DNA from: an uncultured Acidobacteriaceae bacterium | GTDB lineage: Bacteria > Acidobacteriota > Terriglobia > Terriglobales > Acidobacteriaceae | Assembly: GCA_963765025.1 (NCBI GenBank) | Contig: CAVXVM010000106.1 | Span: forward strand, 49,017-113,016 | Direction: 5' to 3' | DNA: 64,000 nt | Shown: in pieces, positions 1-64,000 of the stretch | Position numbering within the stretch: the first letter of the stretch is position 1 | Layout: each line of letters opens with the position of its first letter | Made by a program: the position numbers and the translations under genes | The notes under the pieces: model-generated | The model's database searches: none | What the model was told of the DNA's origin: nothing | Seen by the model: the letters and a program-made list of their open reading frames with translations, nothing else

Positions 1-109
1 AGTTGGCCGGGCGCGAGGCCAACCTCAAGCAGTATCGCGCAGTCGACGGCAAATGGCAATTTGTACGGCTCTCTGGGACCGCGCACATTCGGGTCAGGAA
101 GCAACCTGC

Positions 110-1372
110 TCAGGTGGCAGCTTCCTGATCCATGTCTGCTCCCATGGCGATTTGAAAGAAAGTGCGCCTTTTGAGCAAAAGGAAGTAAAGCGAGATGGCC
201 ACCAGCGCCAGTCCGGATCCCGACAGTGCTATGGAAACGCCGAACATGGGAATCAACTTGCCAAGGATCAACGCTCCCAGAGGCATGCCAGCACGAAAGG
301 CAAGATTATAGACACTCATCACTCTGCCCCGCATGGCGTCTGTGGTGAGCAGTTGTGCGAGCGAAAGCATGAAGGATGCGGAAGCCATAACCGCCACGCC
401 AGCGAAAAACATTAGGACGCATGACAGTGGGAGCCACCGCGACACGGCAAACCCCGCAATGAGCAGGCCCAAGGCGACGAGGATCAGAAGCGCGAGCCGC
501 GCTTGCCGCTTCAGCCTTTCCATTGTTGCCACAGCCAGTGCGCCGCAAATGGATCCAGCTCCTGAGCAGACCAGCAGAAGAGTGTAGGTTTCCGGGCCCT
601 TGTGGAAGACACTGCGAACAAAAACGGGCAAGAAAGCACTCAAGGAAAAACCAAATAAAGTTGTCGAAAATGCCAGAACGACCAGGGCGCTCATTCCGTC
701 ACGATGCCGAATGAACCGGATGCCCTCTTTCATGCTGAAGAGAACGGATTCTGTGGATTTGGATGGAACGAACTTAACATGAATTGCGAACAGCGAGACA
801 ATCACGGCAACATAGGACAGTCCGTTAAGTCCGAAACACCAGGCTGCTCCGAGGGCGGTGTACGCGAGCCCACCGATAACCGGTCCCAGGATCCGCGCGA
901 GATTGAACTGAATTGAATTCATCGCGATCGCATTCGAAATATCCTCCGGTCCAACCAGGGCCGGCAACAGCGCGGAATAGGCGGGTCCGCCAAACGACTG
1001 ACCGACTCCCACAATGAAAGATAGCGTGAGGATTTGCCACACGTGCACAACGTGAAACACGAAGAGGAACATTAGCAAAAAGGCGCACGTCATCTGTATA
1101 TATTGCGAAGCCAACAACATCTTCCTGCGGTCCATCCTGTCGGCAAAGACTCCGCCAAAAAGAGAGAACATCATAATTGGCAATTGGCCAAGGAAGATAT
1201 CCAGACCCAGGTAGAACGGGTTTTTTGTGAGGTCGTAGACCAACCAACTCTGTGCAAACTGCTGCACAAACGTGCCGATCGTGGACACGCACGCGCCCAT
1301 CCACATCAAGCGAAAATCGCGATAGCGGAAGGCTCTGAAGGTGCGTGCGAGAAAAGCAGGACTTTGGGACAT
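110..1372 (-). CDS. MFS transporter (MFS_3 / EntS-like exporter type)
   Basis: 420-aa ORF with about 12 hydrophobic segments. The N-terminus FRAFRYRDFRLMWMGACVSTIGTFVQQFAQSWLVYDLT and the loop FGGVFADRMDRRKML are typical of this MFS subfamily. Confidence 0.8.
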   Translation of the reverse strand: MSQSPAFLARTFRAFRYRDFRLMWMGACVSTIGTFVQQFAQSWLVYDLTKNPFYLGLDIFLGQLPIMMFSLFGGVFADRMDRRKMLLASQYIQMTCAFLLMFLFVFHVVHVWQILTLSFIVGVGQSFGGPAYSALLPALVGPEDISNAIAMNSIQFNLARILGPVIGGLAYTALGAAWCFGLNGLSYVAVIVSLFAIHVKFVPSKSTESVLFSMKEGIRFIRHRDGMSALVVLAFSTTLFGFSLSAFLPVFVRSVFHKGPETYTLLLVCSGAGSICGALAVATMERLKRQARLALLILVALGLLIAGFAVSRWLPLSCVLMFFAGVAVMASASFMLSLAQLLTTDAMRGRVMSVYNLAFRAGMPLGALILGKLIPMFGVSIALSGSGLALVAISLYFLLLKRRTFFQIAMGADMDQEAAT

Positions 1373-1497
1373 CGAGGGGAAAGAACACTCCTCATTCGCT
1401 TCTTCAACTGGAATCTACACGAATGCTTCTCATTTCGATGATCTGCTGAAAAGAAAGTCGCACAAATATCCGGTTAGTTTCGAGCGCAGGCCGTCTC

Positions 1498-3355
1498 TTA
1501 GTCCGCCTTTCCATAGGCATGGTCCTTGTAGACCTTCTGCATGAAGTCAAAGGCCAGCTTCTTCTTTCCATCTTCCGAGATCAATCCCTTGCGGTTGTAT
1601 CCGTCCTGAAGCACGGGAATGTTACGCGTGGGCGAGCGAAAATCCATGAGCACCCATGGAGCGAAGCCGCGAACCTGCGGGATGTTTGAAAGCATGGCGA
1701 AGTTGTGGCGATAAAAGTCTAGCTGATACTCCTCGGTCCAACGCTGATCTTTGGGGCCGTGATTGCCCGCCTTGGCTTCGGCGCCAAATTCGCTGATGAT
1801 GATGGGCTTTTCGGGCAGAACGAATTTGACCTTCTCCGCCTCGTCTGGCGTGTAGCTGTACCAGCCGACGTACTCGTTGAGGCCGACTACATCGAGCGAC
1901 TGCGCCAGCGGATCGGTAAGGATTTTTGTATCCCCGGGATTGTTGGGCTGCAGGAACGCGGCCGTCACCAGGCGCGTGGAGTCGAGCTTGTGGGCTTCAG
2001 CTGCGAGGTTCGAGAGAAACTCGGTGCGGGTGGGATTGTCAGGCGTTTCATTCGCCACCGACCACAGAATCACCGACGCCTTGTCGCGGTCGCGCCGAAT
2101 CATCTCCTGCAGCATGCCAACCGCCTTGGCGTAAACGCTGGGCTTGTCAAACGAGATGTGCTGCCAGTTGGGTATCTCCGACCAGACCAGGATGCCTTTG
2201 CGATCGGCCATGCGCTCCATGCGCTCATCGTGTGGGTAGTGGGGGAGTCTTACGAGGTTTGCGTTTAGATCTTTTAGGAAGGCGAAGATGGTCTCTACGT
2301 CTTTGTCGGAGTCTACTCGGCCGGTGCGATAGGGGGCCTCCGCATGGGCATTTACGCCGTAGAGGAAGATTGGCTTGCCGTTGAGGAGAATCTTTGTTCC
2401 GTCTACTCGGATATCGCGGAAACCTATGTCATCGGCGAGGGAGTCTGCGCCGGCTTGGATTTTGACTTTGTAGAGTTTGGGATTTTCGGGGGACCAGAGG
2501 CTTAGGTTTTTCGCGGGAAGATCGAATTCTGCTCGGCCTGTGGCGTCGGTCTGGATGGAGGCCTCGACACCGGCCTCGGGAATGCTGAATTTTACGGGCA
2601 GGTGGTTGTCCGTCGACTACGTGTACGTAGCCTGCAAGGCGATCGGTGGTTCCCGGTTTGAGGTGAACGTCAAAGTCATCGACAAATGCGTTGGGCACAT
2701 CTACTAGCGAAACGTCGCGGGTAAGACCGCCATAGTTGAACCAGTCGGTGATGATGCTGGGAATGCCGTCGACCAGGCGGGTGGAATCAACGGCAATGAC
2801 GACGAAGTTGTTGCCGGGATGAAGAACGGAAGTGACTTCGCAGTCGAACGGCGTAAAGCCGCCTTCGTGATCGCAGATTCGCTTCTGGTTTACCCATATA
2901 TAGGAGCGATAGTTGGCCGCGCCAATATGAAGAAAAGTGCGCGTATCCGGCTTGGGCTGCCAGGTGAAGTCACGCTGATACCAGAGAACGCCTTCGTAGC
3001 GAAACAAGGTTGGATCCTGCGTATTCCAGTCTCCGGGAACTTTGAGCGTGGGTGCTGTAGCGAAGTCGTATTCCTGCCCTTTGCGTTCGCCGACCAGCAC
3101 GGGGTGCTCATTCATTCCGTACCCGCCGTCGTGCACCGCTCCGTCGGCGGTGTAGAGGCTCCTTCCGGTCATGTCGACGAGGTAGTGCCAGTCCCCATCG
3201 AGGCTGGTGGCGGGGCGATGATCGACATCGACGAGCAACGTCTTCAACGGCTGCTGCGCGAGGGTTGAGCCGGTAGAGAAGGAGGCGGCGATGATGAGAG
3301 AGGCGAGAAGATGCAGGCGGCGTGAGGCGGGAAATGTCATTGATCGGGGCTCCAT
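1498..3355 (-). pseudogene. Glycoside hydrolase family 2 (beta-glucuronidase/beta-galactosidase type), single frameshift near 2612-2622
   Basis: ORF 2429..3355 has a signal peptide and a GH2 sugar-binding domain (VLWYQRDF, RSYIWVN), then turns into Arg/Pro-rich nonsense after ...GYVHVVDGQ. The frame of ORF 1498..2220, read upstream of its first Met, continues as NHLPVKF...LWSPENPKLYKV...GFRDIRVDGTKILLNGKPIFLYGVN...LPHYPHDERMERMADRKGILVWSEIP...WSVANE. A TAG in that frame lies just 5' of the junction, so a 1-nt indel separates the halves. Confidence 0.8.
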
Positions 3356-3416
3356 ATTGAATCTTCGGCGCGGGGGCGAAGAGGGCGTTACGGCAGGGCA
3401 ATTATAACGGGAAGGC

Positions 3417-3633
3417 AGCTCCTGGCTTCTAGCTCCTAGCTTCTAGCTTCTAGCTTCTAGCTTCTAGCTTCCAGCTTCTAGCTTCTAGCTTCTAGCTTCT
3501 AGCTTCTAGCTCCTAGCTTCTAGCTCCTAGCTTCTAGCTTCTAGCTTCTAGCTTCTAGCTTCTAGCTTCTAGCTTCTAGCTTCTAGCTCCTAGCTTCCAG
3601 CTTCTAGCTTCTAGCTTCTAGCTCTTGGCTGGC
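3417..3633. repeat. Heptanucleotide tandem repeat (AGCTYCT)n, about 31 units
   Basis: Direct reading: agctcct ggcttct agctcct agcttct ... in constant 7-nt phase from 3417 to 3633. Flanked by AAGGCAGCT on the left and AGCTCTTGGCTGG on the right. Confidence 0.95.
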
Positions 3634-4035
3634 TATTGCGGCGTTTTACCGCGAATCCCCGGGGTGCGGTCGCGCGAAGGGTGGCGATCAAACGGTCGGA
3701 TTGCAAGCGCGGAGGTGGGCGGATGCGGCGAATTCGTGGCCGTGTATTTTGGTGCGAAAAATGCGCTTCACAGAAACTGTGCACCTGCTCGATGCGCGCG
3801 TTTTTGGCGTATTCGCAATGATGCAGGGGTGCGAATTGACCAAATTTTCGAGTGTGTGGGGAAAAGCCATGATCGCGGCGGTGAGAAATCCCGCGAACGG
3901 AGCCGTGCGCGCGGGCATAACGGGCTAAAATCTTCGAATTTTGGGTGTTTTTTGCTGCAATTTGCAGAGAATTAGCAACGATTTGGCTACGCTGAAGTTG
4001 CAGGTAGAACGTACGCGGGGCGGAGGCAACAAGGC

Positions 4036-4419
4036 ATGAGGACGAGGGAAGCAGCACAGATGCGGGCGAAAAAAGCGGCGAGGTTGCGGCTGGACGAGGA
4101 GATGCGGCCGTTCCGGCAGGCGGGAAAGACGAAGAATCCGACGGGCGCGCTGTTGCGGTCGGCGCGAAAGATGCTTGAGATTCCGGCGACGGAGATTGCG
4201 AAGAAGCTTGGCGTGAACCGCAACGTGGTTTTCGATCTGGAGGAGCGGGAGCGGAAGGGGACGGCGATGATGCAATCGCTGGCGCGGCTGGCGGAGGCGA
4301 TGGATTGCATGGTGGTGTACGGGGTTGTGCCGCGGCGCGGGAGGACGTTTGAGCGGGCTTATGAGGAGCGGATGTGGGGGAAGATTTTGGGGGAGGAAAA
4401 GGCAGCTTCTAGCTGCTAG
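4036..4419 (+). CDS. Small XRE-type helix-turn-helix DNA-binding protein
   Basis: 127-aa ORF. The segment LLRSARKMLEIPATEIAKKLGVNRNVVFDLEERERKGTAMMQSLARLAEAMDC fits the HTH_3 pattern. The last five codons and the stop (AASSC*) lie inside the second AGCTNCT array. Confidence 0.55.
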   Translation: MRTREAAQMRAKKAARLRLDEEMRPFRQAGKTKNPTGALLRSARKMLEIPATEIAKKLGVNRNVVFDLEERERKGTAMMQSLARLAEAMDCMVVYGVVPRRGRTFERAYEERMWGKILGEEKAASSC

Positions 4420-4479
4420 CTTCTAGCTGCTGGCTGCTAGCTGCCGCTTCTGGCTTCTAGCTCTCAGCTGTCAGCTCTT
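4404..4479. repeat. Degenerate heptanucleotide tandem repeat (AGCTNCT)n, about 11 units
   Basis: agcttct agctgct agcttct agctgct ggctgct agctgcc ... agctctc agctgtc agctctt. It has the same left flank (AAGGCAGCT) and right flank (AGCTCTTGCCTGG) as the 3417-3633 array. Confidence 0.85.
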
Positions 4480-4776
4480 GCCTGGGGAGTAGGCGGGCCG
4501 GTGGTTGCTTGGAAGTTTGCACCAAGGTGGTTGGCGGATGGGTGGTGATCCGATCGGGACAGCGCCAACCCGTCCGAAGCTCCTTCACACAAGGCGACAT
4601 TTGAAGACTTATCCGTCTTCAATGGGTGTATTGGCGCTTTAGCGCGAAACGAATCGATGCCCCGAGTATACTCTGAGGACGATTTGATCCAATTGATCCG
4701 TCAGTTTCAAAGGTGTCTACAACCGTCAGACCTGAGCTGGGCCGGTGGATTAGCCTTTTAGAGCATTTCCTGCGCG

Positions 4777-5760
4777 ATGTGGTTTGGTCTCCTTGACCTT
4801 ATCCAAGAAATCTCTACACTTGACGTAATGAAAATCATGGCTGAAGAGCGATCTGGTCCTGAATCTTCGAGAAAAGCGATTGTGGTTCAGGGAGACGCCT
4901 TCGACCTTCTTGCGCAGGTTCCGGGCGACTCGATTGACCTGATCATCACCAGTCCGCCGTATTGGGGTCACCGGGAATACGGCTTGGGACACAATTGGGA
5001 ACTCTTCAATGAAATACCGAAAGTCCGGAAAATCGGCAATGCAACTCCTGGCTACGATTGGTATCGCCAAAATGGGGGAGTTCTAGGGCTCGAGCCATAC
5101 CCTGAGTGGTACATCTCGCACCTCGCAGAAATCCTCGATAAGGCGGAAAGTTGCCTGAAGAGCACAGGAAGCATGTGGATCAACCTCGGCGACACGTTCT
5201 TCGCACGATGGAGTAGCGTTAGGGACGGCGGAAGGCAAGGACTTGGCAAAACGGCAAGATACAGACGGAAGACCCCACTCGGAGACTTCAGACAGGAGAA
5301 GCAGCTTCTCCTCATACCAGCTCGGTTTGCCATCGAGATGCAGGATCGCGGTTGGATCCTGCGGAATGACCTGATCTGGTATAAGCCAAACGCTACCCCA
5401 CGGCCTGAAGGTGACCGCCTTAAGCTGTCGCATGAGCACTTCTTCCACTTTGTGAAGAAGCCGAAGCTTGGCCGCCCGACATATTTCTACGACGTATCCT
5501 ACGCGGAGGAGCGTCACAATGACGTAATTTCGGTCAATTCGGCCCCTGGGGAGAACGGCCATTCGGCAACATTTCCCCGGGACCTAATCCGGCCCCGGAT
5601 ACTAAGTTCCTCTCCTCCTGGCGGCCTCGTGCTTGACCCGTTCTCAGGAACCGGGCGCGCCGTGGAAATCGCCGTTGAACTCGGACGGCATGCCATCGGC
5701 ATTGACCTCCAAAAGAAATATACAGACGAGAGCCGAGGCAGATTGAATGCCATCGCATAG
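4777..5760 (+). CDS. Type II DNA methyltransferase, beta-class amino-MTase (N4-cytosine or N6-adenine)
   Basis: Motif IV DLIITSPPYW is near the N-terminus and motif I VLDPFSGTGRAV near the C-terminus, which is the beta-class order. SPPY favours N4-cytosine. The gene overlaps the downstream endonuclease gene by 14 nt. The start may be Met18 (4828) or Met21 (4837). Confidence 0.85.
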   Translation: MWFGLLDLIQEISTLDVMKIMAEERSGPESSRKAIVVQGDAFDLLAQVPGDSIDLIITSPPYWGHREYGLGHNWELFNEIPKVRKIGNATPGYDWYRQNGGVLGLEPYPEWYISHLAEILDKAESCLKSTGSMWINLGDTFFARWSSVRDGGRQGLGKTARYRRKTPLGDFRQEKQLLLIPARFAIEMQDRGWILRNDLIWYKPNATPRPEGDRLKLSHEHFFHFVKKPKLGRPTYFYDVSYAEERHNDVISVNSAPGENGHSATFPRDLIRPRILSSSPPGGLVLDPFSGTGRAVEIAVELGRHAIGIDLQKKYTDESRGRLNAIA

Positions 5761-6889
5761 ACAATCCCGAAAGCCTGCGGAACCCAGGGGTTTGACTCCC
5801 GGCAACTACATCAGCGAATGGTTTGGCCATCGCATTTTCCCAGAAGTTCGCATGGATGTGCGCGAATTCACCGGGGATGGCTTCGGTAACTGCCCATTTC
5901 TCTCAGAAGCACTCCGGCAAGCGAACCGATGCATCAAGAACGAGAACTCCCTCGGGGTCTGCACCATTAACACATCGAGCAACGGGAGTTCCCAAGACTG
6001 GCTTGCCTGCCCATACCGGGTCATTTCAAGCGATCTGGTGAAAGTCGCCTGTGCTCGCATCTTCGGAAATGCCGGCGAGGAAGTTTCTCAACCCATCCCT
6101 GCGACGCTCTTGAGCATCGCATCCGAACGGGACAAATTCAAAGCGGAGGTCTCAGATAAGGGCGTCGGCTTTATATTCTTCCAGGCAAAACTTGGAGGAG
6201 AAATCTCGGTGATTTCTTCGCCAATATCTCCCGAGATTTCTTTCGACGTCACCTTGGCGGAGGTCCTGCCCGATGGCGAATTCTTCAAACTTGGTAGGTA
6301 TGGAATATTCGAAATTCAAACTATGGATTTTCATGGCTCCTACAGGGCCGCGGTCGGCAACCTCAAAGACGCTCTGAGATTACATAGAAGCGGTTTCCCA
6401 GAATCTCTCAAGGCCAATGTAGAATGGGCCGCGGAAGGGGTGGAAGGTCCCAACATTGCGAATGTGTTTAAGAGAACTTTCTATCAGATTCTCCTGAAAT
6501 TTCAACTGGCGGGCAAGGGCGCGGCCGCAGGGACTGTGTTGGCGATTCCACAGGCGGTCTGGGACAGTTGGCAGCCGTTCCTGGGTGCTCCCGAATTGGT
6601 CAGGATGGATGACAATACCTATCAGATTAAGCCGATCGACGGATTCTCGATCAATCAGGAGTCGACAAACTCCTACATCTGTGTCTTTGACCTGGACGCT
6701 GGGGCAGATGCACCAGTGAGCCCCCTGCAGGTAAAGGCGTTTATCCGGGTTCATGCCGAAGAATTGTCCCACCATGCATTCAAGGTGGTTCCGACCGGAA
6801 TGCTTAAGTCCCTAGCCGAGTCTGACTCAATCCTCGCAAGAATTAAAGAGCGTTTGGCCAGCTATTGGCCTGAAATAGCTCGAAGTTGA
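5747..6889 (+). CDS. NotI-family type II restriction endonuclease
   Basis: 380 aa. Blocks ISEWFGHRIFPEV, GNCPFL, RCIKNE, GVCTINT, DWLACPYRV (four Cys within about 40 aa), FFQAKLGGEISV, PEISFDVTLAEV, RYGIFEIQTMDFHGSYR and EGPNIANVFKRTFYQILLKF match my recollection of NotI, with its Cys4-Fe motif and a similar length (I recall about 383 aa). Not verified by search. Confidence 0.75.
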   Translation: MPSHRQSRKPAEPRGLTPGNYISEWFGHRIFPEVRMDVREFTGDGFGNCPFLSEALRQANRCIKNENSLGVCTINTSSNGSSQDWLACPYRVISSDLVKVACARIFGNAGEEVSQPIPATLLSIASERDKFKAEVSDKGVGFIFFQAKLGGEISVISSPISPEISFDVTLAEVLPDGEFFKLGRYGIFEIQTMDFHGSYRAAVGNLKDALRLHRSGFPESLKANVEWAAEGVEGPNIANVFKRTFYQILLKFQLAGKGAAAGTVLAIPQAVWDSWQPFLGAPELVRMDDNTYQIKPIDGFSINQESTNSYICVFDLDAGADAPVSPLQVKAFIRVHAEELSHHAFKVVPTGMLKSLAESDSILARIKERLASYWPEIARS

Positions 6890-7330
6890 GAAGGTTTTGT
6901 CGCAGCATGCAGGAACCCAGGCCCTTCCCCCTTTTTTAGACATCGCTATGACTTACCGACATCAGGCCAACGCGCTCATTGAAAGTGATTTACTCGAAAA
7001 AGAACTGATTAAAAATGACAAACGCCGCAGGGACCAGCAATTGGGTTGCGTCCGGTTTTTCGCCGGCTGCAGGTTATACGGAGCGCCTGGCATTTGCTGC
7101 ATGACTGAAGAGCCTGCGGAAAATGGCGCGTGCTGTGGTACGAAATTAGCGGGGGCTGAAGCCCGACGTTTATTTTGCGGTTTTTCGGCCCGGCGACCCA
7201 GAGGGTACCCCGGCCGTGCCCTTGTTACAAACCGCGGTGGGGAGTTCCTTCTCTCCTCTCGATAGCCCCGGTGCCTCCGCCGCGGCGGACGGGGGACCGG
7301 GGGCACCCGCCGTTGGTTCAGTTTGGAATA

Positions 7331-7890
7331 ACAAGTCGTTGCCGGTGCAATCGAAGAGCAACCGCAGGTCCTTCGGCTCACCACCCCCAAACTGAAGAGC
7401 GTTTGGGGCCCCTTTCGCTCAGGATGACAGGTCGTTTATGAGAGTTGGCAGGAGGGCACGGGGCGTTGGATTCGGTGCTGTTGAAAAGCAACCGCAGGTC
7501 CCCATTCGACTACGCTCAGGGCAGGCTTTCGGCTTCGCTCAGGATGACAGGTCGTTGCCGGTGCAATCGAAGGGCAACCGCAGGTCCTTCGGCTCACCAC
7601 CCCCAAACTGAAGAGCGTTTGGGGCCCCTTTCGCTCAGGATGACAGGTCGTTTATGAGAGTTGGTAGGAGGGCACGGGGCGTTGGATTCGGTGCTGTTGA
7701 AAAGCAACCGCAGGTCCTTCGGCTCACCACCCCCAAACTGAAGAGCGTTTGGGGCCCCTTTCGCTCAGGATGACAGGTCGTTTATGAGAGTTGGCAGGAG
7801 GGCACGGGGCGTTGGATTCGGTGCTGTTGAAAAGCAACCGCAGGTCCTTCGGCTGCGGCCGCTGCGGCGGCCTTCGCTCAGGATGACAAG
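7331..7890. repeat. Array of five modular REP-like elements (conserved arms, variable hairpin core)
   Basis: The left arm GCAACCGCAGGTCC occurs at 7358, 7488, 7574, 7704 and 7834. The right arm TTCGCTCAGGATGACA follows each. Cores: CCCCAAAC-TGAAGAGC-GTTTGGGG (units 1, 3, 4), a CGCTCAGGGCAGGC variant (unit 2), and GGCCGC-TGCG-GCGGCC (unit 5). Two linker types alternate: 23 nt (GTCGTTGCCGGTGCAATCGAAG) and about 65 nt (GTCGTTTATGAGAGTTGG...GCTGTTGAAAA). Confidence 0.9.
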
Positions 7891-8268
7891 TCACTTGTGA
7901 GAATGGACTGGGGTTTGCAGAATAATTGGGTGGTTTTGGGTAGGCTTGATTTAGATAGACGATTTGGCGAGTGGTGGGAGGCAGGAGAAAGCCTTCGTTG
8001 CAATAAATTGGATGGGCCATCTCCGCGGCGCGGGTGCGTGCAAAGGAGACGAAATATTATCGGCAATTCTCAATCATTATTCGTAGCATTTCTGACGATT
8101 CGTTTTCGGGGGGCGGTTCCCTTGAGAGCGAAGCCAGAGTTGGAATACCGCTTTGAGTCCAATGCGGGGTCGGCGCTTCCTGTGGGTCGCGTCGACTTGA
8201 GTGCGGAGGCTCGGAGACACGGTGACTCTGGTTTCGCTTGAGGGGACTGCCTGTGCGGGCGCGGCGGC

Positions 8269-8796
8269 TTGCGGAGCGTGGCCGGAAATGGTGGAGAGAT
8301 GGTCATATTGAACGGGAAGGCGCTCGTAAATGAAGCGGGCGCGCAGGAGCCGACGGCCAAGAGCGGGAAGAGCCGATCGGCAGTGAAGGCAAAAGGGGAG
8401 AAAGGAGCGAGGATGGGTGCGAAGGCCGGTGGGAAGGAGCGGCCGAGCCGCGCAGAGAAGAACGGCGCGGATTCGCTGAAGAAGGCCGCGGACCGGGAAC
8501 TGGTGAAGATCACGAAAAAGGTGGTCGGTCAATTAAGGGAGAAGGCTCTGCGTGGAGACCTTGCAACCGTGAAGACGATGGTTTCGTATTCAGAACAGGT
8601 GAAACTAGCGGAGAAGCCGAAGGGGAGCGAGCGCACGTTGGCCTTTATCGAGCAGCTTGCGTTGGAGCCGCAGTGGGAAGGGCCGGCGGAGGGAGAGGAA
8701 AACATGTGGAGGGATAGCACAGATCGGTTCACGGAGCACTACAGTGGGCGGGGGGCGAGAGACAGGGAACAGTGGTCAGTGGTCAGTGGACAGTAG
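8269..8796 (+). CDS. Hypothetical protein (Lys-rich N-terminus, helical C-terminal half)
   Basis: 175-aa ORF with no motif I recognise. The C-terminal half (LKKAADRELVKITKKVVGQLREKALRGDLATVKTMVSYSEQVKL...) looks protein-like. The last codons (EQWSVVSGQ*) lie in the CAGTRGT array. Confidence 0.4.
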   Translation: MRSVAGNGGEMVILNGKALVNEAGAQEPTAKSGKSRSAVKAKGEKGARMGAKAGGKERPSRAEKNGADSLKKAADRELVKITKKVVGQLREKALRGDLATVKTMVSYSEQVKLAEKPKGSERTLAFIEQLALEPQWEGPAEGEENMWRDSTDRFTEHYSGRGARDREQWSVVSGQ

Positions 8797-8874
8797 TCAG
8801 TAGTCAGTAGTCAGTGGTCAGTGGTCAGTGGTCAGTGGTCAGTAGTCAGTGGACAGTAGTCAGTGGACAGTGGA
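8770..8874. repeat. Heptanucleotide tandem repeat (CAGTRGW)n, 15 units
   Basis: cagtggt cagtggt cagtgga cagtagt cagtagt cagtagt cagtggt x4 cagtagt cagtgga cagtagt cagtgga cagtgga, in constant 7-nt phase. Confidence 0.95.
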
Positions 8875-9306
8875 ATTTTGTGGATGGATTGGCCCAGCGA
8901 CTTGTACTGTCGCTGGGCTTTTTTTGCGTTTGTGGGGGTGGTTGCGTGGCGAGCAGCGGGCTTGCTTTCGATCTTCAGACCAGATGTTCAAGTTCCCTTC
9001 AGCGGTCATCTCCGCTAACTCCATCGATAGCAACAGTTAAGAAACTCCAATGCGTCTGGGGATCGGGTCGGGGCGTTGGTTAAGTTGAGTGGTTTGCATC
9101 ACATCCGGGTCACGGATTGGGGGGATAGAATTCCAGCGATGGAGGGGTTTTTGCGGGCGCAGGAGACGGCTGAGGGGCTGGAAGCCTTCGTGAATTCGGC
9201 CGGGGCTGGCCGCTGGACTAGACAACAACCCTGAGAGCGCATAGGGACGCGGGCTTGGGCAATGGATGGATTGATTCGGTTCAAACGGACGAACCGTGGA
9301 GCGGGA

Positions 9307-10881
9307 ATGGCGAAGGAAAAAGAGGGCGCGAAAGCAGCAACGATGTCGGATATGGTTGCCGATCTGCGCGCGAAGCGGGCCGAGGTTGAACTTGGCGGCG
9401 GCAAAGAACGCATCCAAAAGCAGCACGAATCGGGCAAGCTGTCGGCGCGGGAACGCGTGACCAGGCTGGCGGACAAGGAAAGCTTTGAAGAGATCGGGAT
9501 GTTCGCGCGGCATCGGGCGACCTACTTTGGAATGGCCGACAAGGATTTGCCGGCGGACGGAGTTGTGACCGGATGCGCGACCATCGATGGCCGGCTGGTT
9601 CACCTGGCGAGCCAGGATTTTACGGTGGCGGGCGGCGCCGCGGGCGAGACCCACAGCAATAAAGTTGCCGACATGATGGGCATGTCACTGAAGACTGGGA
9701 GCCCGTTCATCTTTATTAACGACTCGGGCGGGGCGCGGGTGCAGGAAGGCATTGACAGCCTGGCCGGGTATGCGCGGGTGTTCTACAACAATGTGATGCT
9801 GTCAGGCACGGTGCCGCAGATCTCACTGATTTGCGGGCCTTGCGCGGGCGGCGCGGCGTATAGCCCGGCGCTGACCGACTTTGTGATTCAGACCAGGCAG
9901 GGACGGATGTTCATCACCGGTCCGCAGGTGATCAAGCAGGTGACGGGCGAAGTCGTGAGCGCGGAGGAGCTTGGCGGGCCAGAGTCGCAGATGAATAACT
10001 CGGGCGTGGTGCACCTGATCGCGAAAGACGATGACGAGGCGATTCAACTTTGCCGGCGCCTGCTGAGCTTTATGCCGTCGAACAATTTGGAAGATCCGCC
10101 GCGCATGGCGTTCAGCGCGAAGATCAAAACGGACTCGGACATGAACAGCGTGGTTCCGACGGATCCGAAGATTGCCTACGACGTGAGGGCGGTGATTTCG
10201 CGGATTGTGGACTACCAGGATTTTCTCGAGATTCAATCGGGGTTCGCGGCGAATATTGTGATCGGATTCGGGCGGCTGCAAGGGCGTCCGGTGGGGATCA
10301 TCGCCAATCAGCCTTGCGTGATGGCGGGAGCACTGGATATTGATGCGTCAGACAAGTCGGCGCGCTTTGTTCGGTTCTGCAACGCGTTCAGCATTCCGTT
10401 GCTGACCTTTGTGGATGTGCCGGGCTTTTTGCCGGGAGTGGAACAGGAGCGCGGCGGCATTATCCGCCACGGCGCCAAGTTGCTGTTTGCCTATTCGGCG
10501 TCTACGGTTCCGAAGATCACGGTGGTGCTGCGCAAAGCGTACGGCGGGGCGTATATCGCCATGTGCTCGAAGGGCCTGGGTGCGGATCGCGTGGTGGCGT
10601 GGCCGACGGCGGAGATTGCGGTGATGGGCGCCGAGGGAGCAGCTGAAATTGTGTTCCGCCGCGAGATCGACGGCGCCGACGACCAGGATGCACGCCGCAA
10701 AGAACTGGTGAACGAGTATCGGGAGACGTTTGCCAATCCCTACGTTGCAGCCGGCCGACGGCTGGTGGACGACATTATCGAACCCGCCGAAACAAGGAAG
10801 TATCTGGCCGAGGCTCTTGAATCGCTGCACACCAAGCGGGAACTGCGGCCCCAGAAGAAGCATGGACTGATCCCGCTCTAG
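9307..10881 (+). CDS. Acyl-CoA carboxyltransferase (methylmalonyl-CoA carboxyltransferase 12S / propionyl-CoA carboxylase beta family)
   Basis: Full-length match to the carboxyl_trans family by eye (KQHESGKLSARERV, FTVAGGAAGE, GPCAGGAAYSPALTDF, PGFLPG, AYGGAYIAM, canonical end KKHGLIPL). GGAG lies 7 nt before the ATG at 9307. The ORF is also open from 9262. Confidence 0.9.
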   Translation: MAKEKEGAKAATMSDMVADLRAKRAEVELGGGKERIQKQHESGKLSARERVTRLADKESFEEIGMFARHRATYFGMADKDLPADGVVTGCATIDGRLVHLASQDFTVAGGAAGETHSNKVADMMGMSLKTGSPFIFINDSGGARVQEGIDSLAGYARVFYNNVMLSGTVPQISLICGPCAGGAAYSPALTDFVIQTRQGRMFITGPQVIKQVTGEVVSAEELGGPESQMNNSGVVHLIAKDDDEAIQLCRRLLSFMPSNNLEDPPRMAFSAKIKTDSDMNSVVPTDPKIAYDVRAVISRIVDYQDFLEIQSGFAANIVIGFGRLQGRPVGIIANQPCVMAGALDIDASDKSARFVRFCNAFSIPLLTFVDVPGFLPGVEQERGGIIRHGAKLLFAYSASTVPKITVVLRKAYGGAYIAMCSKGLGADRVVAWPTAEIAVMGAEGAAEIVFRREIDGADDQDARRKELVNEYRETFANPYVAAGRRLVDDIIEPAETRKYLAEALESLHTKRELRPQKKHGLIPL

Positions 10882-10891
10882 AGAAGGAAAT

Positions 10892-11131
10892 GTGCGCATG
10901 CAATCGAATGTGACAGCCAAAGCAGCGATAGACGACGCCGGGCCGGATGAGGGGCGGATCGCGCCGGAGATTCTGGCTGTGATCGCCGCTGCTGCGACGG
11001 CAATGCTGGGCGCGAATCTACGCATCGGCTCCGTCGAGCTGTTGAATTCATCCTCGGCCTCAGTAAGCCGTTGGACCCGGCAGGGGCGCGCAAACGTTCA
11101 GGCATCGCACAATCTGCGAACAAAACGGTAG
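10892..11131 (+). CDS. Small carboxylase-associated hypothetical protein (Ala-rich OadG-like segment)
   Basis: 79-aa ORF wedged between the carboxyltransferase and the biotin carrier. Contains PEILAVIAAAATAML. The functional assignment is weak. Confidence 0.4.
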   Translation: MRMQSNVTAKAAIDDAGPDEGRIAPEILAVIAAAATAMLGANLRIGSVELLNSSSASVSRWTRQGRANVQASHNLRTKR

Positions 11132-11181
11132 ATCGACGGAAAGTTGAGTCGAGACAGATTTAAAGGAAAGGTCGCCGCACG

Positions 11182-11571
11182 TTGAAGCTTCAGATCACGA
11201 TCGATGGCAAGACTTACCAGGCGGAAGTGGAAGTGCTGGACGAGGCGGAGAGCCCGGACAATTATCCGCCGTATCCACCTGTGGTCTCGACCGCACAGCC
11301 GATGCCGAGCCCGGTGGCTCATGCGCCAGCCCACGCCGTGGAAGAGCATGTTGCGAACGAGAAGCACTACTGCAGCCCGCTTGCGGCACTGGTGATCAGG
11401 GTGAACGTAACGCCTGGGCAGGAGATCGAGCCAAACGACGTGATCGTTGTGCTGGAAGCGATGAAGATGGAAACCTCCATCACGGCGCATCAGACCGGGC
11501 GCGTGAAAAGCGTGCATGTAGCGCCGGGAGACCCGGTAAAAGCGCACCAGGTACTGATTGAAGTGGAATAG
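11182..11571 (+). CDS. Biotin carboxyl carrier (biotin/lipoyl attachment domain, 1.3S-like)
   Basis: C-terminal VVLEAMKMETSI biotinylation motif (AMKM). TTG start. Confidence 0.85.
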   Translation: MKLQITIDGKTYQAEVEVLDEAESPDNYPPYPPVVSTAQPMPSPVAHAPAHAVEEHVANEKHYCSPLAALVIRVNVTPGQEIEPNDVIVVLEAMKMETSITAHQTGRVKSVHVAPGDPVKAHQVLIEVE

Positions 11572-11612
11572 CCGCCGCGCTTTTTTGTAGCGGGCTTAAA
11601 GAAAGGCAGTTT

Positions 11613-12089
11613 GTGAGCAGCATTCGTAATGAGTTGATACAGGTACCTGGAATTAAATTTATCGATCACGTGGCAATTGCTGTAAGGCAAGGCGAGTTGG
11701 AAGGCCAGGTAAAAGCCTACGCGATGCTGGGCTTTAACGTGGTTCATCGCGAAGACGTGCTTGGAGGCGACCAGGTGCGTGAAGTGCTGCTGGATATGGG
11801 CGGCGGGCCGAACCTGATTCAACTGCTCGAGCCATTGAGCGCCGATTCTCCCGTGCAAAAGACGATCGAGCGGAACGGCGGCCGAGGCGGTTTTGCCCAC
11901 ATTGCTTTCCGCGTAGAGAACGCACAGCACGCGTTCGACGCCATGAAAGCGTCGGGATTTCAACTCATCGACAAAGCGCCGCGCAAAGGCTCGCGAGGGA
12001 CGACGGTCTTTTTCGTTCATCCCAAATCGAAGGCCGATTTTCCTTTTGGATTTCTTATTGAAGTTGTCGAAGACCCTGAAAGCAAGTGA
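11613..12089 (+). CDS. mce: Methylmalonyl-CoA epimerase (VOC/glyoxalase fold)
   Basis: IDHVAIAV, GGFAHIAFRV and VFFVHPKS blocks. Lies between the biotin carrier and the mutase genes. Its stop abuts the next ATG (TGAATG). Confidence 0.85.
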   Translation: MSSIRNELIQVPGIKFIDHVAIAVRQGELEGQVKAYAMLGFNVVHREDVLGGDQVREVLLDMGGGPNLIQLLEPLSADSPVQKTIERNGGRGGFAHIAFRVENAQHAFDAMKASGFQLIDKAPRKGSRGTTVFFVHPKSKADFPFGFLIEVVEDPESK

Positions 12090-13842
12090 ATGAAGATGGC
12101 AACCGACAAGCTGCTCGAAGAGTTTGCTCCAGTAAGCACCGAGGCGTGGGAAGAGGCGATTCGCAAAGACCTGAAAGGCGCTGACTACCAAAAGAAACTC
12201 GATGTGGCAAACGGCGGAGGGTCTCGCGGTAAAGCCCTACTACCGGAAGGAAGACATTGCCGGGCTGGACTCGACGAATCGGTCGTACCCTTCCGCTTCG
12301 ATTTCACCGGATAGGCGACTGAACGGCGACTGGCGGATTCGCGAAGAGATTGACGCGATCAATCCCGAAGAGGCGAATCAAGCGGCGCAGCGCGCAGTGG
12401 CGGCAGGCGCGGAGCAGATTGCATTCCTGAATGCCAACGTTCAGAACGGCTCGGACCTTGGCCTGCTTCTCGTCAACCTGCAGGAAGTTCCCGTCCATTT
12501 TCAAAATGCCGGCGAGACTCTTCTTCGTTTATTGATTGCGCGCGAAAAGGGGCGGCCGGATTCGGCTCAATTCTCTTCGGGATGGAGTCCACTCGAGAGT
12601 CCCGCGTTCGCTGCCGAGATCCTCCTCGCTTCTCCACGGGGGTTTGTGCCTTTTACCATTGACGGTTCCGGATTTGAAGAATCCGGGGCAACCGTTGTGC
12701 AGGAAATCGGCTATACGCTTGCGGCGGCCATCGACTTTCTTGCTGACATGGCGTCGCGCGATATCGATGTCGATCGAGCGGCCGCCGCAATCGAATTTTC
12801 ATTCGCAATTGGGTCGAATTACTTCTTCCAGATTGCGAAGTTCCGCGCATTCCGCAATCTGTGGGCGAAGGCGCAAGAGGGCTTCGGCGGAAAACAAAGT
12901 GTTCCGGCGCGAATCCACGCGCGCACGTCGCACTGGAACAAGACCATCTACGATCCGCACGTGAACATTCTTCGCGCAACCACTGAGGCCATGTCTGCCG
13001 CTCTCGGCGGCTCGGATTCCATTTCTGTGGCTGCCTTCGACGAGTGTTACCGGGCTCCGGACGAAGCGAGCCGGAGGATGGCGCGCAATACGCAGATCGT
13101 GCTGAAGCAGGAGGCACTGCTTTCGCGGGTTGCCGACGCCGGCGCTGGTTCGTACTACCTGGAGTTCCTTACGGATTTTATTGCCCGCGAAAGCTGGAAG
13201 GTCATGCAAGGCATTGAGGCTACCGGCGGCTTCATGAAGGCCAATGCAAGCGGGCAACTTGCCAGGGCTTTGAATGAGTCCATGGCTGCGCGCGAGAAAG
13301 CCGTCGTCGAGCGGCGGCGTGTGTTTACGGGGACCAATCAATATGCGGACCCCTCGGAAAAGGCCCTCGACCGGATCGACCCGCCGCACGCTTCGGTAGA
13401 GCGGCGCGGCGCGCGGAGCTACGAGCAACTGCGCTTGCGAACCGAGCGTCATGCTGTCCTCAATGGCAAGACGCCGCGAGTTCTGCTTGCCGAAGTCGGC
13501 GATGTAAAGATGCGGTCCGCGCGTTCGAGCTTTGCACAGAACTTTTTTGCTTCGGCGGGCTTCGAACTCGTCACGCGGCGGTTCGAAAGTGCAGGGGAGA
13601 TTGCGCCGGGCGATGCGGACCTTATCGTGCTTTGCAGTTCCGATGCTGAATATGCTGGGCTCGCTGTCGAACTGATTCCGATGCTGAAGACGCTGGGTTG
13701 TCGTGTGCCGGTGATTGTCGCCGGGAATCCTGCGTCGGCGGATCAATTGCGTGCGATGGGTGTTGCCGATTTTATTCATGTTCGCAGCAACCCGATTGAG
13801 TTGCTGACAGCCTGGCAATGGCGATTGGGGATCGAGGCCTAG
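12090..13842 (+). pseudogene. mutA: Methylmalonyl-CoA mutase small (beta) subunit, N-terminal frameshift near 12195-12203
   Basis: ORF 12090..12314 encodes the canonical N-terminus (EEFAPVSTEAWEEAIRKDLKGADYQKKL). ORF 12202..13842 continues it in another frame (WQTAEGLAVKPYYRKEDIAGLD...). Restart at ATG 12202 would give a product lacking about 37 aa. Confidence 0.8.
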
Positions 13843-13863
13843 CGTGATGTCCCAGATGTTGAT

Positions 13864-14250
13864 TGAAGAACAACCGCAGATCCTTCGACTCACCACCCCC
13901 AAACTGAAGAACGTTTGGGGCCCCTTTCGCTCAGGATGACAGGTCATTTTATGTTTTGGAATTTAGAGACAGGACACTCTCACCACCCCCAAACTGAAGA
14001 ACGTTTGGGGCCCCTTTCGCTCAGGATGACAGGTCATTTTATGTTTTGGAATTTAGAGACAGGACACTCTCACCACCCCCAAACTGAAGAACGTTTGGGG
14101 CCCCTTTCGCTCAGGATGACAGGTCATTTTATGTTTTGGAATTTAGAGACAGGACACTCTCACCACCCCCAAACTGAAGAACGTTTGGGGCCCCTTTCGC
14201 TCAGGATGACAGGTCATTTTATGCTTTGGAATTTAGAGACAGGACACTAA
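13864..14250. repeat. One REP-like element followed by a 4 x 90-bp tandem repeat in the mutA-mutB spacer
   Basis: Units start at 13891, 13981, 14071 and 14161. Units 1-3 are identical. Unit 4 differs at 14224 (T>C) and in its last 2 nt. Each unit carries the hairpin CCCCAAAC-TGAAGAAC-GTTTGGGG, the arm TTCGCTCAGGATGACAGG, and the AGGA that serves as the mutB RBS in the last copy. Confidence 0.97.
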
Positions 14251-14252
14251 CG

Positions 14253-16394
14253 ATGCGCCCGGATTTTTCAAAGATCGATTATGTTGCTCCGGCGGGGCAG
14301 GAGTGCGCGCCCTTGTGCGAGGAGTGGCTCAGTCCCGAACACATTGCGGTGAAGAGCTTCTACACGCAGCAGGACCTTGAAGGGCTGGAGCATCTCGACT
14401 ATGCCGCCGGAGTTTCGCCTTATCTGCGTGGACCCTACAGCTCGATGTACGTGATGCAGCCGTGGACGATTCGGCAATATGCAGGATTCTCAACAGCCGA
14501 AGAGTCCAACGCATTTTATCGCCGCAATCTTGCTGCGGGACAGCGAGGGCTTTCTGTCGCGTTCGACCTTGCCACGCATCGCGGGTATGACTCAGACCAC
14601 GAGCGCGTGACCGGGGACGTGGGCAAGGCCGGCGTCGCAATCGATTCAGTGCTCGACATGAAGATTCTTTTCGACGAGATTCCTCTGGATCAGATGTCGG
14701 TGTCGATGACGATGAACGGCGCGGTGCTGCCCATCATGGCGTTCTACATTGTCGCCGCCGAGGAACAGGGCGTTGACGCGGCAAAGTTGAGCGGGACCAT
14801 TCAAAACGACATTCTCAAAGAGTTCATGGTCCGCAATACTTATATCTATCCGCCCGCGGGTTCGATGCGGATTGTCGGCGACATTTTCCGCTATTGCGCG
14901 GCGCACATGCCGAAGTTCAACTGCATCAGCGTGAGCGGATACCACATGCAGGAGGCCGGCGCGACCGCGGATCTGGAGTTGGCCTACACGCTCGCCGATG
15001 GACTGGAGTACCTGCGCACGGGCGTGAAAGCGGGACTCGATGTGGACAGTTTTGCGCCGCGGATCTCGTTTTTCTGGGGCATCGGTATGAACCACTTTAT
15101 GGAGATTGCGAAGATGCGGGCGGCGCGGATGCTGTGGGCGAAACTGGTGAATACGTTTCATCCGAAAAATCCAAAGTCGCTGGCGCTGCGCACGCATTCG
15201 CAGACCTCGGGATGGAGCCTCACGGCCCAGGATCCCTTCAATAATGTAGTGCGCACCTGCGTGGAAGCGCTGGCCGCGGCATTCGGGCACACGCAGTCGC
15301 TGCACACCAATGCTCTGGATGAAGCGCTGGCTTTGCCCACGGATTTCTCCGCGCGCATCGCCCGCAACACGCAGATTTATCTGCAGCAGGAGACGAATAT
15401 TACTCGCGTCGTGGACCCATGGGCGGGGTCGTATTATGTTGAGCGGCTGACGCACGAGCTGATGCATTCGGCGTGGGAGCTGATTGAAGAGGTTGAAGGC
15501 CTGGGCGGGATGGCGAAGGCGATTGAGACCGGCGTGCCGAAGATGCGGATTGAAGAAGCTGCGGCGCGGAGGCAGGCGCGGATCGATTCCGGCGCGGACG
15601 TGATTGTGGGCCTGAATGCTTATCGCACGGCCGAGGAAACCGAGGTGCCGGTTCTCGACATCGACAACAACGCGGTGCGCTTGTCGCAGATCGACCGGCT
15701 GGGTCAACTCAAGCGCGATCGCGATAACGATGCCGTCAGGCTGTCGCTCGAAGAGCTTGAAGAGTGCGCCAGTCGAGGCGAAGGCAACTTGCTGGAGTGT
15801 GCGGTGGACGCGGCGCGCAAGAGGGCAACGCTGGGCGAAATTTCAAGCGCGCTTGAGAAGGTGTGGGGGCGTTACCAGGCAACTACGCGGACGATCGCGG
15901 GCGTGTACTCGGCGGAGAGCGGGAATGCAGTGGAGTTTAGAAAGGCGCAGGAGCTGGTGGTTGAGTTTGAAAAGGCAGAGGGCCGGCGTCCGCGCATCCT
16001 GGTGGCCAAGATGGGGCAGGACGGCCACGACCGCGGCGCGAAGGTGATTGCCACAGCCTTCGCCGATATCGGATTTGATGTGGACATCGGGCCGCTGTTC
16101 CAGACTCCGCGCGAAGTTGCGCGCCATGCGGCTGAGAACGACGTTCACGTTGTCGGCGTCTCCTCATTGGCCGCCGGACACAAGACGCTTGTGCCGCAGT
16201 TGATTGAAGAGCTCCGCAACGTGCAGCGCGACGACATCCTGGTTGTGGTTGGCGGCGTTATTCCTCCGCAAGACTACGAATTCCTGTACAGCGCCGGAGT
16301 TGCCGGCATCTTTGGGCCGGGCACGGTGATACCTGTCGCAGCGCAGCGGATTCTCGCGGTGCTGACGGGATGCGCGGCTGAAGGAGTTCATTGA
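14253..16394 (+). CDS. mutB: Methylmalonyl-CoA mutase large (alpha) subunit, B12-dependent
   Basis: Full-length mutase with C-terminal B12-binding domain ([17 protein letters not shown] = DxHxxG). I prefer ATG 14253 (AGGA 7 nt upstream) over the TTG at 14226, which lies inside the repeat. Confidence 0.95.
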
Positions 16395-17495
16395 TTGGCT
16401 GACGCGAACAAGAGCGCGTTGCATGTAAGGCCCGGTTGCACAGTGCCGGAACCGCCGCAGGAGACGAGCGCGCGAGCGGCGCACCGGCAACGCAATCTGT
16501 TGCCTCAGCAATTCATGGACGGTATTTTGCGGGGCGACCGCACGATTCTGGCGCGGGCCATCACGTTGATCGAGAGTTCGCGCGCGACCGACAGAGAGCT
16601 TGCCGAGCGCATAGTTGAGGACTGCCTCAAGTACAGCGGAAACTCACTGCGGGTTGGCATTACCGGCGTTCCAGGCGCAGGCAAGAGCAGCATCATCGAA
16701 GTGCTGGGCTCGCACCTGATCGGCAGTTGCCGGCAGAAAGTGGCCGTGCTCGCGATTGATCCGAGCAGCCAGCTTTCCGGAGGAAGCATTCTGGGCGACA
16801 AGACGCGGATGGAGTCTCTCGCTTCAAGCGATATGGCGTTCATTCGGCCTTCCCCATCGCGCGGATCGTTGGGCGGCGTTGCGCAGCGCACGCGCGAGGC
16901 GATGCTTTTGTGCGAGGCCGCGGGATACCAGAACATCCTGGTTGAAACCGTTGGAGTGGGACAATCGGAGACCGCGGTTCATGGCATGGTGGATTTCTTC
17001 CTGCTGATTACGCTTGCCGGGGCCGGCGACGAACTGCAAGGCATGAAGCGCGGCATCATGGAGCTGGCGGATCTGGTGGCGGTGAACAAGGCTGACGGGA
17101 ACAACGGGGTCGCCGCGGAGAGGGCGCGGGCTGAGACGCAAAATGCGCTGCATTATCTTCCTGCTTCGCTGTCGGGCTGGACACCGCGGGCAGTGACCTG
17201 CTCTGCGCAGACCGGCAAAGGCATTGCGGAATTATGGAATCTGGTTCTTGACTATGCTGCGATGACCAAGGCGAATGGATGGTTCACGCGCAAACGTCAG
17301 GAGCAGACGCACAAGTGGATGAACGAGATCATCCGGCAGGGATTGATCCACCAATTTGAAGTGCACCCGGCTATTCGTGACCGGATGGCGGAGCTCGAGC
17401 TTGAAGTGCTGGAAGGACGCATGACGTCGTTCCGCGCTGCGCGGACGCTGCTTGATGTTTATTTGAATCCAACAAAAGGAAAGAGTGAGCGATGA
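16395..17495 (+). CDS. meaB: Methylmalonyl-CoA mutase-associated GTPase MeaB/ArgK
   Basis: P-loop GITGVPGAGKSS, NKxD box VNKADG, and N-terminal LRGDRTILARAITLIES. The start is uncertain (TTG 16395 or ATG 16515). Confidence 0.9.
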   Translation: MADANKSALHVRPGCTVPEPPQETSARAAHRQRNLLPQQFMDGILRGDRTILARAITLIESSRATDRELAERIVEDCLKYSGNSLRVGITGVPGAGKSSIIEVLGSHLIGSCRQKVAVLAIDPSSQLSGGSILGDKTRMESLASSDMAFIRPSPSRGSLGGVAQRTREAMLLCEAAGYQNILVETVGVGQSETAVHGMVDFFLLITLAGAGDELQGMKRGIMELADLVAVNKADGNNGVAAERARAETQNALHYLPASLSGWTPRAVTCSAQTGKGIAELWNLVLDYAAMTKANGWFTRKRQEQTHKWMNEIIRQGLIHQFEVHPAIRDRMAELELEVLEGRMTSFRAARTLLDVYLNPTKGKSER

Positions 17496-17562
17496 GGTCG
17501 GCGGCTTGCGGAAGACTGAATATTTTTCGCGGTCAGCCGACAATCATCAGAGGGATTTCTTG

Positions 17563-18825
17563 ATGCCGACCTTGCCTGTGCTGATTTTGAACAGCGGTTC
17601 TTCTTCAATCAAATTTTCGCTTTATGAGGCCGGCGCCGGTGAGCGCCGCAAGTTGTATGAAGGTGCGGTGGATGGGATCGGCACCGATCAAGGGAAGTTC
17701 TGGATCAAGGACGCCGATGGCAAGAAGCTGGTGGACCAGTCCCCTGCCCTTCCGAGCCGCTCAGTCGCATTCAAGCTGGTGGCGGACATTTTGAATTCCG
17801 GCGACTTTCTTCATCCGCAAGCGATCGGGCATCGCATGGTTTGCGCGGCGCCAACTTTGCAGGACAATCTTCGCGTGACTCCCGCATTGATTGAGGAGAT
17901 GGAACGGTACAAGGACCTGGCGCCCTTGCATACGCCCATTGGCGCGTACATTATGCGCGAGGCACTTGAGCTTTTTCCTGGCGTTCCCAACTTCGCATGT
18001 TCTGACTCCTACTTCCACCGCACTATGCCGCAGGTGGCGACGCACATGCCGATTCCCGCCGAATATGCCGACATGGGCGTGCGTCGAGTGGGATTTCACG
18101 GCATCTCGTACGAGTCGATTGTGTACCAGTTGCAGCCCGATGTCCCGGAGAGGCTGATTGTGGCTCATCTGGGCAATGGCGCGTCTATTTCAGCGATCAG
18201 GAACGGCCGGTGCATCGACACATCGATGGGCTTGACGCCGACTGGTGGAATTATCAGCGGCACGCGCACCGGAGACGTTGATCCCGGGCTTCTGTTGTTT
18301 ATCCTGCGCAAGATTGCAGAGACGGTGGGCAGTTCAAAGGAGGCCGCGGATCAACTGGAGGCGGTTGTGAACAAGAGAGCCGGCCTGCTGGGCGTGAGCG
18401 GACTTTCGAATGATATGCGCGTGCTGCGCGCCGCGGTGGTTGCCGGAAACGAAAAGGCGCGGCTTGCCGTGGACAAGTTTACGTGGACGATTGTGAAGAG
18501 TATTGGCAGCTATTTTGCGGAGCTTGGCGGACTCGACATGCTGGTGTTTACCGGCGGTATCGGGGAGAACGACACGGCGACACGCGAAGAAATTTGTGCG
18601 GGACTTGGCGCGCTCGGCATCGTGCTTGATCCGGCGCGCAATCACGCTCGCGGCAAGGCGGTCATTTCAGCCGAGGATTCGCCGGTGACGGTGCGCGTGA
18701 TTCCGCCGGCCGAAGATTTGATCATCGTCAACCACGTTGTGCGCATGCTTTCTGAAGAGTCCGGCTCGCTGGGCGAGCTGGAGCAAGCTGAAAGCCCCGT
18801 TGGCGAATTGGAGGCGGTGCGGTGA
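17563..18825 (+). CDS. ackA: Acetate/propionate kinase
   Basis: VLILNSGSSSIKFSLYE, VGFHGISY and VFTGGIGEN motifs. ATG 17563 gives the canonical N-terminus. The ORF is open from 17485. Confidence 0.9.
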   Translation: MPTLPVLILNSGSSSIKFSLYEAGAGERRKLYEGAVDGIGTDQGKFWIKDADGKKLVDQSPALPSRSVAFKLVADILNSGDFLHPQAIGHRMVCAAPTLQDNLRVTPALIEEMERYKDLAPLHTPIGAYIMREALELFPGVPNFACSDSYFHRTMPQVATHMPIPAEYADMGVRRVGFHGISYESIVYQLQPDVPERLIVAHLGNGASISAIRNGRCIDTSMGLTPTGGIISGTRTGDVDPGLLLFILRKIAETVGSSKEAADQLEAVVNKRAGLLGVSGLSNDMRVLRAAVVAGNEKARLAVDKFTWTIVKSIGSYFAELGGLDMLVFTGGIGENDTATREEICAGLGALGIVLDPARNHARGKAVISAEDSPVTVRVIPPAEDLIIVNHVVRMLSEESGSLGELEQAESPVGELEAVR

Positions 18826-20381
18826 CAGGCTTCGCGATCCGCTGACAAAGCGCGCCTTTGGATTCCGAGCGGCATTTGTGCTATATTTTTGAAGGTGCGG
18901 GTCGAGAATTTCCCGCTCAAACCGTGCGCAAATTCCCGCGCAGCGCGGTTTTTCCTTAGAAAACTGGACGCGTAGCTCAACTGGCAGAGCATTCGGCTCT
19001 TAACCGACAGGTTGTAGGTTCGATTCCTACCGCGTCCACCAATTGAATTCAGAGACTTACACCGCTTCATTACTCCCTTAACATCCTCAGAATTAGCCAA
19101 CTGTGGGGACTTTTGTGGGTACCCCCCATCAAAACCCTGCGCATTTGTGGGCGATTCTGCGCAATCCAGATCTCCATAATTGACCGTGTGTGCGTTTTCA
19201 ATTTTTGCCGTAGCACGCTGCTTGCCTGTCGGCTTACCCACGTTCTGCAACCCATGTGGGGACTCTTGTGGGTACCCCTCGGCCCGTCCTGTCTTCTGGC
19301 CGGATTCCGCAGTCGCCGTGGTCGACCGTACCCTGACTATGGACTCCAGAGCATGGCGCTTCGCTTCCATGCGAATGTGGCTGTAATGCTTGAGCATCTG
19401 CTTGGAAACGTGCCCAGCGATATCCATGATGGTCTGATCGCCAGCGCCGCTTTCCGCAAGGTCGGTGATTAGGGTGTGCCGGTTGTCGTGCCAGCGGCCC
19501 TTAACCTGGGCATTCGTGCGCACGTTATTCCACGCCGTCTTAAGGGTAGTGACAGGGCGAGTAGGGTCACTCGGACTCGGTTTCCCGAAAGGAAAGACGT
19601 ACCATTCCGTACGAGGCTTTCCGAACTTCTCTTGATACCAGCTGACATACTCGGAGAAGACCTCCAAGAGTGTCGAATTCAAGGGAATCGTTCGTCCTTC
19701 GCCCGCTTCTGTCTTGCTCTGGCCCACTGCCAGGTAATTCTTGGTGAAGTCTAGCTGACCCCAAGTCAAAGTCCTGATCTCGGCGTCGCGCATACCGGCG
19801 TTGAGCGCCAGCGTCAACGCGAGATAGATGTGCGGGGAGCGAGCCTTGCGGGCCTCATCCAGCATCCGGTCCTTTTCCGCCGGGGTATAGGCTTTTCCGA
19901 CTGTCTGGCGAACCTTCAGCTTGAGCATCTTCCTTTTGCGGAGGCGGATTCGGAGCAAATCGCCCGGATCGCCCAGGATGCGAAGCAGAAAGCCCACTTC
20001 TTCATTGACGCTCTTCGGTGCGGCGCTCTCGCCGAGGCGCGCATTCTGGTAGTGAATGATGGTAGCCTCGTTGAAATCGACAAGCATCTTGCCGCCAAGA
20101 AGTTGCTTCAAATGATCGATTGCATATTCGGCAAAGCGCGCTGACTGAGGCAGGCGCAATTTGTAGGCATCAAAATACTCGTCGGCCATGTCGCTGAATG
20201 TACGGATGCGCTCGTGACGCAGGTCGGTGAAGTTGTTGAAGCCAGCCTCCAACTCGCGTTTGCGCTTCTGCTCGGCCCCTTTGGCAACGGTTTTCGAGGG
20301 AGACTTTGAGGATTCGCGGATGCGCCGTCCCGCGAACCAGAACTCGTACCACCAAACATCACCGCGCCGGAAGAGACTCAT
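18642..20381 (-). CDS. Tyrosine recombinase / phage-type integrase; the ORF has no stop until 18642 and reads through the tRNA
   Basis: The N-terminal SAM-like and catalytic domains are clear (MRDAEIRTLTWGQLDF, RWHDNRHTLITDLAESG, IAGHVSKQMLKHYSHIR). The catalytic domain ends near 19340. The remaining roughly 230 codons include the antisense translation of the tRNA (GGRGRNRTYNLSVKSRMLCQLSYAS) and overlap 184 nt of the ackA 3' end. Confidence 0.8.
   Translation of the reverse strand: MSLFRRGDVWWYEFWFAGRRIRESSKSPSKTVAKGAEQKRKRELEAGFNNFTDLRHERIRTFSDMADEYFDAYKLRLPQSARFAEYAIDHLKQLLGGKMLVDFNEATIIHYQNARLGESAAPKSVNEEVGFLLRILGDPGDLLRIRLRKRKMLKLKVRQTVGKAYTPAEKDRMLDEARKARSPHIYLALTLALNAGMRDAEIRTLTWGQLDFTKNYLAVGQSKTEAGEGRTIPLNSTLLEVFSEYVSWYQEKFGKPRTEWYVFPFGKPSPSDPTRPVTTLKTAWNNVRTNAQVKGRWHDNRHTLITDLAESGAGDQTIMDIAGHVSKQMLKHYSHIRMEAKRHALESIVRVRSTTATAESGQKTGRAEGYPQESPHGLQNVGKPTGKQRATAKIENAHTVNYGDLDCAESPTNAQGFDGGYPQKSPQLANSEDVKGVMKRCKSLNSIGGRGRNRTYNLSVKSRMLCQLSYASSFLRKNRAAREFAHGLSGKFSTRTFKNIAQMPLGIQRRALSADREACHRTASNSPTGLSACSSSPSEPDSSESMRTTWLTMIKSSAGGITRTVTGESSAEMTALPRA
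18858..18887 (+). promoter_or_regulatory. Candidate sigma70-type promoter upstream of tRNA-Lys
   Basis: TTGGAT (18858-18863), 18-nt spacer, TATATT (18882-18887), about 75 nt upstream of the tRNA. A CCGCG-CAG-CGCGG hairpin plus T5 (18936-18953) lies in between, so the interpretation is uncertain. Confidence 0.25.
18965..19040 (+). tRNA. tRNA-Lys: tRNA-Lys (anticodon CTT), CCA encoded
   Basis: Manual fold: acceptor GGACGCG/CGCGTCC, D arm GCTC-AACTGGCA-GAGC, anticodon arm TTCGG-CTCTTAA-CCGAC (U33, CTT, A37; one 27:43 mismatch), variable AGGTT, T arm GTAGG-TTCGATT-CCTAC, discriminator A, then CCA. Confidence 0.9.
19102..19278. repeat. Two 24-nt direct repeats TGTGGGGACTYTTGTGGGTACCCC (19102-19125 and 19255-19278)
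   Basis: The copies match at 23 of 24 nt and start 153 bp apart. They lie between the tRNA 3' end and the integrase catalytic domain. Candidate arm-type recombinase binding sites. Confidence 0.6.
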
Positions 20382-20404
20382 CAGAATGGCTCCAGTTCTC
20401 CTGC

Positions 20405-20947
20405 TTACGCTCTTTCTGGAAGGAAAGAGTCAATCGAGGATGCGCGCCGGATCGTGCGCACATCCAGAAACATCTTTTGCGGGCCGGTTGCAGATGCGCC
20501 TTCCAGAGGCAGAAAGCCGTACCGCGCATACCATCCTGCCTTATCGGGATAGGCGTCGGTGATGATACAGCGGCAGCCAACTTCGTCGGCCACGCGCAGG
20601 GTGATTTTGAGCGCCTCCGCTATCATGGCGTGGCCCAACCCCCTGCCACTGAAACGCTTGTCCACCGCCAGGCGCGCCAGCAAGATCAACGGCAGGTCGT
20701 AGGGAGGCAAGCCGCGCACATACTTCTGGGGAAAGCGGTCGCGGGGCACACTGGATGTGGCCAACGTGAAATAGCCCAGCACGGTGCGGGGCGCGGATTC
20801 GTCCACCGCGGCATACGTTACGCCGATAGACACTTTCTCCTGATTCGTCCACGCATGGCGCCTCAGATAATTGTTGAGCGGCTCATCTCCACAATCGAAG
20901 TTCTCAACTTCGTCGAATTCTTCGAGACGACGGATCGTGACTGCCAC
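20405..20947 (-). CDS. GNAT-family acetyltransferase toxin (TacT/AtaT/KacT-like)
   Basis: 180 aa. N-terminal FDCGDEPLNNYLRRHA signature of GNAT toxins, plus acetyl-CoA site RLAVDKRFSGRGLGHAMI. GTG start 1 nt after the upstream gene's stop. Confidence 0.8.
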   Translation of the reverse strand: MAVTIRRLEEFDEVENFDCGDEPLNNYLRRHAWTNQEKVSIGVTYAAVDESAPRTVLGYFTLATSSVPRDRFPQKYVRGLPPYDLPLILLARLAVDKRFSGRGLGHAMIAEALKITLRVADEVGCRCIITDAYPDKAGWYARYGFLPLEGASATGPQKMFLDVRTIRRASSIDSFLPERA

Positions 20948-20948
20948 G

Positions 20949-21362
20949 CTATTTCCTCATGGCCCGAATGAGGGCGTTGGTGGGTTCAGCAGGCTGCCCG
21001 GATGCAAGTTCAGCAAGGCTCTCCAGTTCCTTGTCCGTCCATTGAACATCGACGTGCGGCAGGGTCACTTCCGGGGCAACGCGCTCCAGGCGGGGGAAGA
21101 GCAGAATTTTTCGCTCTCCTGTCGAACTCTCACTGACGATGCGATGGCCGCGCTTCCGCTCCGAGACAGCCCAACGGAGCAGTGCGAGAGCATCAGAGAG
21201 AAAGTCCGTATTGCTCGTCATTTGCAGTTCCGCCTTGAGGACCCTCACCATGCTGTCTTCCGAGGGCGCGAGGTCGGCTTGAAACTTTGTTTTACGAGGC
21301 GTTGGAGTCTTGGCCGGGAGCGTCGCCGCTTTCTTCGATTTTTCTTTGACCGCTTGGGGCAT
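20949..21362 (-). CDS. Putative antitoxin partner of the GNAT toxin (DUF1778-like C-terminus)
   Basis: AGGAGG lies 8 nt before ATG 21362. The C-terminal ...WTDKELESLAELASGQPAEPTNALIRAMRK resembles the DUF1778 tail. At about 137 aa it is longer than typical TacA-type antitoxins. Confidence 0.55.
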   Translation of the reverse strand: MPQAVKEKSKKAATLPAKTPTPRKTKFQADLAPSEDSMVRVLKAELQMTSNTDFLSDALALLRWAVSERKRGHRIVSESSTGERKILLFPRLERVAPEVTLPHVDVQWTDKELESLAELASGQPAEPTNALIRAMRK

Positions 21363-21489
21363 AGGAGTCCTCCTGACACAAGTATACTCCGATTGCATCG
21401 TAAAATCGAGTGTCTTTCGATTCATGGTGCAGTTCCTGGGAATTCCGTTGACGTGGTTAGGGGCCTCTGCGGTGATCTGCGCATTTTCC

Positions 21490-21735
21490 TCATCGCGATC
21501 TTCCGACCGGCTCGATGCTTCTCACGGGCTGGGGCATGAATCGTTCGGCGATATTCTCGCCGCCGCTCGGCTGGGCCTGCTCCCACCGGGTCAGTTCTTC
21601 CTCGGCATAACGAACCAGGGAACCGAATTTGCGGAATATCGGCCCACGGTTCTCCAGCCGCCACCGGCGCAGAGTGGCAAGGCTGATGTGCGTTCGTTGC
21701 GCCACTTCGACTTCAGTCAGGAATTGTGTGCTCAT
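21490..21735 (-). CDS. AlpA/excisionase-family HTH protein
   Basis: FLTEVEVAQRTHISLATLRRWRLENRGPIFRKFGSLVRY matches the MerR-like excisionase HTH_17 pattern. The ORF is open to 21753. Confidence 0.7.
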   Translation of the reverse strand: MSTQFLTEVEVAQRTHISLATLRRWRLENRGPIFRKFGSLVRYAEEELTRWEQAQPSGGENIAERFMPQPVRSIEPVGRSR

Positions 21736-22098
21736 ATTTGATTGAATCCTCATTTGCTTTTTTCAGGAACTGTCCGCCAGATTATGTTCTTGCAGGACGC
21801 CTACAAACCCGCCTTCGCCAAGCCTGCCTCAATGCGACCGCCAACCAACTTTTCTCCAGAATGCCCCGCACGGTTATGTTTTTGCGCCTGGTATGAGCGA
21901 AGCCCCTCCACTCGTTCTGCGGCGAACATTTGCACTTTGCGCCGCCCTTTTTCCACGCCTATTCCCCATCTCCACCATCACCAACGGCACGTACATAGCA
22001 TACCATATAACTGACAGCATATATGTAATAAAGCTGAAATCGAAATGGTTTCCCCATAGATCTCGTTTCTGCCTCGCGCAATTGAAATTAGGGCGCGT

Positions 22099-22400
22099 TC
22101 ACATTAATGTCAGGGCCTCAACGATCAGTGTGAGGCGACGGAAGGCCAGGAAGGCGGTGTCGATTGTTTCGAATCTATAGAAGGATCGGTAACGGCAAAC
22201 GCCAATTGCGCCTGGAGGGCTTTGCGATTCCCTTTGACGGTCTTCTCAAACCGTGTCGGTCCTGGGATCGCGCATTGGGCTGAAGTCAACAGTTGAGCCG
22301 AAGCCCACTTGTCCGGAAAGCCGTGACGAATCGTCCATGTGGATCCGCTTTCTCGATGAGTGACTTCGCGATTTGCTGTCCGAAAAGTTAAAGAACAACG
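22099..22400 (-). pseudogene. Possible degraded IS5-family (DDE) transposase C-terminal remnant
   Basis: The minus-strand translation ending at TGA (22099-22101) reads RYRSFYRFETIDTAFLAFRRLTLIVEALTLM*. This resembles the ...FRRIATRYEKTxxxFLAxxxLAxxxIWL tail of IS5-type transposases. Upstream pieces lie in other frames (RFEKTVKGNRKALQAQLAFAV). Confidence 0.3.
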
Positions 22401-22461
22401 GGATACTACTTTATCGTGGCCAGTCCACGTATGGAGCGCACAAAGCGCGCAACTTCCAACT

Positions 22462-23430
22462 CTATTCCAATATAGCCTCCTTCAGGGCAGCTTGGTGTCT
22501 CCGCTGAACCCAGACCGCGGCGGCGCCTGCAAGGCCGACATCATTTTGAAGACTTGCCGTGCGAACCATTGTTTTTTCCGACGGTACCTCACGGCAACGA
22601 CTCCGAAATGCCTCCACTGCTCGATCAAGAAACGTATCAGAACTGAGCGTGAGCCCACCTCCGATGGTGATCAGGCCGGGCACGAGAATCGTCGTCAGGT
22701 TGGCGAGCCCCAATCCTACATAGTAGCTAAGACGGTCAATCGCCTTGCCCGCCAGCGCATCACCTGCGCGATTGAGCTCACAAATCGTTTCCGCACTGAA
22801 TGAATCCGCCGTGAATCTGTGACTGTGATCATTTTCCAGGTACCATTCCCTGATGGCGTTGCCCGACGCCAGGCTTTCCCAGCAACCACTCGCCCCGCAA
22901 TAACATTTCGGTCCACTCGGATCGATGGTGTGGTGCCCCATCTCTGGGTGGGCACCGTCCACTCCTCGATACACCTGCCCCTGCTGGAGAAAGCCGGTAC
23001 CAATTCCCGTGCTCAGGGTGACATAAAGAAAACGATCAACGCCGATACCGCTGCCCCAGGTTGCTTCGGCGAGTGCTGCCGCGTCGGCATCGTTTTCCAT
23101 GGCAACGGGAACGGAAAACCGTTTTGCCAACTCGTCCACTAATTTGAGACCTTGCCAGCCCGGCAAGTTAGCGACTTTGCCGACAACGCCGCTGATTGGA
23201 TCAACTGGTCCCGTGCATCCAATTCCAATGCTAGAGATAGGAGTACTTGCTTCGCGTAGACATTCGTTCAATTTGGATTCAATGGCATCCAGAGCAGCTG
23301 CACCATCCGGCAAACTATCCGTGCGAATATTGCGCCGGTTCTCGATCTGACCGTCGAGGGTAACCAGGCCTATCGCCACCTTCGTGCCGCCGATGTCGAT
23401 GGCTCCAATGAGATCCCGGTCGTCCGTCAT
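22462..23430 (-). CDS. ROK-family sugar kinase
   Basis: IDIGGTKVAIG ATP-binding N-terminus and the Zn motif CYCGASGCWE. Confidence 0.85.
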   Translation of the reverse strand: MTDDRDLIGAIDIGGTKVAIGLVTLDGQIENRRNIRTDSLPDGAAALDAIESKLNECLREASTPISSIGIGCTGPVDPISGVVGKVANLPGWQGLKLVDELAKRFSVPVAMENDADAAALAEATWGSGIGVDRFLYVTLSTGIGTGFLQQGQVYRGVDGAHPEMGHHTIDPSGPKCYCGASGCWESLASGNAIREWYLENDHSHRFTADSFSAETICELNRAGDALAGKAIDRLSYYVGLGLANLTTILVPGLITIGGGLTLSSDTFLDRAVEAFRSRCREVPSEKTMVRTASLQNDVGLAGAAAVWVQRRHQAALKEAILE

Positions 23431-23440
23431 TGTCTCCTCG

Positions 23441-24799
23441 TCAGTCCTCTTCTGGAGAGGTTACCAATTCCAGCCGGTTGCGGAACCCGTTGGTTCGGAC
23501 TGCACAGTAAACGAATCCGATCGCAAGCCACACTGTGCCGGCAATCTTGGCCACCGGACGAAGTCCCCACCATATGCCGAGACAAACCAGGAAGCCAGCA
23601 ACCGGCAATACCGTTCCGAGAAGCCGGCCGAGTAGGCTCTTCCTTTTTGAATCGACAAACATTCGCTTTGCCGATGCGAGATTGACTCCCATGAATGCGA
23701 TGAATGCTCCGTAGTTCAAGAGCTCTGCACCAAATTGATAGGTCAGAAGAAGTGCGCCCACGAGCATCAACGAGCCAGTCAGCAGAATGTTGTTGCGCGG
23801 CGTGTTGCGTTTCGGTTCGAGCTGGCCGAAGAAGCCTTTCGGAATCACATTGTCACGTCCCATGGCGTAAAGGAGCCTGACTGAACCAAGCTGTGCTCCA
23901 ATGCTCGATCCAACGGTTGCCATGAGCAAAGTGAAATTCATCAGGTTGAACATCCAAGGGCCAGCGGCGCGCCCGGCAACCGCAACGAATGCCGTGTCGA
24001 TATCGGGGTAGGTTCTGAAATTCGGCCAGATCAGTTGGCCTGCATACACTTCAAGACCTCCGAGGATACCTGTCACCAGGCAAAGGGAAACGGTGGCGAG
24101 CATGATATTTCGTTCTGGATTCTTTACGTCCTCAGAAAGCGTGCTGATGCTATCGAATCCCATATAGGTAAGTACGGCAATGGACGTGCCCGTTCTCATC
24201 GCGCCCCAGGAGAAAGTTGCTGGATTGTAGAACGGGAGGCTCGAAAACAACGCCGAGATTCCCGTGTGATCCCAAAGATAACCGGTGGCGACCACAAAGA
24301 ATGTAATCAGGACAGTGAACATTCCGATCGTCATGATTGTGTTGGTACGTGCATTCATGCGAATGCCGAGTAAGTTCACTGTTGCAAATGCGGCTGCGAA
24401 GAACATGGCCCAGGCGAAGAAAGGGAGCGGGACAATATTCATTGCCGCTTTGCTGCACCAGATAACCCCGATGGTTGGGTTCAGAATGTAATCGAGTGTG
24501 ATGCTCCATCCAGTGAGTAACCCGAGATTTGGATGAAGTTCTCGACCCACAAAGGTGTATGCCGATCCGGCATTCGGATAGGCGCGGGCCATTCGCCCAT
24601 AGCTCAGCGCGGTCAACATCATGGCAACCATGGCGACCAGGATTGCCGTGACCGCATGACCACGCGAGACAACGTTCACAATGCCAAACGACGGCAATGG
24701 CGCCGTCGGCTGGATGATCACGATCCCATAGAACATGAGGTCCCAGAAACTGAGGACTCTCCGTAGACGCTGCGGTTTGTTGGTCCGCTCTTCTGTCAA
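23441..24799 (-). CDS. APC-superfamily amino acid/polyamine permease
   Basis: 452 aa, about 12 TM segments, N-terminal RVLSFWDLMFYGIVIIQPTAPL typical of APC permeases. Confidence 0.85.
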   Translation of the reverse strand: MTEERTNKPQRLRRVLSFWDLMFYGIVIIQPTAPLPSFGIVNVVSRGHAVTAILVAMVAMMLTALSYGRMARAYPNAGSAYTFVGRELHPNLGLLTGWSITLDYILNPTIGVIWCSKAAMNIVPLPFFAWAMFFAAAFATVNLLGIRMNARTNTIMTIGMFTVLITFFVVATGYLWDHTGISALFSSLPFYNPATFSWGAMRTGTSIAVLTYMGFDSISTLSEDVKNPERNIMLATVSLCLVTGILGGLEVYAGQLIWPNFRTYPDIDTAFVAVAGRAAGPWMFNLMNFTLLMATVGSSIGAQLGSVRLLYAMGRDNVIPKGFFGQLEPKRNTPRNNILLTGSLMLVGALLLTYQFGAELLNYGAFIAFMGVNLASAKRMFVDSKRKSLLGRLLGTVLPVAGFLVCLGIWWGLRPVAKIAGTVWLAIGFVYCAVRTNGFRNRLELVTSPEED

Positions 24800-24818
24800 A
24801 ATGTCCGCTATCTTCTTG

Positions 24819-27497
24819 CTAGTGTCCGGTCAAGTCGGAAGTGCTCAGCGCAGATTTTACAGAAGGCGAGAGACTAAAGCTTTGCAATTGCCATGGCATT
24901 GCGCTCGTTTGGAGTTTCCCGTTCGTCAATGGTTTTAGCCTGAAGTTGGTTTCAATATGCGTAATCGCAGACGCCTTTTGTAGTCCGCCGTTGACGCTGA
25001 CCGTGAAGCTTTCGGCCTTAGGGGAAAGATTCCAAAATCTCGCCACGAGTCCCTTGTCAATCCCGTCTTCAGAGGGCTTGATGGCCCAGAGCAGAGCATC
25101 GGAGTTCGATGTCGTCAGCAAGGAGAACTTTGTCTCCGGGTACGCCTTGCCACCTGTGACGCGTCCGGCGACCAAAGGATTCTGATCCTCCAAGGCAAAG
25201 CGCATTGAACTTGCAGCATTGAACCTGCCCTGCACGCGAAGCGCAAAGCGCTGAAGAAAGTGGCTGTCTCCTCCCTGTGCAGGAATGCCCAGGCTCGGGC
25301 CGTCCACTTGTCCCCCGGCAAGAACGGAAATTTGCGGCGTGGCAGTGTCCAATTCCGATTTGCCATCGGTAATCTTGCTGTGACCGAGCTTCATGAAAGC
25401 GTCATCGGAGTTCGACAGTGTAATGCCAATACCGTCAGAGCCGCTCATGGCGACAAAGTGGTTCAGCGTGAGCCAATCAAGGCGCGAGAAGGCAGCAGCA
25501 TAGTCACCCTCTGGTTGGAGCCGTGCGTGATTGATGGCTCCAATCTCTTCATGCCAAACATCGGGCGAACGAAGATTGAAGCTGAAGGCCCACGTCTCCA
25601 CATCAGAGAAGTTGGCGGTTATTTCGTTGCGAATCGCGATTCGATCGGAACCGCTGAAGATCGTAACTTCTGTCGTATGCGGAATCGGCTTGCCGGCCTT
25701 GGCCAGGAGTGTGATTGAGACTGGGCCGGAATTCTTCAGAGTGACGGTCCCTTCTCCGGGCCCGAGATCGTTCAGTCCACGGCCGTCGATTTCTGAGGCT
25801 AACTCTCTTCCGGCGAGCTTCTTGTCCACGAGACTTTCAATTGAGCCGCGACCGCTCAACCGCAGCCGGTAGCTCTCATTCTCCATTGAGTCGCCGGTGA
25901 CCTTCAATGGTGTGGCAGGAGCCGTCAACTTGCCTGCGGCCACTTCAAACACCTTATATCCAACCGAAGGTACATCCGTTGCAAGAATGCGAAGGACACG
26001 TCTCGGGATTCCGTCATCCGCAGCGACGTCCGCAAACTGCGACGGCACCGCCTTGCCTGTCGTCAGGTCCACGACGTGAATAGCTTCAGGTCCATCGTAG
26101 GGTAAATCCGCCACATCGGTCCTAACCCAGTTGAGAGGATTGAAGACAAAATAGCGCGGCTGCCCTCCGTGACTTTGAATGAGTGTCCCCAACTCCTGCA
26201 CGGACTTTTCTGAAAGATCATCCACATAGGACGTGATGTTCATTGCCGTCCGCCGCTGCCAGTCTGCTCGAATTGATCGCGGTAGTGTGTGGCTGTCTGC
26301 GGTCCAGTCGTGTTCCCAAAACAGTCCGTAAGATGTCCAGGCATGGTCGCGTGCCGCAATAAATTGCTTCGGGAAATCGGGCTGCTTGAGACTCACGAGT
26401 GTCTCAAGGGCCTCTGCAGACCTCAGCCGCTCCGTGGCCCGACGGACGCTTGATGAGACCTCCTGCATCGATGCAGAGTACATGTCCCATTCGTTCCCGA
26501 ACGATCCAGACACTGTTGGGAGCTTCGAACCATAATGTTCTTCAAAGTCGTGAAAGAAGTCCTCTTCATTGGAGACAATGACCTCTCGACCTGGTCGCGA
26601 GAGCGTCTTGGCCGCCTTCACAAAGTTGTCGTTCATCGTGCTGAGGTTATCGCCACCTTCTCCGAAAAATCCGTAAATATTGTACGGATAGTTGGCTCTG
26701 AAACTTGGATTCTTCAGGAACGAAATGTCGTTTTCTGCTGACGGATCCCGCGCCTCCAGATAGGTTCCTGGGAAATAGGCACCTTTCCCCCTGAATTCAT
26801 TGTGTATCGAGTACCACTTCATAAGGATCTTGCTGTCGTCAGGCCCCTTCCACCAATAGATTTCGTGCGGACGCTGCTGAAAGATGATTGGGCCCATTTT
26901 TGTCGCGCATCCACAAATTCCTCGCCAGCTGTATTTGGCGCCGGCTCCGGCCCAAAGTGCACCAAGTCCGTTAGGCAGAGTCTGGTCTTCCATTGCAATT
27001 GCCATCGGAAAGTTCAATCCGTAGCGCCGCTCGACCGAGCCAGCATAGTACATTCCCCGAAGAACAGCTTCGGTAGGCATCCCCCCGTAGGTCGACACTG
27101 CAAATGTCAGCGGCATGCTGAAGTGGCCATCCCGCAGGCGCGACACAAGTCTGTCAACCTGCTTCTGGTCCTGATTGTTTTCCCATATCCACATCCAGAT
27201 GGTTCCGTCGAGATTCCATCGACTTTGGAAATCCTTTGGCTCGTTCGCAGTTTTATCGCTGAGATCCAGATAGTAGTCCGTCATCTGCAGGATGGCTTGC
27301 CGATAAGTCTCTTCGTCTCCCGTCCACACGTAATCGGTATGGTCGTCTGGTGCGATGTAAATCCTCTCCTGCTGTGCCCGAGCAATCGACGTCGTGAACA
27401 AGGACGCAAGAACCACAACCAGGGCCATCCAATGCAGCGTAAGCCGACGGAACTTCACCAAAGAGTGCATTACGTCTCCTGATTCAAACCTGTTCAC
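24819..27497 (-). CDS. Secreted glycoside hydrolase, GH38-like (alpha-mannosidase family), tentative
   Basis: 892 aa with a Sec signal. The N-terminal IYIAPDDHTDYVW resembles the GH38 metal-binding HxHxD..W region. The family call rests on recollection only. Confidence 0.45.
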   Translation of the reverse strand: MNRFESGDVMHSLVKFRRLTLHWMALVVVLASLFTTSIARAQQERIYIAPDDHTDYVWTGDEETYRQAILQMTDYYLDLSDKTANEPKDFQSRWNLDGTIWMWIWENNQDQKQVDRLVSRLRDGHFSMPLTFAVSTYGGMPTEAVLRGMYYAGSVERRYGLNFPMAIAMEDQTLPNGLGALWAGAGAKYSWRGICGCATKMGPIIFQQRPHEIYWWKGPDDSKILMKWYSIHNEFRGKGAYFPGTYLEARDPSAENDISFLKNPSFRANYPYNIYGFFGEGGDNLSTMNDNFVKAAKTLSRPGREVIVSNEEDFFHDFEEHYGSKLPTVSGSFGNEWDMYSASMQEVSSSVRRATERLRSAEALETLVSLKQPDFPKQFIAARDHAWTSYGLFWEHDWTADSHTLPRSIRADWQRRTAMNITSYVDDLSEKSVQELGTLIQSHGGQPRYFVFNPLNWVRTDVADLPYDGPEAIHVVDLTTGKAVPSQFADVAADDGIPRRVLRILATDVPSVGYKVFEVAAGKLTAPATPLKVTGDSMENESYRLRLSGRGSIESLVDKKLAGRELASEIDGRGLNDLGPGEGTVTLKNSGPVSITLLAKAGKPIPHTTEVTIFSGSDRIAIRNEITANFSDVETWAFSFNLRSPDVWHEEIGAINHARLQPEGDYAAAFSRLDWLTLNHFVAMSGSDGIGITLSNSDDAFMKLGHSKITDGKSELDTATPQISVLAGGQVDGPSLGIPAQGGDSHFLQRFALRVQGRFNAASSMRFALEDQNPLVAGRVTGGKAYPETKFSLLTTSNSDALLWAIKPSEDGIDKGLVARFWNLSPKAESFTVSVNGGLQKASAITHIETNFRLKPLTNGKLQTSAMPWQLQSFSLSPSVKSALSTSDLTGH

Positions 27498-27556
27498 TGA
27501 AATTGAACCGAAACTCCAAAACTGAACCCGTAGCGAACAAATGTGGAACGATCAAC

Positions 27557-27584
27557 GGAGAGGCGGCCGAAAGGCCGCCTCCCC
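27557..27584 (-). terminator. Strong GC hairpin with GNRA-type tetraloop between the TonB-dependent receptor and GH38-like genes
   Basis: GAGGCGGCC-GAAA-GGCCGCCTC (9-bp stem, 27560-27581). No clear U-tract, so it may be an attenuator or mRNA-stability element rather than a full terminator. Confidence 0.4.
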
Positions 27585-27610
27585 GTTGACTTCGTCCTGT
27601 CAGTACTCCG

Positions 27611-30600
27611 CTAGAATGCAAAGCGCAGCGCTACCTGGCCGATGCGTGGATCGCGCGCAGAGCCCACCTCACCAAAATCAGCGGCCGAGAAATTCCCATC
27701 GGGATTGTAAAACTGCGCGTGATTCATAACATTAAAGAACTCCGCACGAAACTCCACCGAATAGTGGTCGCGGAACTGCACGAACTTGCGCAATGCCGTG
27801 TCCCAGTTATTAAGACCAGGACCGATAAAGAACCGCCGATTCGCGGATCCGAATGTACCCAGAGCCTCAAGGGAGAATTGCGAGGCATTGAAGTAAGTGC
27901 GCGCCGAAGAGGAGCGTGGATTGAACTTGGCGATCTGCTTTCCATTCCAGTCAGGCGTATCGATGCCCCCTGAACCCACCAGAGATTGGTCCTGGTTCTC
28001 GGAGATAGTAATCGGAAGGCCGGTGGTGAAACGTGTTATGCCGGTAAGCTCCCATCCTCCTATCGACTGACGAATCAGAGCGTTTGAGCCTTGGAGCTTG
28101 GGTAGTGTAAAGCCGTAGCTAATCACAAAGTTCTGTGGCATGTCGAACGCCGATAATGAGCGGCTTCGACGAGGATTGAACGGATTGATCCCATCAGTGT
28201 CGCCGGAACCGTCGTCAATCGATTTGGACCAAGTGTAGGCCGCCAAAAATTGCGCGAAGCCGATATGCTTTGAGAGACTTACCTCAAATCCATGGTACGC
28301 GGAATTGACCATCGTGATGTTATAGGGGTTGCTCGTGAAATCCAGGATTCCCTGCGATAGAAAATCTCCGGAAGTGACGCTGTGCGGACGTGTGCCGTTT
28401 ACGTTTGTGCCATTGGGCAAGGCATAGATCTGATCTTCGCCATAGGGTCCACAGCCTTGCCCAGCTGGCAGCGCTGCTGCAACGGCGAGGCAGGTTGACG
28501 CGATGCCCGGGTTGGATTCAAGCTGGGCGAGGAGATGATGCCCCACAGTGCCCACATAACCTGCGGAGAGGATCGATGCACCGGGGAGTTCGCGCTGAAT
28601 GTTGAGATTGAATTGGATGACGTAGGGTGTCATATTTCCCAGCGCCACACCAGGAGAACCGCCGATTGGTAGATACTTTGCCCAGTTAATCGGAGAGCCT
28701 GGTGTTGGCGGGGTAAATGGAAACCGCTGCCCCGGATCATTATCATGCCGGCGATCCTCGTAGGGTGTACTGAAGTAAACCTGCGTCGGACTTTGGTAGT
28801 AAAGCCCGAACGGAGCATCACCGATGGTATAGAACGCGGGTTGGTCCTCGAGAGCGGTATAGTAGATGCCGCTTCCGGCACGAATACTTGTTTTTCCTGG
28901 TGCTCCCAAAATATCTTCGAGCAGCCCTTGTGAGGCACTCGGACTCCAGTTGAGCCCCACCCGAGGGCTGAGGTTGTCTCGCGGCGTCTTGGAGATGGTG
29001 TTTGGAAGACCGTCGTCGCCGGGAAATATCCATCCCAGGGGCGATCCTGGGTACTGAGTGGATTGCACGCCCCAGTCGATGGCGTTCAGCCTGTTCTCAA
29101 TCTCATAAAACGGCTGAATGATATCCCACCTTAATCCAGCGTTTATCGTCAGATTGGGACGTATCCGGTATGAATCCTGAACGAACACGCCGCCATAATT
29201 GGCCTTGGTGAAGAACGTCGAATAACTCTGCTGAGTGAATCCATTTGGAGCACCGAGTAGGAAGTCGGCAAAGCCATTTCCAGTCTCGGTCCCATTGAAG
29301 GAGAAGCTCCCGTTGGGTGTCGAGATGTTGTATTCGTTTACCTGGATTTGCCTTGCTTCTCCGCCGATCTTCAAGCTATGCAAACCGATAACCTTTGAAA
29401 ATACGTCAACGAGCTGATATTCATCGTTGACTTGATTGATGGCATAAGCTACGGCGCCCATTGAGACGCCATACGCTCCTCCGATGTTAATGGAAGGCAC
29501 TCCCTCCACCGAGGGGACACTGGATATGAGCCCCAAAGGCCCGGTAGAGAAGCCGAAACTGCTCAGCGTTCCGAGCCCTCCCGTCGGGTGAGTCTGGAAG
29601 ATGGTCGAGCGAGTATAGTTGAGCCGGACTTCGTTCACCATGCTGGCACTAAAGACATGCGTATTGCTGACGTTCCCCTGGTAAACCTGTTGCGGCACGC
29701 TGCCTGAGAATCCTGGCACGTTTCCGCCCGCATAGGGGCTCACCGTCGATGTATTGTCATAGTTGAAATAGAAGGACCAATCGCCGGTTCTGCGATCAGA
29801 CCAATTTACGTGTTCACCAATTTTATCGTCGGTCAATTGATTATTCAGGCTTGTGGTGGAAAAGTACGGTGTGCCACCCTTAAGACCCGTGGGAGCCGGT
29901 ATGAACTTCAACGTACCCACGGCAGCCGGATCCCATGCAGACTTCGGAATCACCTGTCCGGGGAATACGCAATTGGCGGTGGAAGCACAACCGGAGAACC
30001 AGTATGGCTCGCCGGATGTCACTGTATATCCAAGCCGCGTGGTCAGGACGTCAGGCATGGTGTGCCCACTGGAGATATTGTCGCCCTGCACGACGCCGGT
30101 CAGCGTACCATAGCCCGTTGTGGCTCCGTCAGAAAAGTTGCCAGTTGTTTCGGTGGTGGAGGGGACGAAAGCTAGTCCCGTCTGCCCACGTATTTCGCGC
30201 GTCCCCTGATAATCGGTAAAGAAGAAGAGGCGGTTTTTCACCAAGGGTCCGCCGAACGCATAGCCAAATTGATTGCGCTTGAAAATCCCGCGAGCTGTGT
30301 TGGGAATGGGCAATCCAGTTGCCACATTGACCTGATTCTGGGCAAAGAAGTTCTTGCCGTTCAGGTCTTCATTGCGCAAAAACTCATAAGCCGAACCGTG
30401 AAATTGGTTCGTTCCGGACTTGGTGATGACGTTGACAATCGATCCCGCGAAACGCCCATATTCGGCATCGAAGGTATTGGTCAATATGCGGAACTCCTGA
30501 ATGGAGTCCAGCGTGGGAATCAGACTGGCGCCGTTATTCTTAGGCTCATTCACATCGCCGCCGTTAACCAGGAAAGAGTTGCCCGATTCCTGGCTCCCGT

Positions 30601-31177
30601 TGACCGAAACCCCTCCAGCATTGAGCTCTCCTGAAACTGGCCGGTCAGTAAAGGCGACCGATGAGGTGATGGGCACGACACCGGGCTGCAGCCCCATCAA
30701 GTCGGTGTAACTTCGTCCATTCAGAGGCAGGCTGGTCATTTTTTCATCCGTGATGAGATCACCGATCTGGTTGGTCGACGTATCCACCTGCACCGAATCC
30801 GCGGCGACGGTTACTTGTTCGGTGACGTGCCCAAGGTTCAATGCGAAGTCCGCACGAAATCGCTGGTTTACGGTGAGAGTGATGTTTTGTTGAGCAGATT
30901 TTGTGAACCCAGGGGCAGACGCTTCCACCGTGTAACCGTCTCCGGCCGGCACCGAAAGGAACTCGTAACTGCCGTTCGCGTCTGTTGAGGCGCTTCTCTG
31001 ATATCCGGTAATCGGATTGGTCAGAGTTACCGCAGCCTTCGGCAACACCTGGCCATGGGGATCGCTGACGATTCCAATGACAGATGCAGTGACATCGGCC
31101 CTGGCCATCAGGGTTCCCCACATTACCATCAAGGGCAAAAGGAGAAGAAAGAGTGAAAAGCGAGTACTCCGATGCAT
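27611..31177 (-). CDS. TonB-dependent receptor with N-terminal carboxypeptidase-regulatory-like domain
   Basis: 1188 aa. Signal peptide, CarboxypepD_reg block (VIGIVSDPHGQVLPKAAVTLTNPITGYQRSASTDANGSYEF), plug and barrel, canonical C-terminus ...GQVALRFAF. Confidence 0.9.
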   Translation of the reverse strand: MHRSTRFSLFLLLLPLMVMWGTLMARADVTASVIGIVSDPHGQVLPKAAVTLTNPITGYQRSASTDANGSYEFLSVPAGDGYTVEASAPGFTKSAQQNITLTVNQRFRADFALNLGHVTEQVTVAADSVQVDTSTNQIGDLITDEKMTSLPLNGRSYTDLMGLQPGVVPITSSVAFTDRPVSGELNAGGVSVNGSQESGNSFLVNGGDVNEPKNNGASLIPTLDSIQEFRILTNTFDAEYGRFAGSIVNVITKSGTNQFHGSAYEFLRNEDLNGKNFFAQNQVNVATGLPIPNTARGIFKRNQFGYAFGGPLVKNRLFFFTDYQGTREIRGQTGLAFVPSTTETTGNFSDGATTGYGTLTGVVQGDNISSGHTMPDVLTTRLGYTVTSGEPYWFSGCASTANCVFPGQVIPKSAWDPAAVGTLKFIPAPTGLKGGTPYFSTTSLNNQLTDDKIGEHVNWSDRRTGDWSFYFNYDNTSTVSPYAGGNVPGFSGSVPQQVYQGNVSNTHVFSASMVNEVRLNYTRSTIFQTHPTGGLGTLSSFGFSTGPLGLISSVPSVEGVPSINIGGAYGVSMGAVAYAINQVNDEYQLVDVFSKVIGLHSLKIGGEARQIQVNEYNISTPNGSFSFNGTETGNGFADFLLGAPNGFTQQSYSTFFTKANYGGVFVQDSYRIRPNLTINAGLRWDIIQPFYEIENRLNAIDWGVQSTQYPGSPLGWIFPGDDGLPNTISKTPRDNLSPRVGLNWSPSASQGLLEDILGAPGKTSIRAGSGIYYTALEDQPAFYTIGDAPFGLYYQSPTQVYFSTPYEDRRHDNDPGQRFPFTPPTPGSPINWAKYLPIGGSPGVALGNMTPYVIQFNLNIQRELPGASILSAGYVGTVGHHLLAQLESNPGIASTCLAVAAALPAGQGCGPYGEDQIYALPNGTNVNGTRPHSVTSGDFLSQGILDFTSNPYNITMVNSAYHGFEVSLSKHIGFAQFLAAYTWSKSIDDGSGDTDGINPFNPRRSRSLSAFDMPQNFVISYGFTLPKLQGSNALIRQSIGGWELTGITRFTTGLPITISENQDQSLVGSGGIDTPDWNGKQIAKFNPRSSSARTYFNASQFSLEALGTFGSANRRFFIGPGLNNWDTALRKFVQFRDHYSVEFRAEFFNVMNHAQFYNPDGNFSAADFGEVGSARDPRIGQVALRFAF

Positions 31178-31326
31178 CTGCAGCCTCCTTGCGCAAGCGC
31201 ATTCCTCAAGATGAGAATGAAATGTAGCATGGTATTATTTCCAAGTCAACGCAGTTTTTCCTGAAGCCAACAAGTGTACTATTTTCAACAGAACTCTGCT
31301 GAAAAGAACGGCGAAAGGGCTTTCGC

Positions 31327-32341
31327 ATGGCAACGATGAAGGACGTCGCACAACGAGCGGGTGTGTCAGAGTCCACGGTCTCGCACGTCATCAATAGCAC
31401 CCGGCCAGTGTCGGAAGACAAGAAGGCGCGCATTTTACTTGCGATGCGAGAGCTTGGCTTTTCAGCAAACGCCCACGCTAGAGGGCTTGCACGTGGGCGA
31501 AGCAATTTCCTGGGCATGCTCGTTTCCGATATCGAAAACCCCTTCTTCCCTGGGGTGATCAAGGCCTTTGAGGATATTGCCAGGCAGCACGGGTTCGATG
31601 TTCTGCTTTTCAGCACGAACTACGACTCGGAAGTTGCTGAGAGTGCCTGCCGTAAGTTGGTGGAAAATCAGGCGCCTGCGGTTGCGATCATGACTTCGCA
31701 GCTGGATCCTGCACTACTGGAATACCTTGCAAAAAACAGCGTTGATTCTGTCATGCTGGACGGAATCAAGGTCGCTCCCCACCGCAGCAGTCTTCATCTG
31801 CGCTACGAAAAGGGCGCGGTGGAAGGTGTGCAATGCCTTTTCAACCTCGGACACCGCGACATGGCGATGATCGCCGGCCCCCAAAACCGCCGTTCCCACA
31901 TTGCGTATCGAACAGCGGTCGAGTCTGCCGCTATGGCTCTTAACTGCCGCCTGCGGGTTATCGAGGGCCACAATACCCCAGAATCAGGCTCAGATGCGAT
32001 CGCACGGTCTGTTGACAGCTGCGGATCTTCCAACCGCAATTCTCTGTAGCAATGATTTGACCGCGATTGGCGCAATTCAGGCATTAAACCACTCTGGTTT
32101 ACGGGTTCCTGAGGATATTTCGGTAGTCGGCGCGGACGATATCCCATTGGCCCAGTTGATGACCCCCACACTGACGTCAGTGCATATTCCGCGCCAGGAC
32201 CTCGGCCGGATGGCACTTTCACCATTATTGAAAAGATGCTGAACGGAGAGCTTTCCTGGCGGAACGGAGTCTTTCCTCGATACCCACCTCATCGTCCGGG
32301 GCTCTACAGGGTCAGGCAGGAGAGGCGAGATTTCAAACTGA
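31327..32341 (+). pseudogene. LacI-family transcriptional regulator, disrupted (frameshift near 32006-32010 plus in-frame TGA at 32240)
   Basis: The HTH MATMKDVAQRAGVSESTVSHVINS and the sugar-binding domain are in frame 1 up to ...ESGSDAIAR. LLTAADLPTAILCSNDLTAIGAIQALNHSGLRVPEDISVVGADD continues in frame 2. After TGA 32240, the same frame still encodes the family C-terminus ...FLDTHLIVRGSTG. Confidence 0.8.
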
Positions 32342-32505
32342 AATTTCTCGTCGATAAAGCAAGCGCTTGCGCAAATACTGCGCATTGTGTATTCTTTGGT
32401 TGCTCGCAGCCGGAACCACCCGAAATAAGGGCACGACGGCGGTTCAAGATCGCAAACGGACCCGGCTGGAACGGGTTCAGGTCAGACCGGGAATGAGGAC
32501 GAACG

Positions 32506-33559
32506 ATGGGAACAACTTATCCTGTGATTGAAGGGGCTTATGTTCGCGACTTATTGGAACAGCCCGATTCATTAAGGCGCACTTTGGCCACGCCGCTGCC
32601 CGCCGAGCTGACTGATGTAGGCAAAAGGCTCAGGGCTCCTCAGCCGCCCTCCGTAATCCTCACCGGGATGGGCTCTTCCTACCATGCCCTTCATCCTTTG
32701 GCGATCCGCCTGGCGGAATCGGGCATTTGCCCTTTAATGCTCGAGACCTCAGAGCTGAACTACTACTGGAGCGGACTCCTCGGCCCGAATACTGTTGTTC
32801 TTACAGTTTCGCAATCTGGACGAAGCGCAGAGATTTTGCGCTTGCTCGATATCGATGCGGGTCGATCGACACTGATCGCAGTTACCAACGACCTGGACTC
32901 TCCGCTCGCGCACACTGCAAACGGAGTCGTCCAGGATTGACGCTGGAGTGGAGTCATCCGTTTCGTGCAAAACCTATGTCAGTAGCTTGCTTGCATTGAG
33001 CCGCGTGGGCGAAGTTTTGTGCCCACAGGATCGAGCTACTTTCCGTCGACAAGCCGAATGAAGCAATCGCTGATTTGGTGGACCAATATCTCGCAAACTG
33101 GCGTGAGCACGTCGAGGAGGCTCTGATTTGCCTGCAGGGCGTGCGCCATCTGGTGCTAGCCGGGCGTGGGCCTTCTCTTGCAACAACGGGAACTGGCGGA
33201 TTGATTATCAAGGAGGCTGCTCGCTTCCCAGCCGAAGGCATGAGTGCGGCGGCTTTCCGCCACGGACCCGTTGAGATGCTAAGCGATGAACTCTTTCTTC
33301 TTGTTTTTCAGGGTGGTGAGCGTTCTGCGCACTTAAACAGCAGGTTGGCTGCTGAAGTTCTTGACCTCGAGCGGAAATTGCCAATTGGTCTCGGAAGAAA
33401 GCGATCTGGCGCTCTTTCGGACGGTAGCAACATACTGAGTCGTTAAGGCCGATTCTTGAGATTTTGCCGGTTCAAATGATCACACTTGCGCTGGCTGCAC
33501 GACAGGGTCGCGAAGCCGGCGCCTTCTCTCACGCCTCCAAGATCACCTCGACGGAATAG
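32506..33559 (+). pseudogene. Double-SIS-domain sugar isomerase/deglycase-like protein (GlmS C-terminal / AgaS / FrlB type), at least 3 frameshifts
   Basis: Four consecutive pieces in frames 1, 2, 0, 2. Piece 1: ...ILTGMGSSYHA...VLTVSQSGRSAEI...IAVTNDLDSPLAHTANGVVQ. Piece 2: IDAGVESSVSCKTYVSSLLALS. Piece 3: ...HLVLAGRGPSLATTGTGGLIIKEAARFPAEGMSAAAFRHGPVEML. Piece 4: PILEILPVQMITLALAARQGREAGAFSHASKITSTE*. Confidence 0.75.
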
Positions 33560-33640
33560 TGTTGAAGGCTTCGATCTTCGCAGGAGGGCGGGATTCGAGG
33601 GGTAAACGAGGGTTGTTTTCTAAACGTCCAGTGTTCCCCT

Positions 33641-34612
33641 TCATTGGTCTTCTGCCTTACGCCGCAAAGCGGTTCTCGGGCCATGACCATAGGCTTGCAA
33701 AAAAACCTTGTAAAATTGCGCGTAACTCCCGAAGCCGGCTGCATAAACGGCCTCAGTAATCGTTTTTTGGTCTTCCTGCTGGTACTGCTCAAAAAAACGG
33801 GAGAGTCGCAGCGAATTGCGATACCTGCTCATAGGAACACCAAGCTGCCGACTAAACATCCTGCTCAAATAGGCCTTGCTCGCCCCGCAGGCTTTCGCCA
33901 AATCACTCATGTTCAGCGCCGTGTCACCCTCGCTCAAGAGCTTAAGGGCACGACGCACCACCGGATGCAGATCGACCGCATCGCGTGTCGCCTTGCCTGT
34001 CACCTGACAACGCCAGCAAAGCAGCAGGAGATAGTGTAATCCGGCATTCAGGCTGTCAGGATCTCGATGCTCGAAGATGAAATCTGAGGACTGCCCGAAG
34101 CCAGCCTCCTTATTGAGCAAATCCGGGTCCAGCGAGCCCTGCATAAGCGAGTCCATGATCCGTCGAGTCAGATCAAAGGCCTCGGGTTTCAGCACCGTGC
34201 TCAGAACGCCGACCTTCTCGTTCTTAACGTGCTTCAGCCCTTCGTAAGCAGAGGAGCGGCACGATCGTCGAATCAGCGACGGCTTGAAAACGGCAACATA
34301 GAATTGCGCATCATCGGACCGATCCACCAATTGGTGTTCCTGTTGAGGAAAAAGCCAAAGCAGGGTTCTCGGCGAAAAGGTGAAGCGCGTGCCATCGACA
34401 ACGTAGGTGATGGTTCCCTGAAGAATAAGGTTTACCTCGAGCTCAATATGGTGATGGCTCTGGAGCATTTGGACATTCCGAGCGGATTCCGCCAGAAACA
34501 AAAGGCCATCGTAAGCCTTGCCAAGCTTGAGGTTTGCGAGCATTTGGACAATATACGATAACTTTTCATCACCTGTCGAGATGACATTTATCGAACCCGA
34601 CCATACGATCAT
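33641..34612 (-). CDS. AraC-family transcriptional regulator
   Basis: C-terminal HTH_18 region (LAKACGASKAYLSRMFSRQLGVPMSRYRNSLRLSRF) with an N-terminal cupin-like domain. The start is possibly Met24 (34543). Confidence 0.85.
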   Translation of the reverse strand: MIVWSGSINVISTGDEKLSYIVQMLANLKLGKAYDGLLFLAESARNVQMLQSHHHIELEVNLILQGTITYVVDGTRFTFSPRTLLWLFPQQEHQLVDRSDDAQFYVAVFKPSLIRRSCRSSAYEGLKHVKNEKVGVLSTVLKPEAFDLTRRIMDSLMQGSLDPDLLNKEAGFGQSSDFIFEHRDPDSLNAGLHYLLLLCWRCQVTGKATRDAVDLHPVVRRALKLLSEGDTALNMSDLAKACGASKAYLSRMFSRQLGVPMSRYRNSLRLSRFFEQYQQEDQKTITEAVYAAGFGSYAQFYKVFLQAYGHGPRTALRRKAEDQ

Positions 34613-34632
34613 GCAGAGTCTTTCGCTTTAGT

Positions 34633-35700
34633 ATGCTGCTTCCCCTGACTTCTCTAATTTTCGGCACTCTGCCCGATGGAAAGGCAGTGGAGGCCTGGAC
34701 ACTCTGCGGATCGGGAGGCCTGCGGCTCGAAATCATCACATATGGAGCTGCCGTCACGCGGCTTCTCGTCCCAGACCGCGATGGACGCCTCGCAGATGTA
34801 GTCCTTGGCTTCAACAACCTCGCCCCCTACGCGACGGGTCGGACTTATTCTGGCGCCGTGATCGGCAGGGTAGCGGGAAGGATGACCGGCGCCCGTTTCA
34901 GCCTGGATGGAATCGCATACCAACTCACACCAAATGACGGCCTGAACCATCTTCACGGCGGCAGCGAAGGTTTCGACAAGAAGGTCTGGACCGCTTTCCC
35001 CATGCAGGATGCTTCTGGAGCGCCATCTCTGCGACTCACATATCGCAGCACAGACGGCGAGGAGGGCTATCCAGGAAACGTGGATGTTGCGGTGATCTAT
35101 ACAGTCACCGGCGAGAATGTCGTACGCGTTGAAACAGAAGCTGTCTCAGACCGGCCGACTCCATTCAACCTGACGCTACACCCGTATTTCAACCTAGCCG
35201 GGGAAGCAGCCGGCCCCATCAGCGATCATCTTCTCCAGATCCATTCCGATGAGTTCGTAGCCACAGACGAACAGATGACGTTGCTTGGACGCCTGAAACC
35301 GGTGAATGGCCAGCACAATGACTTCAGAACACTTCGCGGCCTTGGCGATGCCGTCCCGCTGCTTTTTCGAAACCACGGAGACCTTTATCGGATTCGCAGA
35401 ACGGGCGATTGTCTTGCTCAAGCGAAGCCCGTGCCGGCTGCTCGATTGGTTCATCCGGCTAGTGGACGCGTTCTTGAGTTGTCCACGACTGAGTCTTATG
35501 TGCAGCTTTACACGGGAGTCGGCCTCGACGGATTGCTAACCGGGAAATCCGGCACGCGGTATGCGCGCCACGCCGGTGTTTGCCTGGAGTGCGAAGGCTA
35601 CCCCGATGGAGCGAACAGTCCGAGTATGGGCGACAACATTCTGCGACCTGGAAAGGCCCGAAGTGAAATCACGACTTACTCCTTTTCAACGCTGCCATGA
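34633..35700 (+). CDS. galM: Aldose 1-epimerase (galactose mutarotase)
   Basis: FGTLPDGKAVEAWTL start, NHLHGG, EEGYPGN, and a family-typical length (355 aa). Confidence 0.9.
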   Translation: MLLPLTSLIFGTLPDGKAVEAWTLCGSGGLRLEIITYGAAVTRLLVPDRDGRLADVVLGFNNLAPYATGRTYSGAVIGRVAGRMTGARFSLDGIAYQLTPNDGLNHLHGGSEGFDKKVWTAFPMQDASGAPSLRLTYRSTDGEEGYPGNVDVAVIYTVTGENVVRVETEAVSDRPTPFNLTLHPYFNLAGEAAGPISDHLLQIHSDEFVATDEQMTLLGRLKPVNGQHNDFRTLRGLGDAVPLLFRNHGDLYRIRRTGDCLAQAKPVPAARLVHPASGRVLELSTTESYVQLYTGVGLDGLLTGKSGTRYARHAGVCLECEGYPDGANSPSMGDNILRPGKARSEITTYSFSTLP

Positions 35701-35762
35701 ACGAGCAACTGTTCGCGAGCAGAAGTTGAGAATGGAAGAGACCTTTTAAAGGGGACTTGATA

Positions 35763-38045
35763 ATGGGAAACAGTGCGACCGTGCTCGAGCAATCGCCTCT
35801 CCGGCAGGACTATAGCCTGACCGGCGTCAACTCGGAGCTCGCCATCCAGAAAGGTCTTGCCGAAGCAGACTGGTATCAGTGCGCTGTGCCACGCGAAACG
35901 ATGCGCCAGTTGCTGGTTCGGCGCGATGGACCCGCAATCCGCGACACCGTGATCTGGTTTGCACTCATCATCGGCGCTGGACTTGCAACCTGGAAGCTGT
36001 GGGGCTCCTGGTGGGCGCTGCTTCCCTATGCGATTTACTGCGTGCTTTATGCCTCCACCTCCGATTCGCGCTGGCACGAGAGCAGCCACGGAACTGCATT
36101 CAAGACGGACTGGATGAATAATGCTCTTTACGAGATCGCTTCGTTCATGGTCATGCGCGAGTCGACCGTCTGGCGGTGGAGTCATAACCGCCATCACAGC
36201 GACACCATCATCGTTGGCCGAGACCCTGAAATCGCCGTGCCACGGCCACCGGATTTGAAGGCAATCGTTCTGACGTTCCTCGGTGTGCGCGCTTATCCAA
36301 ATTACTTCCCGGCCGTCTTGAGGCACTGCCTGGGCCGAATGTCCGCAGCCGAAAAGACCTTCATCCCCGAAACAGAATTCCCCAAGGTCTATCTGAGAGC
36401 GCGTATCTATTTCCTCATCTATGCCTCGGCGATCGGCATTGCAATTTACGAACGCAGCATCTTCCCGGTCATGCTCGTGGGGCTTGCTAGTCTGTTTGGC
36501 TACTGGCTCATGCCCATCTACGGGATGACGCAACATGCAGGCCTGGCGGAGAACGTGCTCGACCACCGGCTCAACTGCCGAACGGTGTACATGAATCCGA
36601 TCAACCGTTTTTTCTACTGGAATATGAACTATCACGTCGAGCACCACATGTTCCCGCTGGTTCCCTATCATGCGTTGCCGCGACTGCATGCTGTGGTCAA
36701 GGAGGACTGCCCCACGCCCTACGCCAGTATCCCCGCCGCGTGGCGCGAGATTATTCCTGCCCTGCTCAGGCAAACGAAAGATCCGGCCTACCATGTCAAG
36801 CGACAGTTGCCACCGCCCAGGAGGCACATGCGCGAGGCATTCATCGTGTCGAAGGCCCAGACGGATGCCGAGGGCTGGATCGACATTTGCGCGGCAACAA
36901 GCCTTGGGCAGGGCGATGCACTGCGCTTCGACCATGGCAAGAAGTCCTACGCGCTTTATCGCGATGAAGCCGGCGGCTTATTCGCGACCGACGGATTCTG
37001 CACGCACGGTAATACGCATCTCGCAGACGGCCTTGTGAAAGGAAAGATGATCGAATGCCCCAAACACAACGGGCGCTTCAATTTGATTGACGGCTCACCG
37101 GCGCGCGCGCCTGTCTGCCGCGGCCTTGCGACCTATCCTGTCGAGGAGTGGAACGGACGAATTCATATCAACATCGTTCGCGCTGGAGGCGTGGGGGCAC
37201 GCGCACAAGAGGCATTCAAGTTTCGCGTGGTCAGCAACAGAAGCGTTGCCACGTTTATCAAGGAGCTTGTTCTTGAACCTGAAGACGGCACGAGGGCCAT
37301 TCCTTTCACGCCGGGAGATTATCTGCAATTCGACATTCCCACGTATGACTCGATTCGCTTTCGGGATTTCGATATCCCTGAGCCCTTTGCAACTGTGTGG
37401 AGGAATCAGCACATCTTTGATCTTGTGGCACGTAATCCGGAATCGGGTCGTCGCAACAACTACTCGCTGGCGAGTAACCCGCAAACCGAGCGCCAACTGC
37501 GCTTCAATGTGCGGATTGCCACGCCGCCTCCCGGACAGGACTGCGCGCCCGGCGCCGGTTCCAGCTACGTTTTTTCGCTCAAGCCGGGGGACATCGTTTC
37601 AGCCATCGGCCCGTTCGGTGATTTCCATATCAAGCCCACGCAGCATGAGATGGTTTATATCGGCGGAGGCGCCGGCATGGCTCCGCTGCGCGCGCATCTT
37701 GCCCACTTGCTTGAAAGCCAGGGGACCTCGCGCAAGATCAGCTACTGGTACGGAGCGCGCTCGCGACAGGAGATCTTTTACGAGGAGTATTTTCACCAAT
37801 TGTCCGCTGCTCACGGAAATTTTTCGTTTCACCTTGCGCTTTCTTCGCCGCTGGCTGAGGATGGTTGGACCGGACCGACCGGCCTCATTCACGAGGTCGT
37901 CCTGGAGCACTATTTACGCACGCACCCGGCTCCCGAGGCGGTCGAATACTACCTGTGCGGGCCACCCATGATGATCAAGTCGTGCACCAGGCTGCTCGCC
38001 GGGCTTGGCGTGCGCGAGCAACAGATCGCTTACGACGAATTCTAG
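35763..38045 (+). CDS. Three-domain fusion: membrane fatty-acid-desaturase-family di-iron oxygenase + Rieske [2Fe-2S] + FNR-type FAD/NAD(P)H reductase
   Basis: His boxes HESSHG, HNRHH and HVEHHMFPLVPYHALP with TM segments (about aa 1-340). Rieske CTHGNTH...CPKHNGRF (about aa 365-470). FNR motifs RNNYSLAS (RxYS), GGGAGMAPL, YYLCGPPMM (about aa 480-760). The RBS AAAGGGGA precedes ATG 35763. Confidence 0.85.
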   Translation: MGNSATVLEQSPLRQDYSLTGVNSELAIQKGLAEADWYQCAVPRETMRQLLVRRDGPAIRDTVIWFALIIGAGLATWKLWGSWWALLPYAIYCVLYASTSDSRWHESSHGTAFKTDWMNNALYEIASFMVMRESTVWRWSHNRHHSDTIIVGRDPEIAVPRPPDLKAIVLTFLGVRAYPNYFPAVLRHCLGRMSAAEKTFIPETEFPKVYLRARIYFLIYASAIGIAIYERSIFPVMLVGLASLFGYWLMPIYGMTQHAGLAENVLDHRLNCRTVYMNPINRFFYWNMNYHVEHHMFPLVPYHALPRLHAVVKEDCPTPYASIPAAWREIIPALLRQTKDPAYHVKRQLPPPRRHMREAFIVSKAQTDAEGWIDICAATSLGQGDALRFDHGKKSYALYRDEAGGLFATDGFCTHGNTHLADGLVKGKMIECPKHNGRFNLIDGSPARAPVCRGLATYPVEEWNGRIHINIVRAGGVGARAQEAFKFRVVSNRSVATFIKELVLEPEDGTRAIPFTPGDYLQFDIPTYDSIRFRDFDIPEPFATVWRNQHIFDLVARNPESGRRNNYSLASNPQTERQLRFNVRIATPPPGQDCAPGAGSSYVFSLKPGDIVSAIGPFGDFHIKPTQHEMVYIGGGAGMAPLRAHLAHLLESQGTSRKISYWYGARSRQEIFYEEYFHQLSAAHGNFSFHLALSSPLAEDGWTGPTGLIHEVVLEHYLRTHPAPEAVEYYLCGPPMMIKSCTRLLAGLGVREQQIAYDEF

Positions 38046-38055
38046 AAAGGCCGGA

Positions 38056-38982
38056 ATGAGATCCCCTACAGGTTTCCTAAATGACGGTTCAGCCGATGCC
38101 CCAAAGCTCCTTGTCTATTTGAACCTGGATAACCTCGTCGATTTGCGCGAAGATAGCTCATGGCCACATCTTGACGGCTTGGCCCGGTACCAGCGCCTGG
38201 TTGGGGATGGTTTTGAAGGCGTTCAACTCACGACGAATGACCCTCCGATCGTCCATGCACCCGTGCCACACTGCGGCCTGGACAGGATCAACTCACCGGC
38301 AGAGGCTGATGAAGTCGCAGCCGGACACGCGGAGCGTGGCGATCTCTGCATCACAGTTCACGCTGGATGGGGACTCGAAGACGATGACGCAACATTTCGG
38401 CTCGCGGAAGCGATACTTACCGCCTCCAGTAAACACAGATTACCCATCTTCATCGAGACGCATCGCGCCACGATCACCCAGGATTTGTGGCGCACTGTGC
38501 AGATCACGAAGAAGTTCCCGGAGGTTCGCTTCAACGGAGACTTCAGTCACTACTATTGCGGGCAGGAACTCGTGTATGGCGACTGGAAGAGCAAGCTTGC
38601 ATTCATGGAACCCATCTTCGATCGGGTTGGATTCTTGCATGGCAGAATCGCCAGCCCCGGCTGCATGCAAGTGTCCATCGATTCAGGCCTGACTTCCCGG
38701 CCACTGCAAGCCCACGGCGATATCAATTATCTTGACCATTTCAAAGAGTTGTGGACGCGCGCCATGCTGGGATTTCTCCGCAGTGCTCATCGAGGAGATG
38801 TCCTCATCTTCGCACCCGAACTGCTCTCGGGAAGGCATTATTACGCTCGCATGTTTCCCAATGCCTCTGGTCAACTTGCGGAGGAAAGCGACCGCTACGC
38901 TCAAGCTCTGCTGTACAAGGACCTGGCCCGCGCCTGCTTTGCTGAGGCCCTGGAGCAAGCATCAAGGAGTGTGGCTAAGTGA
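38056..38982 (+). CDS. Xylose-isomerase-like TIM-barrel protein (sugar phosphate isomerase/epimerase family), tentative
   Basis: The pattern ITVHAGWG / IFIETHRATI / FNGDFSHYY / GFLHGRIA / IFAPEL resembles the AP_endonuc_2 fold. ATG 38056 lies 8 nt after the upstream stop. Confidence 0.5.
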   Translation: MRSPTGFLNDGSADAPKLLVYLNLDNLVDLREDSSWPHLDGLARYQRLVGDGFEGVQLTTNDPPIVHAPVPHCGLDRINSPAEADEVAAGHAERGDLCITVHAGWGLEDDDATFRLAEAILTASSKHRLPIFIETHRATITQDLWRTVQITKKFPEVRFNGDFSHYYCGQELVYGDWKSKLAFMEPIFDRVGFLHGRIASPGCMQVSIDSGLTSRPLQAHGDINYLDHFKELWTRAMLGFLRSAHRGDVLIFAPELLSGRHYYARMFPNASGQLAEESDRYAQALLYKDLARACFAEALEQASRSVAK

Positions 38983-40343
38983 AACCGCCGATCAATTTGC
39001 GCTATGTCATTTTCTTAGGCAGTACCGCTGCACTGGGAGGCCTGCTCTTCGGATTCGACATCGCAATCATCACCGGTGCTGGTCCATTTATCACCCGTGA
39101 ATTCGCATTGAGCGATATCGGCCTCGGCTGGGCTTTCAGTTCATTGCTGTTTGGATGCGTACTGGGTTGTTTCATCGCAGGAAGGCTCACAGACAGGTAT
39201 GGACGCAAGAAGCTGCTCCTGGTTGTCGCGGCGCTGTTTGCCCTGACATCCATTGCCACCGCCCTGGCGCCTGGCTTTACAGCGTTTGTTACTGCGCGAT
39301 TTCTGGGAGGCCTGGCGGTCGGCGGCGTCTCTCTCCTATCTCCCATGTATGTGTCGGAGGTTTCTCCTCCGACCATCCGCGGCCGCATGGGCACTCTGTA
39401 CCAGATGTCGATCATCACCGGCATCATCGTGTCCTACGGCATCAACTACCTGCTGCGAAATACCGGGCCGAATAATTGGCGATGGATGTTTCTAACCGGA
39501 GTTGTGCCATCGGCGGTGTTTTTGATCTTCATCGCGCTCGCTCCCGAAACGCCGCGCTTTCTCGCACTGACTGGAAAACTGCAAGAGGCGTTTGCCTTGC
39601 TTGAACGCATCGGCGGAGCCGAGAGTGCGCGCACGCAAATATCCGAGATCGCCGCCACCATTCACACGGAACCGCAGACTTGGTACGCGCTCATGCGGCC
39701 AGGTGTTCGCCGCGCACTATCGGTCAGTGCGGGTCTTGCAATCCTTATTCACATCTCGGGAATCAACACCATCGTCGACTATGCCCCAGCGATTTTTCAG
39801 TCGGCCGGATGGAAAGTGGATGGCGCTTTAGCGTCAACATTCATCGTTGGCCTGACTGAGTTTCTCTTTACAATCGTCTCTTTCTGGGTTATCGATAGGT
39901 ATGGACGCAAGCCGCTCTATATTGTTGGCTCGCTCGGCATGGCGTTCTCATTACTTCTGCTTACCGCGACAGTGATGGCCGGCCGTTTCCACGGAACCCT
40001 GGTTCTGGTCCTGATTTTGACCTACCTGGCGTTCTTCGCGTCCTGCATAGGGCCGGTATTTTGGACGCTCGTTCCGGAGATATTCCCGAACGACGTGCGC
40101 GGGATGGCAATGACGGTTCCGGTGCTGATCCAGTGGGTTGCCAATGCGATCGTCGTGCTTCTCTTTCCTTATGCGTTCCATGTGATTGGCAAAACGTTTA
40201 CCTTCAGCTTTCTCGCGGCGATGGCGCTCGGCCAGGGGATCTTTGCATGGTCTTTCGTACCAGAAACGAAGAACAAGCGCCTGGAGGAGATCGAAGAATA
40301 CTGGACCAATCCCAGAAAAGCCCCATCCAGTATTCGGCTCTGA
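38979..40343 (+). CDS. MFS sugar porter family transporter
   Basis: 12 TM segments. GRLTDRYGRKKLL, PETPRFL, IDRYGRKPL and PETKNKRLEEIE signatures. The GTG start overlaps the upstream stop. Confidence 0.9.
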   Translation: MKPPINLRYVIFLGSTAALGGLLFGFDIAIITGAGPFITREFALSDIGLGWAFSSLLFGCVLGCFIAGRLTDRYGRKKLLLVVAALFALTSIATALAPGFTAFVTARFLGGLAVGGVSLLSPMYVSEVSPPTIRGRMGTLYQMSIITGIIVSYGINYLLRNTGPNNWRWMFLTGVVPSAVFLIFIALAPETPRFLALTGKLQEAFALLERIGGAESARTQISEIAATIHTEPQTWYALMRPGVRRALSVSAGLAILIHISGINTIVDYAPAIFQSAGWKVDGALASTFIVGLTEFLFTIVSFWVIDRYGRKPLYIVGSLGMAFSLLLLTATVMAGRFHGTLVLVLILTYLAFFASCIGPVFWTLVPEIFPNDVRGMAMTVPVLIQWVANAIVVLLFPYAFHVIGKTFTFSFLAAMALGQGIFAWSFVPETKNKRLEEIEEYWTNPRKAPSSIRL

Positions 40344-40410
40344 ATGAAACGCGCGCGATCTAAAAGGCCAGCCGTATTCAAACGCAGGCTTCACATCTTG
40401 CTGCGATCTC

Positions 40411-41697
40411 TCACCTTGCTCCATTAAATTCATGCACGGCATCGAGCATGGCGACAATATTCTCAACCGGCGTTGCTGCCTGCACGTTGTGAACGGTATT
40501 GAACACGAATCCTCCATTCATTGAGAAAACCTCGCACCTTTGCATCACCTGTTCTCTCACTTCAGCGGGTGTTCCGAATGGGAGAACTCTTTGCGTGTCG
40601 ACTCCCCCTCCCCAGAAGACGAGGCGATCTCCGAACTCGGATTTCAATTGCCTGGGGTCCATTCCTGTCGCGGAACACTGCACCGGATTGAGAATGTCGA
40701 ACCCAGCCTCGACGAGAGATGGAAGAAACTTGAAGATTGCACCGCAGGAATGTTTGAAGGTCTTCCATTGCGTGTGCTTGTGAACCCAATCATTGACTTG
40801 TTTGTAGTAGGGAAAGTACAAATCATTGAAGGTTTTTACAGAGCAGAAGGCGGACGTCTGAGTTCCGAAATCCGTGCCGCAGATGAAGGCCGCTTGTATG
40901 CTGTTGCCGATTGCCGCGTGAATTTTTTCAAGATTCAGGATGGCTGTCTCGCATTGGCGTTCAAATACCTTATGGATATAATCCTGCCTGCTCCTGGTGG
41001 AGACGTACCACTCAGCGACGTCGCGAATGCCCCTGGGGTGCTTGAGCGAAGGGCCCGGCACCAATGCGATATCGCCGAATGCAGTGCCGCCAAAGGTGGC
41101 GATCACTCCACGGCCCGTCAGGGCGGCCGCATGCGTGGCTCGAACAATATGGTCGAGGTCGGCCTGCGAGATCAGGCCATACTCCTCCAGATTATCCTCG
41201 GGATTTAGTCTTTCTTCGTCGATTGGGTCCTGGCGGACGATGCAGTCGAAGAAATGGCCGCCACTTGGCATGCGCCCGCTCGGAGCAACCGTAGTGTCGC
41301 CTTCCGGGTAGATCAGAGTGCCGCCGTCAGAGTCCATCGAGGTGTTGAAGTCCCTTGCGACCTGCACGTCGAGTCCGTTCAATCTCCACGGTTTCCATTC
41401 ATCCGCAGGAAATCCAAACATGGTATTGCGCGCGAAGACGCCGACCACATCAAGCCGCATCGCCTCGATCAGATCTTCATCCAAGAGCCCCAGCATCTGG
41501 AATGGCTCGTGGACCCGCACGGGGCGCTTTTCAAGTCCGTAATAGTCACGCAGCGCAGCCACGCAGCTCACATGCATTCCAGTCGTTGGCGTTCCTCCGA
41601 AGTCAATTGGAATTCGGTCGGGCTGCGTGTGGTTGAGAGTTGCGATGATCCGCTCAAGGCTTCCTGTCTTCTCGATCGTGGCAGTCATTGTATTCAC
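40411..41697 (-). CDS. URO-D-family methyltransferase (MtaA/MT2-like)
   Basis: 428 aa. N-terminal PDRIPIDFGG and a HSCG...VQC arrangement resembling the MtaA Zn site (HxC...C). It is the last gene of the corrinoid operon. Confidence 0.75.
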   Translation of the reverse strand: MNTMTATIEKTGSLERIIATLNHTQPDRIPIDFGGTPTTGMHVSCVAALRDYYGLEKRPVRVHEPFQMLGLLDEDLIEAMRLDVVGVFARNTMFGFPADEWKPWRLNGLDVQVARDFNTSMDSDGGTLIYPEGDTTVAPSGRMPSGGHFFDCIVRQDPIDEERLNPEDNLEEYGLISQADLDHIVRATHAAALTGRGVIATFGGTAFGDIALVPGPSLKHPRGIRDVAEWYVSTRSRQDYIHKVFERQCETAILNLEKIHAAIGNSIQAAFICGTDFGTQTSAFCSVKTFNDLYFPYYKQVNDWVHKHTQWKTFKHSCGAIFKFLPSLVEAGFDILNPVQCSATGMDPRQLKSEFGDRLVFWGGGVDTQRVLPFGTPAEVREQVMQRCEVFSMNGGFVFNTVHNVQAATPVENIVAMLDAVHEFNGAR

Positions 41698-41730
41698 TCC
41701 TTGCTCTTATCTTTTTCCTGACGCGTATCG

Positions 41731-43278
41731 TTACCGCTCGCGTGTGTCTGCAATTTTCGAGTTGTTGTATGTCTCCGCCTCTTGGCTATGGTCATCCGCC
41801 GCGGGAAACCTCATGCAGTTCGCGAACTCGTCCTGGAAATCAATGTCGGTGGCGAGGCTCACGTGCTCGATCGGAGGCAGCGCGCTTTCCCTGGAGGCGA
41901 CCAGGAGCATTTTTGCCCCTCGGAGCGCAGTGTTGCCGGCCGCGTAAACCCGTTCGCGGTGCGCCTCGAGCAAGCCGATACGGAGTGCGCTTTCAATTTG
42001 CACATAGTTGCCAAAGGCGCCCGCGAGATGGATGCTCTTGAGATCGCCGGCAGTCGCGCCGAGGCGTTTGAGAAGCAGCTTGAATCCCGAGGCGATCGCG
42101 CCCTTTGCCAGTTGCAACTCGCGAACGTCGGCCTGACAAAGGACGACGGGGTGGGCAATGGGAAAGAATTTTGTGCCGTTGGCGATCCGTCCCGAAGGAA
42201 GAATAGCCCCTGTGCGAAGGCCGACAGCGATGGCGTCAACAAGTCCGCTGCCGCAGATGCCGCGTGGCTCGACGTCGCCAACGACATCTGCATGGATCTC
42301 TTCGCCGCAAAGCGACACGTGAGAAATGGCTCCAGTGGCCGCGCGCGTGCCCATCCGAATGCAGCCAGCTTCAAAGGCGGGCCCCGCTGCGGCAGAGGCG
42401 CAAACGATGCCGAAGCGGTTGCCGATAGCGATTTCGCCGTTGGTTCCAAGGTCGACCAAGGCCATGAGATGGTCACTTTGTGCAATGCCGGTAGCGAGGA
42501 TTCCGGCAAGGATGTCAGAGCCAACAAACCCTCCCAGACAGGGTGCGAAGCGAATTGTGCAGGTTGCCGGCAGATGCCAGCCTAGATCTTGCGGGCGGAA
42601 TGTCTGACCTACGAGATTCGGTGAGGCGAAGGGGGCATGCGAGAGCGGTTCAACGTCGCAGCCGGAGAACAGATGATGCATTACGGTGTTGCCAACGAGG
42701 ATGACCTCGGCAACTTCCGGCTCGCGGCCGCGGGCCAGGCGCGTGATGAGCTGGCCGAGGAGTACGCGAAGCATGGTCGTCAGATCATTGCCCTGGAGCG
42801 CGGCGCGAATTCTGCTCATGACGTCGGAGCCGAATGAGGCCTGGGGATTGAGCTCAGTTTCTACGGCTAGAACTTTGCCGGTAGCGAGGTCGAGGATTTG
42901 CGCGGCAATGGTCGTGGTGCCGAGATCGATTGCGATGCCGAGGCCGTGTTTTCCGGAACCGATGAGGCAAGCATCGTCGGTGAGGACATCCATGCGCCAC
43001 TGGCAGCACTCAAGGACCAGAGGCATGAGGGCGCGCGCCTGACAGGCGAGACGCCAGCCAAGGGCAAGCTGCTCGGGCAGGAAGGCCGTGCGGTCTGGGT
43101 CGGTGACAGGAAGGGAGCCGGAAAGGACGCGAACTGCGCACCCTCCACAGGTTCCGGTGCCTCCACAGGGAAATTCGATGCCTTGGCCTGAGAGTGCCTT
43201 GATGAGCTGCGTGCCGACAGGCGTTTCGATTTCCAACGCGAGCGGCTCCAGGCGAATGCGGACTTGATCCCTGCTCAT
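41731..43278 (-). CDS. Reductive activator of corrinoid proteins (RACo-type: 2Fe-2S ferredoxin + ASKHA ATPase / DUF4445)
   Basis: FPCGGTGTCGGCAV...LACQ ferredoxin motif, then GIAIDLGTTTIAAQ ASKHA phosphate-1 motif. ATG 43278 overlaps the upstream stop (ATGA). The ORF is open to 43359. Confidence 0.8.
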   Translation of the reverse strand: MSRDQVRIRLEPLALEIETPVGTQLIKALSGQGIEFPCGGTGTCGGCAVRVLSGSLPVTDPDRTAFLPEQLALGWRLACQARALMPLVLECCQWRMDVLTDDACLIGSGKHGLGIAIDLGTTTIAAQILDLATGKVLAVETELNPQASFGSDVMSRIRAALQGNDLTTMLRVLLGQLITRLARGREPEVAEVILVGNTVMHHLFSGCDVEPLSHAPFASPNLVGQTFRPQDLGWHLPATCTIRFAPCLGGFVGSDILAGILATGIAQSDHLMALVDLGTNGEIAIGNRFGIVCASAAAGPAFEAGCIRMGTRAATGAISHVSLCGEEIHADVVGDVEPRGICGSGLVDAIAVGLRTGAILPSGRIANGTKFFPIAHPVVLCQADVRELQLAKGAIASGFKLLLKRLGATAGDLKSIHLAGAFGNYVQIESALRIGLLEAHRERVYAAGNTALRGAKMLLVASRESALPPIEHVSLATDIDFQDEFANCMRFPAADDHSQEAETYNNSKIADTRER

Positions 43279-44021
43279 ACTGTGTCCACGATGCTGTCGC
43301 CGAGTGTTGCCCGGATGGTTTCGCCGGGCGCCACAACCAGGAAATGGGCCGCGTCCCATTCGTGGTCGACCAGGCGCTGGATCAGCTTAAGAGTGCCCTT
43401 GATTTCGTCGAAAGCCCAACCTTCCTTGCCGGCCTCGGCGCGTGCTTTGATGCGGCTGGGCTCGTCAGACGGAACGGCTGTGGAGATATAGGTGAGGCCT
43501 GAATAGTGACTGCGAAAGGCGTTGAATTGCTCGAATAAATAGGCGCCGTTTTCCTCGCCGTACTGGGCGGTCAACTCAGCGAGAGTGCGGCGCTCTCCAA
43601 GCGAAGTTTTTTGCGAGGTGAATGCAGGTTCGAGCATCATCCCTGGAGTCTGAAACTCAATCCATCCGGGCGAGCGATAGTAGACGCCAGGGTGATTTTG
43701 AAAGTAATCCTCATAGGTGGGATGGCCGCCCATGAGCAAGCCGATGCAATCGTGCACGCGGGGAAGAACCAGTGGCGTTTTTCCTGCGCGCAACCCTTCA
43801 GTGCCGCGGCCGCAGAGCGCGTAGCCGAGAAGGATCGCGTCGAAGCCGGCATTGTCGGCTGCGTCGATACGTTCTTGCAGGTGTGGGCGCATGCCTACGC
43901 CAAGATCGTGCAGGCCCATTGGCACGATCTCGATTTCGATCGAATGGGGTGAGCGGGAGACAACGCGCTCCATCTCGCGCGTGAAGACCTGACATGTGAT
44001 GGCTTTAAAGCGCATGTTCAT
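43275..44021 (-). CDS. DUF1638-domain protein
   Basis: 248 aa. The family is recalled from its usual position next to corrinoid methyltransferase genes (AITCQVFTREME..., LLGYALCGRG, VHDCI). Confidence 0.65.
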   Translation of the reverse strand: MNMRFKAITCQVFTREMERVVSRSPHSIEIEIVPMGLHDLGVGMRPHLQERIDAADNAGFDAILLGYALCGRGTEGLRAGKTPLVLPRVHDCIGLLMGGHPTYEDYFQNHPGVYYRSPGWIEFQTPGMMLEPAFTSQKTSLGERRTLAELTAQYGEENGAYLFEQFNAFRSHYSGLTYISTAVPSDEPSRIKARAEAGKEGWAFDEIKGTLKLIQRLVDHEWDAAHFLVVAPGETIRATLGDSIVDTV

Positions 44022-44076
44022 TCAACGTCTCCCCATCGGCGGTGCCGTCGGGGCATGGAAGACTGGCTCGCCACGC

Positions 44077-45468
44077 CTACAGCCCATAACTCGCTTTGTC
44101 GTACAGGCTGCCATATTGTGCTTCGAGATCGACCAAGAGCGCGTCCTCTTCGGCCGGAAATCTCTCCAAGGCTTCGTCAATGCGCGCAAGCCATTGCAAC
44201 TCTTTTCGGGAGAGATGGAGTTTTTGCTCCGCAACGCCATCCTTCAGAACTTGAACTGCGGCGCGGCCGGCGGCAATTACGCGATGGTACGGCGTGTCCG
44301 TCGTGACGATTGCGGCGGCGATACGAATTGTAGCGTCGGGTGAGAGTACGGCAGCCTGGGGGCTCAACCACTCGTCCGATGCCACCATCCAGTTGCGCAA
44401 TTGCAGGGCTCCGCCCGGAGCGCGGGCGGCCGTGTTCATCAACCGGCAATCGTAGGCAAGGAGTTCGGTATAGGCTTCCGGCGCGTTGCCGGAGAGCAGG
44501 CGCACATTCTGCACCGACTCGTTACTCCACAGGTCGCACATCGCGGCGGCGATGTTGCCAACGGGGCTGAAGTGCGCGCAACTGGCCGACTTGCCCTCCA
44601 TCGAAATTGGGCGGCCTGTAATTGCTTTGAGGATAGGTCCCTCGTAGGCGCAATCTTTCGATGGACCAACGGCGCCCTGCTCGAAGGCAGAGAGGCTGCG
44701 TACCGCGCTCATCGCGCGAACCACCGCGGCGAGCACCTCGGGAAGCATTTTCTGGTGGGCGAGTTGCATGGCGGTATTTGCGAATCCGCATGCGGAGTCG
44801 CCACCACTCACGACGCCGGGATGCGCCGCGCAGATCTCGCCAATCTGCGCCCACAGCCAGGACATATCTCTTGGGGCCAGCACCCCGAGGGCAAAGACGA
44901 TGCCTGAGAAATCCCCGTACATCAGCGCCTGGTCGTGGACCTCCTTACCGCCGATCGATTCGATGGAGAGGATGTCGGCTCCTGCCTCGGCGCATAGTTC
45001 CAACGATCGCTTGAGCCGCTGCCACGGTTGGCCCGTGCGCATCAAGGGCGGCTTTTGCTGATCGCGAATGTCGGTGGGTGTGACGCGCAGAGCGCAGGAT
45101 AGATGATATTTCTCATGCGCGGTTACGAGTTGCCTTTTGAGAACCGCGGTGATCTCTGCCCCCCACTCTGGATGGTCTGTCATGGGCGGCAGAAGTTCAA
45201 ATTCAAGGACGATGCCGGGAACGCCAAGCGAAACAGCGCGGCGCAGAATTTGCGATGCCATCTCGTCGTAGTGAGCCACAACGTCCGGCCAGGTCCCGGA
45301 CTCGATATTCATGGCCGGCAGGGTAAAGTTGACCTCAGGGAATACTTGGCCAGCACCAATGGTCAAGCCAAGGCCACAAGCAAGCGGAAGTGGACTTGCA
45401 CCGTACAGAAGCTCATCGGGACGTTGAACGGCGAGCGTTGAGTATTTGAGGAGAGTCTCGGTGATCAT
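44077..45468 (-). CDS. mtaB: Methanol:corrinoid methyltransferase MtaB homologue
   Basis: 463 aa. Colinear blocks match my recollection of Methanosarcina MtaB: EVNFTLP, VLEFELL, HPEWGAEI, CALRVTPTDIR, EAGADILSIESIGGKEV, GGDSACGFANTAM, RSLSAFEQGAVGPSKDCAYEGPILKAITGRPISMEGKSASCAHFS, LWSNESV, LAYDCRLMNTA, end ASYGL. Confidence 0.85.
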   Translation of the reverse strand: MITETLLKYSTLAVQRPDELLYGASPLPLACGLGLTIGAGQVFPEVNFTLPAMNIESGTWPDVVAHYDEMASQILRRAVSLGVPGIVLEFELLPPMTDHPEWGAEITAVLKRQLVTAHEKYHLSCALRVTPTDIRDQQKPPLMRTGQPWQRLKRSLELCAEAGADILSIESIGGKEVHDQALMYGDFSGIVFALGVLAPRDMSWLWAQIGEICAAHPGVVSGGDSACGFANTAMQLAHQKMLPEVLAAVVRAMSAVRSLSAFEQGAVGPSKDCAYEGPILKAITGRPISMEGKSASCAHFSPVGNIAAAMCDLWSNESVQNVRLLSGNAPEAYTELLAYDCRLMNTAARAPGGALQLRNWMVASDEWLSPQAAVLSPDATIRIAAAIVTTDTPYHRVIAAGRAAVQVLKDGVAEQKLHLSRKELQWLARIDEALERFPAEEDALLVDLEAQYGSLYDKASYGL

Positions 45469-45471
45469 TAC

Positions 45472-46110
45472 TTATGCCACTGCCAGGAGACTCTTGACCA
45501 GGCCGACCGCGCCATTGGCATTCTCACTGTAGCCGTCAGCGCCAATCTCTTTGGCGTACTGACTGGTCACGGGCGCACCGCCAAGAAGGACCTTTACCTG
45601 GGTGCGTACGCCAGCCTTGCTTAGCGCGTCAATGGTTGTCTTCATCGCGGGCATGGTTACGGTAAGCAGCGCCGACATGCACACGATATGGGGTTGACGC
45701 TCCTTGACGGCTGCGACAAACGCCTCTGGCGAAACATCCGCGCCAAGATCGATCACTTCGAAGCCGCTGCCCTCGAGCATGGAGGCCACAATGTTCTTGC
45801 CGATATCGTGAAGGTCGCCCTTGACTGTTCCGATGATGATGCGCACAGCCATCTTCTGCCCGGAGGCAACGAGCAGCGGCTTGATCAGTTCCATGGCGCT
45901 CTTCATGGCGCGACCAGCAAGCAAAAGCTCGGGGACAAAGTACTCCTCGGCTTCGAAGAGCTTTCCGACTTCGTCCATGGCGGGCACCATGGAGTCGGCA
46001 ATTAGCTGCATTGGTTCCGCGCCCTCTGCCAGAGCCATTTCAGTGGCAGCGTGTGCCCTTTTCGCATCGCCGTTGAGAATCGCTTCGAAGAGTTCTTTAG
46101 ACTGTGCCAT
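45472..46110 (-). CDS. mtaC: Corrinoid (cobalamin-binding) protein, MtaC-like
   Basis: N-terminal B12-binding_2 helical cap plus Rossmann domain with GDLHDIGKN (DxHxxG), SALLT and LLGGAP. Confidence 0.9.
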   Translation of the reverse strand: MAQSKELFEAILNGDAKRAHAATEMALAEGAEPMQLIADSMVPAMDEVGKLFEAEEYFVPELLLAGRAMKSAMELIKPLLVASGQKMAVRIIIGTVKGDLHDIGKNIVASMLEGSGFEVIDLGADVSPEAFVAAVKERQPHIVCMSALLTVTMPAMKTTIDALSKAGVRTQVKVLLGGAPVTSQYAKEIGADGYSENANGAVGLVKSLLAVA

Positions 46111-46708
46111 ATTCTTCTTCCTCTAAACTGAAGTCGCCAGGATCAATCGGTCCGCGCATACGCGCGGCCGGCATGAATCTCTGGATGTAGTGACCGAGGG
46201 TGAAAATCATCACGCTGCCTATTGCCTCTGAGGTTATGCTATTGCGAAAAAACGGGAGTGCCGCAGAGTAGCAGGCTCCGAGCCCACCTGGAGTCTTGGG
46301 ATACATGCCCCATTCAGCCCACACAGTGAGGTTGCTCACCACAAAGAATGACAGCGAAGCAAACAAGGAAGATCCAAGTACCCGGCGGGATGAAATGGAA
46401 CCACCCAAGACCGTGCCACCGAGGAACAAGGCAACCAGGTACCAGATCCATGTAACGGCATGACCTGGAGTGAGTGCGAAGCCGTACTGGTGCGTGGTTA
46501 AAAAGATGTCGACGGCCACAAGAGCGAGAAGCGGGATGCCGAATTCCCGCCTGGGCCTACACGCTCCAAAAAAGAGAAGGCATGAGAAAACAGGTATCAG
46601 GTTATTGGGGCAGATGAGACTCAAACGAAGCACTGCGGCCCCTGCGATGAGAATGTACGGAAGGACCACAAGTTGTTTTCCACTGAGACGCTTGATCGTG
46701 AATATCAT
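46097..46708 (-). CDS. DUF6580-like membrane protein (putative corrinoid/vitamin uptake component)
   Basis: About 6 TM segments. NNLIPVFSCLLFFGA and SNLTVWAEWGMYPKTPGGLGACYSAALPFFRNS resemble DUF6580 as I recall it. GGAAGG lies 5 nt before ATG 46708. Overlaps mtaC by 14 nt. Confidence 0.55.
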   Translation of the reverse strand: MIFTIKRLSGKQLVVLPYILIAGAAVLRLSLICPNNLIPVFSCLLFFGACRPRREFGIPLLALVAVDIFLTTHQYGFALTPGHAVTWIWYLVALFLGGTVLGGSISSRRVLGSSLFASLSFFVVSNLTVWAEWGMYPKTPGGLGACYSAALPFFRNSITSEAIGSVMIFTLGHYIQRFMPAARMRGPIDPGDFSLEEEEYGTV

Positions 46709-47292
46709 GAATTCCTTCCGTGCCACTCTCGGGCGGCCTTTTGGCCGCCGCTGAATGCTGCCTTGCATTCTCATCGCTTAGCATTGCGCCAGACCCTCGA
46801 CGGGCCGCTCGCTGGTGCGACAGCGTGAGGCAACCCAGCCGAGAAGATGCTCGGTTAAGTGAGATACTAACCCCAAACTACAGATCGCTAACTTGGATGT
46901 CTTCTCCATCCGTGTCTAATAGTGGTTAATTCTTGCGCGATCCTCGAACGAGCCCAGCGTCGCGACAACTGCCAGGCAGGTCCGGAACAGATGGATTGCC
47001 AAAGCCCCTTTAAACCGCGTCAATTGTCTCTTCGATGGGTCGCCCCGCCCCTTGATTGAAATTTTCGCGTCCCGCATTGGATTAGTTCGAGACAGCTACC
47101 GCCGCAAGCGGATCCCAGCCTCCGAGCGCTGAACCCTAGCTCCTTCCGGGCGCGCCTCGGGAGTAGAAGGACTTCATCGTTACGCTCCAGATGTCCTTCT
47201 ACCCTGCATGCTCAAAAACCTTCCCCCCATGCACCCGGTTGGTTTTACTCCGCCCTCGACCAAGGATGTCTTCACGCTTTTCGTATACGAAA

Positions 47293-49575
47293 TCAGGCCG
47301 AATGCGGGTAGAGTGTCTCGACCCTTCCCCCGGGCCCTTTCACGCGATCATTTCCATTGCGTTTGGTTTCCGGGGGATGCCGCAACGTTACGGAAACGGA
47401 ATCTGTCGTTGGAGACAAGGTGACGATTCCATCCTCTGCATTGACGGTTCCTGTACTCGCTGAGGCAATGTTGCCTTTGAAGGCAGGCAAGTTGAAGATG
47501 ACGTCTCCGTTCCTTACATCTCCCCAAATCCGCAGCTCAATTGTGGATGGACCCGAGGTGATCCTGAAACTGATCTTGTGGCCTTCATTCACATTCACAT
47601 TTGCCCACTCCACGACACTTCCCGGTTCCAGCCAGTAGTCTGGGATGCCGCGGCCGATGATGATCGTGCCGTCGTTTTTGACGGAGGCGCACATTTGAAG
47701 CAATGCCTGCTTGGTAAAGCTGGCTCCCCAGCTATCAAGATTTCCATAGCTTACGGGTGGCACATACAACCCGACCCAGGCATCCCTTCCCTTGTATTCG
47801 AATGCCTCAGACCAGTTGTAGGGCGCGCACTGGTTCTCAAGCTGAAACTCGAGATTTTTGGCCACCTCCGTCCTGTATGTGTCGGAGTAGAGACACTGCA
47901 GCCCGGCACTACAGTTGTACGCGGTCCCGTAAGTCACTTGCCCCCACCACGTGCCCCAGCTTCCTTCGGGGATTCCTTTTCTATCCCGCACCGCCAGGGC
48001 GTGGCGAATGGAATCGTCAAACTTTTCTTTCCAGAATCCGCCGAGTTCGAATCCCTTCAAATATGCGCCCCAGGGAAATGTGCTCAAGGCTCCCGAGTAA
48101 GGAACCCAGGAATAATCTGAATCGCCATATCGCTCCAAGGTGACATCGTCGAACCCGCCCTCGTAATAGTCCGTGTGCCGGCGTGCACTGGTCTGGCTCA
48201 GAGCCCTGTTCAGTCTATCGTTCAAATCGGCCATCTCCCTGGCGGCCCATTCCGCTTCGTCCGTCTCGCCAAGACGCTTGCATATATATTGATATGCCTG
48301 AAGCCCATGAAGTGCCGACCAGTTGTCGCAGAGCAAATAGTCTCCATCGTCCGCCCAGTTTTCGAAATCCTGCGATTTCTTCATCAGCCCATAATGCTCT
48401 TTATCGTTGAATGACCTCAACGCGTGTATATTGCGAACGGCTTTTTTGAGTTCCTCCCGAACCGGCACGGTAAAGTAGGCCAGGTCTCCGGTGCTGCGCA
48501 GATACTCGGCGTACGGAATGAGGTACTTGCCGAGCGTGTCTTCGTAGATGGGATCCGTCGCCTCCCTGCCTCTCCAGGTGGTGCTGTTGGAGGCCTTGAA
48601 ATACTTGCTGGCCAACATCCTTTTTGCAATTTCGAAGTCTCCCTCTCTCATATATTGATCGACATAATTTGGAGCATCGTGGGAAAAGGGCTGGTCGTAG
48701 TTGTCATTGTTGAAAGGATTCCTGGGTGCCGCGTGAATCTCATAGTCCTCCCCGTTCTTCACCATGTTTTCCCAGGTCGTGATTTGAATGGATTTGTACA
48801 TTTCGACCATTCCGGCCACGGGAAGGCTGATTGGCTCCGCCAGGCCTGCCATGCGGCCGTTCCAATACCTCGCCATGGCCTCGTAGTTGGAGTCGAACCC
48901 ACCTGCCGATTTCAACACCGCGGGATCAACCGGAGAGCCCGCGGCAAATGCCACGAAATCCCTCGTAACCGAATCCCCCGGGTTTACGGAAAAATCGAAG
49001 TACATGTCAGCATTGCTCTGGCCTGTGCACTCTGCTGTAAGCGGTATCTCTATGTCCGGGCGTGAACTCACGTTGAGCCGAACAACCTTGGGAACCGAGC
49101 CTGTACTTGTGACACGGACGCGCGAGTACACTGCGGTGAGACGGTCAGCAAGGACACGATGGGCGAAGTGCTGAATCTCCACGCGAAACGCTCCGGCCAT
49201 CCACTGGGAGATGGGACACGGAAGATAACCATCCCTCAAAAACCACTTGATTCGTGATTTGCGGTCGAGGGCGAACTCGTCCGGGACATAGGTCGCTCCA
49301 TCCACTGTAACCGTGAACTGGATAACGTCTTCCAGTCCCGGCGCGACTCCTCCCCCCATGAAGGTCCACGATTTTGGATGATCGTTCTCCCATCCGATAT
49401 ACAACCATTTCAAAAGATCATAGTCGTAATATGGCGATCTGCCTGCACGTTTGGGCTCTTCCTGGCCAGGCACTGGAAGTGCGGCTTCAGGCACCGCATT
49501 GACACATTGAGCTCGCACAACGAGGCCAGCCGCAATGGTCTGTAACCCGCACTTCACGAAACCGCGTCGGTTCAT
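47293..49575 (-). CDS. Tat-exported hypothetical protein, probably a glycoside hydrolase
   Basis: 760 aa with twin-arginine signal MNRRGFVKCGL. No family recognised by eye. Last gene of the glycan operon. Confidence 0.6.
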   Translation of the reverse strand: MNRRGFVKCGLQTIAAGLVVRAQCVNAVPEAALPVPGQEEPKRAGRSPYYDYDLLKWLYIGWENDHPKSWTFMGGGVAPGLEDVIQFTVTVDGATYVPDEFALDRKSRIKWFLRDGYLPCPISQWMAGAFRVEIQHFAHRVLADRLTAVYSRVRVTSTGSVPKVVRLNVSSRPDIEIPLTAECTGQSNADMYFDFSVNPGDSVTRDFVAFAAGSPVDPAVLKSAGGFDSNYEAMARYWNGRMAGLAEPISLPVAGMVEMYKSIQITTWENMVKNGEDYEIHAAPRNPFNNDNYDQPFSHDAPNYVDQYMREGDFEIAKRMLASKYFKASNSTTWRGREATDPIYEDTLGKYLIPYAEYLRSTGDLAYFTVPVREELKKAVRNIHALRSFNDKEHYGLMKKSQDFENWADDGDYLLCDNWSALHGLQAYQYICKRLGETDEAEWAAREMADLNDRLNRALSQTSARRHTDYYEGGFDDVTLERYGDSDYSWVPYSGALSTFPWGAYLKGFELGGFWKEKFDDSIRHALAVRDRKGIPEGSWGTWWGQVTYGTAYNCSAGLQCLYSDTYRTEVAKNLEFQLENQCAPYNWSEAFEYKGRDAWVGLYVPPVSYGNLDSWGASFTKQALLQMCASVKNDGTIIIGRGIPDYWLEPGSVVEWANVNVNEGHKISFRITSGPSTIELRIWGDVRNGDVIFNLPAFKGNIASASTGTVNAEDGIVTLSPTTDSVSVTLRHPPETKRNGNDRVKGPGGRVETLYPHSA

Positions 49576-49659
49576 TTCAATTCTCCAAATGGCGAAGTTG
49601 CGTTAAGGACCTCAGTTAACTCCGGGAAGCTCGATGATCTTTTCGGAGTTGTTTCGATC

Positions 49660-50991
49660 TTAGCTTCGCAAAAAGCGCTCATTGAGGGTGCGATGCCATT
49701 GCACGTTTTTCCAATTTGCGAACTGGGGTTGGGCGTAGTTGAAAGGCGTCCAGCCCCAGAACTTGCAGGCAATTGCATCGTCTACTGACCACTTTGCCCA
49801 ATCCAGCAGCCAACCCCAGTCCAACCTTGGATCGTCGATGTAGTACCACGTAGCCCACGATTCAGAAGTCGTCAACGGCATGCCGCGCCGCTCGGCCCAT
49901 CCCGCAAACTGCGACGCCTTGAATCTCTGGCGCGCGCGCAACATCGGCGCCATAGCCGCTGCGGTCTTGATCGAGCGATCGGAAAACTCTTTGAACCAAC
50001 GGTCGTTCTGGAAGATTCCGTCATCAACAAACTCATCGAAGCGCGTTCGCTCAGTCCAGCGCGGGTCGGCATCAGCATAGAAGTGCACATCGAGGCAGTC
50101 GAGTTCAAGCGGCACGTCGAGCCAGCGCAAGTCGCCGTGAATCGACGTGGTGAAGCGCAACTCGGGAAACTCCCGCCGCAACAGGCCGAACGCCTTGTTG
50201 ATCTCACCGGCGAGGAAGGAAATCTGGGCTGGCGAGAAGATGTCGCCCTCATTGAAGCTGGCGCCTGTCTCCTTTTTTAATCTCTCCTGCAAGTCCGGGA
50301 AGAAGTAGGGAGTTTCGTTGGCGATGTCGACATAGATAATTCGATCCAATCCGAATCGTTTCTTCCACTCGGTCAACGTGACAGCCCACATCTCCGCTCC
50401 TTCCGCCATGTTCGCAGGCTTGCGAAGAGCAAAAGGCACAGGGGGAGATGTTGGAGATCCAGGCATGAACCACCAACCGCTCAATGTGTAGTGGAGCGAA
50501 CTCCGCTTTTGCAACTTCTCGATGAATTCCGTGACCCAAACTGCCACCGGGCCTTTCACGGCTGTATTCCAATTCCATGGCATATAGGGCTGGTGCGGAT
50601 CGGGCCATTCCAGAATGCGTTCGGGCTTGCTGAAGTCGAGCCACTGCGGCATCGGATCAATGCGCAAAGTGTTGTAGCCCCGCTCGACTGCCTCATCCAG
50701 AACACGGTCATAATCCGCGAAGCTGCCGCCGGGCTGATGACGGAGCGCGTACGCCACATCCCACATGGCAATCGTCAATCGCCTAGGATTCAGGTGATCG
50801 CGCATGTCGTAGTCACCAATCCGACTTATCGCGGCGTGGGAAGACCTATCGCTTGCTACTTGCATAGGTAATTGAGCGGAGCCCCGAGCGCTTTGCGCGG
50901 CCTCCTGGGCAGCGACATCCCTGCCGCTGGTCAACGCCGTCAACGCACCAGCTGTTCCGTATGCAATGAGTTCACGCCTCGATACTGGCAT
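49660..50991 (-). CDS. Tat-exported TIM-barrel (cellulase-like) hydrolase family protein, tentative
   Basis: 443 aa with signal MPVSRRELIAYGTAGAL. GYNTLRIDPMPQW is suggestive of a clan GH-A-like fold. Confidence 0.5.
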   Translation of the reverse strand: MPVSRRELIAYGTAGALTALTSGRDVAAQEAAQSARGSAQLPMQVASDRSSHAAISRIGDYDMRDHLNPRRLTIAMWDVAYALRHQPGGSFADYDRVLDEAVERGYNTLRIDPMPQWLDFSKPERILEWPDPHQPYMPWNWNTAVKGPVAVWVTEFIEKLQKRSSLHYTLSGWWFMPGSPTSPPVPFALRKPANMAEGAEMWAVTLTEWKKRFGLDRIIYVDIANETPYFFPDLQERLKKETGASFNEGDIFSPAQISFLAGEINKAFGLLRREFPELRFTTSIHGDLRWLDVPLELDCLDVHFYADADPRWTERTRFDEFVDDGIFQNDRWFKEFSDRSIKTAAAMAPMLRARQRFKASQFAGWAERRGMPLTTSESWATWYYIDDPRLDWGWLLDWAKWSVDDAIACKFWGWTPFNYAQPQFANWKNVQWHRTLNERFLRS

Positions 50992-51123
50992 TTCTTTGTT
51001 CTCCTTCTATCGTCAGAGCGTTCCTGCGAGATAGTTCAAATCCAATCCTTGTCTTTCCCATACGAGCGCTCACAAGGCCTCTTAGAAATTCCGCGACTCC
51101 ATCAACCGCGAGTAACGAGCAAT

Positions 51124-53178
51124 CTATGCAGGCTGCGGCTTTACTGTAACCTTTCCCCCGTTGGATGAAATGGTGTAAAGCCTGCCGCCGGCTGGTACGT
51201 TGTGCAACTCCAGGTTCTCTGTCAACATTTCGTTCTGCAATCCAAAGGGATGTCCGCTGGCGTCGATATCATAGAGTGCTTCAATGCCGATCTGGCAGAG
51301 CAGCGCGCCCCAGGTGTAGTGAGGATGATCGTCTCCGGTTCCGTCCGTGCTGCGGTAGTTCTCATTGCATGTGCCGCGTGCTTCCCAGTTGCGCATGAAG
51401 AGGCTCACGCTGCGACGGGCAAACTCGGCTTGCTGCAGCGGCGTGCCATAGCGCCGCAGTCCCTGCCAGATCAGGTAGTTCACCGGCCCCCAAACGTGGC
51501 CCTTCCAGTATTCCTGCGTTGCGTATTCAGGATCGTCATAAGGCAGAGTCGGGATCAACCAGGGTCCCCAGAATTTCCCCGGATCGGTGAGAGTTTGCAG
51601 AACGCGCTGTGCCCGCTCAGAATCGGGGGTGCCACAGATGAGCGGATAGAAGTTCATCGGCGTAATGCGAGTCAAGAAAGCCCCCGGCTTGCTGTCTTCA
51701 CTCCATAGCCGCGTGCAATAGAGCCCTAACTCGTCATTCCAGAGCGTGGCATTGATGCGCCGATTCATTTCCAGATGCTCGGCATGAAGCCGCTCTGCAT
51801 CTGCCGGCCGGCCGAGCACAACCGCCATTTTCGACAGGATCTCTGCATCGAGCGACCAGAGGGAATTCAGGTCCACCGCATCGGCCGTCATCTGTCCCCG
51901 CTCAAACCCGGCCCCATCGAAGTGCGGTGTGTCGTCCCACCCGGTCGCCAACCGGGCTAGCCTGAAATCAACCTTTGACCCCCACTCCAGCAGGCCGTTC
52001 TTATTCCCATCGCTATGTTTCGGCCACCAATCATGCCAGCGCAGCAATCGAGGATAGACCTCTTGCAGAAACTGCTGATCACTCCAGCGCTGGTAGAGTT
52101 TCCATGCGCAAAGCGAGGTAACCGGAGGATTGGAACAGGCCGAGTTGACGAACGATCCCGTGCCCGTAGGCCACTCGGTCACCTGCGAGATCATGCCGTC
52201 AGGCAGTTGATAGCGCAGTACAGTTCGTATCGTCTCCATGGCTGTCGACGGATCTTCAATGGAGGCAAGAAGTCCATTGAACGAGCTGTCCCATGTGAAG
52301 TAGGGAAGAAAGTCAGGATCTTTGACCAGCCAGCCGCTTCTCCCGATGACATTACCGACCCGTTTCGTCAGGCTGCTGTAGAGCCGGTTGTTGTTCAGAT
52401 TGTCGGTGATTGCGCCGACGAAATCTCCCCAGGCGCCATGCGCTTGGGCGCGATGGGCCGAATAGCGGGAGCGGGCAAGATCGATGGTCGCGTCGACCGA
52501 ACTGAGTGCCGGCAAAGCTGAAAAACCCGCAACAAAACAGGCGGCATGATCTGGCGTTATCTGCAATTCGACGGACGAATCTCTGTCCAGATGAACTGCG
52601 TGCAGGGATGCAGGATCGGCCCGCAAACTCCACAGGATGTACTCTCCATCGGGGGTGATTGCGTACGCATCCAGGCCATCGGTCGCGGCGCGAACGACAT
52701 GGAAAAAGGGGCGCCACGGATTGGTGGGGATTGTCATCTGGAGTTTTGCATTGCGATCGGCGCGAATGCGAAACACGGCAGCCTCCGGGCCCACTCGTCC
52801 CCATTCGACAGTGAGATTGGCGCCGTCCGCTTGCGTATTCCATGTACAGTACGAAAAGTCCGGCGAAGCAGAGCCGGGGCGGCCTGTGCTGTCAGACCCA
52901 ATGTCCAGCACAATTCCTGCCTTGTTGTCTCGGATAAAGGCGACAGCTCCGGGAAGAAGGGCATGGACATTGCCAATGAGCGTACGAGCTCTGACCACGA
53001 GAGGCGGCTCGGGAACGCGCGCATCCGTGTTCTTCGCGGCAGCTTCCGCGCCGGCAATTGTCGAGGGCTGCACCTTGCCGAAAATCCGTGGCGAAAGCAA
53101 CGAAGCGGCTGCACCGGCAAACGCTGAGCCGAGAAATCCACGCCGTGAAACTCGTCCCAACGTTCTTTTGCTTGCCAT
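51124..53178 (-). CDS. Tat-exported (alpha/alpha)6 glycoside hydrolase, GH63/GH37-like
   Basis: 684 aa with signal VSRRGFLGSAFAG. GWDDTPHFDG and YWKGHVWGPVNYLIWQGLRRYG are typical of the GH63/trehalase-like catalytic domain. Confidence 0.6.
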   Translation of the reverse strand: MASKRTLGRVSRRGFLGSAFAGAAASLLSPRIFGKVQPSTIAGAEAAAKNTDARVPEPPLVVRARTLIGNVHALLPGAVAFIRDNKAGIVLDIGSDSTGRPGSASPDFSYCTWNTQADGANLTVEWGRVGPEAAVFRIRADRNAKLQMTIPTNPWRPFFHVVRAATDGLDAYAITPDGEYILWSLRADPASLHAVHLDRDSSVELQITPDHAACFVAGFSALPALSSVDATIDLARSRYSAHRAQAHGAWGDFVGAITDNLNNNRLYSSLTKRVGNVIGRSGWLVKDPDFLPYFTWDSSFNGLLASIEDPSTAMETIRTVLRYQLPDGMISQVTEWPTGTGSFVNSACSNPPVTSLCAWKLYQRWSDQQFLQEVYPRLLRWHDWWPKHSDGNKNGLLEWGSKVDFRLARLATGWDDTPHFDGAGFERGQMTADAVDLNSLWSLDAEILSKMAVVLGRPADAERLHAEHLEMNRRINATLWNDELGLYCTRLWSEDSKPGAFLTRITPMNFYPLICGTPDSERAQRVLQTLTDPGKFWGPWLIPTLPYDDPEYATQEYWKGHVWGPVNYLIWQGLRRYGTPLQQAEFARRSVSLFMRNWEARGTCNENYRSTDGTGDDHPHYTWGALLCQIGIEALYDIDASGHPFGLQNEMLTENLELHNVPAGGRLYTISSNGGKVTVKPQPA

Positions 53179-53304
53179 TTACATCCCCTTGCAGATCATA
53201 AGAGATTTGTATGGATTGGCCCCGCCAGGTTCATACACCAATCGATCCGTTGTTCTCTGGGGCGCGAGGTCGAACTCCAACAGCCGCCAGTGTGAGTTGC
53301 GATT

Positions 53305-55401
53305 TCATTTCCAGAGTTGAACCTGGGTTGCTCCCGCAGGGAGAGAAACCTCCTCGATCCCATCACGCCCGATGCCGTCAGCCCCCCACAACGTTCTTGG
53401 GTGCAGCCCGGCGGGGACAGTCATGGCACAGTTCGCGGGCTGCCCATCGCTATTTGCGAGAATCGTCAGATAGCTTCCCTCATTCTTCAGAACACGCAAC
53501 AGGCAGTTCGGCTCCGGCTGCACAAAACTGAACGGCACGGCGGCGAGCGTGGGCTGCAGCGTGGAGTGAAGATAGTTGGCCAACGGCGCCGGGTCCCCCA
53601 GCCATGCGCCTAGCCCAACCAAAGATGGAATCCAGATCACCCTGCCACCCTCAGCTACGGTGCGTACAGTCGCCGTTGTCTCTCCCTGCCAGGTTGCAAT
53701 TGGTTTGGCTTCAAGATTGTGAATCGTCCCCAACCACAGATGTGCCGGCAGGGATGGTTCCGCATTGTTCCATTCAATCTGTGGGGCAGTTGGCAGCAAA
53801 ACCTCTTTAAGCTCTGCTCCGGTAATCTTTGCCAACGGAAAGCCTGCCAGTGGCCATGCCTTCCCGTATGGATCGTAGAAGCCGGTCAGCCCGGTTACGA
53901 TCAGCGTGTTGCCATTGTGAACGAAGGCGTTCAGTTTATCTATTTGCGCAGTGGAGAGCGCCCTCACGTCGGGCAGAATCACCGTTCGATGAGCCGGTTC
54001 GACCTGGCTCCAGGCAACGTCGTCGAAGTGCTTGATGCGCGGGGGCACTCCGGACTCGGCTAGCGCCCGATAGAGACCCAGAGTTTCCAGCACCTGCGCA
54101 TTGCGGTCTCTCGCCGGGTCGGCACTGTAGGCAAGGTTGTCTTCCAACGTCATGGTCTCAAGGCTCAGCACGAGCGTCACGTCGGGCCGAACGGCCTGGC
54201 TGCCATCGAAAACGTCCTTGTTGTTTTCCAGGATTTGAGCAATCTGCGAAGCGGTTCGCAGCCGGGCGCTTGGCTGCTGCTGAAAATCGAGCAACGACCA
54301 CTCTCCGGCTTCCACCCCGCTCGAGCGGGCGTTCAAGAGCCAGAACAGGACGCGGTCTGCGCCTGTGCCCAGGCTGGTCCACACCCACTGGGCCACATCA
54401 TCCGCTGTTGGATCCATTGGCCGAGTGCCACTTGCGATGTTCGTACCCCCTTGCAGTTCCGTAACCCAATGGCGTTTCGGCTCGATGCTCCCGTCGACCA
54501 GATCGTTGACATAGGAAACCCCGAGAGCGTATTCGTCGGGATTCAGAAGTCCGAAGTGCCACGCTGGATGTATCGAACAGCCGAGAGTGTCAAGAAACGA
54601 CCGCCATTTAGGAAGGTCGTCCGACGACTTTGCAAGATTCCCCACCAGGGAATGCGGGTTCATATGCAGCGGATGCTTTGCATCGTTGATGCGCACCTGT
54701 TGCGCGAGCCATTCCAGTTGCTGTGTCTGATAGCCCCGCCAGAAGGTCATCCAATCGATCGAGACCGTCTTGTTCCAGGAGTTCGGTTCCTCGTCAGGAG
54801 TCGCCTGCTGACATGAAGAGTAGTTTTTTCCCCATGCAAGATTCAGTCCATCCACTGTCTTGTAGCGATGGGAGAGCCATGACCGAAATCCGGTAATGGC
54901 GAGCGGCTGCGGCGAAGCGGCCTGGCCAGGTTCGTTCATCAGGATCCACGAATCAAGCGCCGGGTTGTCGCGATAATGGATGACAACGTGCGCAATGTAA
55001 TCGGCCGCCAGGCCCTGGGCGGCTTCGGAGCCGGTGACAGAATAGCCCTGCGTTCCATCACCGCCCAGGAACGGCGGCGGCCCGCCGGGCGTCAAGGTGG
55101 CGACAATGCGCACGTGATACTTCTCTGCCGCCCTGAATGCCTCGTCATAAAGTGTGAAATCCCAGACATCCTTCTTCGGCTCAAGATCGGGCCACATCAG
55201 AAAAAGCCTCGCCACCGGCATATGCGCATCCCTGAGTTCGCGAAACCACCCATCGATCTGCGCCGGTGTCTGGCCAGGCTCTATCCAGATTTGAGCACCG
55301 ATCAGAGGTGTCTCCGCTGTCCCCGTGAGGGTACTCAACCATAGCGCGAGTACTACAACGATCCATTGCATTCCAACTAGATTAGGGGTCTTGCTGCCCA
55401 T
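53305..55401 (-). CDS. GH42-family beta-galactosidase
   Basis: 698 aa. N-terminal TIM-barrel pattern (ARLFLMWPDLEPKKDVWDFTLYDEAFRAAEKYHVRIVATL) and a trimerisation-domain-like middle (VILPDVRALSTAQIDKLNAFVHNGNTLIVT). Confidence 0.7.
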   Translation of the reverse strand: MGSKTPNLVGMQWIVVVLALWLSTLTGTAETPLIGAQIWIEPGQTPAQIDGWFRELRDAHMPVARLFLMWPDLEPKKDVWDFTLYDEAFRAAEKYHVRIVATLTPGGPPPFLGGDGTQGYSVTGSEAAQGLAADYIAHVVIHYRDNPALDSWILMNEPGQAASPQPLAITGFRSWLSHRYKTVDGLNLAWGKNYSSCQQATPDEEPNSWNKTVSIDWMTFWRGYQTQQLEWLAQQVRINDAKHPLHMNPHSLVGNLAKSSDDLPKWRSFLDTLGCSIHPAWHFGLLNPDEYALGVSYVNDLVDGSIEPKRHWVTELQGGTNIASGTRPMDPTADDVAQWVWTSLGTGADRVLFWLLNARSSGVEAGEWSLLDFQQQPSARLRTASQIAQILENNKDVFDGSQAVRPDVTLVLSLETMTLEDNLAYSADPARDRNAQVLETLGLYRALAESGVPPRIKHFDDVAWSQVEPAHRTVILPDVRALSTAQIDKLNAFVHNGNTLIVTGLTGFYDPYGKAWPLAGFPLAKITGAELKEVLLPTAPQIEWNNAEPSLPAHLWLGTIHNLEAKPIATWQGETTATVRTVAEGGRVIWIPSLVGLGAWLGDPAPLANYLHSTLQPTLAAVPFSFVQPEPNCLLRVLKNEGSYLTILANSDGQPANCAMTVPAGLHPRTLWGADGIGRDGIEEVSLPAGATQVQLWK

Positions 55402-55516
55402 CAGGGGTCCTCTCTATCTTGGTCCTTCTCAGATCTCAGTCCCAGTGCCGCATCTGCTACATCGGAAGACCGCCTGGATCGGTCCGTTTCCGAGACAAAT
55501 AACCCGTTCCCCAGGT

Positions 55517-55548
55517 AAAAAATCCCGCCCTGCGGCACTTCTCGCAGG
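55517..55548 (-). terminator. Candidate intrinsic terminator after the beta-helix gene
   Basis: Minus strand: CCTGCG-AGAAGTGC-CGCAGG hairpin (55529-55548), then GCGGGA and T6 (55517-55522). The U-tract is offset by 6 nt. Confidence 0.3.
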
Positions 55549-55573
55549 CAAAAGTAAACTCCCACCCTTCGGG

Positions 55574-58294
55574 CTAAGGGGCAAGTGGAACGCCGCTTGT
55601 ATTGAAGCCCGCGGCAAACGCTGGCGAGTTCTGCTGCAGTGTGTAATCACCGCCGGCGGCATTGGTGAACAATGGATCGGTCAGCAGTGTGTTTTGATCC
55701 AAAACGGCGCTGCCGAAGATCGGGTCCGATGCTATGGAGAAATTTTGAAACAGAACGTTGTAGTTAATGGTTCCTGGATTGGCGTCCATGTAGCCCGGAC
55801 AGGAGTATGCGGTCCAGTCCCAGAGATCGCTATTCTTGCCGCCGTTTCGGTAAACGATATTGTGGGTAATTGAGAAGTTCGTCGGCATCAGATCGTCGCA
55901 GCCCCCCACAAACCCATAAGCGCCGATCGAGCCGGGGTTCGCTTCGGGAGCCGGAATCGACACGGCGGTGTTGTTCACAAAAAGGGATGCATAGTTCAAG
56001 GAGGTTGTGGACGCGCCACTGGTTGCGCCGTTGACCAGCGCAATCCCGATTCGATGAATCTGATGAGGGGTTAGCGCGGCTTGAAAGACATAGTTCGTGA
56101 GCGCGCTGGACGCCGTACCGCTGCCAATCACGACGCCATCGGCCTGCACATTGAATTGAGCGCTCGGCCCCGCGGTCGCTGTGCCGGAAAGTTGAACGAC
56201 GATCGTGCTCGTGGCCGCGCTCTTGGGAAAGTAGGATGGCAGAAGGTCGATGCGCGTAGTCCCGTTATACGGCATGTATCCTGAAGATGCTGTGACGCCG
56301 TTCGATCCCTGATCGTAGAGCGCCGGTGGCTGTAAAATCACCACATTGTTGCTCGCCGCGTTGCTTTGGCAACCACCACAGAGGTAGACTCCCTGGCTGC
56401 TGCCGACCTCGATCACGTTCTTTGTAATCGACACTTCGCTCACGTGGTCGTCCATCATGATGCCCCGTGCCAATCCCGCTTGCACGTAGTTTCCCGAGCC
56501 GTCGCGATCCAGGCCGCCGACATTCTCAATACGATTCCCGGTAATCGTGGTGTTCTCCACCACGTGACCCGGGATGTTCCCTGCATAGGAATAGATCGTG
56601 CCGGTATCGTTGGTTTGCTGGCTGGTGTTTTGGATCGCGTTATTGGAGACGACGTTTCCGGTGAGAGAAACGCCATCCGATGGATATAGATCGATACCCC
56701 ACCGTCCGGAACCGTTGATGGTATTGCTGTCGATGGTGTTCGAAGCGCTGTTCTGGAGATGAATTCCGGTTGACCCCGCGTTCACGCTCCCCAGACCGGT
56801 CAGGATATTTTTTGTGATGCTGTTGTTGTTGCTGTTGGCCACAAGAAAGATTCCCGATCCACCGAGTTGATTGAAGGTGTTTCCGGTGATCGTGTTGTTG
56901 GACGAGCCGCTCAGCGAAATCCCATTTCCCACATTCAGAAAGGTGTTTCCGCTGATTGTGCTCTTGCTCAGGCCCACACCCTTGATCGCCGCCAACTGGT
57001 CGGTGAAGGCGCCAGAATAAGGATTCTTGTCGGAAGTGGTCGCGGAAAAAGTCAGGCCGCTGATCGTGATGCCTGAAACATTTGAGAACGAGATCAAGGT
57101 GCTGAGTTGCGCGGCAACCACGGTTCCTGCAGCCGGGGTCCCGGAGTTCGCTGGCAGCACGTAGACCTTCGAAGTGGAGGGATCGTAGGCGAATTGCCCT
57201 GGAACACTGAGATCCGTCGGATCGTTCAGGACTCGCCAGCTCGAGGTATGGCCTGGCTGGTTGCAGTTGGCTCCATCACTGATGGGATTCGCCAGCGTAA
57301 TGGTGTTATTGGCCGCATCGACGCTCATGATGGTCGTAAAGTTGTCGCTGTAGCGATGATCGCTGATGACCTGTACAACCGCACCAGGCTTCACGGATGC
57401 GCTCAGGTCGGCAGGCAACACACTGATCGTGGCGCCGGTGGTGCAGGCCTGGCTTGGGTTTACAATCCTCCAGCCCGATGTGTATGGCTGGAGGGGATTG
57501 TACCCAATGTCGGCCGCAGTCTGACGGACATCCGATATGGTGAGGTCCAGCCCCACTGGATGGGCAGCGGTTGCCGAATAGATACCGTCCCCCTGGCTGG
57601 TCCATCCGGTGAGAACTTCTCCACCGCTCAGAACGGCAGTCGCCCCGCTGGCGGCTTGCCATGTTTCACCATTATCGGCGGACGTAAGAGCAAGTGGGGC
57701 GGTGAGGGAATAAGTACCCGAATCGATGATCGTGGTCTTGGTGGAGGACTGCTGCATCGCCTGCTGCGCACGAGCCGGCGTAGCAAAAGGGTTCGCTTCG
57801 GAGCCGTCCCCCGTTTTGTCGTTTCCGTGGGGATCGACGTAGAAAGTGGTCGGCACAGACGGCGCCGTTACGGTGAGCATCACGGTATCGCTAGCGGTGC
57901 TGCCCGCTGAGTTGGACACGGCCACGCCGAACTTCGCTCCGTTATCGCCCGCCACCGTCGCAGGCGTAATGTAACTGGAAGCCGTCGCTCCAGTGATGGC
58001 TGCCGAATTCTTGTTCCACTGGTAGCTCAGCGTTCCTGTGCCTGTTGCTGTTACCGAAAAGGTGGCCGTTTGTCCAAGCGTTACAGTCGCGCCGATGGGC
58101 TGAGTCGTAATCGTTGGCGGCAGACCGCCGTTCGCCGGCGGTGCGCCACTTCCTGCTTGCCCGCAGCCAATCAACAGCGCAATGAACAGACCAGAGCTTC
58201 CCAGGCATTGCATCGAGAGAACCTTGGCGGACACTCTTGTCGAGCGCGCAACACTCATCGAAAGACTCATCGGATACTGTTCAATCTTCCACAA
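55574..58294 (-). CDS. Lipoprotein with Ig-like domain(s) and right-handed parallel beta-helix repeats (pectate-lyase-fold)
   Basis: 906 aa. Lipobox LLIGCGQ, Ig-like TLGQTATFSVTATGTGTLSYQWNKN, and many ISGNTF / ITGNTF / ITGNRI beta-helix repeats. Confidence 0.75.
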   Translation of the reverse strand: MWKIEQYPMSLSMSVARSTRVSAKVLSMQCLGSSGLFIALLIGCGQAGSGAPPANGGLPPTITTQPIGATVTLGQTATFSVTATGTGTLSYQWNKNSAAITGATASSYITPATVAGDNGAKFGVAVSNSAGSTASDTVMLTVTAPSVPTTFYVDPHGNDKTGDGSEANPFATPARAQQAMQQSSTKTTIIDSGTYSLTAPLALTSADNGETWQAASGATAVLSGGEVLTGWTSQGDGIYSATAAHPVGLDLTISDVRQTAADIGYNPLQPYTSGWRIVNPSQACTTGATISVLPADLSASVKPGAVVQVISDHRYSDNFTTIMSVDAANNTITLANPISDGANCNQPGHTSSWRVLNDPTDLSVPGQFAYDPSTSKVYVLPANSGTPAAGTVVAAQLSTLISFSNVSGITISGLTFSATTSDKNPYSGAFTDQLAAIKGVGLSKSTISGNTFLNVGNGISLSGSSNNTITGNTFNQLGGSGIFLVANSNNNSITKNILTGLGSVNAGSTGIHLQNSASNTIDSNTINGSGRWGIDLYPSDGVSLTGNVVSNNAIQNTSQQTNDTGTIYSYAGNIPGHVVENTTITGNRIENVGGLDRDGSGNYVQAGLARGIMMDDHVSEVSITKNVIEVGSSQGVYLCGGCQSNAASNNVVILQPPALYDQGSNGVTASSGYMPYNGTTRIDLLPSYFPKSAATSTIVVQLSGTATAGPSAQFNVQADGVVIGSGTASSALTNYVFQAALTPHQIHRIGIALVNGATSGASTTSLNYASLFVNNTAVSIPAPEANPGSIGAYGFVGGCDDLMPTNFSITHNIVYRNGGKNSDLWDWTAYSCPGYMDANPGTINYNVLFQNFSIASDPIFGSAVLDQNTLLTDPLFTNAAGGDYTLQQNSPAFAAGFNTSGVPLAP

Positions 58295-58401
58295 TTTGCT
58301 TTACGCCCGAGCGTGGATCGGAGGCATCTCTGACCGTCCCATGCTGCACACCAGGACGGTCAAGAGGGCACGTGCAGGCGAGAGGCCTGCACGTACCATG
58401 G

Positions 58402-61400
58402 TTAAGGGTTGATGCGCGAACTAAAACTCAAACCGCGCGCCAACCTGGCCTCTGCGATTCCCAGAGACGCCGTAACATTGCCGAACTGCGGGCTCGTATA
58501 ACTTTCGTTGATTCCCGAGTACTGATGACGGTTGAGAAGATCAAAGAACTCCGCACGAATGCTTGCCTTGAAACGGCCGTCGGAGCCGAAGGCGAAGTGC
58601 TTCACCGCAGAGAGATCCTCGTTATAGTTCGCAAATCCACGCCAGGTGTTGGAGTAGGGCAGCTGATTTCCAAGTTGCCCATACAGCGGATTGCTGGTGT
58701 TCAGCGTCTGGTCAGAGAACGCGGCCGGGCTGAAGTACTGGTTGCTGACATCGTTCAGGTTGGCGAGGTCCAGATGCTGGAAGTGATTGGCAAGCGACAC
58801 CCCGGTCGTGTTTCCGAAAGTCTGAGCCCAACCGGGATACGCGTTTGCGGCTTGAACAGCGGGCATCGGCAGGCCACTGTGGTAATTGATATCGCCACTC
58901 AGCGTCCAGCCGCCTACCAGGTAATCCAGTTTTCTGCTTTCCTGCAACCAGTGTCCATTCCTGCCGAACGGCAGATTGTAGGAGACATAGCCTTTCACCT
59001 GATTGCGCACATCTCCTGGCGAAACCAGGTTCTTGAACTGGCCGTAGCTGTACGGGTCCTGGAACTCGGAGCCACCACCGCCAACCACATACTGGCCCCA
59101 CTCGTCCACCTGATTCACGCCAAGGACATTTCCCTCCGCCTTGGATAGCGTGTAGCTCAGATCCATGGACAAGCTGCTGCCGGCCCTCTTCTTGACTTCG
59201 ACAATGGCAGCGTTGTAGGAAGAGCTGCCAACCGGGTTGCCTGTGACCTGCAACGCACTACCCCAGCAAGCGTGCGCCTGGGGATCGAGATCGATCGCGG
59301 AGACAGCGGAATATCCTCCACAGCCGCCGTTCATCGCCGGCAGGAACGGATACCAGGGTACCCCCGCGGCTGCGGCGGACGCCTGACTGTTGATATTGTC
59401 CCCAGCATGGCCGCTTATGAGCAGCGGATAATACTGGCTGAAGGTGGGAAAGTTCTGTGGGAACAGATTGCCGTCGTGCAGAGCAGAAGCCATGTTCCCC
59501 ATGTAACGTGCATCCACGACTGTATTCGCATTGATTCCGTATTCGACACCCACGTTCCAGTTCTGCGTGCGGCCAAGCGTGAGCGTGTTAGGCGTGGAAT
59601 AAACCTGCCCCCAACCGAAGTCGGGTGCATTCGCGTTTTTAGCTGCCGGGATCGCTACGCCGGGATAAATGTTCGCGTCCCACTGGAATGAAGGACTGAC
59701 GTTGGAAGCGCCAGGCGCCGATTGGTTCGAGCCAAAACAGTTGAAGCAACCTTCACTCTCGTAAGGAACTCCGCCCCACATGTTCTGGCCAATCGGAACA
59801 TAAAACAAGCCCCATGCTCCGCGCAGCACCAGTTTATGAGAAAGCTGATATGCGGCGCCCACGTGCGGGCTGTAGAGGCGGTAATCTTCCAGCGTCTCGA
59901 AGCTGCCCCCAGGACCGGCCAGGTAGGAAATGTTGCCTAGCAAACCTGGATTGCCGGCGGAAGCTACCCAATTCGGATTTTGTGCGTTGAAGTCCCAGTT
60001 CGACTGATTGCCGTTCTTTTCATGAAGCCTGCCGTTCAAGTCCCAGCGCAGGCTGACGTTCAGCGTCAACTTGTTGGTGACCATGAACTGATCGGAAACG
60101 AACATGTCGACGCCCGAACGGGTGGTGTTCGATCCTGTCGTGACACCCTGACTGGCCGACGCGGCATCCCCGACCATCATGTTCGCAAGGCCGTATCCAA
60201 GGCTATTCGAGACGGTGGTGTTGTTTGCGACATTCTGAGGCAGACCGGTCAGGTCGTTGAAGTTGTAATTGAGAATTCCGCCCGGATTTTTGTTGAGCTG
60301 ATCATAGGCGGTAAACTCGCCACCGAACTTCACGATGTGCCTGCCATGCACCCAGGACATACTGTCCTTGAAGCGCCACTGCTGCCAGCGTATGTCGTCG
60401 TTGAAGTCCTGGCCGACGGTGCTCTGCCCGACGCCGAGGGATGAGGCATAGCTGAGGTTGGGGTAGGTGGAACCTGTGGCGCTGGAGAAGGCGCCACCGG
60501 CTGGCGCGGGTGTAACGTCGGCCTTGTTGTTCCAGTTAAAGGCAACAATGAAGGTGTTAACCACTGTCGGGCTCAACGTGTAATTGTCCGTGAGGTGAAC
60601 GGTCGCGAACTTCTGCGGCGCTCCCTGCGCATCGGCAAATGGGCCGCCCGTCGATGATCCGCGCTGCCAGAGATTGCCGCTGTTGTGGTTTCCGAGGCCG
60701 ACGCCTTCGCTCTCGGCCCAGTTGATCGAGCCGCTGACGTGGTGCTTCTCAGAGAAGTTGTGGTCAAGCTTGGCGTCGAGGTTTTGCACCTCGTTGGTGC
60801 TGCCGGAGAATCCCCAGTAGTTGTTGATCAGGTTTGAGTTCGTGGGAGCGTAATCCTGTTTGTAAATGCTGATAACGCCCTTCGCCTGCGCGCTGATGCT
60901 GCCGGAAGGAATCATGTTGCCGGCAAACACCGTGCCGGGCGCCGCTGGGTTGAAGATAGCTCCGTAGTAGATGGGATTGTTGGCGGCGTCAAGATAGCCG
61001 GTGGGGCAGGGTTTGCCGGCAGATGTGTACGAAGCGCACGAGCCGGTGCCGCCTATCGCCTGGTTCGCCGTTAGCCCGGCGACACCGGCATAGGTCAGCA
61101 GTTGGCTGAAGTCCCCATTCAGCATGTTGGTCGTCGGAACCGTGGTCTCGTTGGCTCCCCACGCCATGGTGTTCTGGTTGTAGCGCTCATAGGCGGCGAA
61201 GATGAAGGTGTGCCGCCTCCAGATGGGTCCGCCCCCACTGAAGCCCCAGTCCCTCAAACGATCTGTCGGCCTGCGATACAGTTGCTGGTAGCCTTCCACA
61301 GATGGCGTTGTCGAAGTTGCCGGCACGACAGCTGGGCATTGCCCACTGGAACCCGCTCCCGCGGCATTGCAGAAAGCCATCCAGTAATTGTTCGACCAGC

Positions 61401-62232
61401 TGTTGGCATCGAATGCCTCGTTCGTCAAGAAGCCGAAGGCGCTGCCGTGCAGCTTGTCGGTGCCGGACTTGAGCTCGTACTGGAGGGTGCCGCCGCCTGT
61501 CTGCGACGACTCGGCATCGATTCCGCTGGTCTGCACCTGCACCTCGCGGACGGCCTCCACGCCAGGGGATGCATTACCCCAACCGGAACTGGCGGCCCCG
61601 CCGCCTTGATAGCCCGCATCCGCATCGACGCCGTCGACCATCACGTTGTTGGATTGCGACAATGATCCGGCAATGCTGATACCCGACGATGCGTCTCCGT
61701 TGACGCCCGTACCGACATTGACCGAGGGGACAACCATGACGGCGAAAGCCTGTGCATTGCGGCCGCCGGCGATCGATAGCGGCAACTCTTGAATGGCCGA
61801 ACCTTCCACGCTTGTGGCTTCGGTGCTTGTGTAGCTATCCAGCGCGGCGGCGTCGCTGGTAACGGTCACCGTCGCTGAAGTGCCGCCGACCTGGAGATTG
61901 ACATCAACCTTGGCTTCTTGTGAAGCCGAAACGGTGACGCCTTCCCGTTCGTATTGCTTGAAGCCTTCCATCCTGAACATGAGCGAATATTTGCCGACCG
62001 GGAGATTGACGATCTGGTAGACACCGCGATCATTTGTCGCGCTGCCGGAGTAGTCCACCCCGGTAGACGTGTCGGTGACCGAAACCCGGACGCCGGGAAG
62101 TACAGCTCCCGTTGCATCGGCGACCACGCCGCTGATGGATCCCCTGTCAGCCTGTCCCCAGCCATTGGGGCAGGAGAGGCCTGCGAAAATCACCAGGATC
62201 GCGATGAGAGCAATCGTGATGTGACTTCTCAT
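58402..62232 (-). CDS. TonB-dependent receptor with CarboxypepD_reg domain; canonical C-terminal strand out of frame
   Basis: Preferred start ATG 62232 (MRSHITIALIAILV... signal; the ORF is open to 62343). ISGVVADATGAVLPGVRVSVTDTSTGVDYSGSATNDRGVYQI. The annotated frame ends ...SLGIAEARLARGLSFSSRINP*. The -1 frame from about 58465 reads GNRRGQVGARFEF* (stop at 58421-58423), matching the other receptor's ...GQVALRFAF. Confidence 0.85.
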   Translation of the reverse strand: MRSHITIALIAILVIFAGLSCPNGWGQADRGSISGVVADATGAVLPGVRVSVTDTSTGVDYSGSATNDRGVYQIVNLPVGKYSLMFRMEGFKQYEREGVTVSASQEAKVDVNLQVGGTSATVTVTSDAAALDSYTSTEATSVEGSAIQELPLSIAGGRNAQAFAVMVVPSVNVGTGVNGDASSGISIAGSLSQSNNVMVDGVDADAGYQGGGAASSGWGNASPGVEAVREVQVQTSGIDAESSQTGGGTLQYELKSGTDKLHGSAFGFLTNEAFDANSWSNNYWMAFCNAAGAGSSGQCPAVVPATSTTPSVEGYQQLYRRPTDRLRDWGFSGGGPIWRRHTFIFAAYERYNQNTMAWGANETTVPTTNMLNGDFSQLLTYAGVAGLTANQAIGGTGSCASYTSAGKPCPTGYLDAANNPIYYGAIFNPAAPGTVFAGNMIPSGSISAQAKGVISIYKQDYAPTNSNLINNYWGFSGSTNEVQNLDAKLDHNFSEKHHVSGSINWAESEGVGLGNHNSGNLWQRGSSTGGPFADAQGAPQKFATVHLTDNYTLSPTVVNTFIVAFNWNNKADVTPAPAGGAFSSATGSTYPNLSYASSLGVGQSTVGQDFNDDIRWQQWRFKDSMSWVHGRHIVKFGGEFTAYDQLNKNPGGILNYNFNDLTGLPQNVANNTTVSNSLGYGLANMMVGDAASASQGVTTGSNTTRSGVDMFVSDQFMVTNKLTLNVSLRWDLNGRLHEKNGNQSNWDFNAQNPNWVASAGNPGLLGNISYLAGPGGSFETLEDYRLYSPHVGAAYQLSHKLVLRGAWGLFYVPIGQNMWGGVPYESEGCFNCFGSNQSAPGASNVSPSFQWDANIYPGVAIPAAKNANAPDFGWGQVYSTPNTLTLGRTQNWNVGVEYGINANTVVDARYMGNMASALHDGNLFPQNFPTFSQYYPLLISGHAGDNINSQASAAAAGVPWYPFLPAMNGGCGGYSAVSAIDLDPQAHACWGSALQVTGNPVGSSSYNAAIVEVKKRAGSSLSMDLSYTLSKAEGNVLGVNQVDEWGQYVVGGGGSEFQDPYSYGQFKNLVSPGDVRNQVKGYVSYNLPFGRNGHWLQESRKLDYLVGGWTLSGDINYHSGLPMPAVQAANAYPGWAQTFGNTTGVSLANHFQHLDLANLNDVSNQYFSPAAFSDQTLNTSNPLYGQLGNQLPYSNTWRGFANYNEDLSAVKHFAFGSDGRFKASIRAEFFDLLNRHQYSGINESYTSPQFGNVTASLGIAEARLARGLSFSSRINP

Positions 62233-62567
62233 TAGCGTCCCTTTTCTCTCTGCTGCCATTTCAACTTCCAATACCGTTTCTGCCATTTCTTCCTCCGTTA
62301 GCGTTTCTGTTGACGTGCTTGTCCGCGCACAGGATCGGTGCAATCCCCTTTTTTTGTTTCCTCTTCGCCCGGGCTACCTCTTGTCCTGCCTTTTCGCTTC
62401 AGAAGAAGGCTTACTCCCGCGACATCGCATTGATACGCACTTGCTTCAGTACACCGCAAGGTCCGATACGGTCTTTCACAGAACGTTAAGACCCTAAGGT
62501 GTTGAAAATATTGGAGGAAGTTTTGATTTTCTTCACCGTATAGCACTGGCGAGCGCGACCAGATTCA

Positions 62568-62597
62568 TTGACAATCAGCAGAGACGCTAACTATAGC
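62568..62597 (+). promoter_or_regulatory. Candidate sigma70-type promoter
   Basis: TTGACA (62568-62573), 18-nt spacer, TATAGC (62592-62597), about 35 nt upstream of GTG 62632. Confidence 0.3.
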
Positions 62598-62631
62598 GCG
62601 ACTGAACCGCAAAGAATGAGAGTTTCAATGA

Positions 62632-63832
62632 GTGACCGCCCTTACCAAGAAACAACGGGAAATCGCACTGGAAGGGCTCGCACACATCCTGGAGAGCGAG
62701 TATTTCCGTGGCAGCCAGAGGTGTTGTCATTTTTTGGATTATTCCGTCCGTTACGTTCTGGACGGGAGGCCCATTGACGAACTCAAAGAGCGCACGCTTG
62801 GCATAGAGGTCTTTCACAAAGCGGGAGATTACGATACGGCGCAGGACAACATTGTCCGCGTCACCGCCAATGAAGTGCGGAAGAGGCTTGCCCAGTAATA
62901 CGGGGACGAGCATCGCAATCGAACTCTGACTATCCAGCTTCCGTCGGGCACCTATGCAGCCAGTTTGAACTGCTCGGAGGCGGATTTGTCTCCCCAGGCC
63001 TTGGCCGCCTCCGCAACCGAGCCTAAAGTATCTGACCTTGGCAAAAGTGACACCGGAGTTGTTCGCCGTTCCCGGTTCGGCTGGCTGATCATTGTCGTAC
63101 GCGTGCTTGCCGTATCCGCTTTGTCAGCTCTGATTCTTTACAGGCAGCTGCACGCAAACGATGTGGTTCAAGGTGTCTGGTCCGCAGTTCTCGACAGTAC
63201 AAAGGTGGCTGTAATCTGCAATTCGGAACCGATCGCTTACCGTCCCAAGTCCAATATGGATGTTTCTTTAGGGCCCGAGGATCGCGTGATACCAGTTCCG
63301 GATGCGTTTATCGGCACCGGTGATGCGCTCGCTCTGGCTGATGTCGTCAACTTCCTCGGGAAACGCGGCAAAGAGTGGCAGTTACTCCCTGGGGACTCGA
63401 CTCCTTCAGATACCCTTCTGGCCGGACCGATTATTCTCGTTGGCGTACACGCTAATAAATGGACTCCTACCATTACGAAGAACTTGCGGTTCTTTTTCGG
63501 CGTCGGAAACGCTATCTATGATCGGTCGAATCCAAGAATCAAATGGTCGCTTGACCAATTGACTCCGGACTGGAAGACCAACGAAGACTATGCCTTAGTG
63601 TCGCGCTTCACCAACCCCGGTAGCGGCCAGCCTGTCATATGTGATCGCGGGCCTAACAAACTTCGGCGCCCAGGCAGCTGGAGATTTCCTTACCAATCAA
63701 AGTCTCCTATCGGAAGCGATGCAAAGTGCCCCAAAGGATTGGAGGCACAAGAACTTTCAGTTCGTTCTTCATACACAAATCATCGGAAACTCGCCCGAGC
63801 GGCCAACAGTGATTGCATCAAATTATTGGTAG
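62632..63832 (+). pseudogene. Membrane-anchored protein with conserved Acidobacteria-type N-terminal domain, disrupted (in-frame TAA at 62896 plus frameshift near 63640)
   Basis: ORFs 62632..62898 and 62965..63882 share one frame. Across the TAA the sequence reads ...VRVTANEVRKRLAQ*YGDEHRNRTLTIQLPSGTYAASL, and the family consensus there is ...YY...I.LP.GSY. After ...GSGQPVI the plausible continuation (VIAGLTNFGAQAAGDFLTNQSLLSEAM...ASNYW*) is in the +1 frame (63641..63832). Confidence 0.6.
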
Positions 63833-64000
63833 CAGATTTTGCAGATTGGTCCATTTTCACGGGACCAATCTTGCCGTTTTAGAAATTAGGGCGTGTGTCA
63901 CTAACTCTGATGAAATAATAGTTAATGGAGGTCACTGCGGGGCAGCACTAAAAGTCAAGGATAGCCTGCCGATTCAGCGCGGGAATGTGAAGCTGTAGAA

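Follow-up and report, generated by a model that had tools for sequence, protein, structure and literature searches.

A three-domain gene from an Acidobacteriaceae bacterium encodes a predicted self-sufficient MocD-type membrane oxygenase, a candidate O-methyl-sugar demethylase

The window discussed here is the whole stretch of DNA that was analysed, 64,000 nucleotides from an uncultured Acidobacteriaceae bacterium. It carries a tight operon in which genes for a mutarotase (galM), a three-domain fusion protein, a TIM-barrel protein and a sugar porter follow one another and are translationally coupled, with an AraC-family regulator gene divergent from them (Table 1). The best NCBIfam model for the mutarotase is galactose-1-epimerase, at 243 bits and under the cut-off of that model. 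The porter passes the cut-off of the sugar porter subfamily model and reaches 332 bits, under the cut-off, with the XylE model. The TIM-barrel protein itself has no Pfam match, and 15 of the 24 members of its cluster match PF01261. When its AF2 model (pLDDT 92) was submitted to Foldseek, the top matches were UlaE, the Art22 isomerase and a tagatose-3-epimerase-like protein, and the invariant E/H/D/H/H/E set is kept. Convergent with the operon lies a corrinoid methyltransferase set whose MtaB-like member matches PDB entry 2i2x with an E value of 4e-97, while a PDB sequence search with the URO-D-like member gave no match. An Rfam scan of the window found only one tRNA and no cobalamin riboswitch at the gathering threshold.

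Table 1. Features of the fusion locus in window coordinates, with the evidence for each.
Feature	Position	Strand	Evidence or remark
AraC-family regulator, divergent from operon	33641..34612	-	Pfam HTH_18, AraC_binding
Aldose 1-epimerase (mutarotase, galM), first gene of operon	34633..35700	+	Pfam Aldose_epim, E 1.8e-71
760-aa fusion gene: membrane di-iron oxygenase, Rieske ferredoxin, NqrF-type reductase	35763..38045, stop included	+	ORF translation, Pfam, NCBIfam, PDB, homologues
N-terminal MocD-type membrane di-iron domain, residues 1-365	35763..36857	+	Pfam FA_desaturase, hydropathy, AF2 helices (low-confidence), 52-55% identity to rhizobial MocD-type proteins, tree
His box 1, HESSH (H105, H109)	36075..36089	+	97-100% conserved in 35 diverse family members
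His box 2, HNRHH (H141, H144, H145)	36183..36197	+	Conservation in 35 family members
H258, ninth conserved His, directly after predicted TM4 (TQHAG)	36534..36536	+	100% conserved
His box 3, HVEHH (H291, H294, H295)	36633..36647	+	Conservation in 35 family members
Rieske [2Fe-2S] ferredoxin domain, residues 372-470; ligands C413, H415, C432, H435 at 36999-37067	36876..37172	+	Pfam, NCBIfam, PDB
NqrF-type FAD/NADH reductase domain, residues 485-760	37215..38042	+	NCBIfam nqrF, PDB 7qty
Divergent xylose-isomerase-like TIM barrel (sugar isomerase/epimerase type)	38056..38982	+	Starts 10 nt past fusion stop
MFS sugar porter	38979..40343	+	Pfam Sugar_tr, E 1.9e-107; start overlaps TIM-barrel stop by 4 nt
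Corrinoid methyltransferase set, convergent: URO-D/MtaA-like, RACo activase, DUF1638, MtaB-like, corrinoid protein	40411..46110	-	Pfam

A first-pass annotation made from the sequence letters had read the fusion gene as a single 760-aa chain of three parts, and this reading holds. The frame translates without an internal stop, and its ATG is preceded at 8 nt by a GGGGA box resembling a Shine-Dalgarno sequence; the formal ORF start is a TTG two codons 5′ of this ATG. Pfam places FA_desaturase (PF00487) on residues 82-323 (E 1.7e-34, 120.2 bits against a gathering cut-off of 29.7), Rieske on residues 372-459 (E 3e-16, 59 bits), FAD_binding_6 weakly on residues 548-622 and NAD_binding_1 on residues 633-741 (E 6e-16), and no Fer2 match was found in the protein. 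The three His boxes that had been reported are present, HESSHG at 105, HNRHH at 141 and HVEHH at 291, as is the Rieske CxH...CxxH centre, formed by CTH at 413 and CPKH at 432. The reductase motifs GGxGxxP (GGGAGMAP at 634) and CGP (CGPP at 732) were likewise recovered, but the supposed RxYS is actually R-N-N-Y-S at 564-568, which the alignment resolves as a one-residue insertion relative to the RAYS of NqrF.

Each domain was examined further by comparison with relatives and structures. Among 35 relatives at 32-70% identity, all nine His of the oxygenase domain (H105, H109, H141, H144, H145, H258, H291, H294 and H295) are kept at 97-100%, and the polar residues D267, R269 and R273 are likewise conserved. 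Hydropathy peaks at about residues 56-81 and at 209-255, with hydrophobic hairpins at about 57-99 and at 203-258, and a low-confidence AF2 model of this domain (pLDDT 52.6), computed from an alignment of 30 close homologues that are 69-82% identical, has helices at 57-80, 83-99, 203-230 and 234-258. A PDB sequence search with the oxygenase domain returned no match. In the Rieske domain, C413-T-H415 is separated from C432-P-K-H435 by 16 residues; Rieske ferredoxins in the PDB match it at about 1e-19, and its best NCBIfam model is MocE_fam_FeS (TIGR02377), matched over the full model length at 110 bits against a curated cut-off of 136. The reductase domain is colinear with the NqrF FAD domain of PDB entry 7qty across 274 residues (E 4e-84). 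The sequence evidence supports a single-chain, self-sufficient system of di-iron oxygenase, Rieske ferredoxin and FNR-type reductase. The first-pass annotation had been aware of no characterised member, and none was found in the literature searched or among curated family models. That literature also gave no assigned function for this exact architecture, no paper characterising it and none assaying MocD.

By sequence, the oxygenase component groups with MocD and not with lipid desaturases or AlkB. Its N-terminal domain is 54-58% identical to rhizobial plasmid proteins, one of them annotated mocD, from operons in which LacI accompanies a desaturase, a MocE ferredoxin and an FAD reductase. Identity is 51.6% to the MocD of the S. 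meliloti RCAM1115 locus, which holds a full moc gene set (iolE-like, Gfo/Idh/MocA, sugar-binding protein and MocR-type regulator), and the Rieske domain of the fusion is 49% identical to MocE of the same locus. In a maximum-likelihood tree a supported clade unites the three-domain proteins and stands beside the rhizobial MocD clade, both within one 22-row group whose own support is only 83/86. Rhizopine, 3-O-methyl-scyllo-inosamine, is catabolised via the moc locus. The demethylation step assigned to MocDEF in the work of Bahar et al. from 1998 reportedly rests on a genetic model and not on enzymology. Homologues of mocDEF are induced by an exudate from roots, the main component being the inositol methyl ether pinitol (PMC5789663).

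To judge from these sequences, MocD/MocE(/MocF) is the precise unfused precedent for the fusion, which the first-pass annotation did not name, and widespread two-domain MocD-Rieske fusions are a further precedent. The MocDEF system shares with the fusion a membrane di-iron component with the same nine His (52-58% identity), a Rieske ferredoxin as direct donor, and a setting of sugar or cyclitol catabolism with an adjoining TIM-barrel gene and C1-handling genes downstream. It differs in being made of three separate genes and in coming from other phyla than the fusion, and MocF is a glutathione-reductase-type FAD oxidoreductase of about 408 aa that is unrelated to the NqrF/FNR-type module of the fusion. 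The window lacks mocA, mocB and mocR, and in place of a rhizopine/inositol catabolic locus (mocA, mocB, mocC, mocR) it has galM, the TIM barrel, the MFS porter and AraC. A BLASTP comparison of the TIM-barrel neighbour with the rhizobial TIM barrel adjoining mocDEF-like genes found no significant similarity; therefore, orthology is not claimed. The two-domain proteins (about 455-500 aa) were found through a search of representatives and a genome search, while a homologue search with residues 1-478 gave only the close three-domain clade. Their two domains match the first two of the fusion in kind and order (32-62% identity), and one of their genes follows a URO-D-family gene among glycan-degrading genes. 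Unlike the fusion, they have no reductase, and they are scattered in the tree, whereas the three-domain proteins form one shallow clade.

Sugar genes are the commonest company of the fusion. The most frequent immediate neighbours are the TIM barrel, directly 3′ of it in 35 of 77 related loci, and galM, which directly precedes it in the same orientation in 33 of these, and this arrangement recurs around Verrucomicrobiota copies that are 60-72% identical. In 24 of the 77 loci and in about half of 20 Verrucomicrobiota loci, the fusion operon has an AraC-type gene running divergently from it. At other loci glycoside hydrolases and lyases are close by, and a few relatives are accompanied by Gfo/Idh/MocA and an IolO-like TIM barrel. 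At about half of the related loci the fusion has only housekeeping-type neighbours and no sugar genes beside it; the second copy in the source genome, next to which there is only a sugar porter, is counted with this half. The first-pass annotation had named no substrate, and that part stands; the neighbours do narrow the choice and point to a methylated sugar, not a lipid or hydrocarbon.

We propose, with moderate confidence, that the fusion uses NADH and O2 to demethylate O-methyl sugars and sets formaldehyde free. In this proposal the protein would be a single-chain membrane monooxygenase of the MocD type. Judging from domain homology, the FAD of the C-terminal NqrF-like domain would take electrons from NADH and pass them singly to the Rieske [2Fe-2S] cluster. 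The cluster would hand these electrons to the nine-His di-iron centre, which would sit on the cytoplasmic side of a membrane domain with four predicted helices and would activate O2. Most likely, the substrate would be an O-methylated sugar or sugar-like cyclitol, and the enzyme would hydroxylate the methyl group of the ether to give a hemiacetal that would break down into formaldehyde and the free sugar. Substrate would enter through the sugar porter, the product would reach central metabolism by way of the mutarotase and the TIM-barrel isomerase/epimerase, and the AraC regulator would induce the operon set. The adjacent B12-dependent methyltransferase genes would probably serve an O2-independent route for methyl groups from that substrate pool or a related one.

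The genes for C1 and methyl-group handling found near relatives of the fusion bear on this proposal. In one locus (L034), a glutathione-independent formaldehyde dehydrogenase gene (TIGR02819, 705 bits against a cut-off of 637) lies 16 bp 3′ of the fusion, which is preceded there by an 855-aa Tat-signal protein that found no match in a PDB sequence search. The dehydrogenase is also 3′ of the fusion in L042 and adjacent to it in four further loci, so that the pairing occurs in 6 of 97 loci. Against the proposal, these loci represent only two independent events, and the source genome (97.9% complete) has no formaldehyde dehydrogenase over curated cut-offs. Rhizobial mocDEF genes are followed by a PanB-like hydroxymethyltransferase gene and, in the moc locus, also by purU. 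In 9 of 77 and 3 of 20 loci, URO-D/MtaA-like genes or full corrinoid sets adjoin the fusion operon or stand within it, and they flank or enter it in at least six different arrangements. Loci of this kind make up about 13%, those of the source genome and of a relative only 36% identical included; a URO-D-family gene lies 11 bp 5′ of this relative. This recurrent co-location links the corrinoid set functionally to the fusion, outside its transcript. A tentative extension, to which we give well under an even chance, is a two-route module for one methylated plant or microbial sugar, in which the di-iron oxygenase would turn the methyl group into formaldehyde with O2 and the URO-D-like/corrinoid set would take the same methyl group without O2. 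If this is true, peat Acidobacteria and Verrucomicrobia would be able to use methylated glycans across the oxic-anoxic boundary and URO-D-family proteins would gain a role in sugar methyl-ether cleavage. The corrinoid link could also reflect a common regulon for plant-derived C1, such as methanol from pectin, and not a common substrate.

The same monooxygenase might not demethylate ethers at all. Its reaction might instead be the hydroxylation of an unactivated C-H bond, for example at the C6 methyl of fucose, rhamnose or another 6-deoxyhexose, or the desaturation or oxidation of a ring carbon. The sugar context fits such a reaction equally, and alpha-L-fucosidase genes occur near the paralogue in the source genome and in two other loci (L110 and L111). 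The precedent leaves room for this chemistry, the MocD reaction being known from a genetic model with no assay found. Terminal methyl groups are hydroxylated by AlkB-type relatives (PMC8918992). However, C-H hydroxylation leaves unexplained the co-operonic formaldehyde dehydrogenase, the PanB-like and PurU genes after mocDEF and the repeated pairing with methyltransferase-family genes, and we regard it as unlikely. A self-sufficient desaturase or hydroxylase of fatty-acyl chains, sphingolipids, hopanoids or hydrocarbons is a good deal more doubtful. It would accord with the Pfam FA_desaturase match, a weak match (36 bits) to the model of DesB, a Delta(10) desaturase, the existence of fused AlkB systems (PMC8918992) and the lack of nearby sugar genes in roughly half of the loci. 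Against this, the curated lipid desaturase models reach at most 36 bits and these and the AlkB models are all far under cut-off, the closest relatives are MocD-type proteins from sugar or inositol loci, and no lipid-metabolism genes recurrently adjoin the fusion. A housekeeping role in membrane lipids is unlikely because the distribution is patchy and accessory: of 4 genomes from the same genus 1 carries the gene, and of 400 from the phylum Acidobacteriota 3 do. On these grounds the lipid desaturase reading was rejected.

The distribution of the gene also bears on whether it is real. More than 5,800 homologues are in the databases, and each of the best 120 has a length of about 760 aa and the same set of domains; 481 loci were found in species-representative genomes. 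Full-length colinear homologues number in the hundreds, at 56-99% identity, in Acidobacteriaceae and more often in Verrucomicrobiota, and none of the full-length matches in whole genomes has an internal stop. The first-pass annotation had called the architecture unusual, which is true among studied enzymes but not in nature, where it is carried by about 7% of the Verrucomicrobiota genomes sampled and by about 1% of those from Acidobacteriota. It had also raised an assembly chimera as the finding that would undo its reading. An artefact of assembly or gene calling, in which a sequencing error joined adjacent mocD, mocE and reductase genes, could draw on the broken LacI and SIS genes close by in the same assembly and on the existence of unfused and two-domain relatives. 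A frame of 756-764 codons is nevertheless open in an independent MAG (98.6% identical), in the second copy in the source genome, which is 77% identical, and in about 100 further genomes from three phyla, closed chromosomes included, never with an internal stop. The opposite error was also seen, in a nanopore assembly where the gene falls into two ORFs that overlap. Conservation of the architecture excludes an assembly chimera. That the protein is the NADH-oxidising subunit of the Na+-translocating NADH:quinone reductase, as homologues are named by many sources and as the nqrF equivalog model (TIGR01941, 329 bits against a cut-off of 295) and the PDB NqrF match suggest, is refuted: the model is matched only at positions 130-403 of 405, desaturase and Rieske domains of 480 residues replace the N-terminal helix and plant-type 2Fe-2S domain, there are no nqr genes near the fusion and no nqrB anywhere in the source genome, and four Verrucomicrobiota or Planctomycetota carriers have no separate close NqrF.

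Comparison with better known systems sets out what would be new here. Methyl ethers such as 2-O-methyl-xylose, 2-O-methyl-fucose, 3-O-methyl-galactose, 4-O-methyl-glucuronate and pinitol stop glycolytic use of the sugar. To our knowledge, a marine P450 system is the only proven enzymatic route for O-demethylation of sugars. In it, oxidation of the methyl group to formaldehyde is established (PMC6292453, PMC9400963). This P450/ferredoxin/ferredoxin reductase system of marine Bacteroidota acts on the 6-O-methyl-D-galactose of porphyran by the reaction proposed for the fusion, O2-dependent hydroxylation of a methyl ether to free sugar and formaldehyde, and is linked to formaldehyde detoxification genes (PMC6292453, PMC9400963, PMC10033563). 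The catalysts are unrelated, a soluble haem-thiolate with separate partners as opposed to a membrane di-iron centre, and the P450 role is biochemically proven, whereas that of the fusion is predicted. If the prediction is true, membrane di-iron enzymes would be a second, unrelated and previously unrecognised class of carbohydrate O-demethylases. The carriers would be abundant peat and soil Verrucomicrobiota and Acidobacteriota, with an extra source of formaldehyde in peatland C1 cycling.

The fused AlkB proteins (AlkB-rubredoxin, with a structure from Fontimonas thermophila, and ferredoxin-ferredoxin reductase-AlkB) also join a class III membrane di-iron oxygenase to its donors, and the three-domain AlkB is self-sufficient and likewise mis-annotated (PMC8918992, PMC10113152). 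Their donors are N-terminal and not C-terminal as in the fusion, their carrier is a plant-type ferredoxin or rubredoxin and not a Rieske domain, and their substrates are alkanes; no AlkB model matches the fusion. With NqrF, the fusion shares the FAD/NADH domain in its C-terminal 276 residues, including the GGxGxxP and CGP motifs, but the flavin in the fusion would feed a Rieske centre. We know of no classical Rieske oxygenase electron-chain class that includes a pairing of NqrF-type flavin with Rieske. A natural one-chain NADH-to-di-iron system would be an attractive chassis for biocatalysis and a model in which to study how electrons reach membrane di-iron enzymes. Thousands of database entries carry the NqrF label wrongly; the reductase domain by itself is enough to lift the score over the cut-off of the curated equivalog model. 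Among cultivated bacteria, Oleiharenicola lentus carries two copies of the fusion.

The first-pass annotation had described a single 760-aa polypeptide joining a desaturase-family oxygenase, a Rieske centre and an FAD/NAD module, and both the open frame and the Pfam matches agree with this description (see table). The frame starts with ATG and GGGGA is found 8 nt upstream. All of the His, Rieske, GGxGxxP and CGP sites are where they had been claimed to be; the flavin motif is not RxYS as proposed but R-N-N-Y-S, which in the alignment is one residue longer than the RAYS of NqrF. One chain carries three redox modules with all of their ligands conserved. In the oxygenase domain, nine His and the polar residues D267, R269, R273, D154, and E156 are conserved in family members at 32-70% identity. 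By hydropathy, two hydrophobic hairpins (residues ~56-99 and 209-255) resemble those of membrane desaturases.

Features of the fusion protein and of the neighbouring gene sets
Feature	Position	Basis or detail
Fusion gene	window 35763-38045 (+)	one uninterrupted 760-codon frame (translation)
FA_desaturase	fusion residues 82-323	Pfam, E 1.7e-34
Rieske	fusion residues 372-459	Pfam, E 3e-16
FAD_binding_6	fusion residues 548-622	Pfam, weak match
NAD_binding_1	fusion residues 633-741	Pfam
Oxygenase-domain His motifs	fusion residues 105, 141, 291	HESSH, HNRHH, HVEHH
Rieske-domain motifs	fusion residues 413, 432	CTH, CPKH
Reductase-domain motifs	fusion residues 634, 732	GGGAGMAP, CGPP
Fusion locus, gene order		AraC (-) / aldose 1-epimerase, fusion, 309-aa protein, MFS sugar porter
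Corrinoid set, convergent with porter		URO-D/MtaA-like, RACo, DUF1638, MtaB-like, corrinoid protein

That the frame might be an assembly chimera, a possibility raised with the first-pass annotation, is ruled out by colinear full-length homologues in many independent genomes, by a paralogue elsewhere in the source genome (77% identical, separate contig), and by the full-length, stop-free copies that whole-genome searches recovered from other genomes, 3 of 400 in Acidobacteriota and 22 of 300 in Verrucomicrobiota, some of the latter copies on closed chromosomes. Of more than 5,800 database homologues, the top 120 are uniformly ~760 aa and share an identical domain set. Among species-representative genomes, relatives are encoded at 481 loci, the best 80 of which are colinear at 71-99% identity. 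In one nanopore-based assembly (L110; ena:ERZ26871208 contig_70985_np1212, 8001-10281), the fusion gene is called as overlapping ORFs of 459 and 317 aa, a spurious "fission" that might pass for a genuine two-domain variant. When the oxygenase domain was searched exhaustively at E<=1e-30, it matched 358 representatives of clusters built at 50% identity, and a single one of these stands for all three-domain proteins; next in similarity come two-domain oxygenase-Rieske proteins (455-500 aa) and stand-alone proteins of ~360 aa. In a maximum-likelihood tree, the three-domain proteins form one clade (support 98/99) that also takes in a two-domain protein and a 519-aa protein and adjoins the rhizobial MocD clade; the window fusion and its own-genome paralogue are sisters. 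Fusion copies share 70-73% identity across phyla, occur patchily (one of four same-genus genomes), and are found more often and in greater diversity in Verrucomicrobiota (60-72% identity to the window protein). Taken together, these comparisons point to horizontal spread, probably from Verrucomicrobiota.

Over its last 276 residues, the fusion is colinear with the solved FAD/NADH domains of NqrF (E 4e-84), and the equivalog model for nqrF (NCBIfam TIGR01941) scores 329 bits against a cut-off of 295, with the match confined to model positions 130-403 of 405, about two thirds of the model. Because the cut-off is cleared despite this partial match, NCBI and JGI name fusion homologues "NqrF", and the name has propagated to thousands of entries. 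The label is wrong, as the fusion lacks the NqrF helix and plant-type 2Fe-2S domain. Additionally, no nqr genes lie in the fusion neighbourhood, and nqrB was not found in the source genome (97.9% complete). To our knowledge, an NqrF-type flavin domain that reduces a Rieske centre directly falls outside the classical electron-chain classes.

The best model for the Rieske domain is the MocE family ferredoxin, at 110 bits, under the cut-off of 136, and the domain is 49% identical to MocE of the S. meliloti moc locus. A PDB search by sequence found no solved relative of the oxygenase domain. Proteins named "fatty acid desaturase family" that share 54-58% identity with it are encoded on 278 plasmids of rhizobia and Burkholderiaceae. 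For example, the homologues on R. johnstonii pRL11 and R. etli pA sit in operons that place a LacI gene before the desaturase ("mocD"), a MocE-family ferredoxin, and an FAD reductase, with a TIM-barrel gene alongside and a PanB-like hydroxymethyltransferase following. The complete-looking moc locus of S. meliloti RCAM1115 (L089; plasmid p_1, 181992-200903) encodes a MocD homologue 51.6% identical to the oxygenase domain but split by a frameshift in that record, together with iolE-like, Gfo/Idh/MocA, sugar-binding protein, and MocR-type regulator genes; MocE, MocF, a PanB-like gene, and purU lie downstream of mocD. The presence of PanB-like and purU genes after mocDEF suggests that a released C1 unit may be handled there via tetrahydrofolate.

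Gaps of 62 nt and 10 nt and a 4-nt overlap join the genes from the aldose 1-epimerase to the porter in one operon. The 309-aa protein itself has no Pfam or NCBIfam match, and we assign it as a predicted xylose-isomerase-like TIM barrel: 15 of the 24 members of its cluster match that family, a confident AlphaFold model (pLDDT 92) retrieves UlaE, Art22 isomerase, and tagatose-3-epimerase-like proteins as top Foldseek matches, and an E/D/H/E-type metal set is invariant in its family. The nearest relative of the window is a Stordalen bog MAG. A MAG contig (L001) that is otherwise 98.6-100% identical to the window is without two stretches (~186 and 160 bp), at 38243-38428 in the TIM-barrel gene and 39059-39219 in the sugar-porter gene, probably from collapsed or patched assembly in L001. 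Within window 31327-33446, a LacI-family regulator is cut short at 240 aa and a double-SIS sugar isomerase gene is in at least two ORFs; since the SIS gene is intact in L001 (349 aa, L001:202-1251), these breaks are specific to the window assembly or strain, through decay or indel errors. Elsewhere in the window, two large genes set among TonB-receptor and glycoside-hydrolase genes encode a 760-aa Tat-signal protein with no Pfam match (47293-49575, -) and a protein of 892 aa whose sole Pfam signal is a weak match to GH38 C-terminal (24819-27497, -).

When the neighbours of 77 related fusion loci were clustered de novo, the TIM barrel was directly downstream in 35, galM directly upstream in 33, AraC divergent in 24, and a sugar porter present in 15; about half of the loci had no informative neighbours. 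A glutathione-independent formaldehyde dehydrogenase gene that passes its curated model (705 vs 637 bits) lies 16 bp downstream of the fusion in L034 and 80 bp downstream in L042, and it adjoins the fusion in four related loci as well, which together represent two independent contexts. URO-D/MtaA-like genes occur in 9 of the 77 and RACo and MtaB in 4-6, with at least six distinct arrangements of methyltransferase genes near the fusion; in L035 and L051 a URO-D-like gene opens the operon, 2-7 bp ahead of galM. The pattern recurs among twenty further Verrucomicrobiota loci (60-72% identity), with the TIM barrel in 8, galM in 7, and corrinoid/URO-D genes in 3, one of which carries the whole corrinoid set on the same strand downstream of the fusion. 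Among the remaining neighbours are alpha-galactosidases of families GH36 and GH27, a PL11 rhamnogalacturonan lyase, and GH29 and GH31 genes. At L111 (G622:C28:1-13000), a URO-D-family gene lies 11 bp upstream of a two-domain oxygenase-Rieske gene (36% identical). A gene for a PocR-sensor AraC regulator is transcribed divergently from this pair, and a XylR-like regulator, GH29 fucosidase, sulfatase, and GH43 follow. In gene content, L111 resembles a locus for the use of sulfated or methylated fucan-type glycans.

The fusion combines MocD/MocE kinship with sugar, C1, and methyl-transfer contexts. We consider it a putative self-sufficient monooxygenase whose substrate would be polar and sugar-like, a reading in which we place considerable confidence. 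Formaldehyde dehydrogenase, PanB-like, and PurU genes together with the methyltransferase neighbours suggest a methyl group as the candidate target of attack, and a putative O-methyl-sugar demethylase is the narrower proposal that we favour slightly. Electrons would pass from NADH through FAD and the Rieske cluster to the di-iron centre, where activated O2 would hydroxylate a sugar O-methyl group; the hemiacetal would break down to formaldehyde and the free aldose, which the mutarotase and the TIM-barrel isomerase/epimerase could then process. No recognisable formaldehyde dehydrogenase was found in the source genome (97.9% complete), which counts against the demethylase reading. Among mocDEF homologues, induction by pinitol-rich root exudate has been reported (PMC5789663), and P. 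syringae mocDEF adjoins a second xylose isomerase (PMC5132102). The fusion would work like MocDEF in outline, yet it is not a full member, with a reductase from another family and no moc context around it. Fused ferredoxin-reductase-AlkB proteins (PMC8918992) are parallel one-chain systems, but in the fusion the domains run in the opposite order, the carrier is a Rieske centre, and the proposed substrate class differs. A demethylase of this kind would share its chemistry with the P450 6-O-methyl-galactose demethylase (PMC6292453) through an unrelated catalyst. The first-pass annotation knew of no characterised member, and a literature search likewise found no paper on the desaturase-Rieske-NqrF-type architecture.

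The corrinoid genes may be linked to the fusion by a common regulon instead of a common substrate. The MtaB-like protein matches PDB 2i2x (E 4e-97), and such corrinoid methyltransferase genes are expressed by Acidobacteriota in Stordalen Mire (PMC10805028). No cobalamin riboswitch reached the Rfam gathering score in the window, including 46709-47292 upstream of the corrinoid operon; the sole family that did was tRNA (18966-19038). The source genome (G000) has two MtaB-like/corrinoid protein/DUF1638/RACo sets, 71-89% identical (window 40411-46774 and G000:C89:488-4816), and a third contig (G000:C60:27738-30030) holds two more URO-D/MtaA-like genes in tandem. Its second fusion copy (L087; G000:C105:3634-5913) is transcribed divergently from a sugar porter (74% identical), with HAD hydrolase and NRAMP transporter genes adjacent; a GH29 fucosidase and a tandem pair of integrase genes are close by.

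Follow-up and report, generated by a model that had tools for sequence, protein, structure and literature searches.

A six-gene operon in the window, as we call the whole 64,000-nt stretch of DNA analysed here, probably encodes a conserved corrinoid (B12)-dependent methyl-transfer system of peat Acidobacteriaceae, with a methanol:corrinoid methyltransferase pair as its core (probability roughly 0.7). B12-dependent methanol demethylation is best known as a trait of methanogens and acetogens. The acidobacterial operon genes do exist, but that the phylum carries and expresses them is already on record: Ellenbogen et al. (2023, PMC10805028) describe Stordalen Mire Acidobacteriota that encode mtaB, transcribe it in situ in both bog and fen, and are in competition with methanogens for methanol. 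The first-pass annotation's statement that the system lacked physiological characterisation in Acidobacteriota holds, but for physiology only.

Our reading of the open reading frames confirmed six tightly packed, co-directional minus-strand genes at 40411–46708, in the place and order first annotated (Table 1). All six proteins score above Pfam gathering thresholds, including those of the MtaB, B12-binding, DUF1638 and URO-D models that had been proposed as checks, and for five of the six family membership is clear. Both annotated overlaps were read in the sequence: 14 nt between DUF6580 and MtaC (ATGGCACAGTCTAA) and ATGA between the DUF1638 stop and the RACo start, with translational coupling at these junctions. 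The remaining junctions are gaps of 3 nt (MtaC/MtaB), 55 nt (MtaB/DUF1638) and 42 nt (RACo/U428), the last with AAGGAG 8 nt 5′ of the U428 ATG. Two starts were corrected, that of RACo from the longest-ORF position 43359 to 43278, and that of U428 from a GTG at 41697 to the ATG at 41688, which gives the usual length of its homologues. The longest DUF6580 frame extends to 46774; the start at 46708 is preceded by a Shine-Dalgarno-like GGAAGGA and gives 203 aa, compared with 185 aa in most homologues. The E-values below, together with a gene order kept in dozens of species-level genomes, place the operon far above chance.

Table 1. Coordinates of the operon and of neighbouring features in the window.
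Feature	Coordinates	Strand	Length, domains or basis
AraC regulator	33641–34612	−	domain match
Aldose 1-epimerase	34633–35700	+	domain match
MocD-MocE-MocF-like fused oxygenase	35757–38045	+	domain match
ORF325, unknown	38005–38982	+	neighbouring module
MFS sugar porter	38979–40343	+	domain match
U428, divergent UroD-superfamily protein	40411–41688	−	425 aa, URO-D Pfam
RACo/RamA-type reductive activase	41731–43278	−	515 aa, Fer2 + Raco_middle + RACo_C_ter
DUF1638 protein, activase partner	43275–44021	−	248 aa, PF07796
MtaB, methanol:corrinoid methyltransferase (MT1)	44077–45468	−	463 aa, PF12176
MtaC-type corrinoid protein	45472–46110	−	212 aa, B12-binding + B12-binding_2
DUF6580 membrane protein	46097–46708	−	203 aa, PF20221
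Intergenic region 5′ of operon, ~580 nt	46709–47292	−	no ORF

The host, annotated earlier as an acidobacterium, is a Terracidiphilus-like peat bacterium of the Acidobacteriaceae; a JGI metagenome contig matches the window at 100% identity. The core MtaC–MtaB–DUF1638–RACo is syntenic across about 30 peat Acidobacteriaceae species. MtaC is present in 42 of 45 related loci and DUF1638, which adjoins RACo, in 37; among the 33 Acidobacteriaceae loci with full flanks, 33 encode MtaC, 30 DUF1638 and 29 RACo, 20 carry U428, 26 any UroD-type gene and 7 none.

Judged by its sequence, MtaB is a true full-length member of PF12176 (527 bits, E = 6e-158, profile positions 3–449 of 460) with conserved metal ligands, as first annotated. 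It matches Methanosarcina barkeri MtaB (2i2x_A) with E = 4e-97 and 41% identity over 440 columns. The motifs SIESIGGKE, DSACGF and SKDCAYE are all found in the window protein; their E170, C227 and C273 align with the M. barkeri zinc ligands E164, C220 and C269 and do not vary among 75 sequences, a set that keeps just 71 of the 463 positions unchanged. The protein is 95% identical to an MtaB of the Stordalen metagenome-assembled genome fen_409, which holds three mtaB paralogues. The MtaC-like protein likewise has the annotated GDLHDIG (D99-x-H101-x-x-G104) and matches B12-binding (108 bits) and B12-binding_2 (78 bits). Among NCBIfam models it scores highest with MtgC_2 (207 bits) and TIGR02370 (195 bits, a little short of the cut-off of 215), and the archaeal MtaC equivalogs give only 129–134 bits. 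Because MtaC falls below all equivalog cut-offs and MtaB scores 438 bits against an archaeal equivalog cut-off of 720 bits (NCBIfam), the substrate is identified by homology alone.

The names first given to the two reactivation proteins were borne out. The DUF1638 protein matches PF07796 (109 bits), with no PDB relative in a sequence search. RACo combines an N-terminal [2Fe-2S] ferredoxin domain (Fer2, 41 bits), a middle domain (Raco_middle, 140 bits) and an ASKHA ATPase domain (RACo_C_ter, 198 bits), and resembles RACo of C. hydrogenoformans (PDB 3zyy, E = 7e-67). In Phaeobacter, the split B12-dependent methionine synthase needs both DUF1638 and a RamA-like protein, and the two are co-distributed (PMC5764234); in aerobic Ruegeria, proteomics found both induced alongside the corrinoid MtgBCD system (PMC12478193). 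A role for such a pair in B12 reactivation is genetically supported.

DUF6580, annotated as a membrane protein, matches PF20221 (about 97–98 bits), and in 16 of the 45 related loci its gene directly precedes mtaC. Its AF2 model (pLDDT 88.5) has six transmembrane helices and a predicted BtuM/ECF-S-like fold: the best Foldseek match, a weak one, is the cobalamin-bound structure of BtuM (8c7p; E = 0.046, TM 0.59/0.66, 15% identity), followed by the ECF S-components ThiT, FolT, RibU and PanT. Like this solitary ECF-S-like cobalamin transporter in size and fold, and encoded beside a B12 protein, DUF6580 is proposed to take up or handle corrinoid. The intergenic region upstream, which presumably contains the operon promoter, gave nothing in an Rfam search with the limit relaxed to E ≤ 1, and hence no cobalamin riboswitch; nor was there a sigma-70-like site on the operon strand.

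We infer the following scheme, with methanol as the substrate. The MtaB zinc site would polarise the methanol C–O bond, and the Co(I) corrinoid of MtaC, held base-off/His-on through its D-x-H-x-x-G motif, would accept the methyl group to give CH3-Co(III)-MtaC. After accidental oxidation to Co(II), the RACo-type activase and DUF1638 would re-reduce the cofactor, using ATP and electrons from the [2Fe-2S] domain. Supply or handling of the corrinoid is probably the task of DUF6580, whose gene shows translational coupling to mtaC. U428 would most likely remove the methyl group from CH3-Co(III)-MtaC, a step to which we give slightly less than an even chance.

U428, presumably a corrinoid-dependent methyltransferase, appears from sequence comparison to define a large new subfamily within the UroD superfamily (E ≤ 1e-30; 786 clusters at 50% identity). 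The annotation of a URO-D/MtaA-like protein stands as to URO-D (59 bits, residues 227–424 only, the C-terminal half of the profile). Membership of the MtaA family is ruled out: U428 scores 33.8 bits against an MtaA/CmuA cut-off of 235.4, also fails the MtaA_Meth model, shares 13–14% identity with M. mazei MtaA in a fold alignment, and exceeds MtaA in length by about 85 aa. It has no PDB match by sequence. Its AF2 model (pLDDT 76, pTM 0.82), with a beta-rich insertion at about residues 57–160, matches M. mazei MtaA and UroDs (E = 2e-9, TM 0.54–0.68, 13–16% identity), and the family profile finds MtaA (4ay7) at E = 3e-8, UroD at 8e-7 and the MT1 CdmB at 0.016. Among 66 close homologues H313-x-C315, C338 and H400 never vary; in the wider family only H313 is invariant and the other Cys/His positions vary. 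The H-x-C lines up with its MtaA-type counterpart, and the place of the third Cys is taken by an invariant His. This putative metal site suggests a thiol-type acceptor rather than tetrahydrofolate.

The system shares with Methanosarcina MtaB/MtaC/MtaA (2i2x; 4ay7) an MtaB with the same Glu/Cys/Cys positions, an adjoining D-x-H-x-x-G corrinoid protein and a UroD-superfamily protein encoded alongside. It differs in a bacterial host outside the lineages known for CoM use, an MtaC without the archaeal N-terminal extension, a RACo-type activase with a [2Fe-2S] domain, the added DUF1638 and DUF6580, and U428 itself. Bacterial UroD-superfamily methyltransferases also occur with a corrinoid protein and a RACE/Ram activase in type 1 mlp clusters, possibly with a sulfur-linked substrate (Kountz & Balskus, PMC10418091); those proteins share 25% identity or more with CoM methyltransferases, which U428 does not, and the clusters lack MtaB.

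Several observations argue that U428 is the demethylating partner. Among solved structures the MT2 MtaA is its closest relative, both by fold and by family profile; its H-x-C matches the MtaA-type motif, with the invariant His in place of the third Cys; and it is the sole demethylating candidate in an operon apparently equipped even for cofactor uptake and repair. Against this role stand its failure at the MtaA/CmuA thresholds, the presence of MtaB in only 5 of 40 U428-anchored loci of at least 12 kb, tandem U428 paralogues in loci L010–L012, the variability of its Cys/His positions in the wider family, and the 7 full mta loci without any UroD-type gene. The annotation of the operon as complete is accordingly unproven: MT1, corrinoid protein and activator were recovered, whereas U428 may be either the MT2 or a second MT1.

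Almost as likely, U428 is a second substrate-side methyltransferase (an MT1, or bifunctional and MtsA-like) that shares MtaC and uses a putative non-methanol donor, such as an O-methylated sugar or cyclitol, a methoxylated aromatic or a methylated sulfur compound, with the true MT2 encoded elsewhere. The scarcity of MtaB and the tandem paralogues would fit, and in at least 13 loci U428 lies immediately 5′ of its own corrinoid gene, the usual MT1 position. In three of these loci (L149, L151, L153) the order is U428, corrinoid protein, DUF1638, a canonical MtaA-like protein of 339 aa and RACo; such canonical genes (~350 aa, H-x-C...C) occur in relatives' operons and are absent from the window. 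In L139, U428 and a corrinoid protein precede a Pyr_redox_2+Rhodanese protein. The UroD-superfamily MT1s CdmB (9rui), MtvB, OdmB and VdmB are likewise TIM barrels of ~430 aa with early-barrel extensions, often beside a corrinoid protein and with many paralogues, and U428, ~85 aa longer than MtaA, has an early-barrel insertion as described for the 429-aa CdmB (PMC13222342). U428 also recurs beside an MFS sugar porter, ORF325, aldose epimerase and a MocDEF-like oxygenase, and Mire Acidobacteriota express ‘methoxy’ mtxB genes (PMC10805028). However, the family profile is nearer to MtaA and UroD than to CdmB, whose match is weak and confined to the last 58 residues and which has no metal site, and the window operon would have every accessory except an MT2.

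It is unlikely that the pathway is complete in the manner of acetogens or methanogens, with U428 as an MtaA-type MT2 handing the methyl group on to tetrahydrofolate, the C1 carrier of the cell, for oxidation or assimilation. The UroD-superfamily fold, MtaA as top structural and profile match, the retained H-x-C and operon membership in 20 of the 33 loci with full flanks favour such a reading. Yet U428 fails both MtaA models, its identity to MtaA is below the 25% criterion for MtaA-like proteins (PMC10418091), the UroD-type MT2s characterised to date have the thiol CoM as their methyl acceptor, and U428 loci mostly lack MtaB. The MtaABC systems of acetogens and sulfate reducers (A. woodii, M. 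thermoacetica, E. limosum/callanderi, D. kuznetsovii) similarly have bacterial MtaB and MtaC in one operon, use methanol from plant polymers, a source also conjectured here, and need an ATP-dependent activating enzyme. Their MT2, however, is of a different, AcsE/MetH-related type of ~30 kDa that forms methyl-tetrahydrofolate (PMC13222342), as are bacterial MtaA, CdmA, MtvA and MtqA, and feeds the Wood–Ljungdahl pathway; here the host is a polysaccharide-degrading heterotroph, and domain scans found no pterin-binding MT2 of this type in the operon or window, and no C1-oxidation genes in the window.

We consider a biosynthetic role, as a split MetH-like methionine synthase that passes the methanol methyl group through MtaC to homocysteine, equally improbable. 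The Roseobacter MtgBCD(E)+RamA+DUF1638 and Phaeobacter inhibens split MetH systems are modular corrinoid systems of heterotrophs that are neither methanogenic nor acetogenic, with the same two-protein reactivation set (Fer2+DUF4445/RACo and DUF1638; PMC5764234), and in Ruegeria demethylation and methionine synthesis share a single corrinoid protein (PMC12478193). The MtgC-type best model of MtaC and the putative thiol-type site of U428 point the same way, as do three loci (L009, L021, L070) in which the mta cluster has a neighbouring gene for a homocysteine S-methyltransferase (PF02574, 211 bits). That gene, however, is found in only these 3 of 80 loci and is absent from the window, and several mtaB paralogues per genome and marked in situ expression fit catabolism better. 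In the Roseobacter system an MttB-family glycine-betaine enzyme serves as the MT1, with pterin-binding and homocysteine-binding proteins as MT2s; here the MT1 role belongs to MtaB, and the operon itself includes the reactivation genes.

Least probable is an over-read annotation, with MtaB acting on another small methyl ether or alcohol instead of free methanol: the equivalog shortfall, an operon-linked sugar porter in L124, MFS genes adjoining the mta cluster in L019 and L036, and the promiscuity of MtaB-type enzymes suggested by work on ethanol (PMC12450230) are set against PF12176 members that, as characterised so far, are all methanol-specific, an invariant ligand triad and 41% full-length identity to the methanogen enzyme.

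Directly 5′ of the operon lies the glycan-degradation array noted in the first pass, co-directional and comprising GH42, GH63/MGH1-like, cellulase-like, beta-helix and TonB-type outer-membrane proteins. The suggested supply of methanol from plant polymers, pectin among them, is still speculative: the beta-helix protein matches only generic Beta_helix and NosD models and no scanned window protein matched a pectin-methylesterase model. On the other side, it is uncertain whether the module at 33641–40343 is part of the system. Its orthologues recur beside mta or U428 genes in eight loci (L001, L005, L007, L013, L015, L069, L085, L094), and in L124 ORF325, U428, MtaC, MtaB and the MFS porter follow one another in that order on one strand.

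The six successive minus-strand open reading frames of the operon encode a known kind of system, an MtaB/MtaC methanol methyltransferase with its ATP-dependent activase. Each product scores above the Pfam gathering score for the family named in the first-pass annotation: 97 bits for DUF6580, 108 for B12-binding and 78 for B12-binding_2 in MtaC, 109 for DUF1638 (PF07796) and 59 for URO-D in the sixth product, U428. In operon order, the junctions read from the sequence are a 14-nt overlap, gaps of 3 and 55 nt, an ATGA overlap and a gap of 42 nt. The activase gene starts at 43278 and encodes 515 aa. For U428, an ATG at 41688 with an AAGGAG box 8 nt ahead sets the length at 425 aa, which is usual for its homologues. 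The operon has a G+C content of 0.60, slightly above its flanks (about 0.55). No cobalamin riboswitch was found at the Rfam gathering score across the window or at E ≤ 1 in 46600–47400, and promoter and terminator scans gave no more sites than in shuffled sequence. The six-gene observation is confirmed and its interpretation partly supported. Of the proposed complete set of MT1 (which loads the corrinoid protein from the substrate), corrinoid protein, MT2 (which takes the methyl group off) and activator, all stand except MT2, which is plausible only, with U428 failing the MtaA/CmuA models. Completeness is therefore plausible rather than established, because the role of U428 is split between that of a demethylating partner and that of a substrate-side methyltransferase.

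Features of the operon and its surroundings in the window
Feature	Position	Strand	Remarks
Six-gene operon	40411–46774	−	
Upstream glycan array	47293–62343	− (operon strand)	All genes co-directional with the operon
760-aa protein	47293–49575	−	Directly upstream of the operon; kept only in the closest relative, L001
ORF325	38005–38982	+	Neighbour conservation
762-aa fusion	35757–38045	+	Fatty-acid-desaturase-type membrane di-iron hydroxylase, Rieske domain and FNR-type FAD/NAD reductase
892-aa protein	24819–27497	−	Glycan-utilisation array; sub-threshold GH38 C-terminal match only
Second B12-dependent cluster	9262–18825	+	
DNA methylase gene and 380-aa ORF	4777–6889	+	
Split GH2	1498–2220 and 2429–3355	−	

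The 463-aa protein is a member of the MtaB family, not an equivalog. It matches PF12176 with 526.9 bits (cut-off 25; E 6e-158), nearly end to end, with residues 8–454 on profile positions 3–449 of 460, and it lies below the archaeal equivalog NF040651 of NCBIfam (438.3 bits against a cut-off of 720). Its sole solved relative is M. barkeri MtaB (2i2x_A; E 4e-97, 41% identity over 440 aligned columns). The Zn ligands of that enzyme, which we take to be Glu164, Cys220 and Cys269 (numbering after Hagemeier et al. 2006), correspond to E170, C227 and C273 here. As the first-pass annotation had anticipated, they are conserved, being invariant across 75 sequences (the window MtaB, 73 relatives and 2i2x_A) in which only 71 of the 463 positions do not vary. 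From this sequence we infer that methanol is the substrate. The corrinoid protein combines a B12-binding_2 cap with a Rossmann B12-binding domain and carries the D99-x-H101-x-x-G104 motif at residues 99–104. It falls below the curated cut-offs of TIGR02370 (194.8 bits against 215) and MtgC_2 (207.5 against 370) and below those of the archaeal equivalogs MtaC_Meth and MtaC2 (128.8 and 134.3 against 420–450), and the curated model that fits it best is MtgC, a corrinoid protein for glycine betaine, rather than archaeal MtaC.

Database relatives of this MtaB number more than 5,500 at E ≤ 1e-20, and those with names are Terracidiphilus MAGs. Our genome-collection scan, which took one genome per species, returned only close relatives: 80 loci from Acidobacteriaceae/Terracidiphilus of Stordalen Mire, SPRUCE and Danish soils, from Solibacter and Bryobacteraceae, and from a small number of Planctomycetes, among them the cultured Aquisphaera insulae JC669. 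Every acidobacterial locus retrieved comes from a MAG. The best locus, in MAG fen_409, encodes an MtaB of 95% identity and has its entire neighbourhood in common with the window, and across the shared proteins, contig L144 of a JGI metagenome has about 99–100% identity to it. In the 33 Acidobacteriaceae-type loci that extend about 8 kb to each side, MtaC is always present, DUF1638 is found in 30, RACo in 29 and U428 in 20. The usual gene order is [DUF6580]-MtaC-[U356]-MtaB-[U351]-DUF1638-RACo-[U428], in which U356 and U351 are two more UroD-type families, neither of them in the window. MAG fen_409 carries three mtaB paralogues (L001–L003; 95, 86 and 85% identical to that of the window) with differing UroD-type partners. 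In A. insulae JC669 (L076) the MtaB homologue is 67–68% identical and has no corrinoid gene nearby; this strain could serve as an experimental handle.

Methanol released from plant polymers feeds methane production in peat directly. If abundant heterotrophic Acidobacteriaceae capture this methanol by means of a B12-dependent methyltransferase, carbon would be diverted from methanogens and the corrinoid demand of the community would rise. Terracidiphilus MAGs degrade polymers and sugars actively in anoxic peat microcosms (PMC12203004). The claim that such a system is uncharacterised in Acidobacteriota holds for physiology and biochemistry, on which we found no literature, and fails for the genes: mta genes and transcripts in the acidobacterial lineage were already reported by Ellenbogen et al. 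(mSystems 2023, PMC10805028), who screened Stordalen Mire MAGs, and bacterial mtaB also appears in further MAG surveys. Compared with the methanogen and acetogen versions, the window has an unassigned UroD-subfamily partner instead of either known MT2 type, its operon itself holds the putative DUF1638 and RACo repair pair, and it adds a BtuM-like membrane protein.

The activase has Fer2, Raco_middle and RACo_C_ter domains, each above its cut-off, a visible C-x5-C-x2-C...C pattern and a match to Carboxydothermus RACo (3zyy_X; E 6.7e-67). The DUF1638 assignment of the preceding gene is borne out by its Pfam match; a PDB search by sequence gave no solved relative, and RACo lies next door in 29–30 of the 33 full loci. 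This adjacency agrees with the published co-distribution of DUF1638 and RamA-like families across Alphaproteobacteria, in one of which, Phaeobacter inhibens, the split B12 methionine synthase depends on two proteins, one of the DUF1638 family and one RamA-like (ferredoxin-DUF4445) (PMC5764234). In the aerobic Ruegeria pomeroyi, DUF1638 and RamA-like proteins increase along with the corrinoid-dependent MtgBCD, a precedent for corrinoid systems beyond strict anaerobes (PMC12478193). Because of this evidence from Phaeobacter and Ruegeria, we read DUF1638 and RACo as a two-protein module that would carry out Co(II)-to-Co(I) repair.

For the DUF6580 protein, whose relatives are named 'putative transport protein' by NCBI, we found no literature and no significant match in a PDB sequence search. 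Its AlphaFold model (63-sequence alignment, pLDDT 88.5) has as best fold match BtuM with bound cobalamin (8c7p), a weak one at E 0.046 and TM 0.59/0.66, followed by ECF S-components for thiamin, folate, riboflavin and pantothenate. The gene is present in 16 of 45 loci, always directly upstream of mtaC. Given the weak BtuM match, this position and the 14-nt overlap with mtaC, our best guess is that the protein would serve corrinoid uptake or delivery.

The description of U428 as an MtaA-like MT2 does not survive comparison with curated models: the protein scores under every cut-off (33.8 bits against 235.4 for TIGR01463, 42.5 against 244 for PRK06252 and 20.4 against 400 for MtaA_Meth), phmmer returned no MtaA match and no significant PDB sequence match, and the URO-D Pfam match covers the C-terminal half alone. 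Its identity to 4ay7/4ay8 in Foldseek is 13–14%, short of the minimum of 25%, relative to a characterised CoM methyltransferase, by which Mlp proteins are recognised (PMC10418091). The AlphaFold model (pLDDT 76, pTM 0.82) places U428 in the UroD superfamily, with a beta-rich insertion at about residues 57–160. MtaA and uroporphyrinogen decarboxylases make up its top 22 Foldseek matches (E 2e-9 to 8e-8, probability 1.00), of which the leading ones, M. mazei MtaA included, show 13–16% identity and TM 0.45–0.68. H313-S-C315 aligns with the H-I-C of a canonical MtaA-like protein, with His400 in place of the third Cys, and C338 follows 23 residues past C315, at the place of the Glu ligand in MetE. 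All four residues (H313, C315, C338 and H400) are invariant in 66 close homologues; in the wider family only H313 still is. With 786 clusters at 50% identity and E ≤ 1e-30, mostly of 400–425 aa, this is a large family, and none of its members has been characterised. Assigning its reaction would annotate thousands of genes.

We favour U428 as a demethylating partner with a thiol-type acceptor, with a probability of roughly 0.45–0.5. The window operon offers no other candidate for the demethylation, and in UroD-type MT2s the methyl acceptor is the thiol CoM (PMC10418091). The THF-forming MT2s of bacteria, 'bacterial MtaA' among them, are of the AcsE/MetH type and about 30 kDa (PMC13391211, PMC13222342); we found no such pterin-binding protein of ~30 kDa among the six operon proteins or the other scanned ORFs of the window. 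It is quite possible that U428 is instead a second substrate-side or bifunctional methyltransferase. In a metagenome scan anchored on U428 itself, the 40 loci that span 12 kb or more include only 5 with MtaB, 15 with a corrinoid protein gene and 13–15 with DUF1638 and RACo. At least 13 loci have U428 directly ahead of a corrinoid gene, the position typical of MT1 genes. Against an MT1 role stands, besides its being the sole candidate for demethylation here, the wider-family profile (A3), which matches MtaA (E 3e-8) and UroD (8e-7) better than CdmB (0.016); the profile of close homologues (A1) matched nothing in the PDB. That U428 does something else altogether we consider improbable.

The architecture of U428 is like that of CdmB, a UroD-type MT1, yet membership in the CdmB/MtvB O-demethylase clade was rejected, as the match (E 0.016) is confined to the C-terminal 58 residues. 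Among the U428-anchored loci, an MtaB-less operon (L149:9893-14982; also L151, L153 and L127) makes up a three-component corrinoid system of its own, present in metagenomes from peat and soil; in L149, L151 and L153 its genes are, in order, those for U428, corrinoid protein, DUF1638, a URO-D/MtaA-like protein of canonical type (339 aa, 193 bits) and RACo. Tandem copies of U428 occur in L010–L012. At L139:9881-13661, a fusion of Pyr_redox_2 and Rhodanese domains that resembles a CoA-disulfide/persulfide reductase comes after U428 and a corrinoid protein, which points to a connection with sulfur or thiols in some members of the family.

The operon offers a compact test case for the fate of a corrinoid-bound methyl group without the Wood-Ljungdahl pathway or methanogenesis, and for its acceptor enzyme; no gene of the window itself bears on that fate. 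Seven of the 33 full loci lack any UroD-type gene, so the methyl-taking enzyme can be encoded elsewhere. Among recurrent neighbours in the related loci, a Pfam scan gave no linked THF-type MT2 or C1 genes; its matches were a beta-lactamase-fold protein, RhaT, homocysteine S-methyltransferase, GT2, AraC, CstA, a UxuA-like protein and the Pyr_redox_2 and Rhodanese protein. Nothing informative came from the genes around the distant MtaB homologues of Solibacter and Planctomycetes. In L009, L021 (4186-5253) and L070, the mta cluster has next to it a gene for homocysteine S-methyltransferase (PF02574, 211 bits), which in L070 is directly upstream of mtaB. This placement would permit an outlet resembling methionine synthase, like that of the Roseobacter system, and hints that these relatives may pass methanol carbon to methionine. 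A second B12-dependent enzyme is encoded in the window, where both subunits of methylmalonyl-CoA mutase (small and large, with a B12-binding domain) cluster with a carboxyltransferase, MeaB and acetate kinase. This set, of propionate/acetate fermentation type, fits a host that depends on corrinoids and has the capacity for anaerobic life.

The surroundings are those of a glycan degrader, as the first-pass annotation had it; the proposed link to pectin is speculative, as the beta-helix protein matches only generic Beta_helix and NosD models. Beside it, the upstream array includes cellulase-like, GH63/MGH1-like and GH42 proteins, a TonB-type outer-membrane protein and the 760-aa protein; neither the latter nor the 892-aa protein has a significant family or PDB match. 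Downstream, convergent to the operon, lie genes for an MFS sugar porter, ORF325 and the 762-aa fusion, then an aldose 1-epimerase and an AraC regulator. The Rieske domain of the fusion belongs to the NCBIfam MocE family (110 bits), and by its domains the protein looks like a self-sufficient MocD-MocE-MocF-like oxygenase. MocD, MocE and MocF are said to act in demethylation (Bahar et al. 1998), and the fusion is possibly an O2-dependent O-demethylase for a methylated sugar or cyclitol. The three Moc genes belong to rhizopine (3-O-methyl-scyllo-inosamine) catabolism (PMC10107442).

Orthologues of this downstream module adjoin mta/U428 genes again in differently arranged loci, the fusion in several species. 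ORF325, which has no match in Pfam, NCBIfam or PDB, is found at 46–86% identity beside U428, MtaC, MtaB or MFS in L049, L054, L124, L134 and L137, loci of both Acidobacteriaceae and Solibacter type; L124 has the one-strand order ORF325-U428-MtaC-MtaB-MFS. Because the module recurs in this way, we considered whether it forms with the mta/U428 genes a dual demethylation system for O-methylated sugars or cyclitols, which we regard as unlikely. The fused di-iron oxygenase would provide an O2-dependent route, and U428, or even the MtaB homologue, would act as an aliphatic O-demethylase in a corrinoid route, with 4-O-methyl-glucuronate, 3-O-methyl sugars of mosses and pinitol-type inositols as candidate substrates. 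To our knowledge, aliphatic sugar methyl ethers have not been described as substrates of a corrinoid-dependent demethylation. Recombinant proteins would allow direct tests of the methyl acceptor, of what the U428 family does and of a possible link to O-methyl sugars. A xylose-isomerase-like TIM barrel for ORF325 was dropped, as none of the searches supported it. L-rhamnose-proton symporter (RhaT) homologues near mta clusters (L002:5208-6233, L060 and L069) are further sugar-transport genes around these operons.

Elsewhere in the window, GH2 domains are split over two ORFs about 200 nt apart, one with the N-terminal sugar-binding portion and one with the TIM barrel, which points to a frameshift, pseudogene or assembly error. 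Downstream of an N6/N4 DNA methylase gene comes a 380-aa ORF without family match, and the two are possibly a restriction-modification pair.
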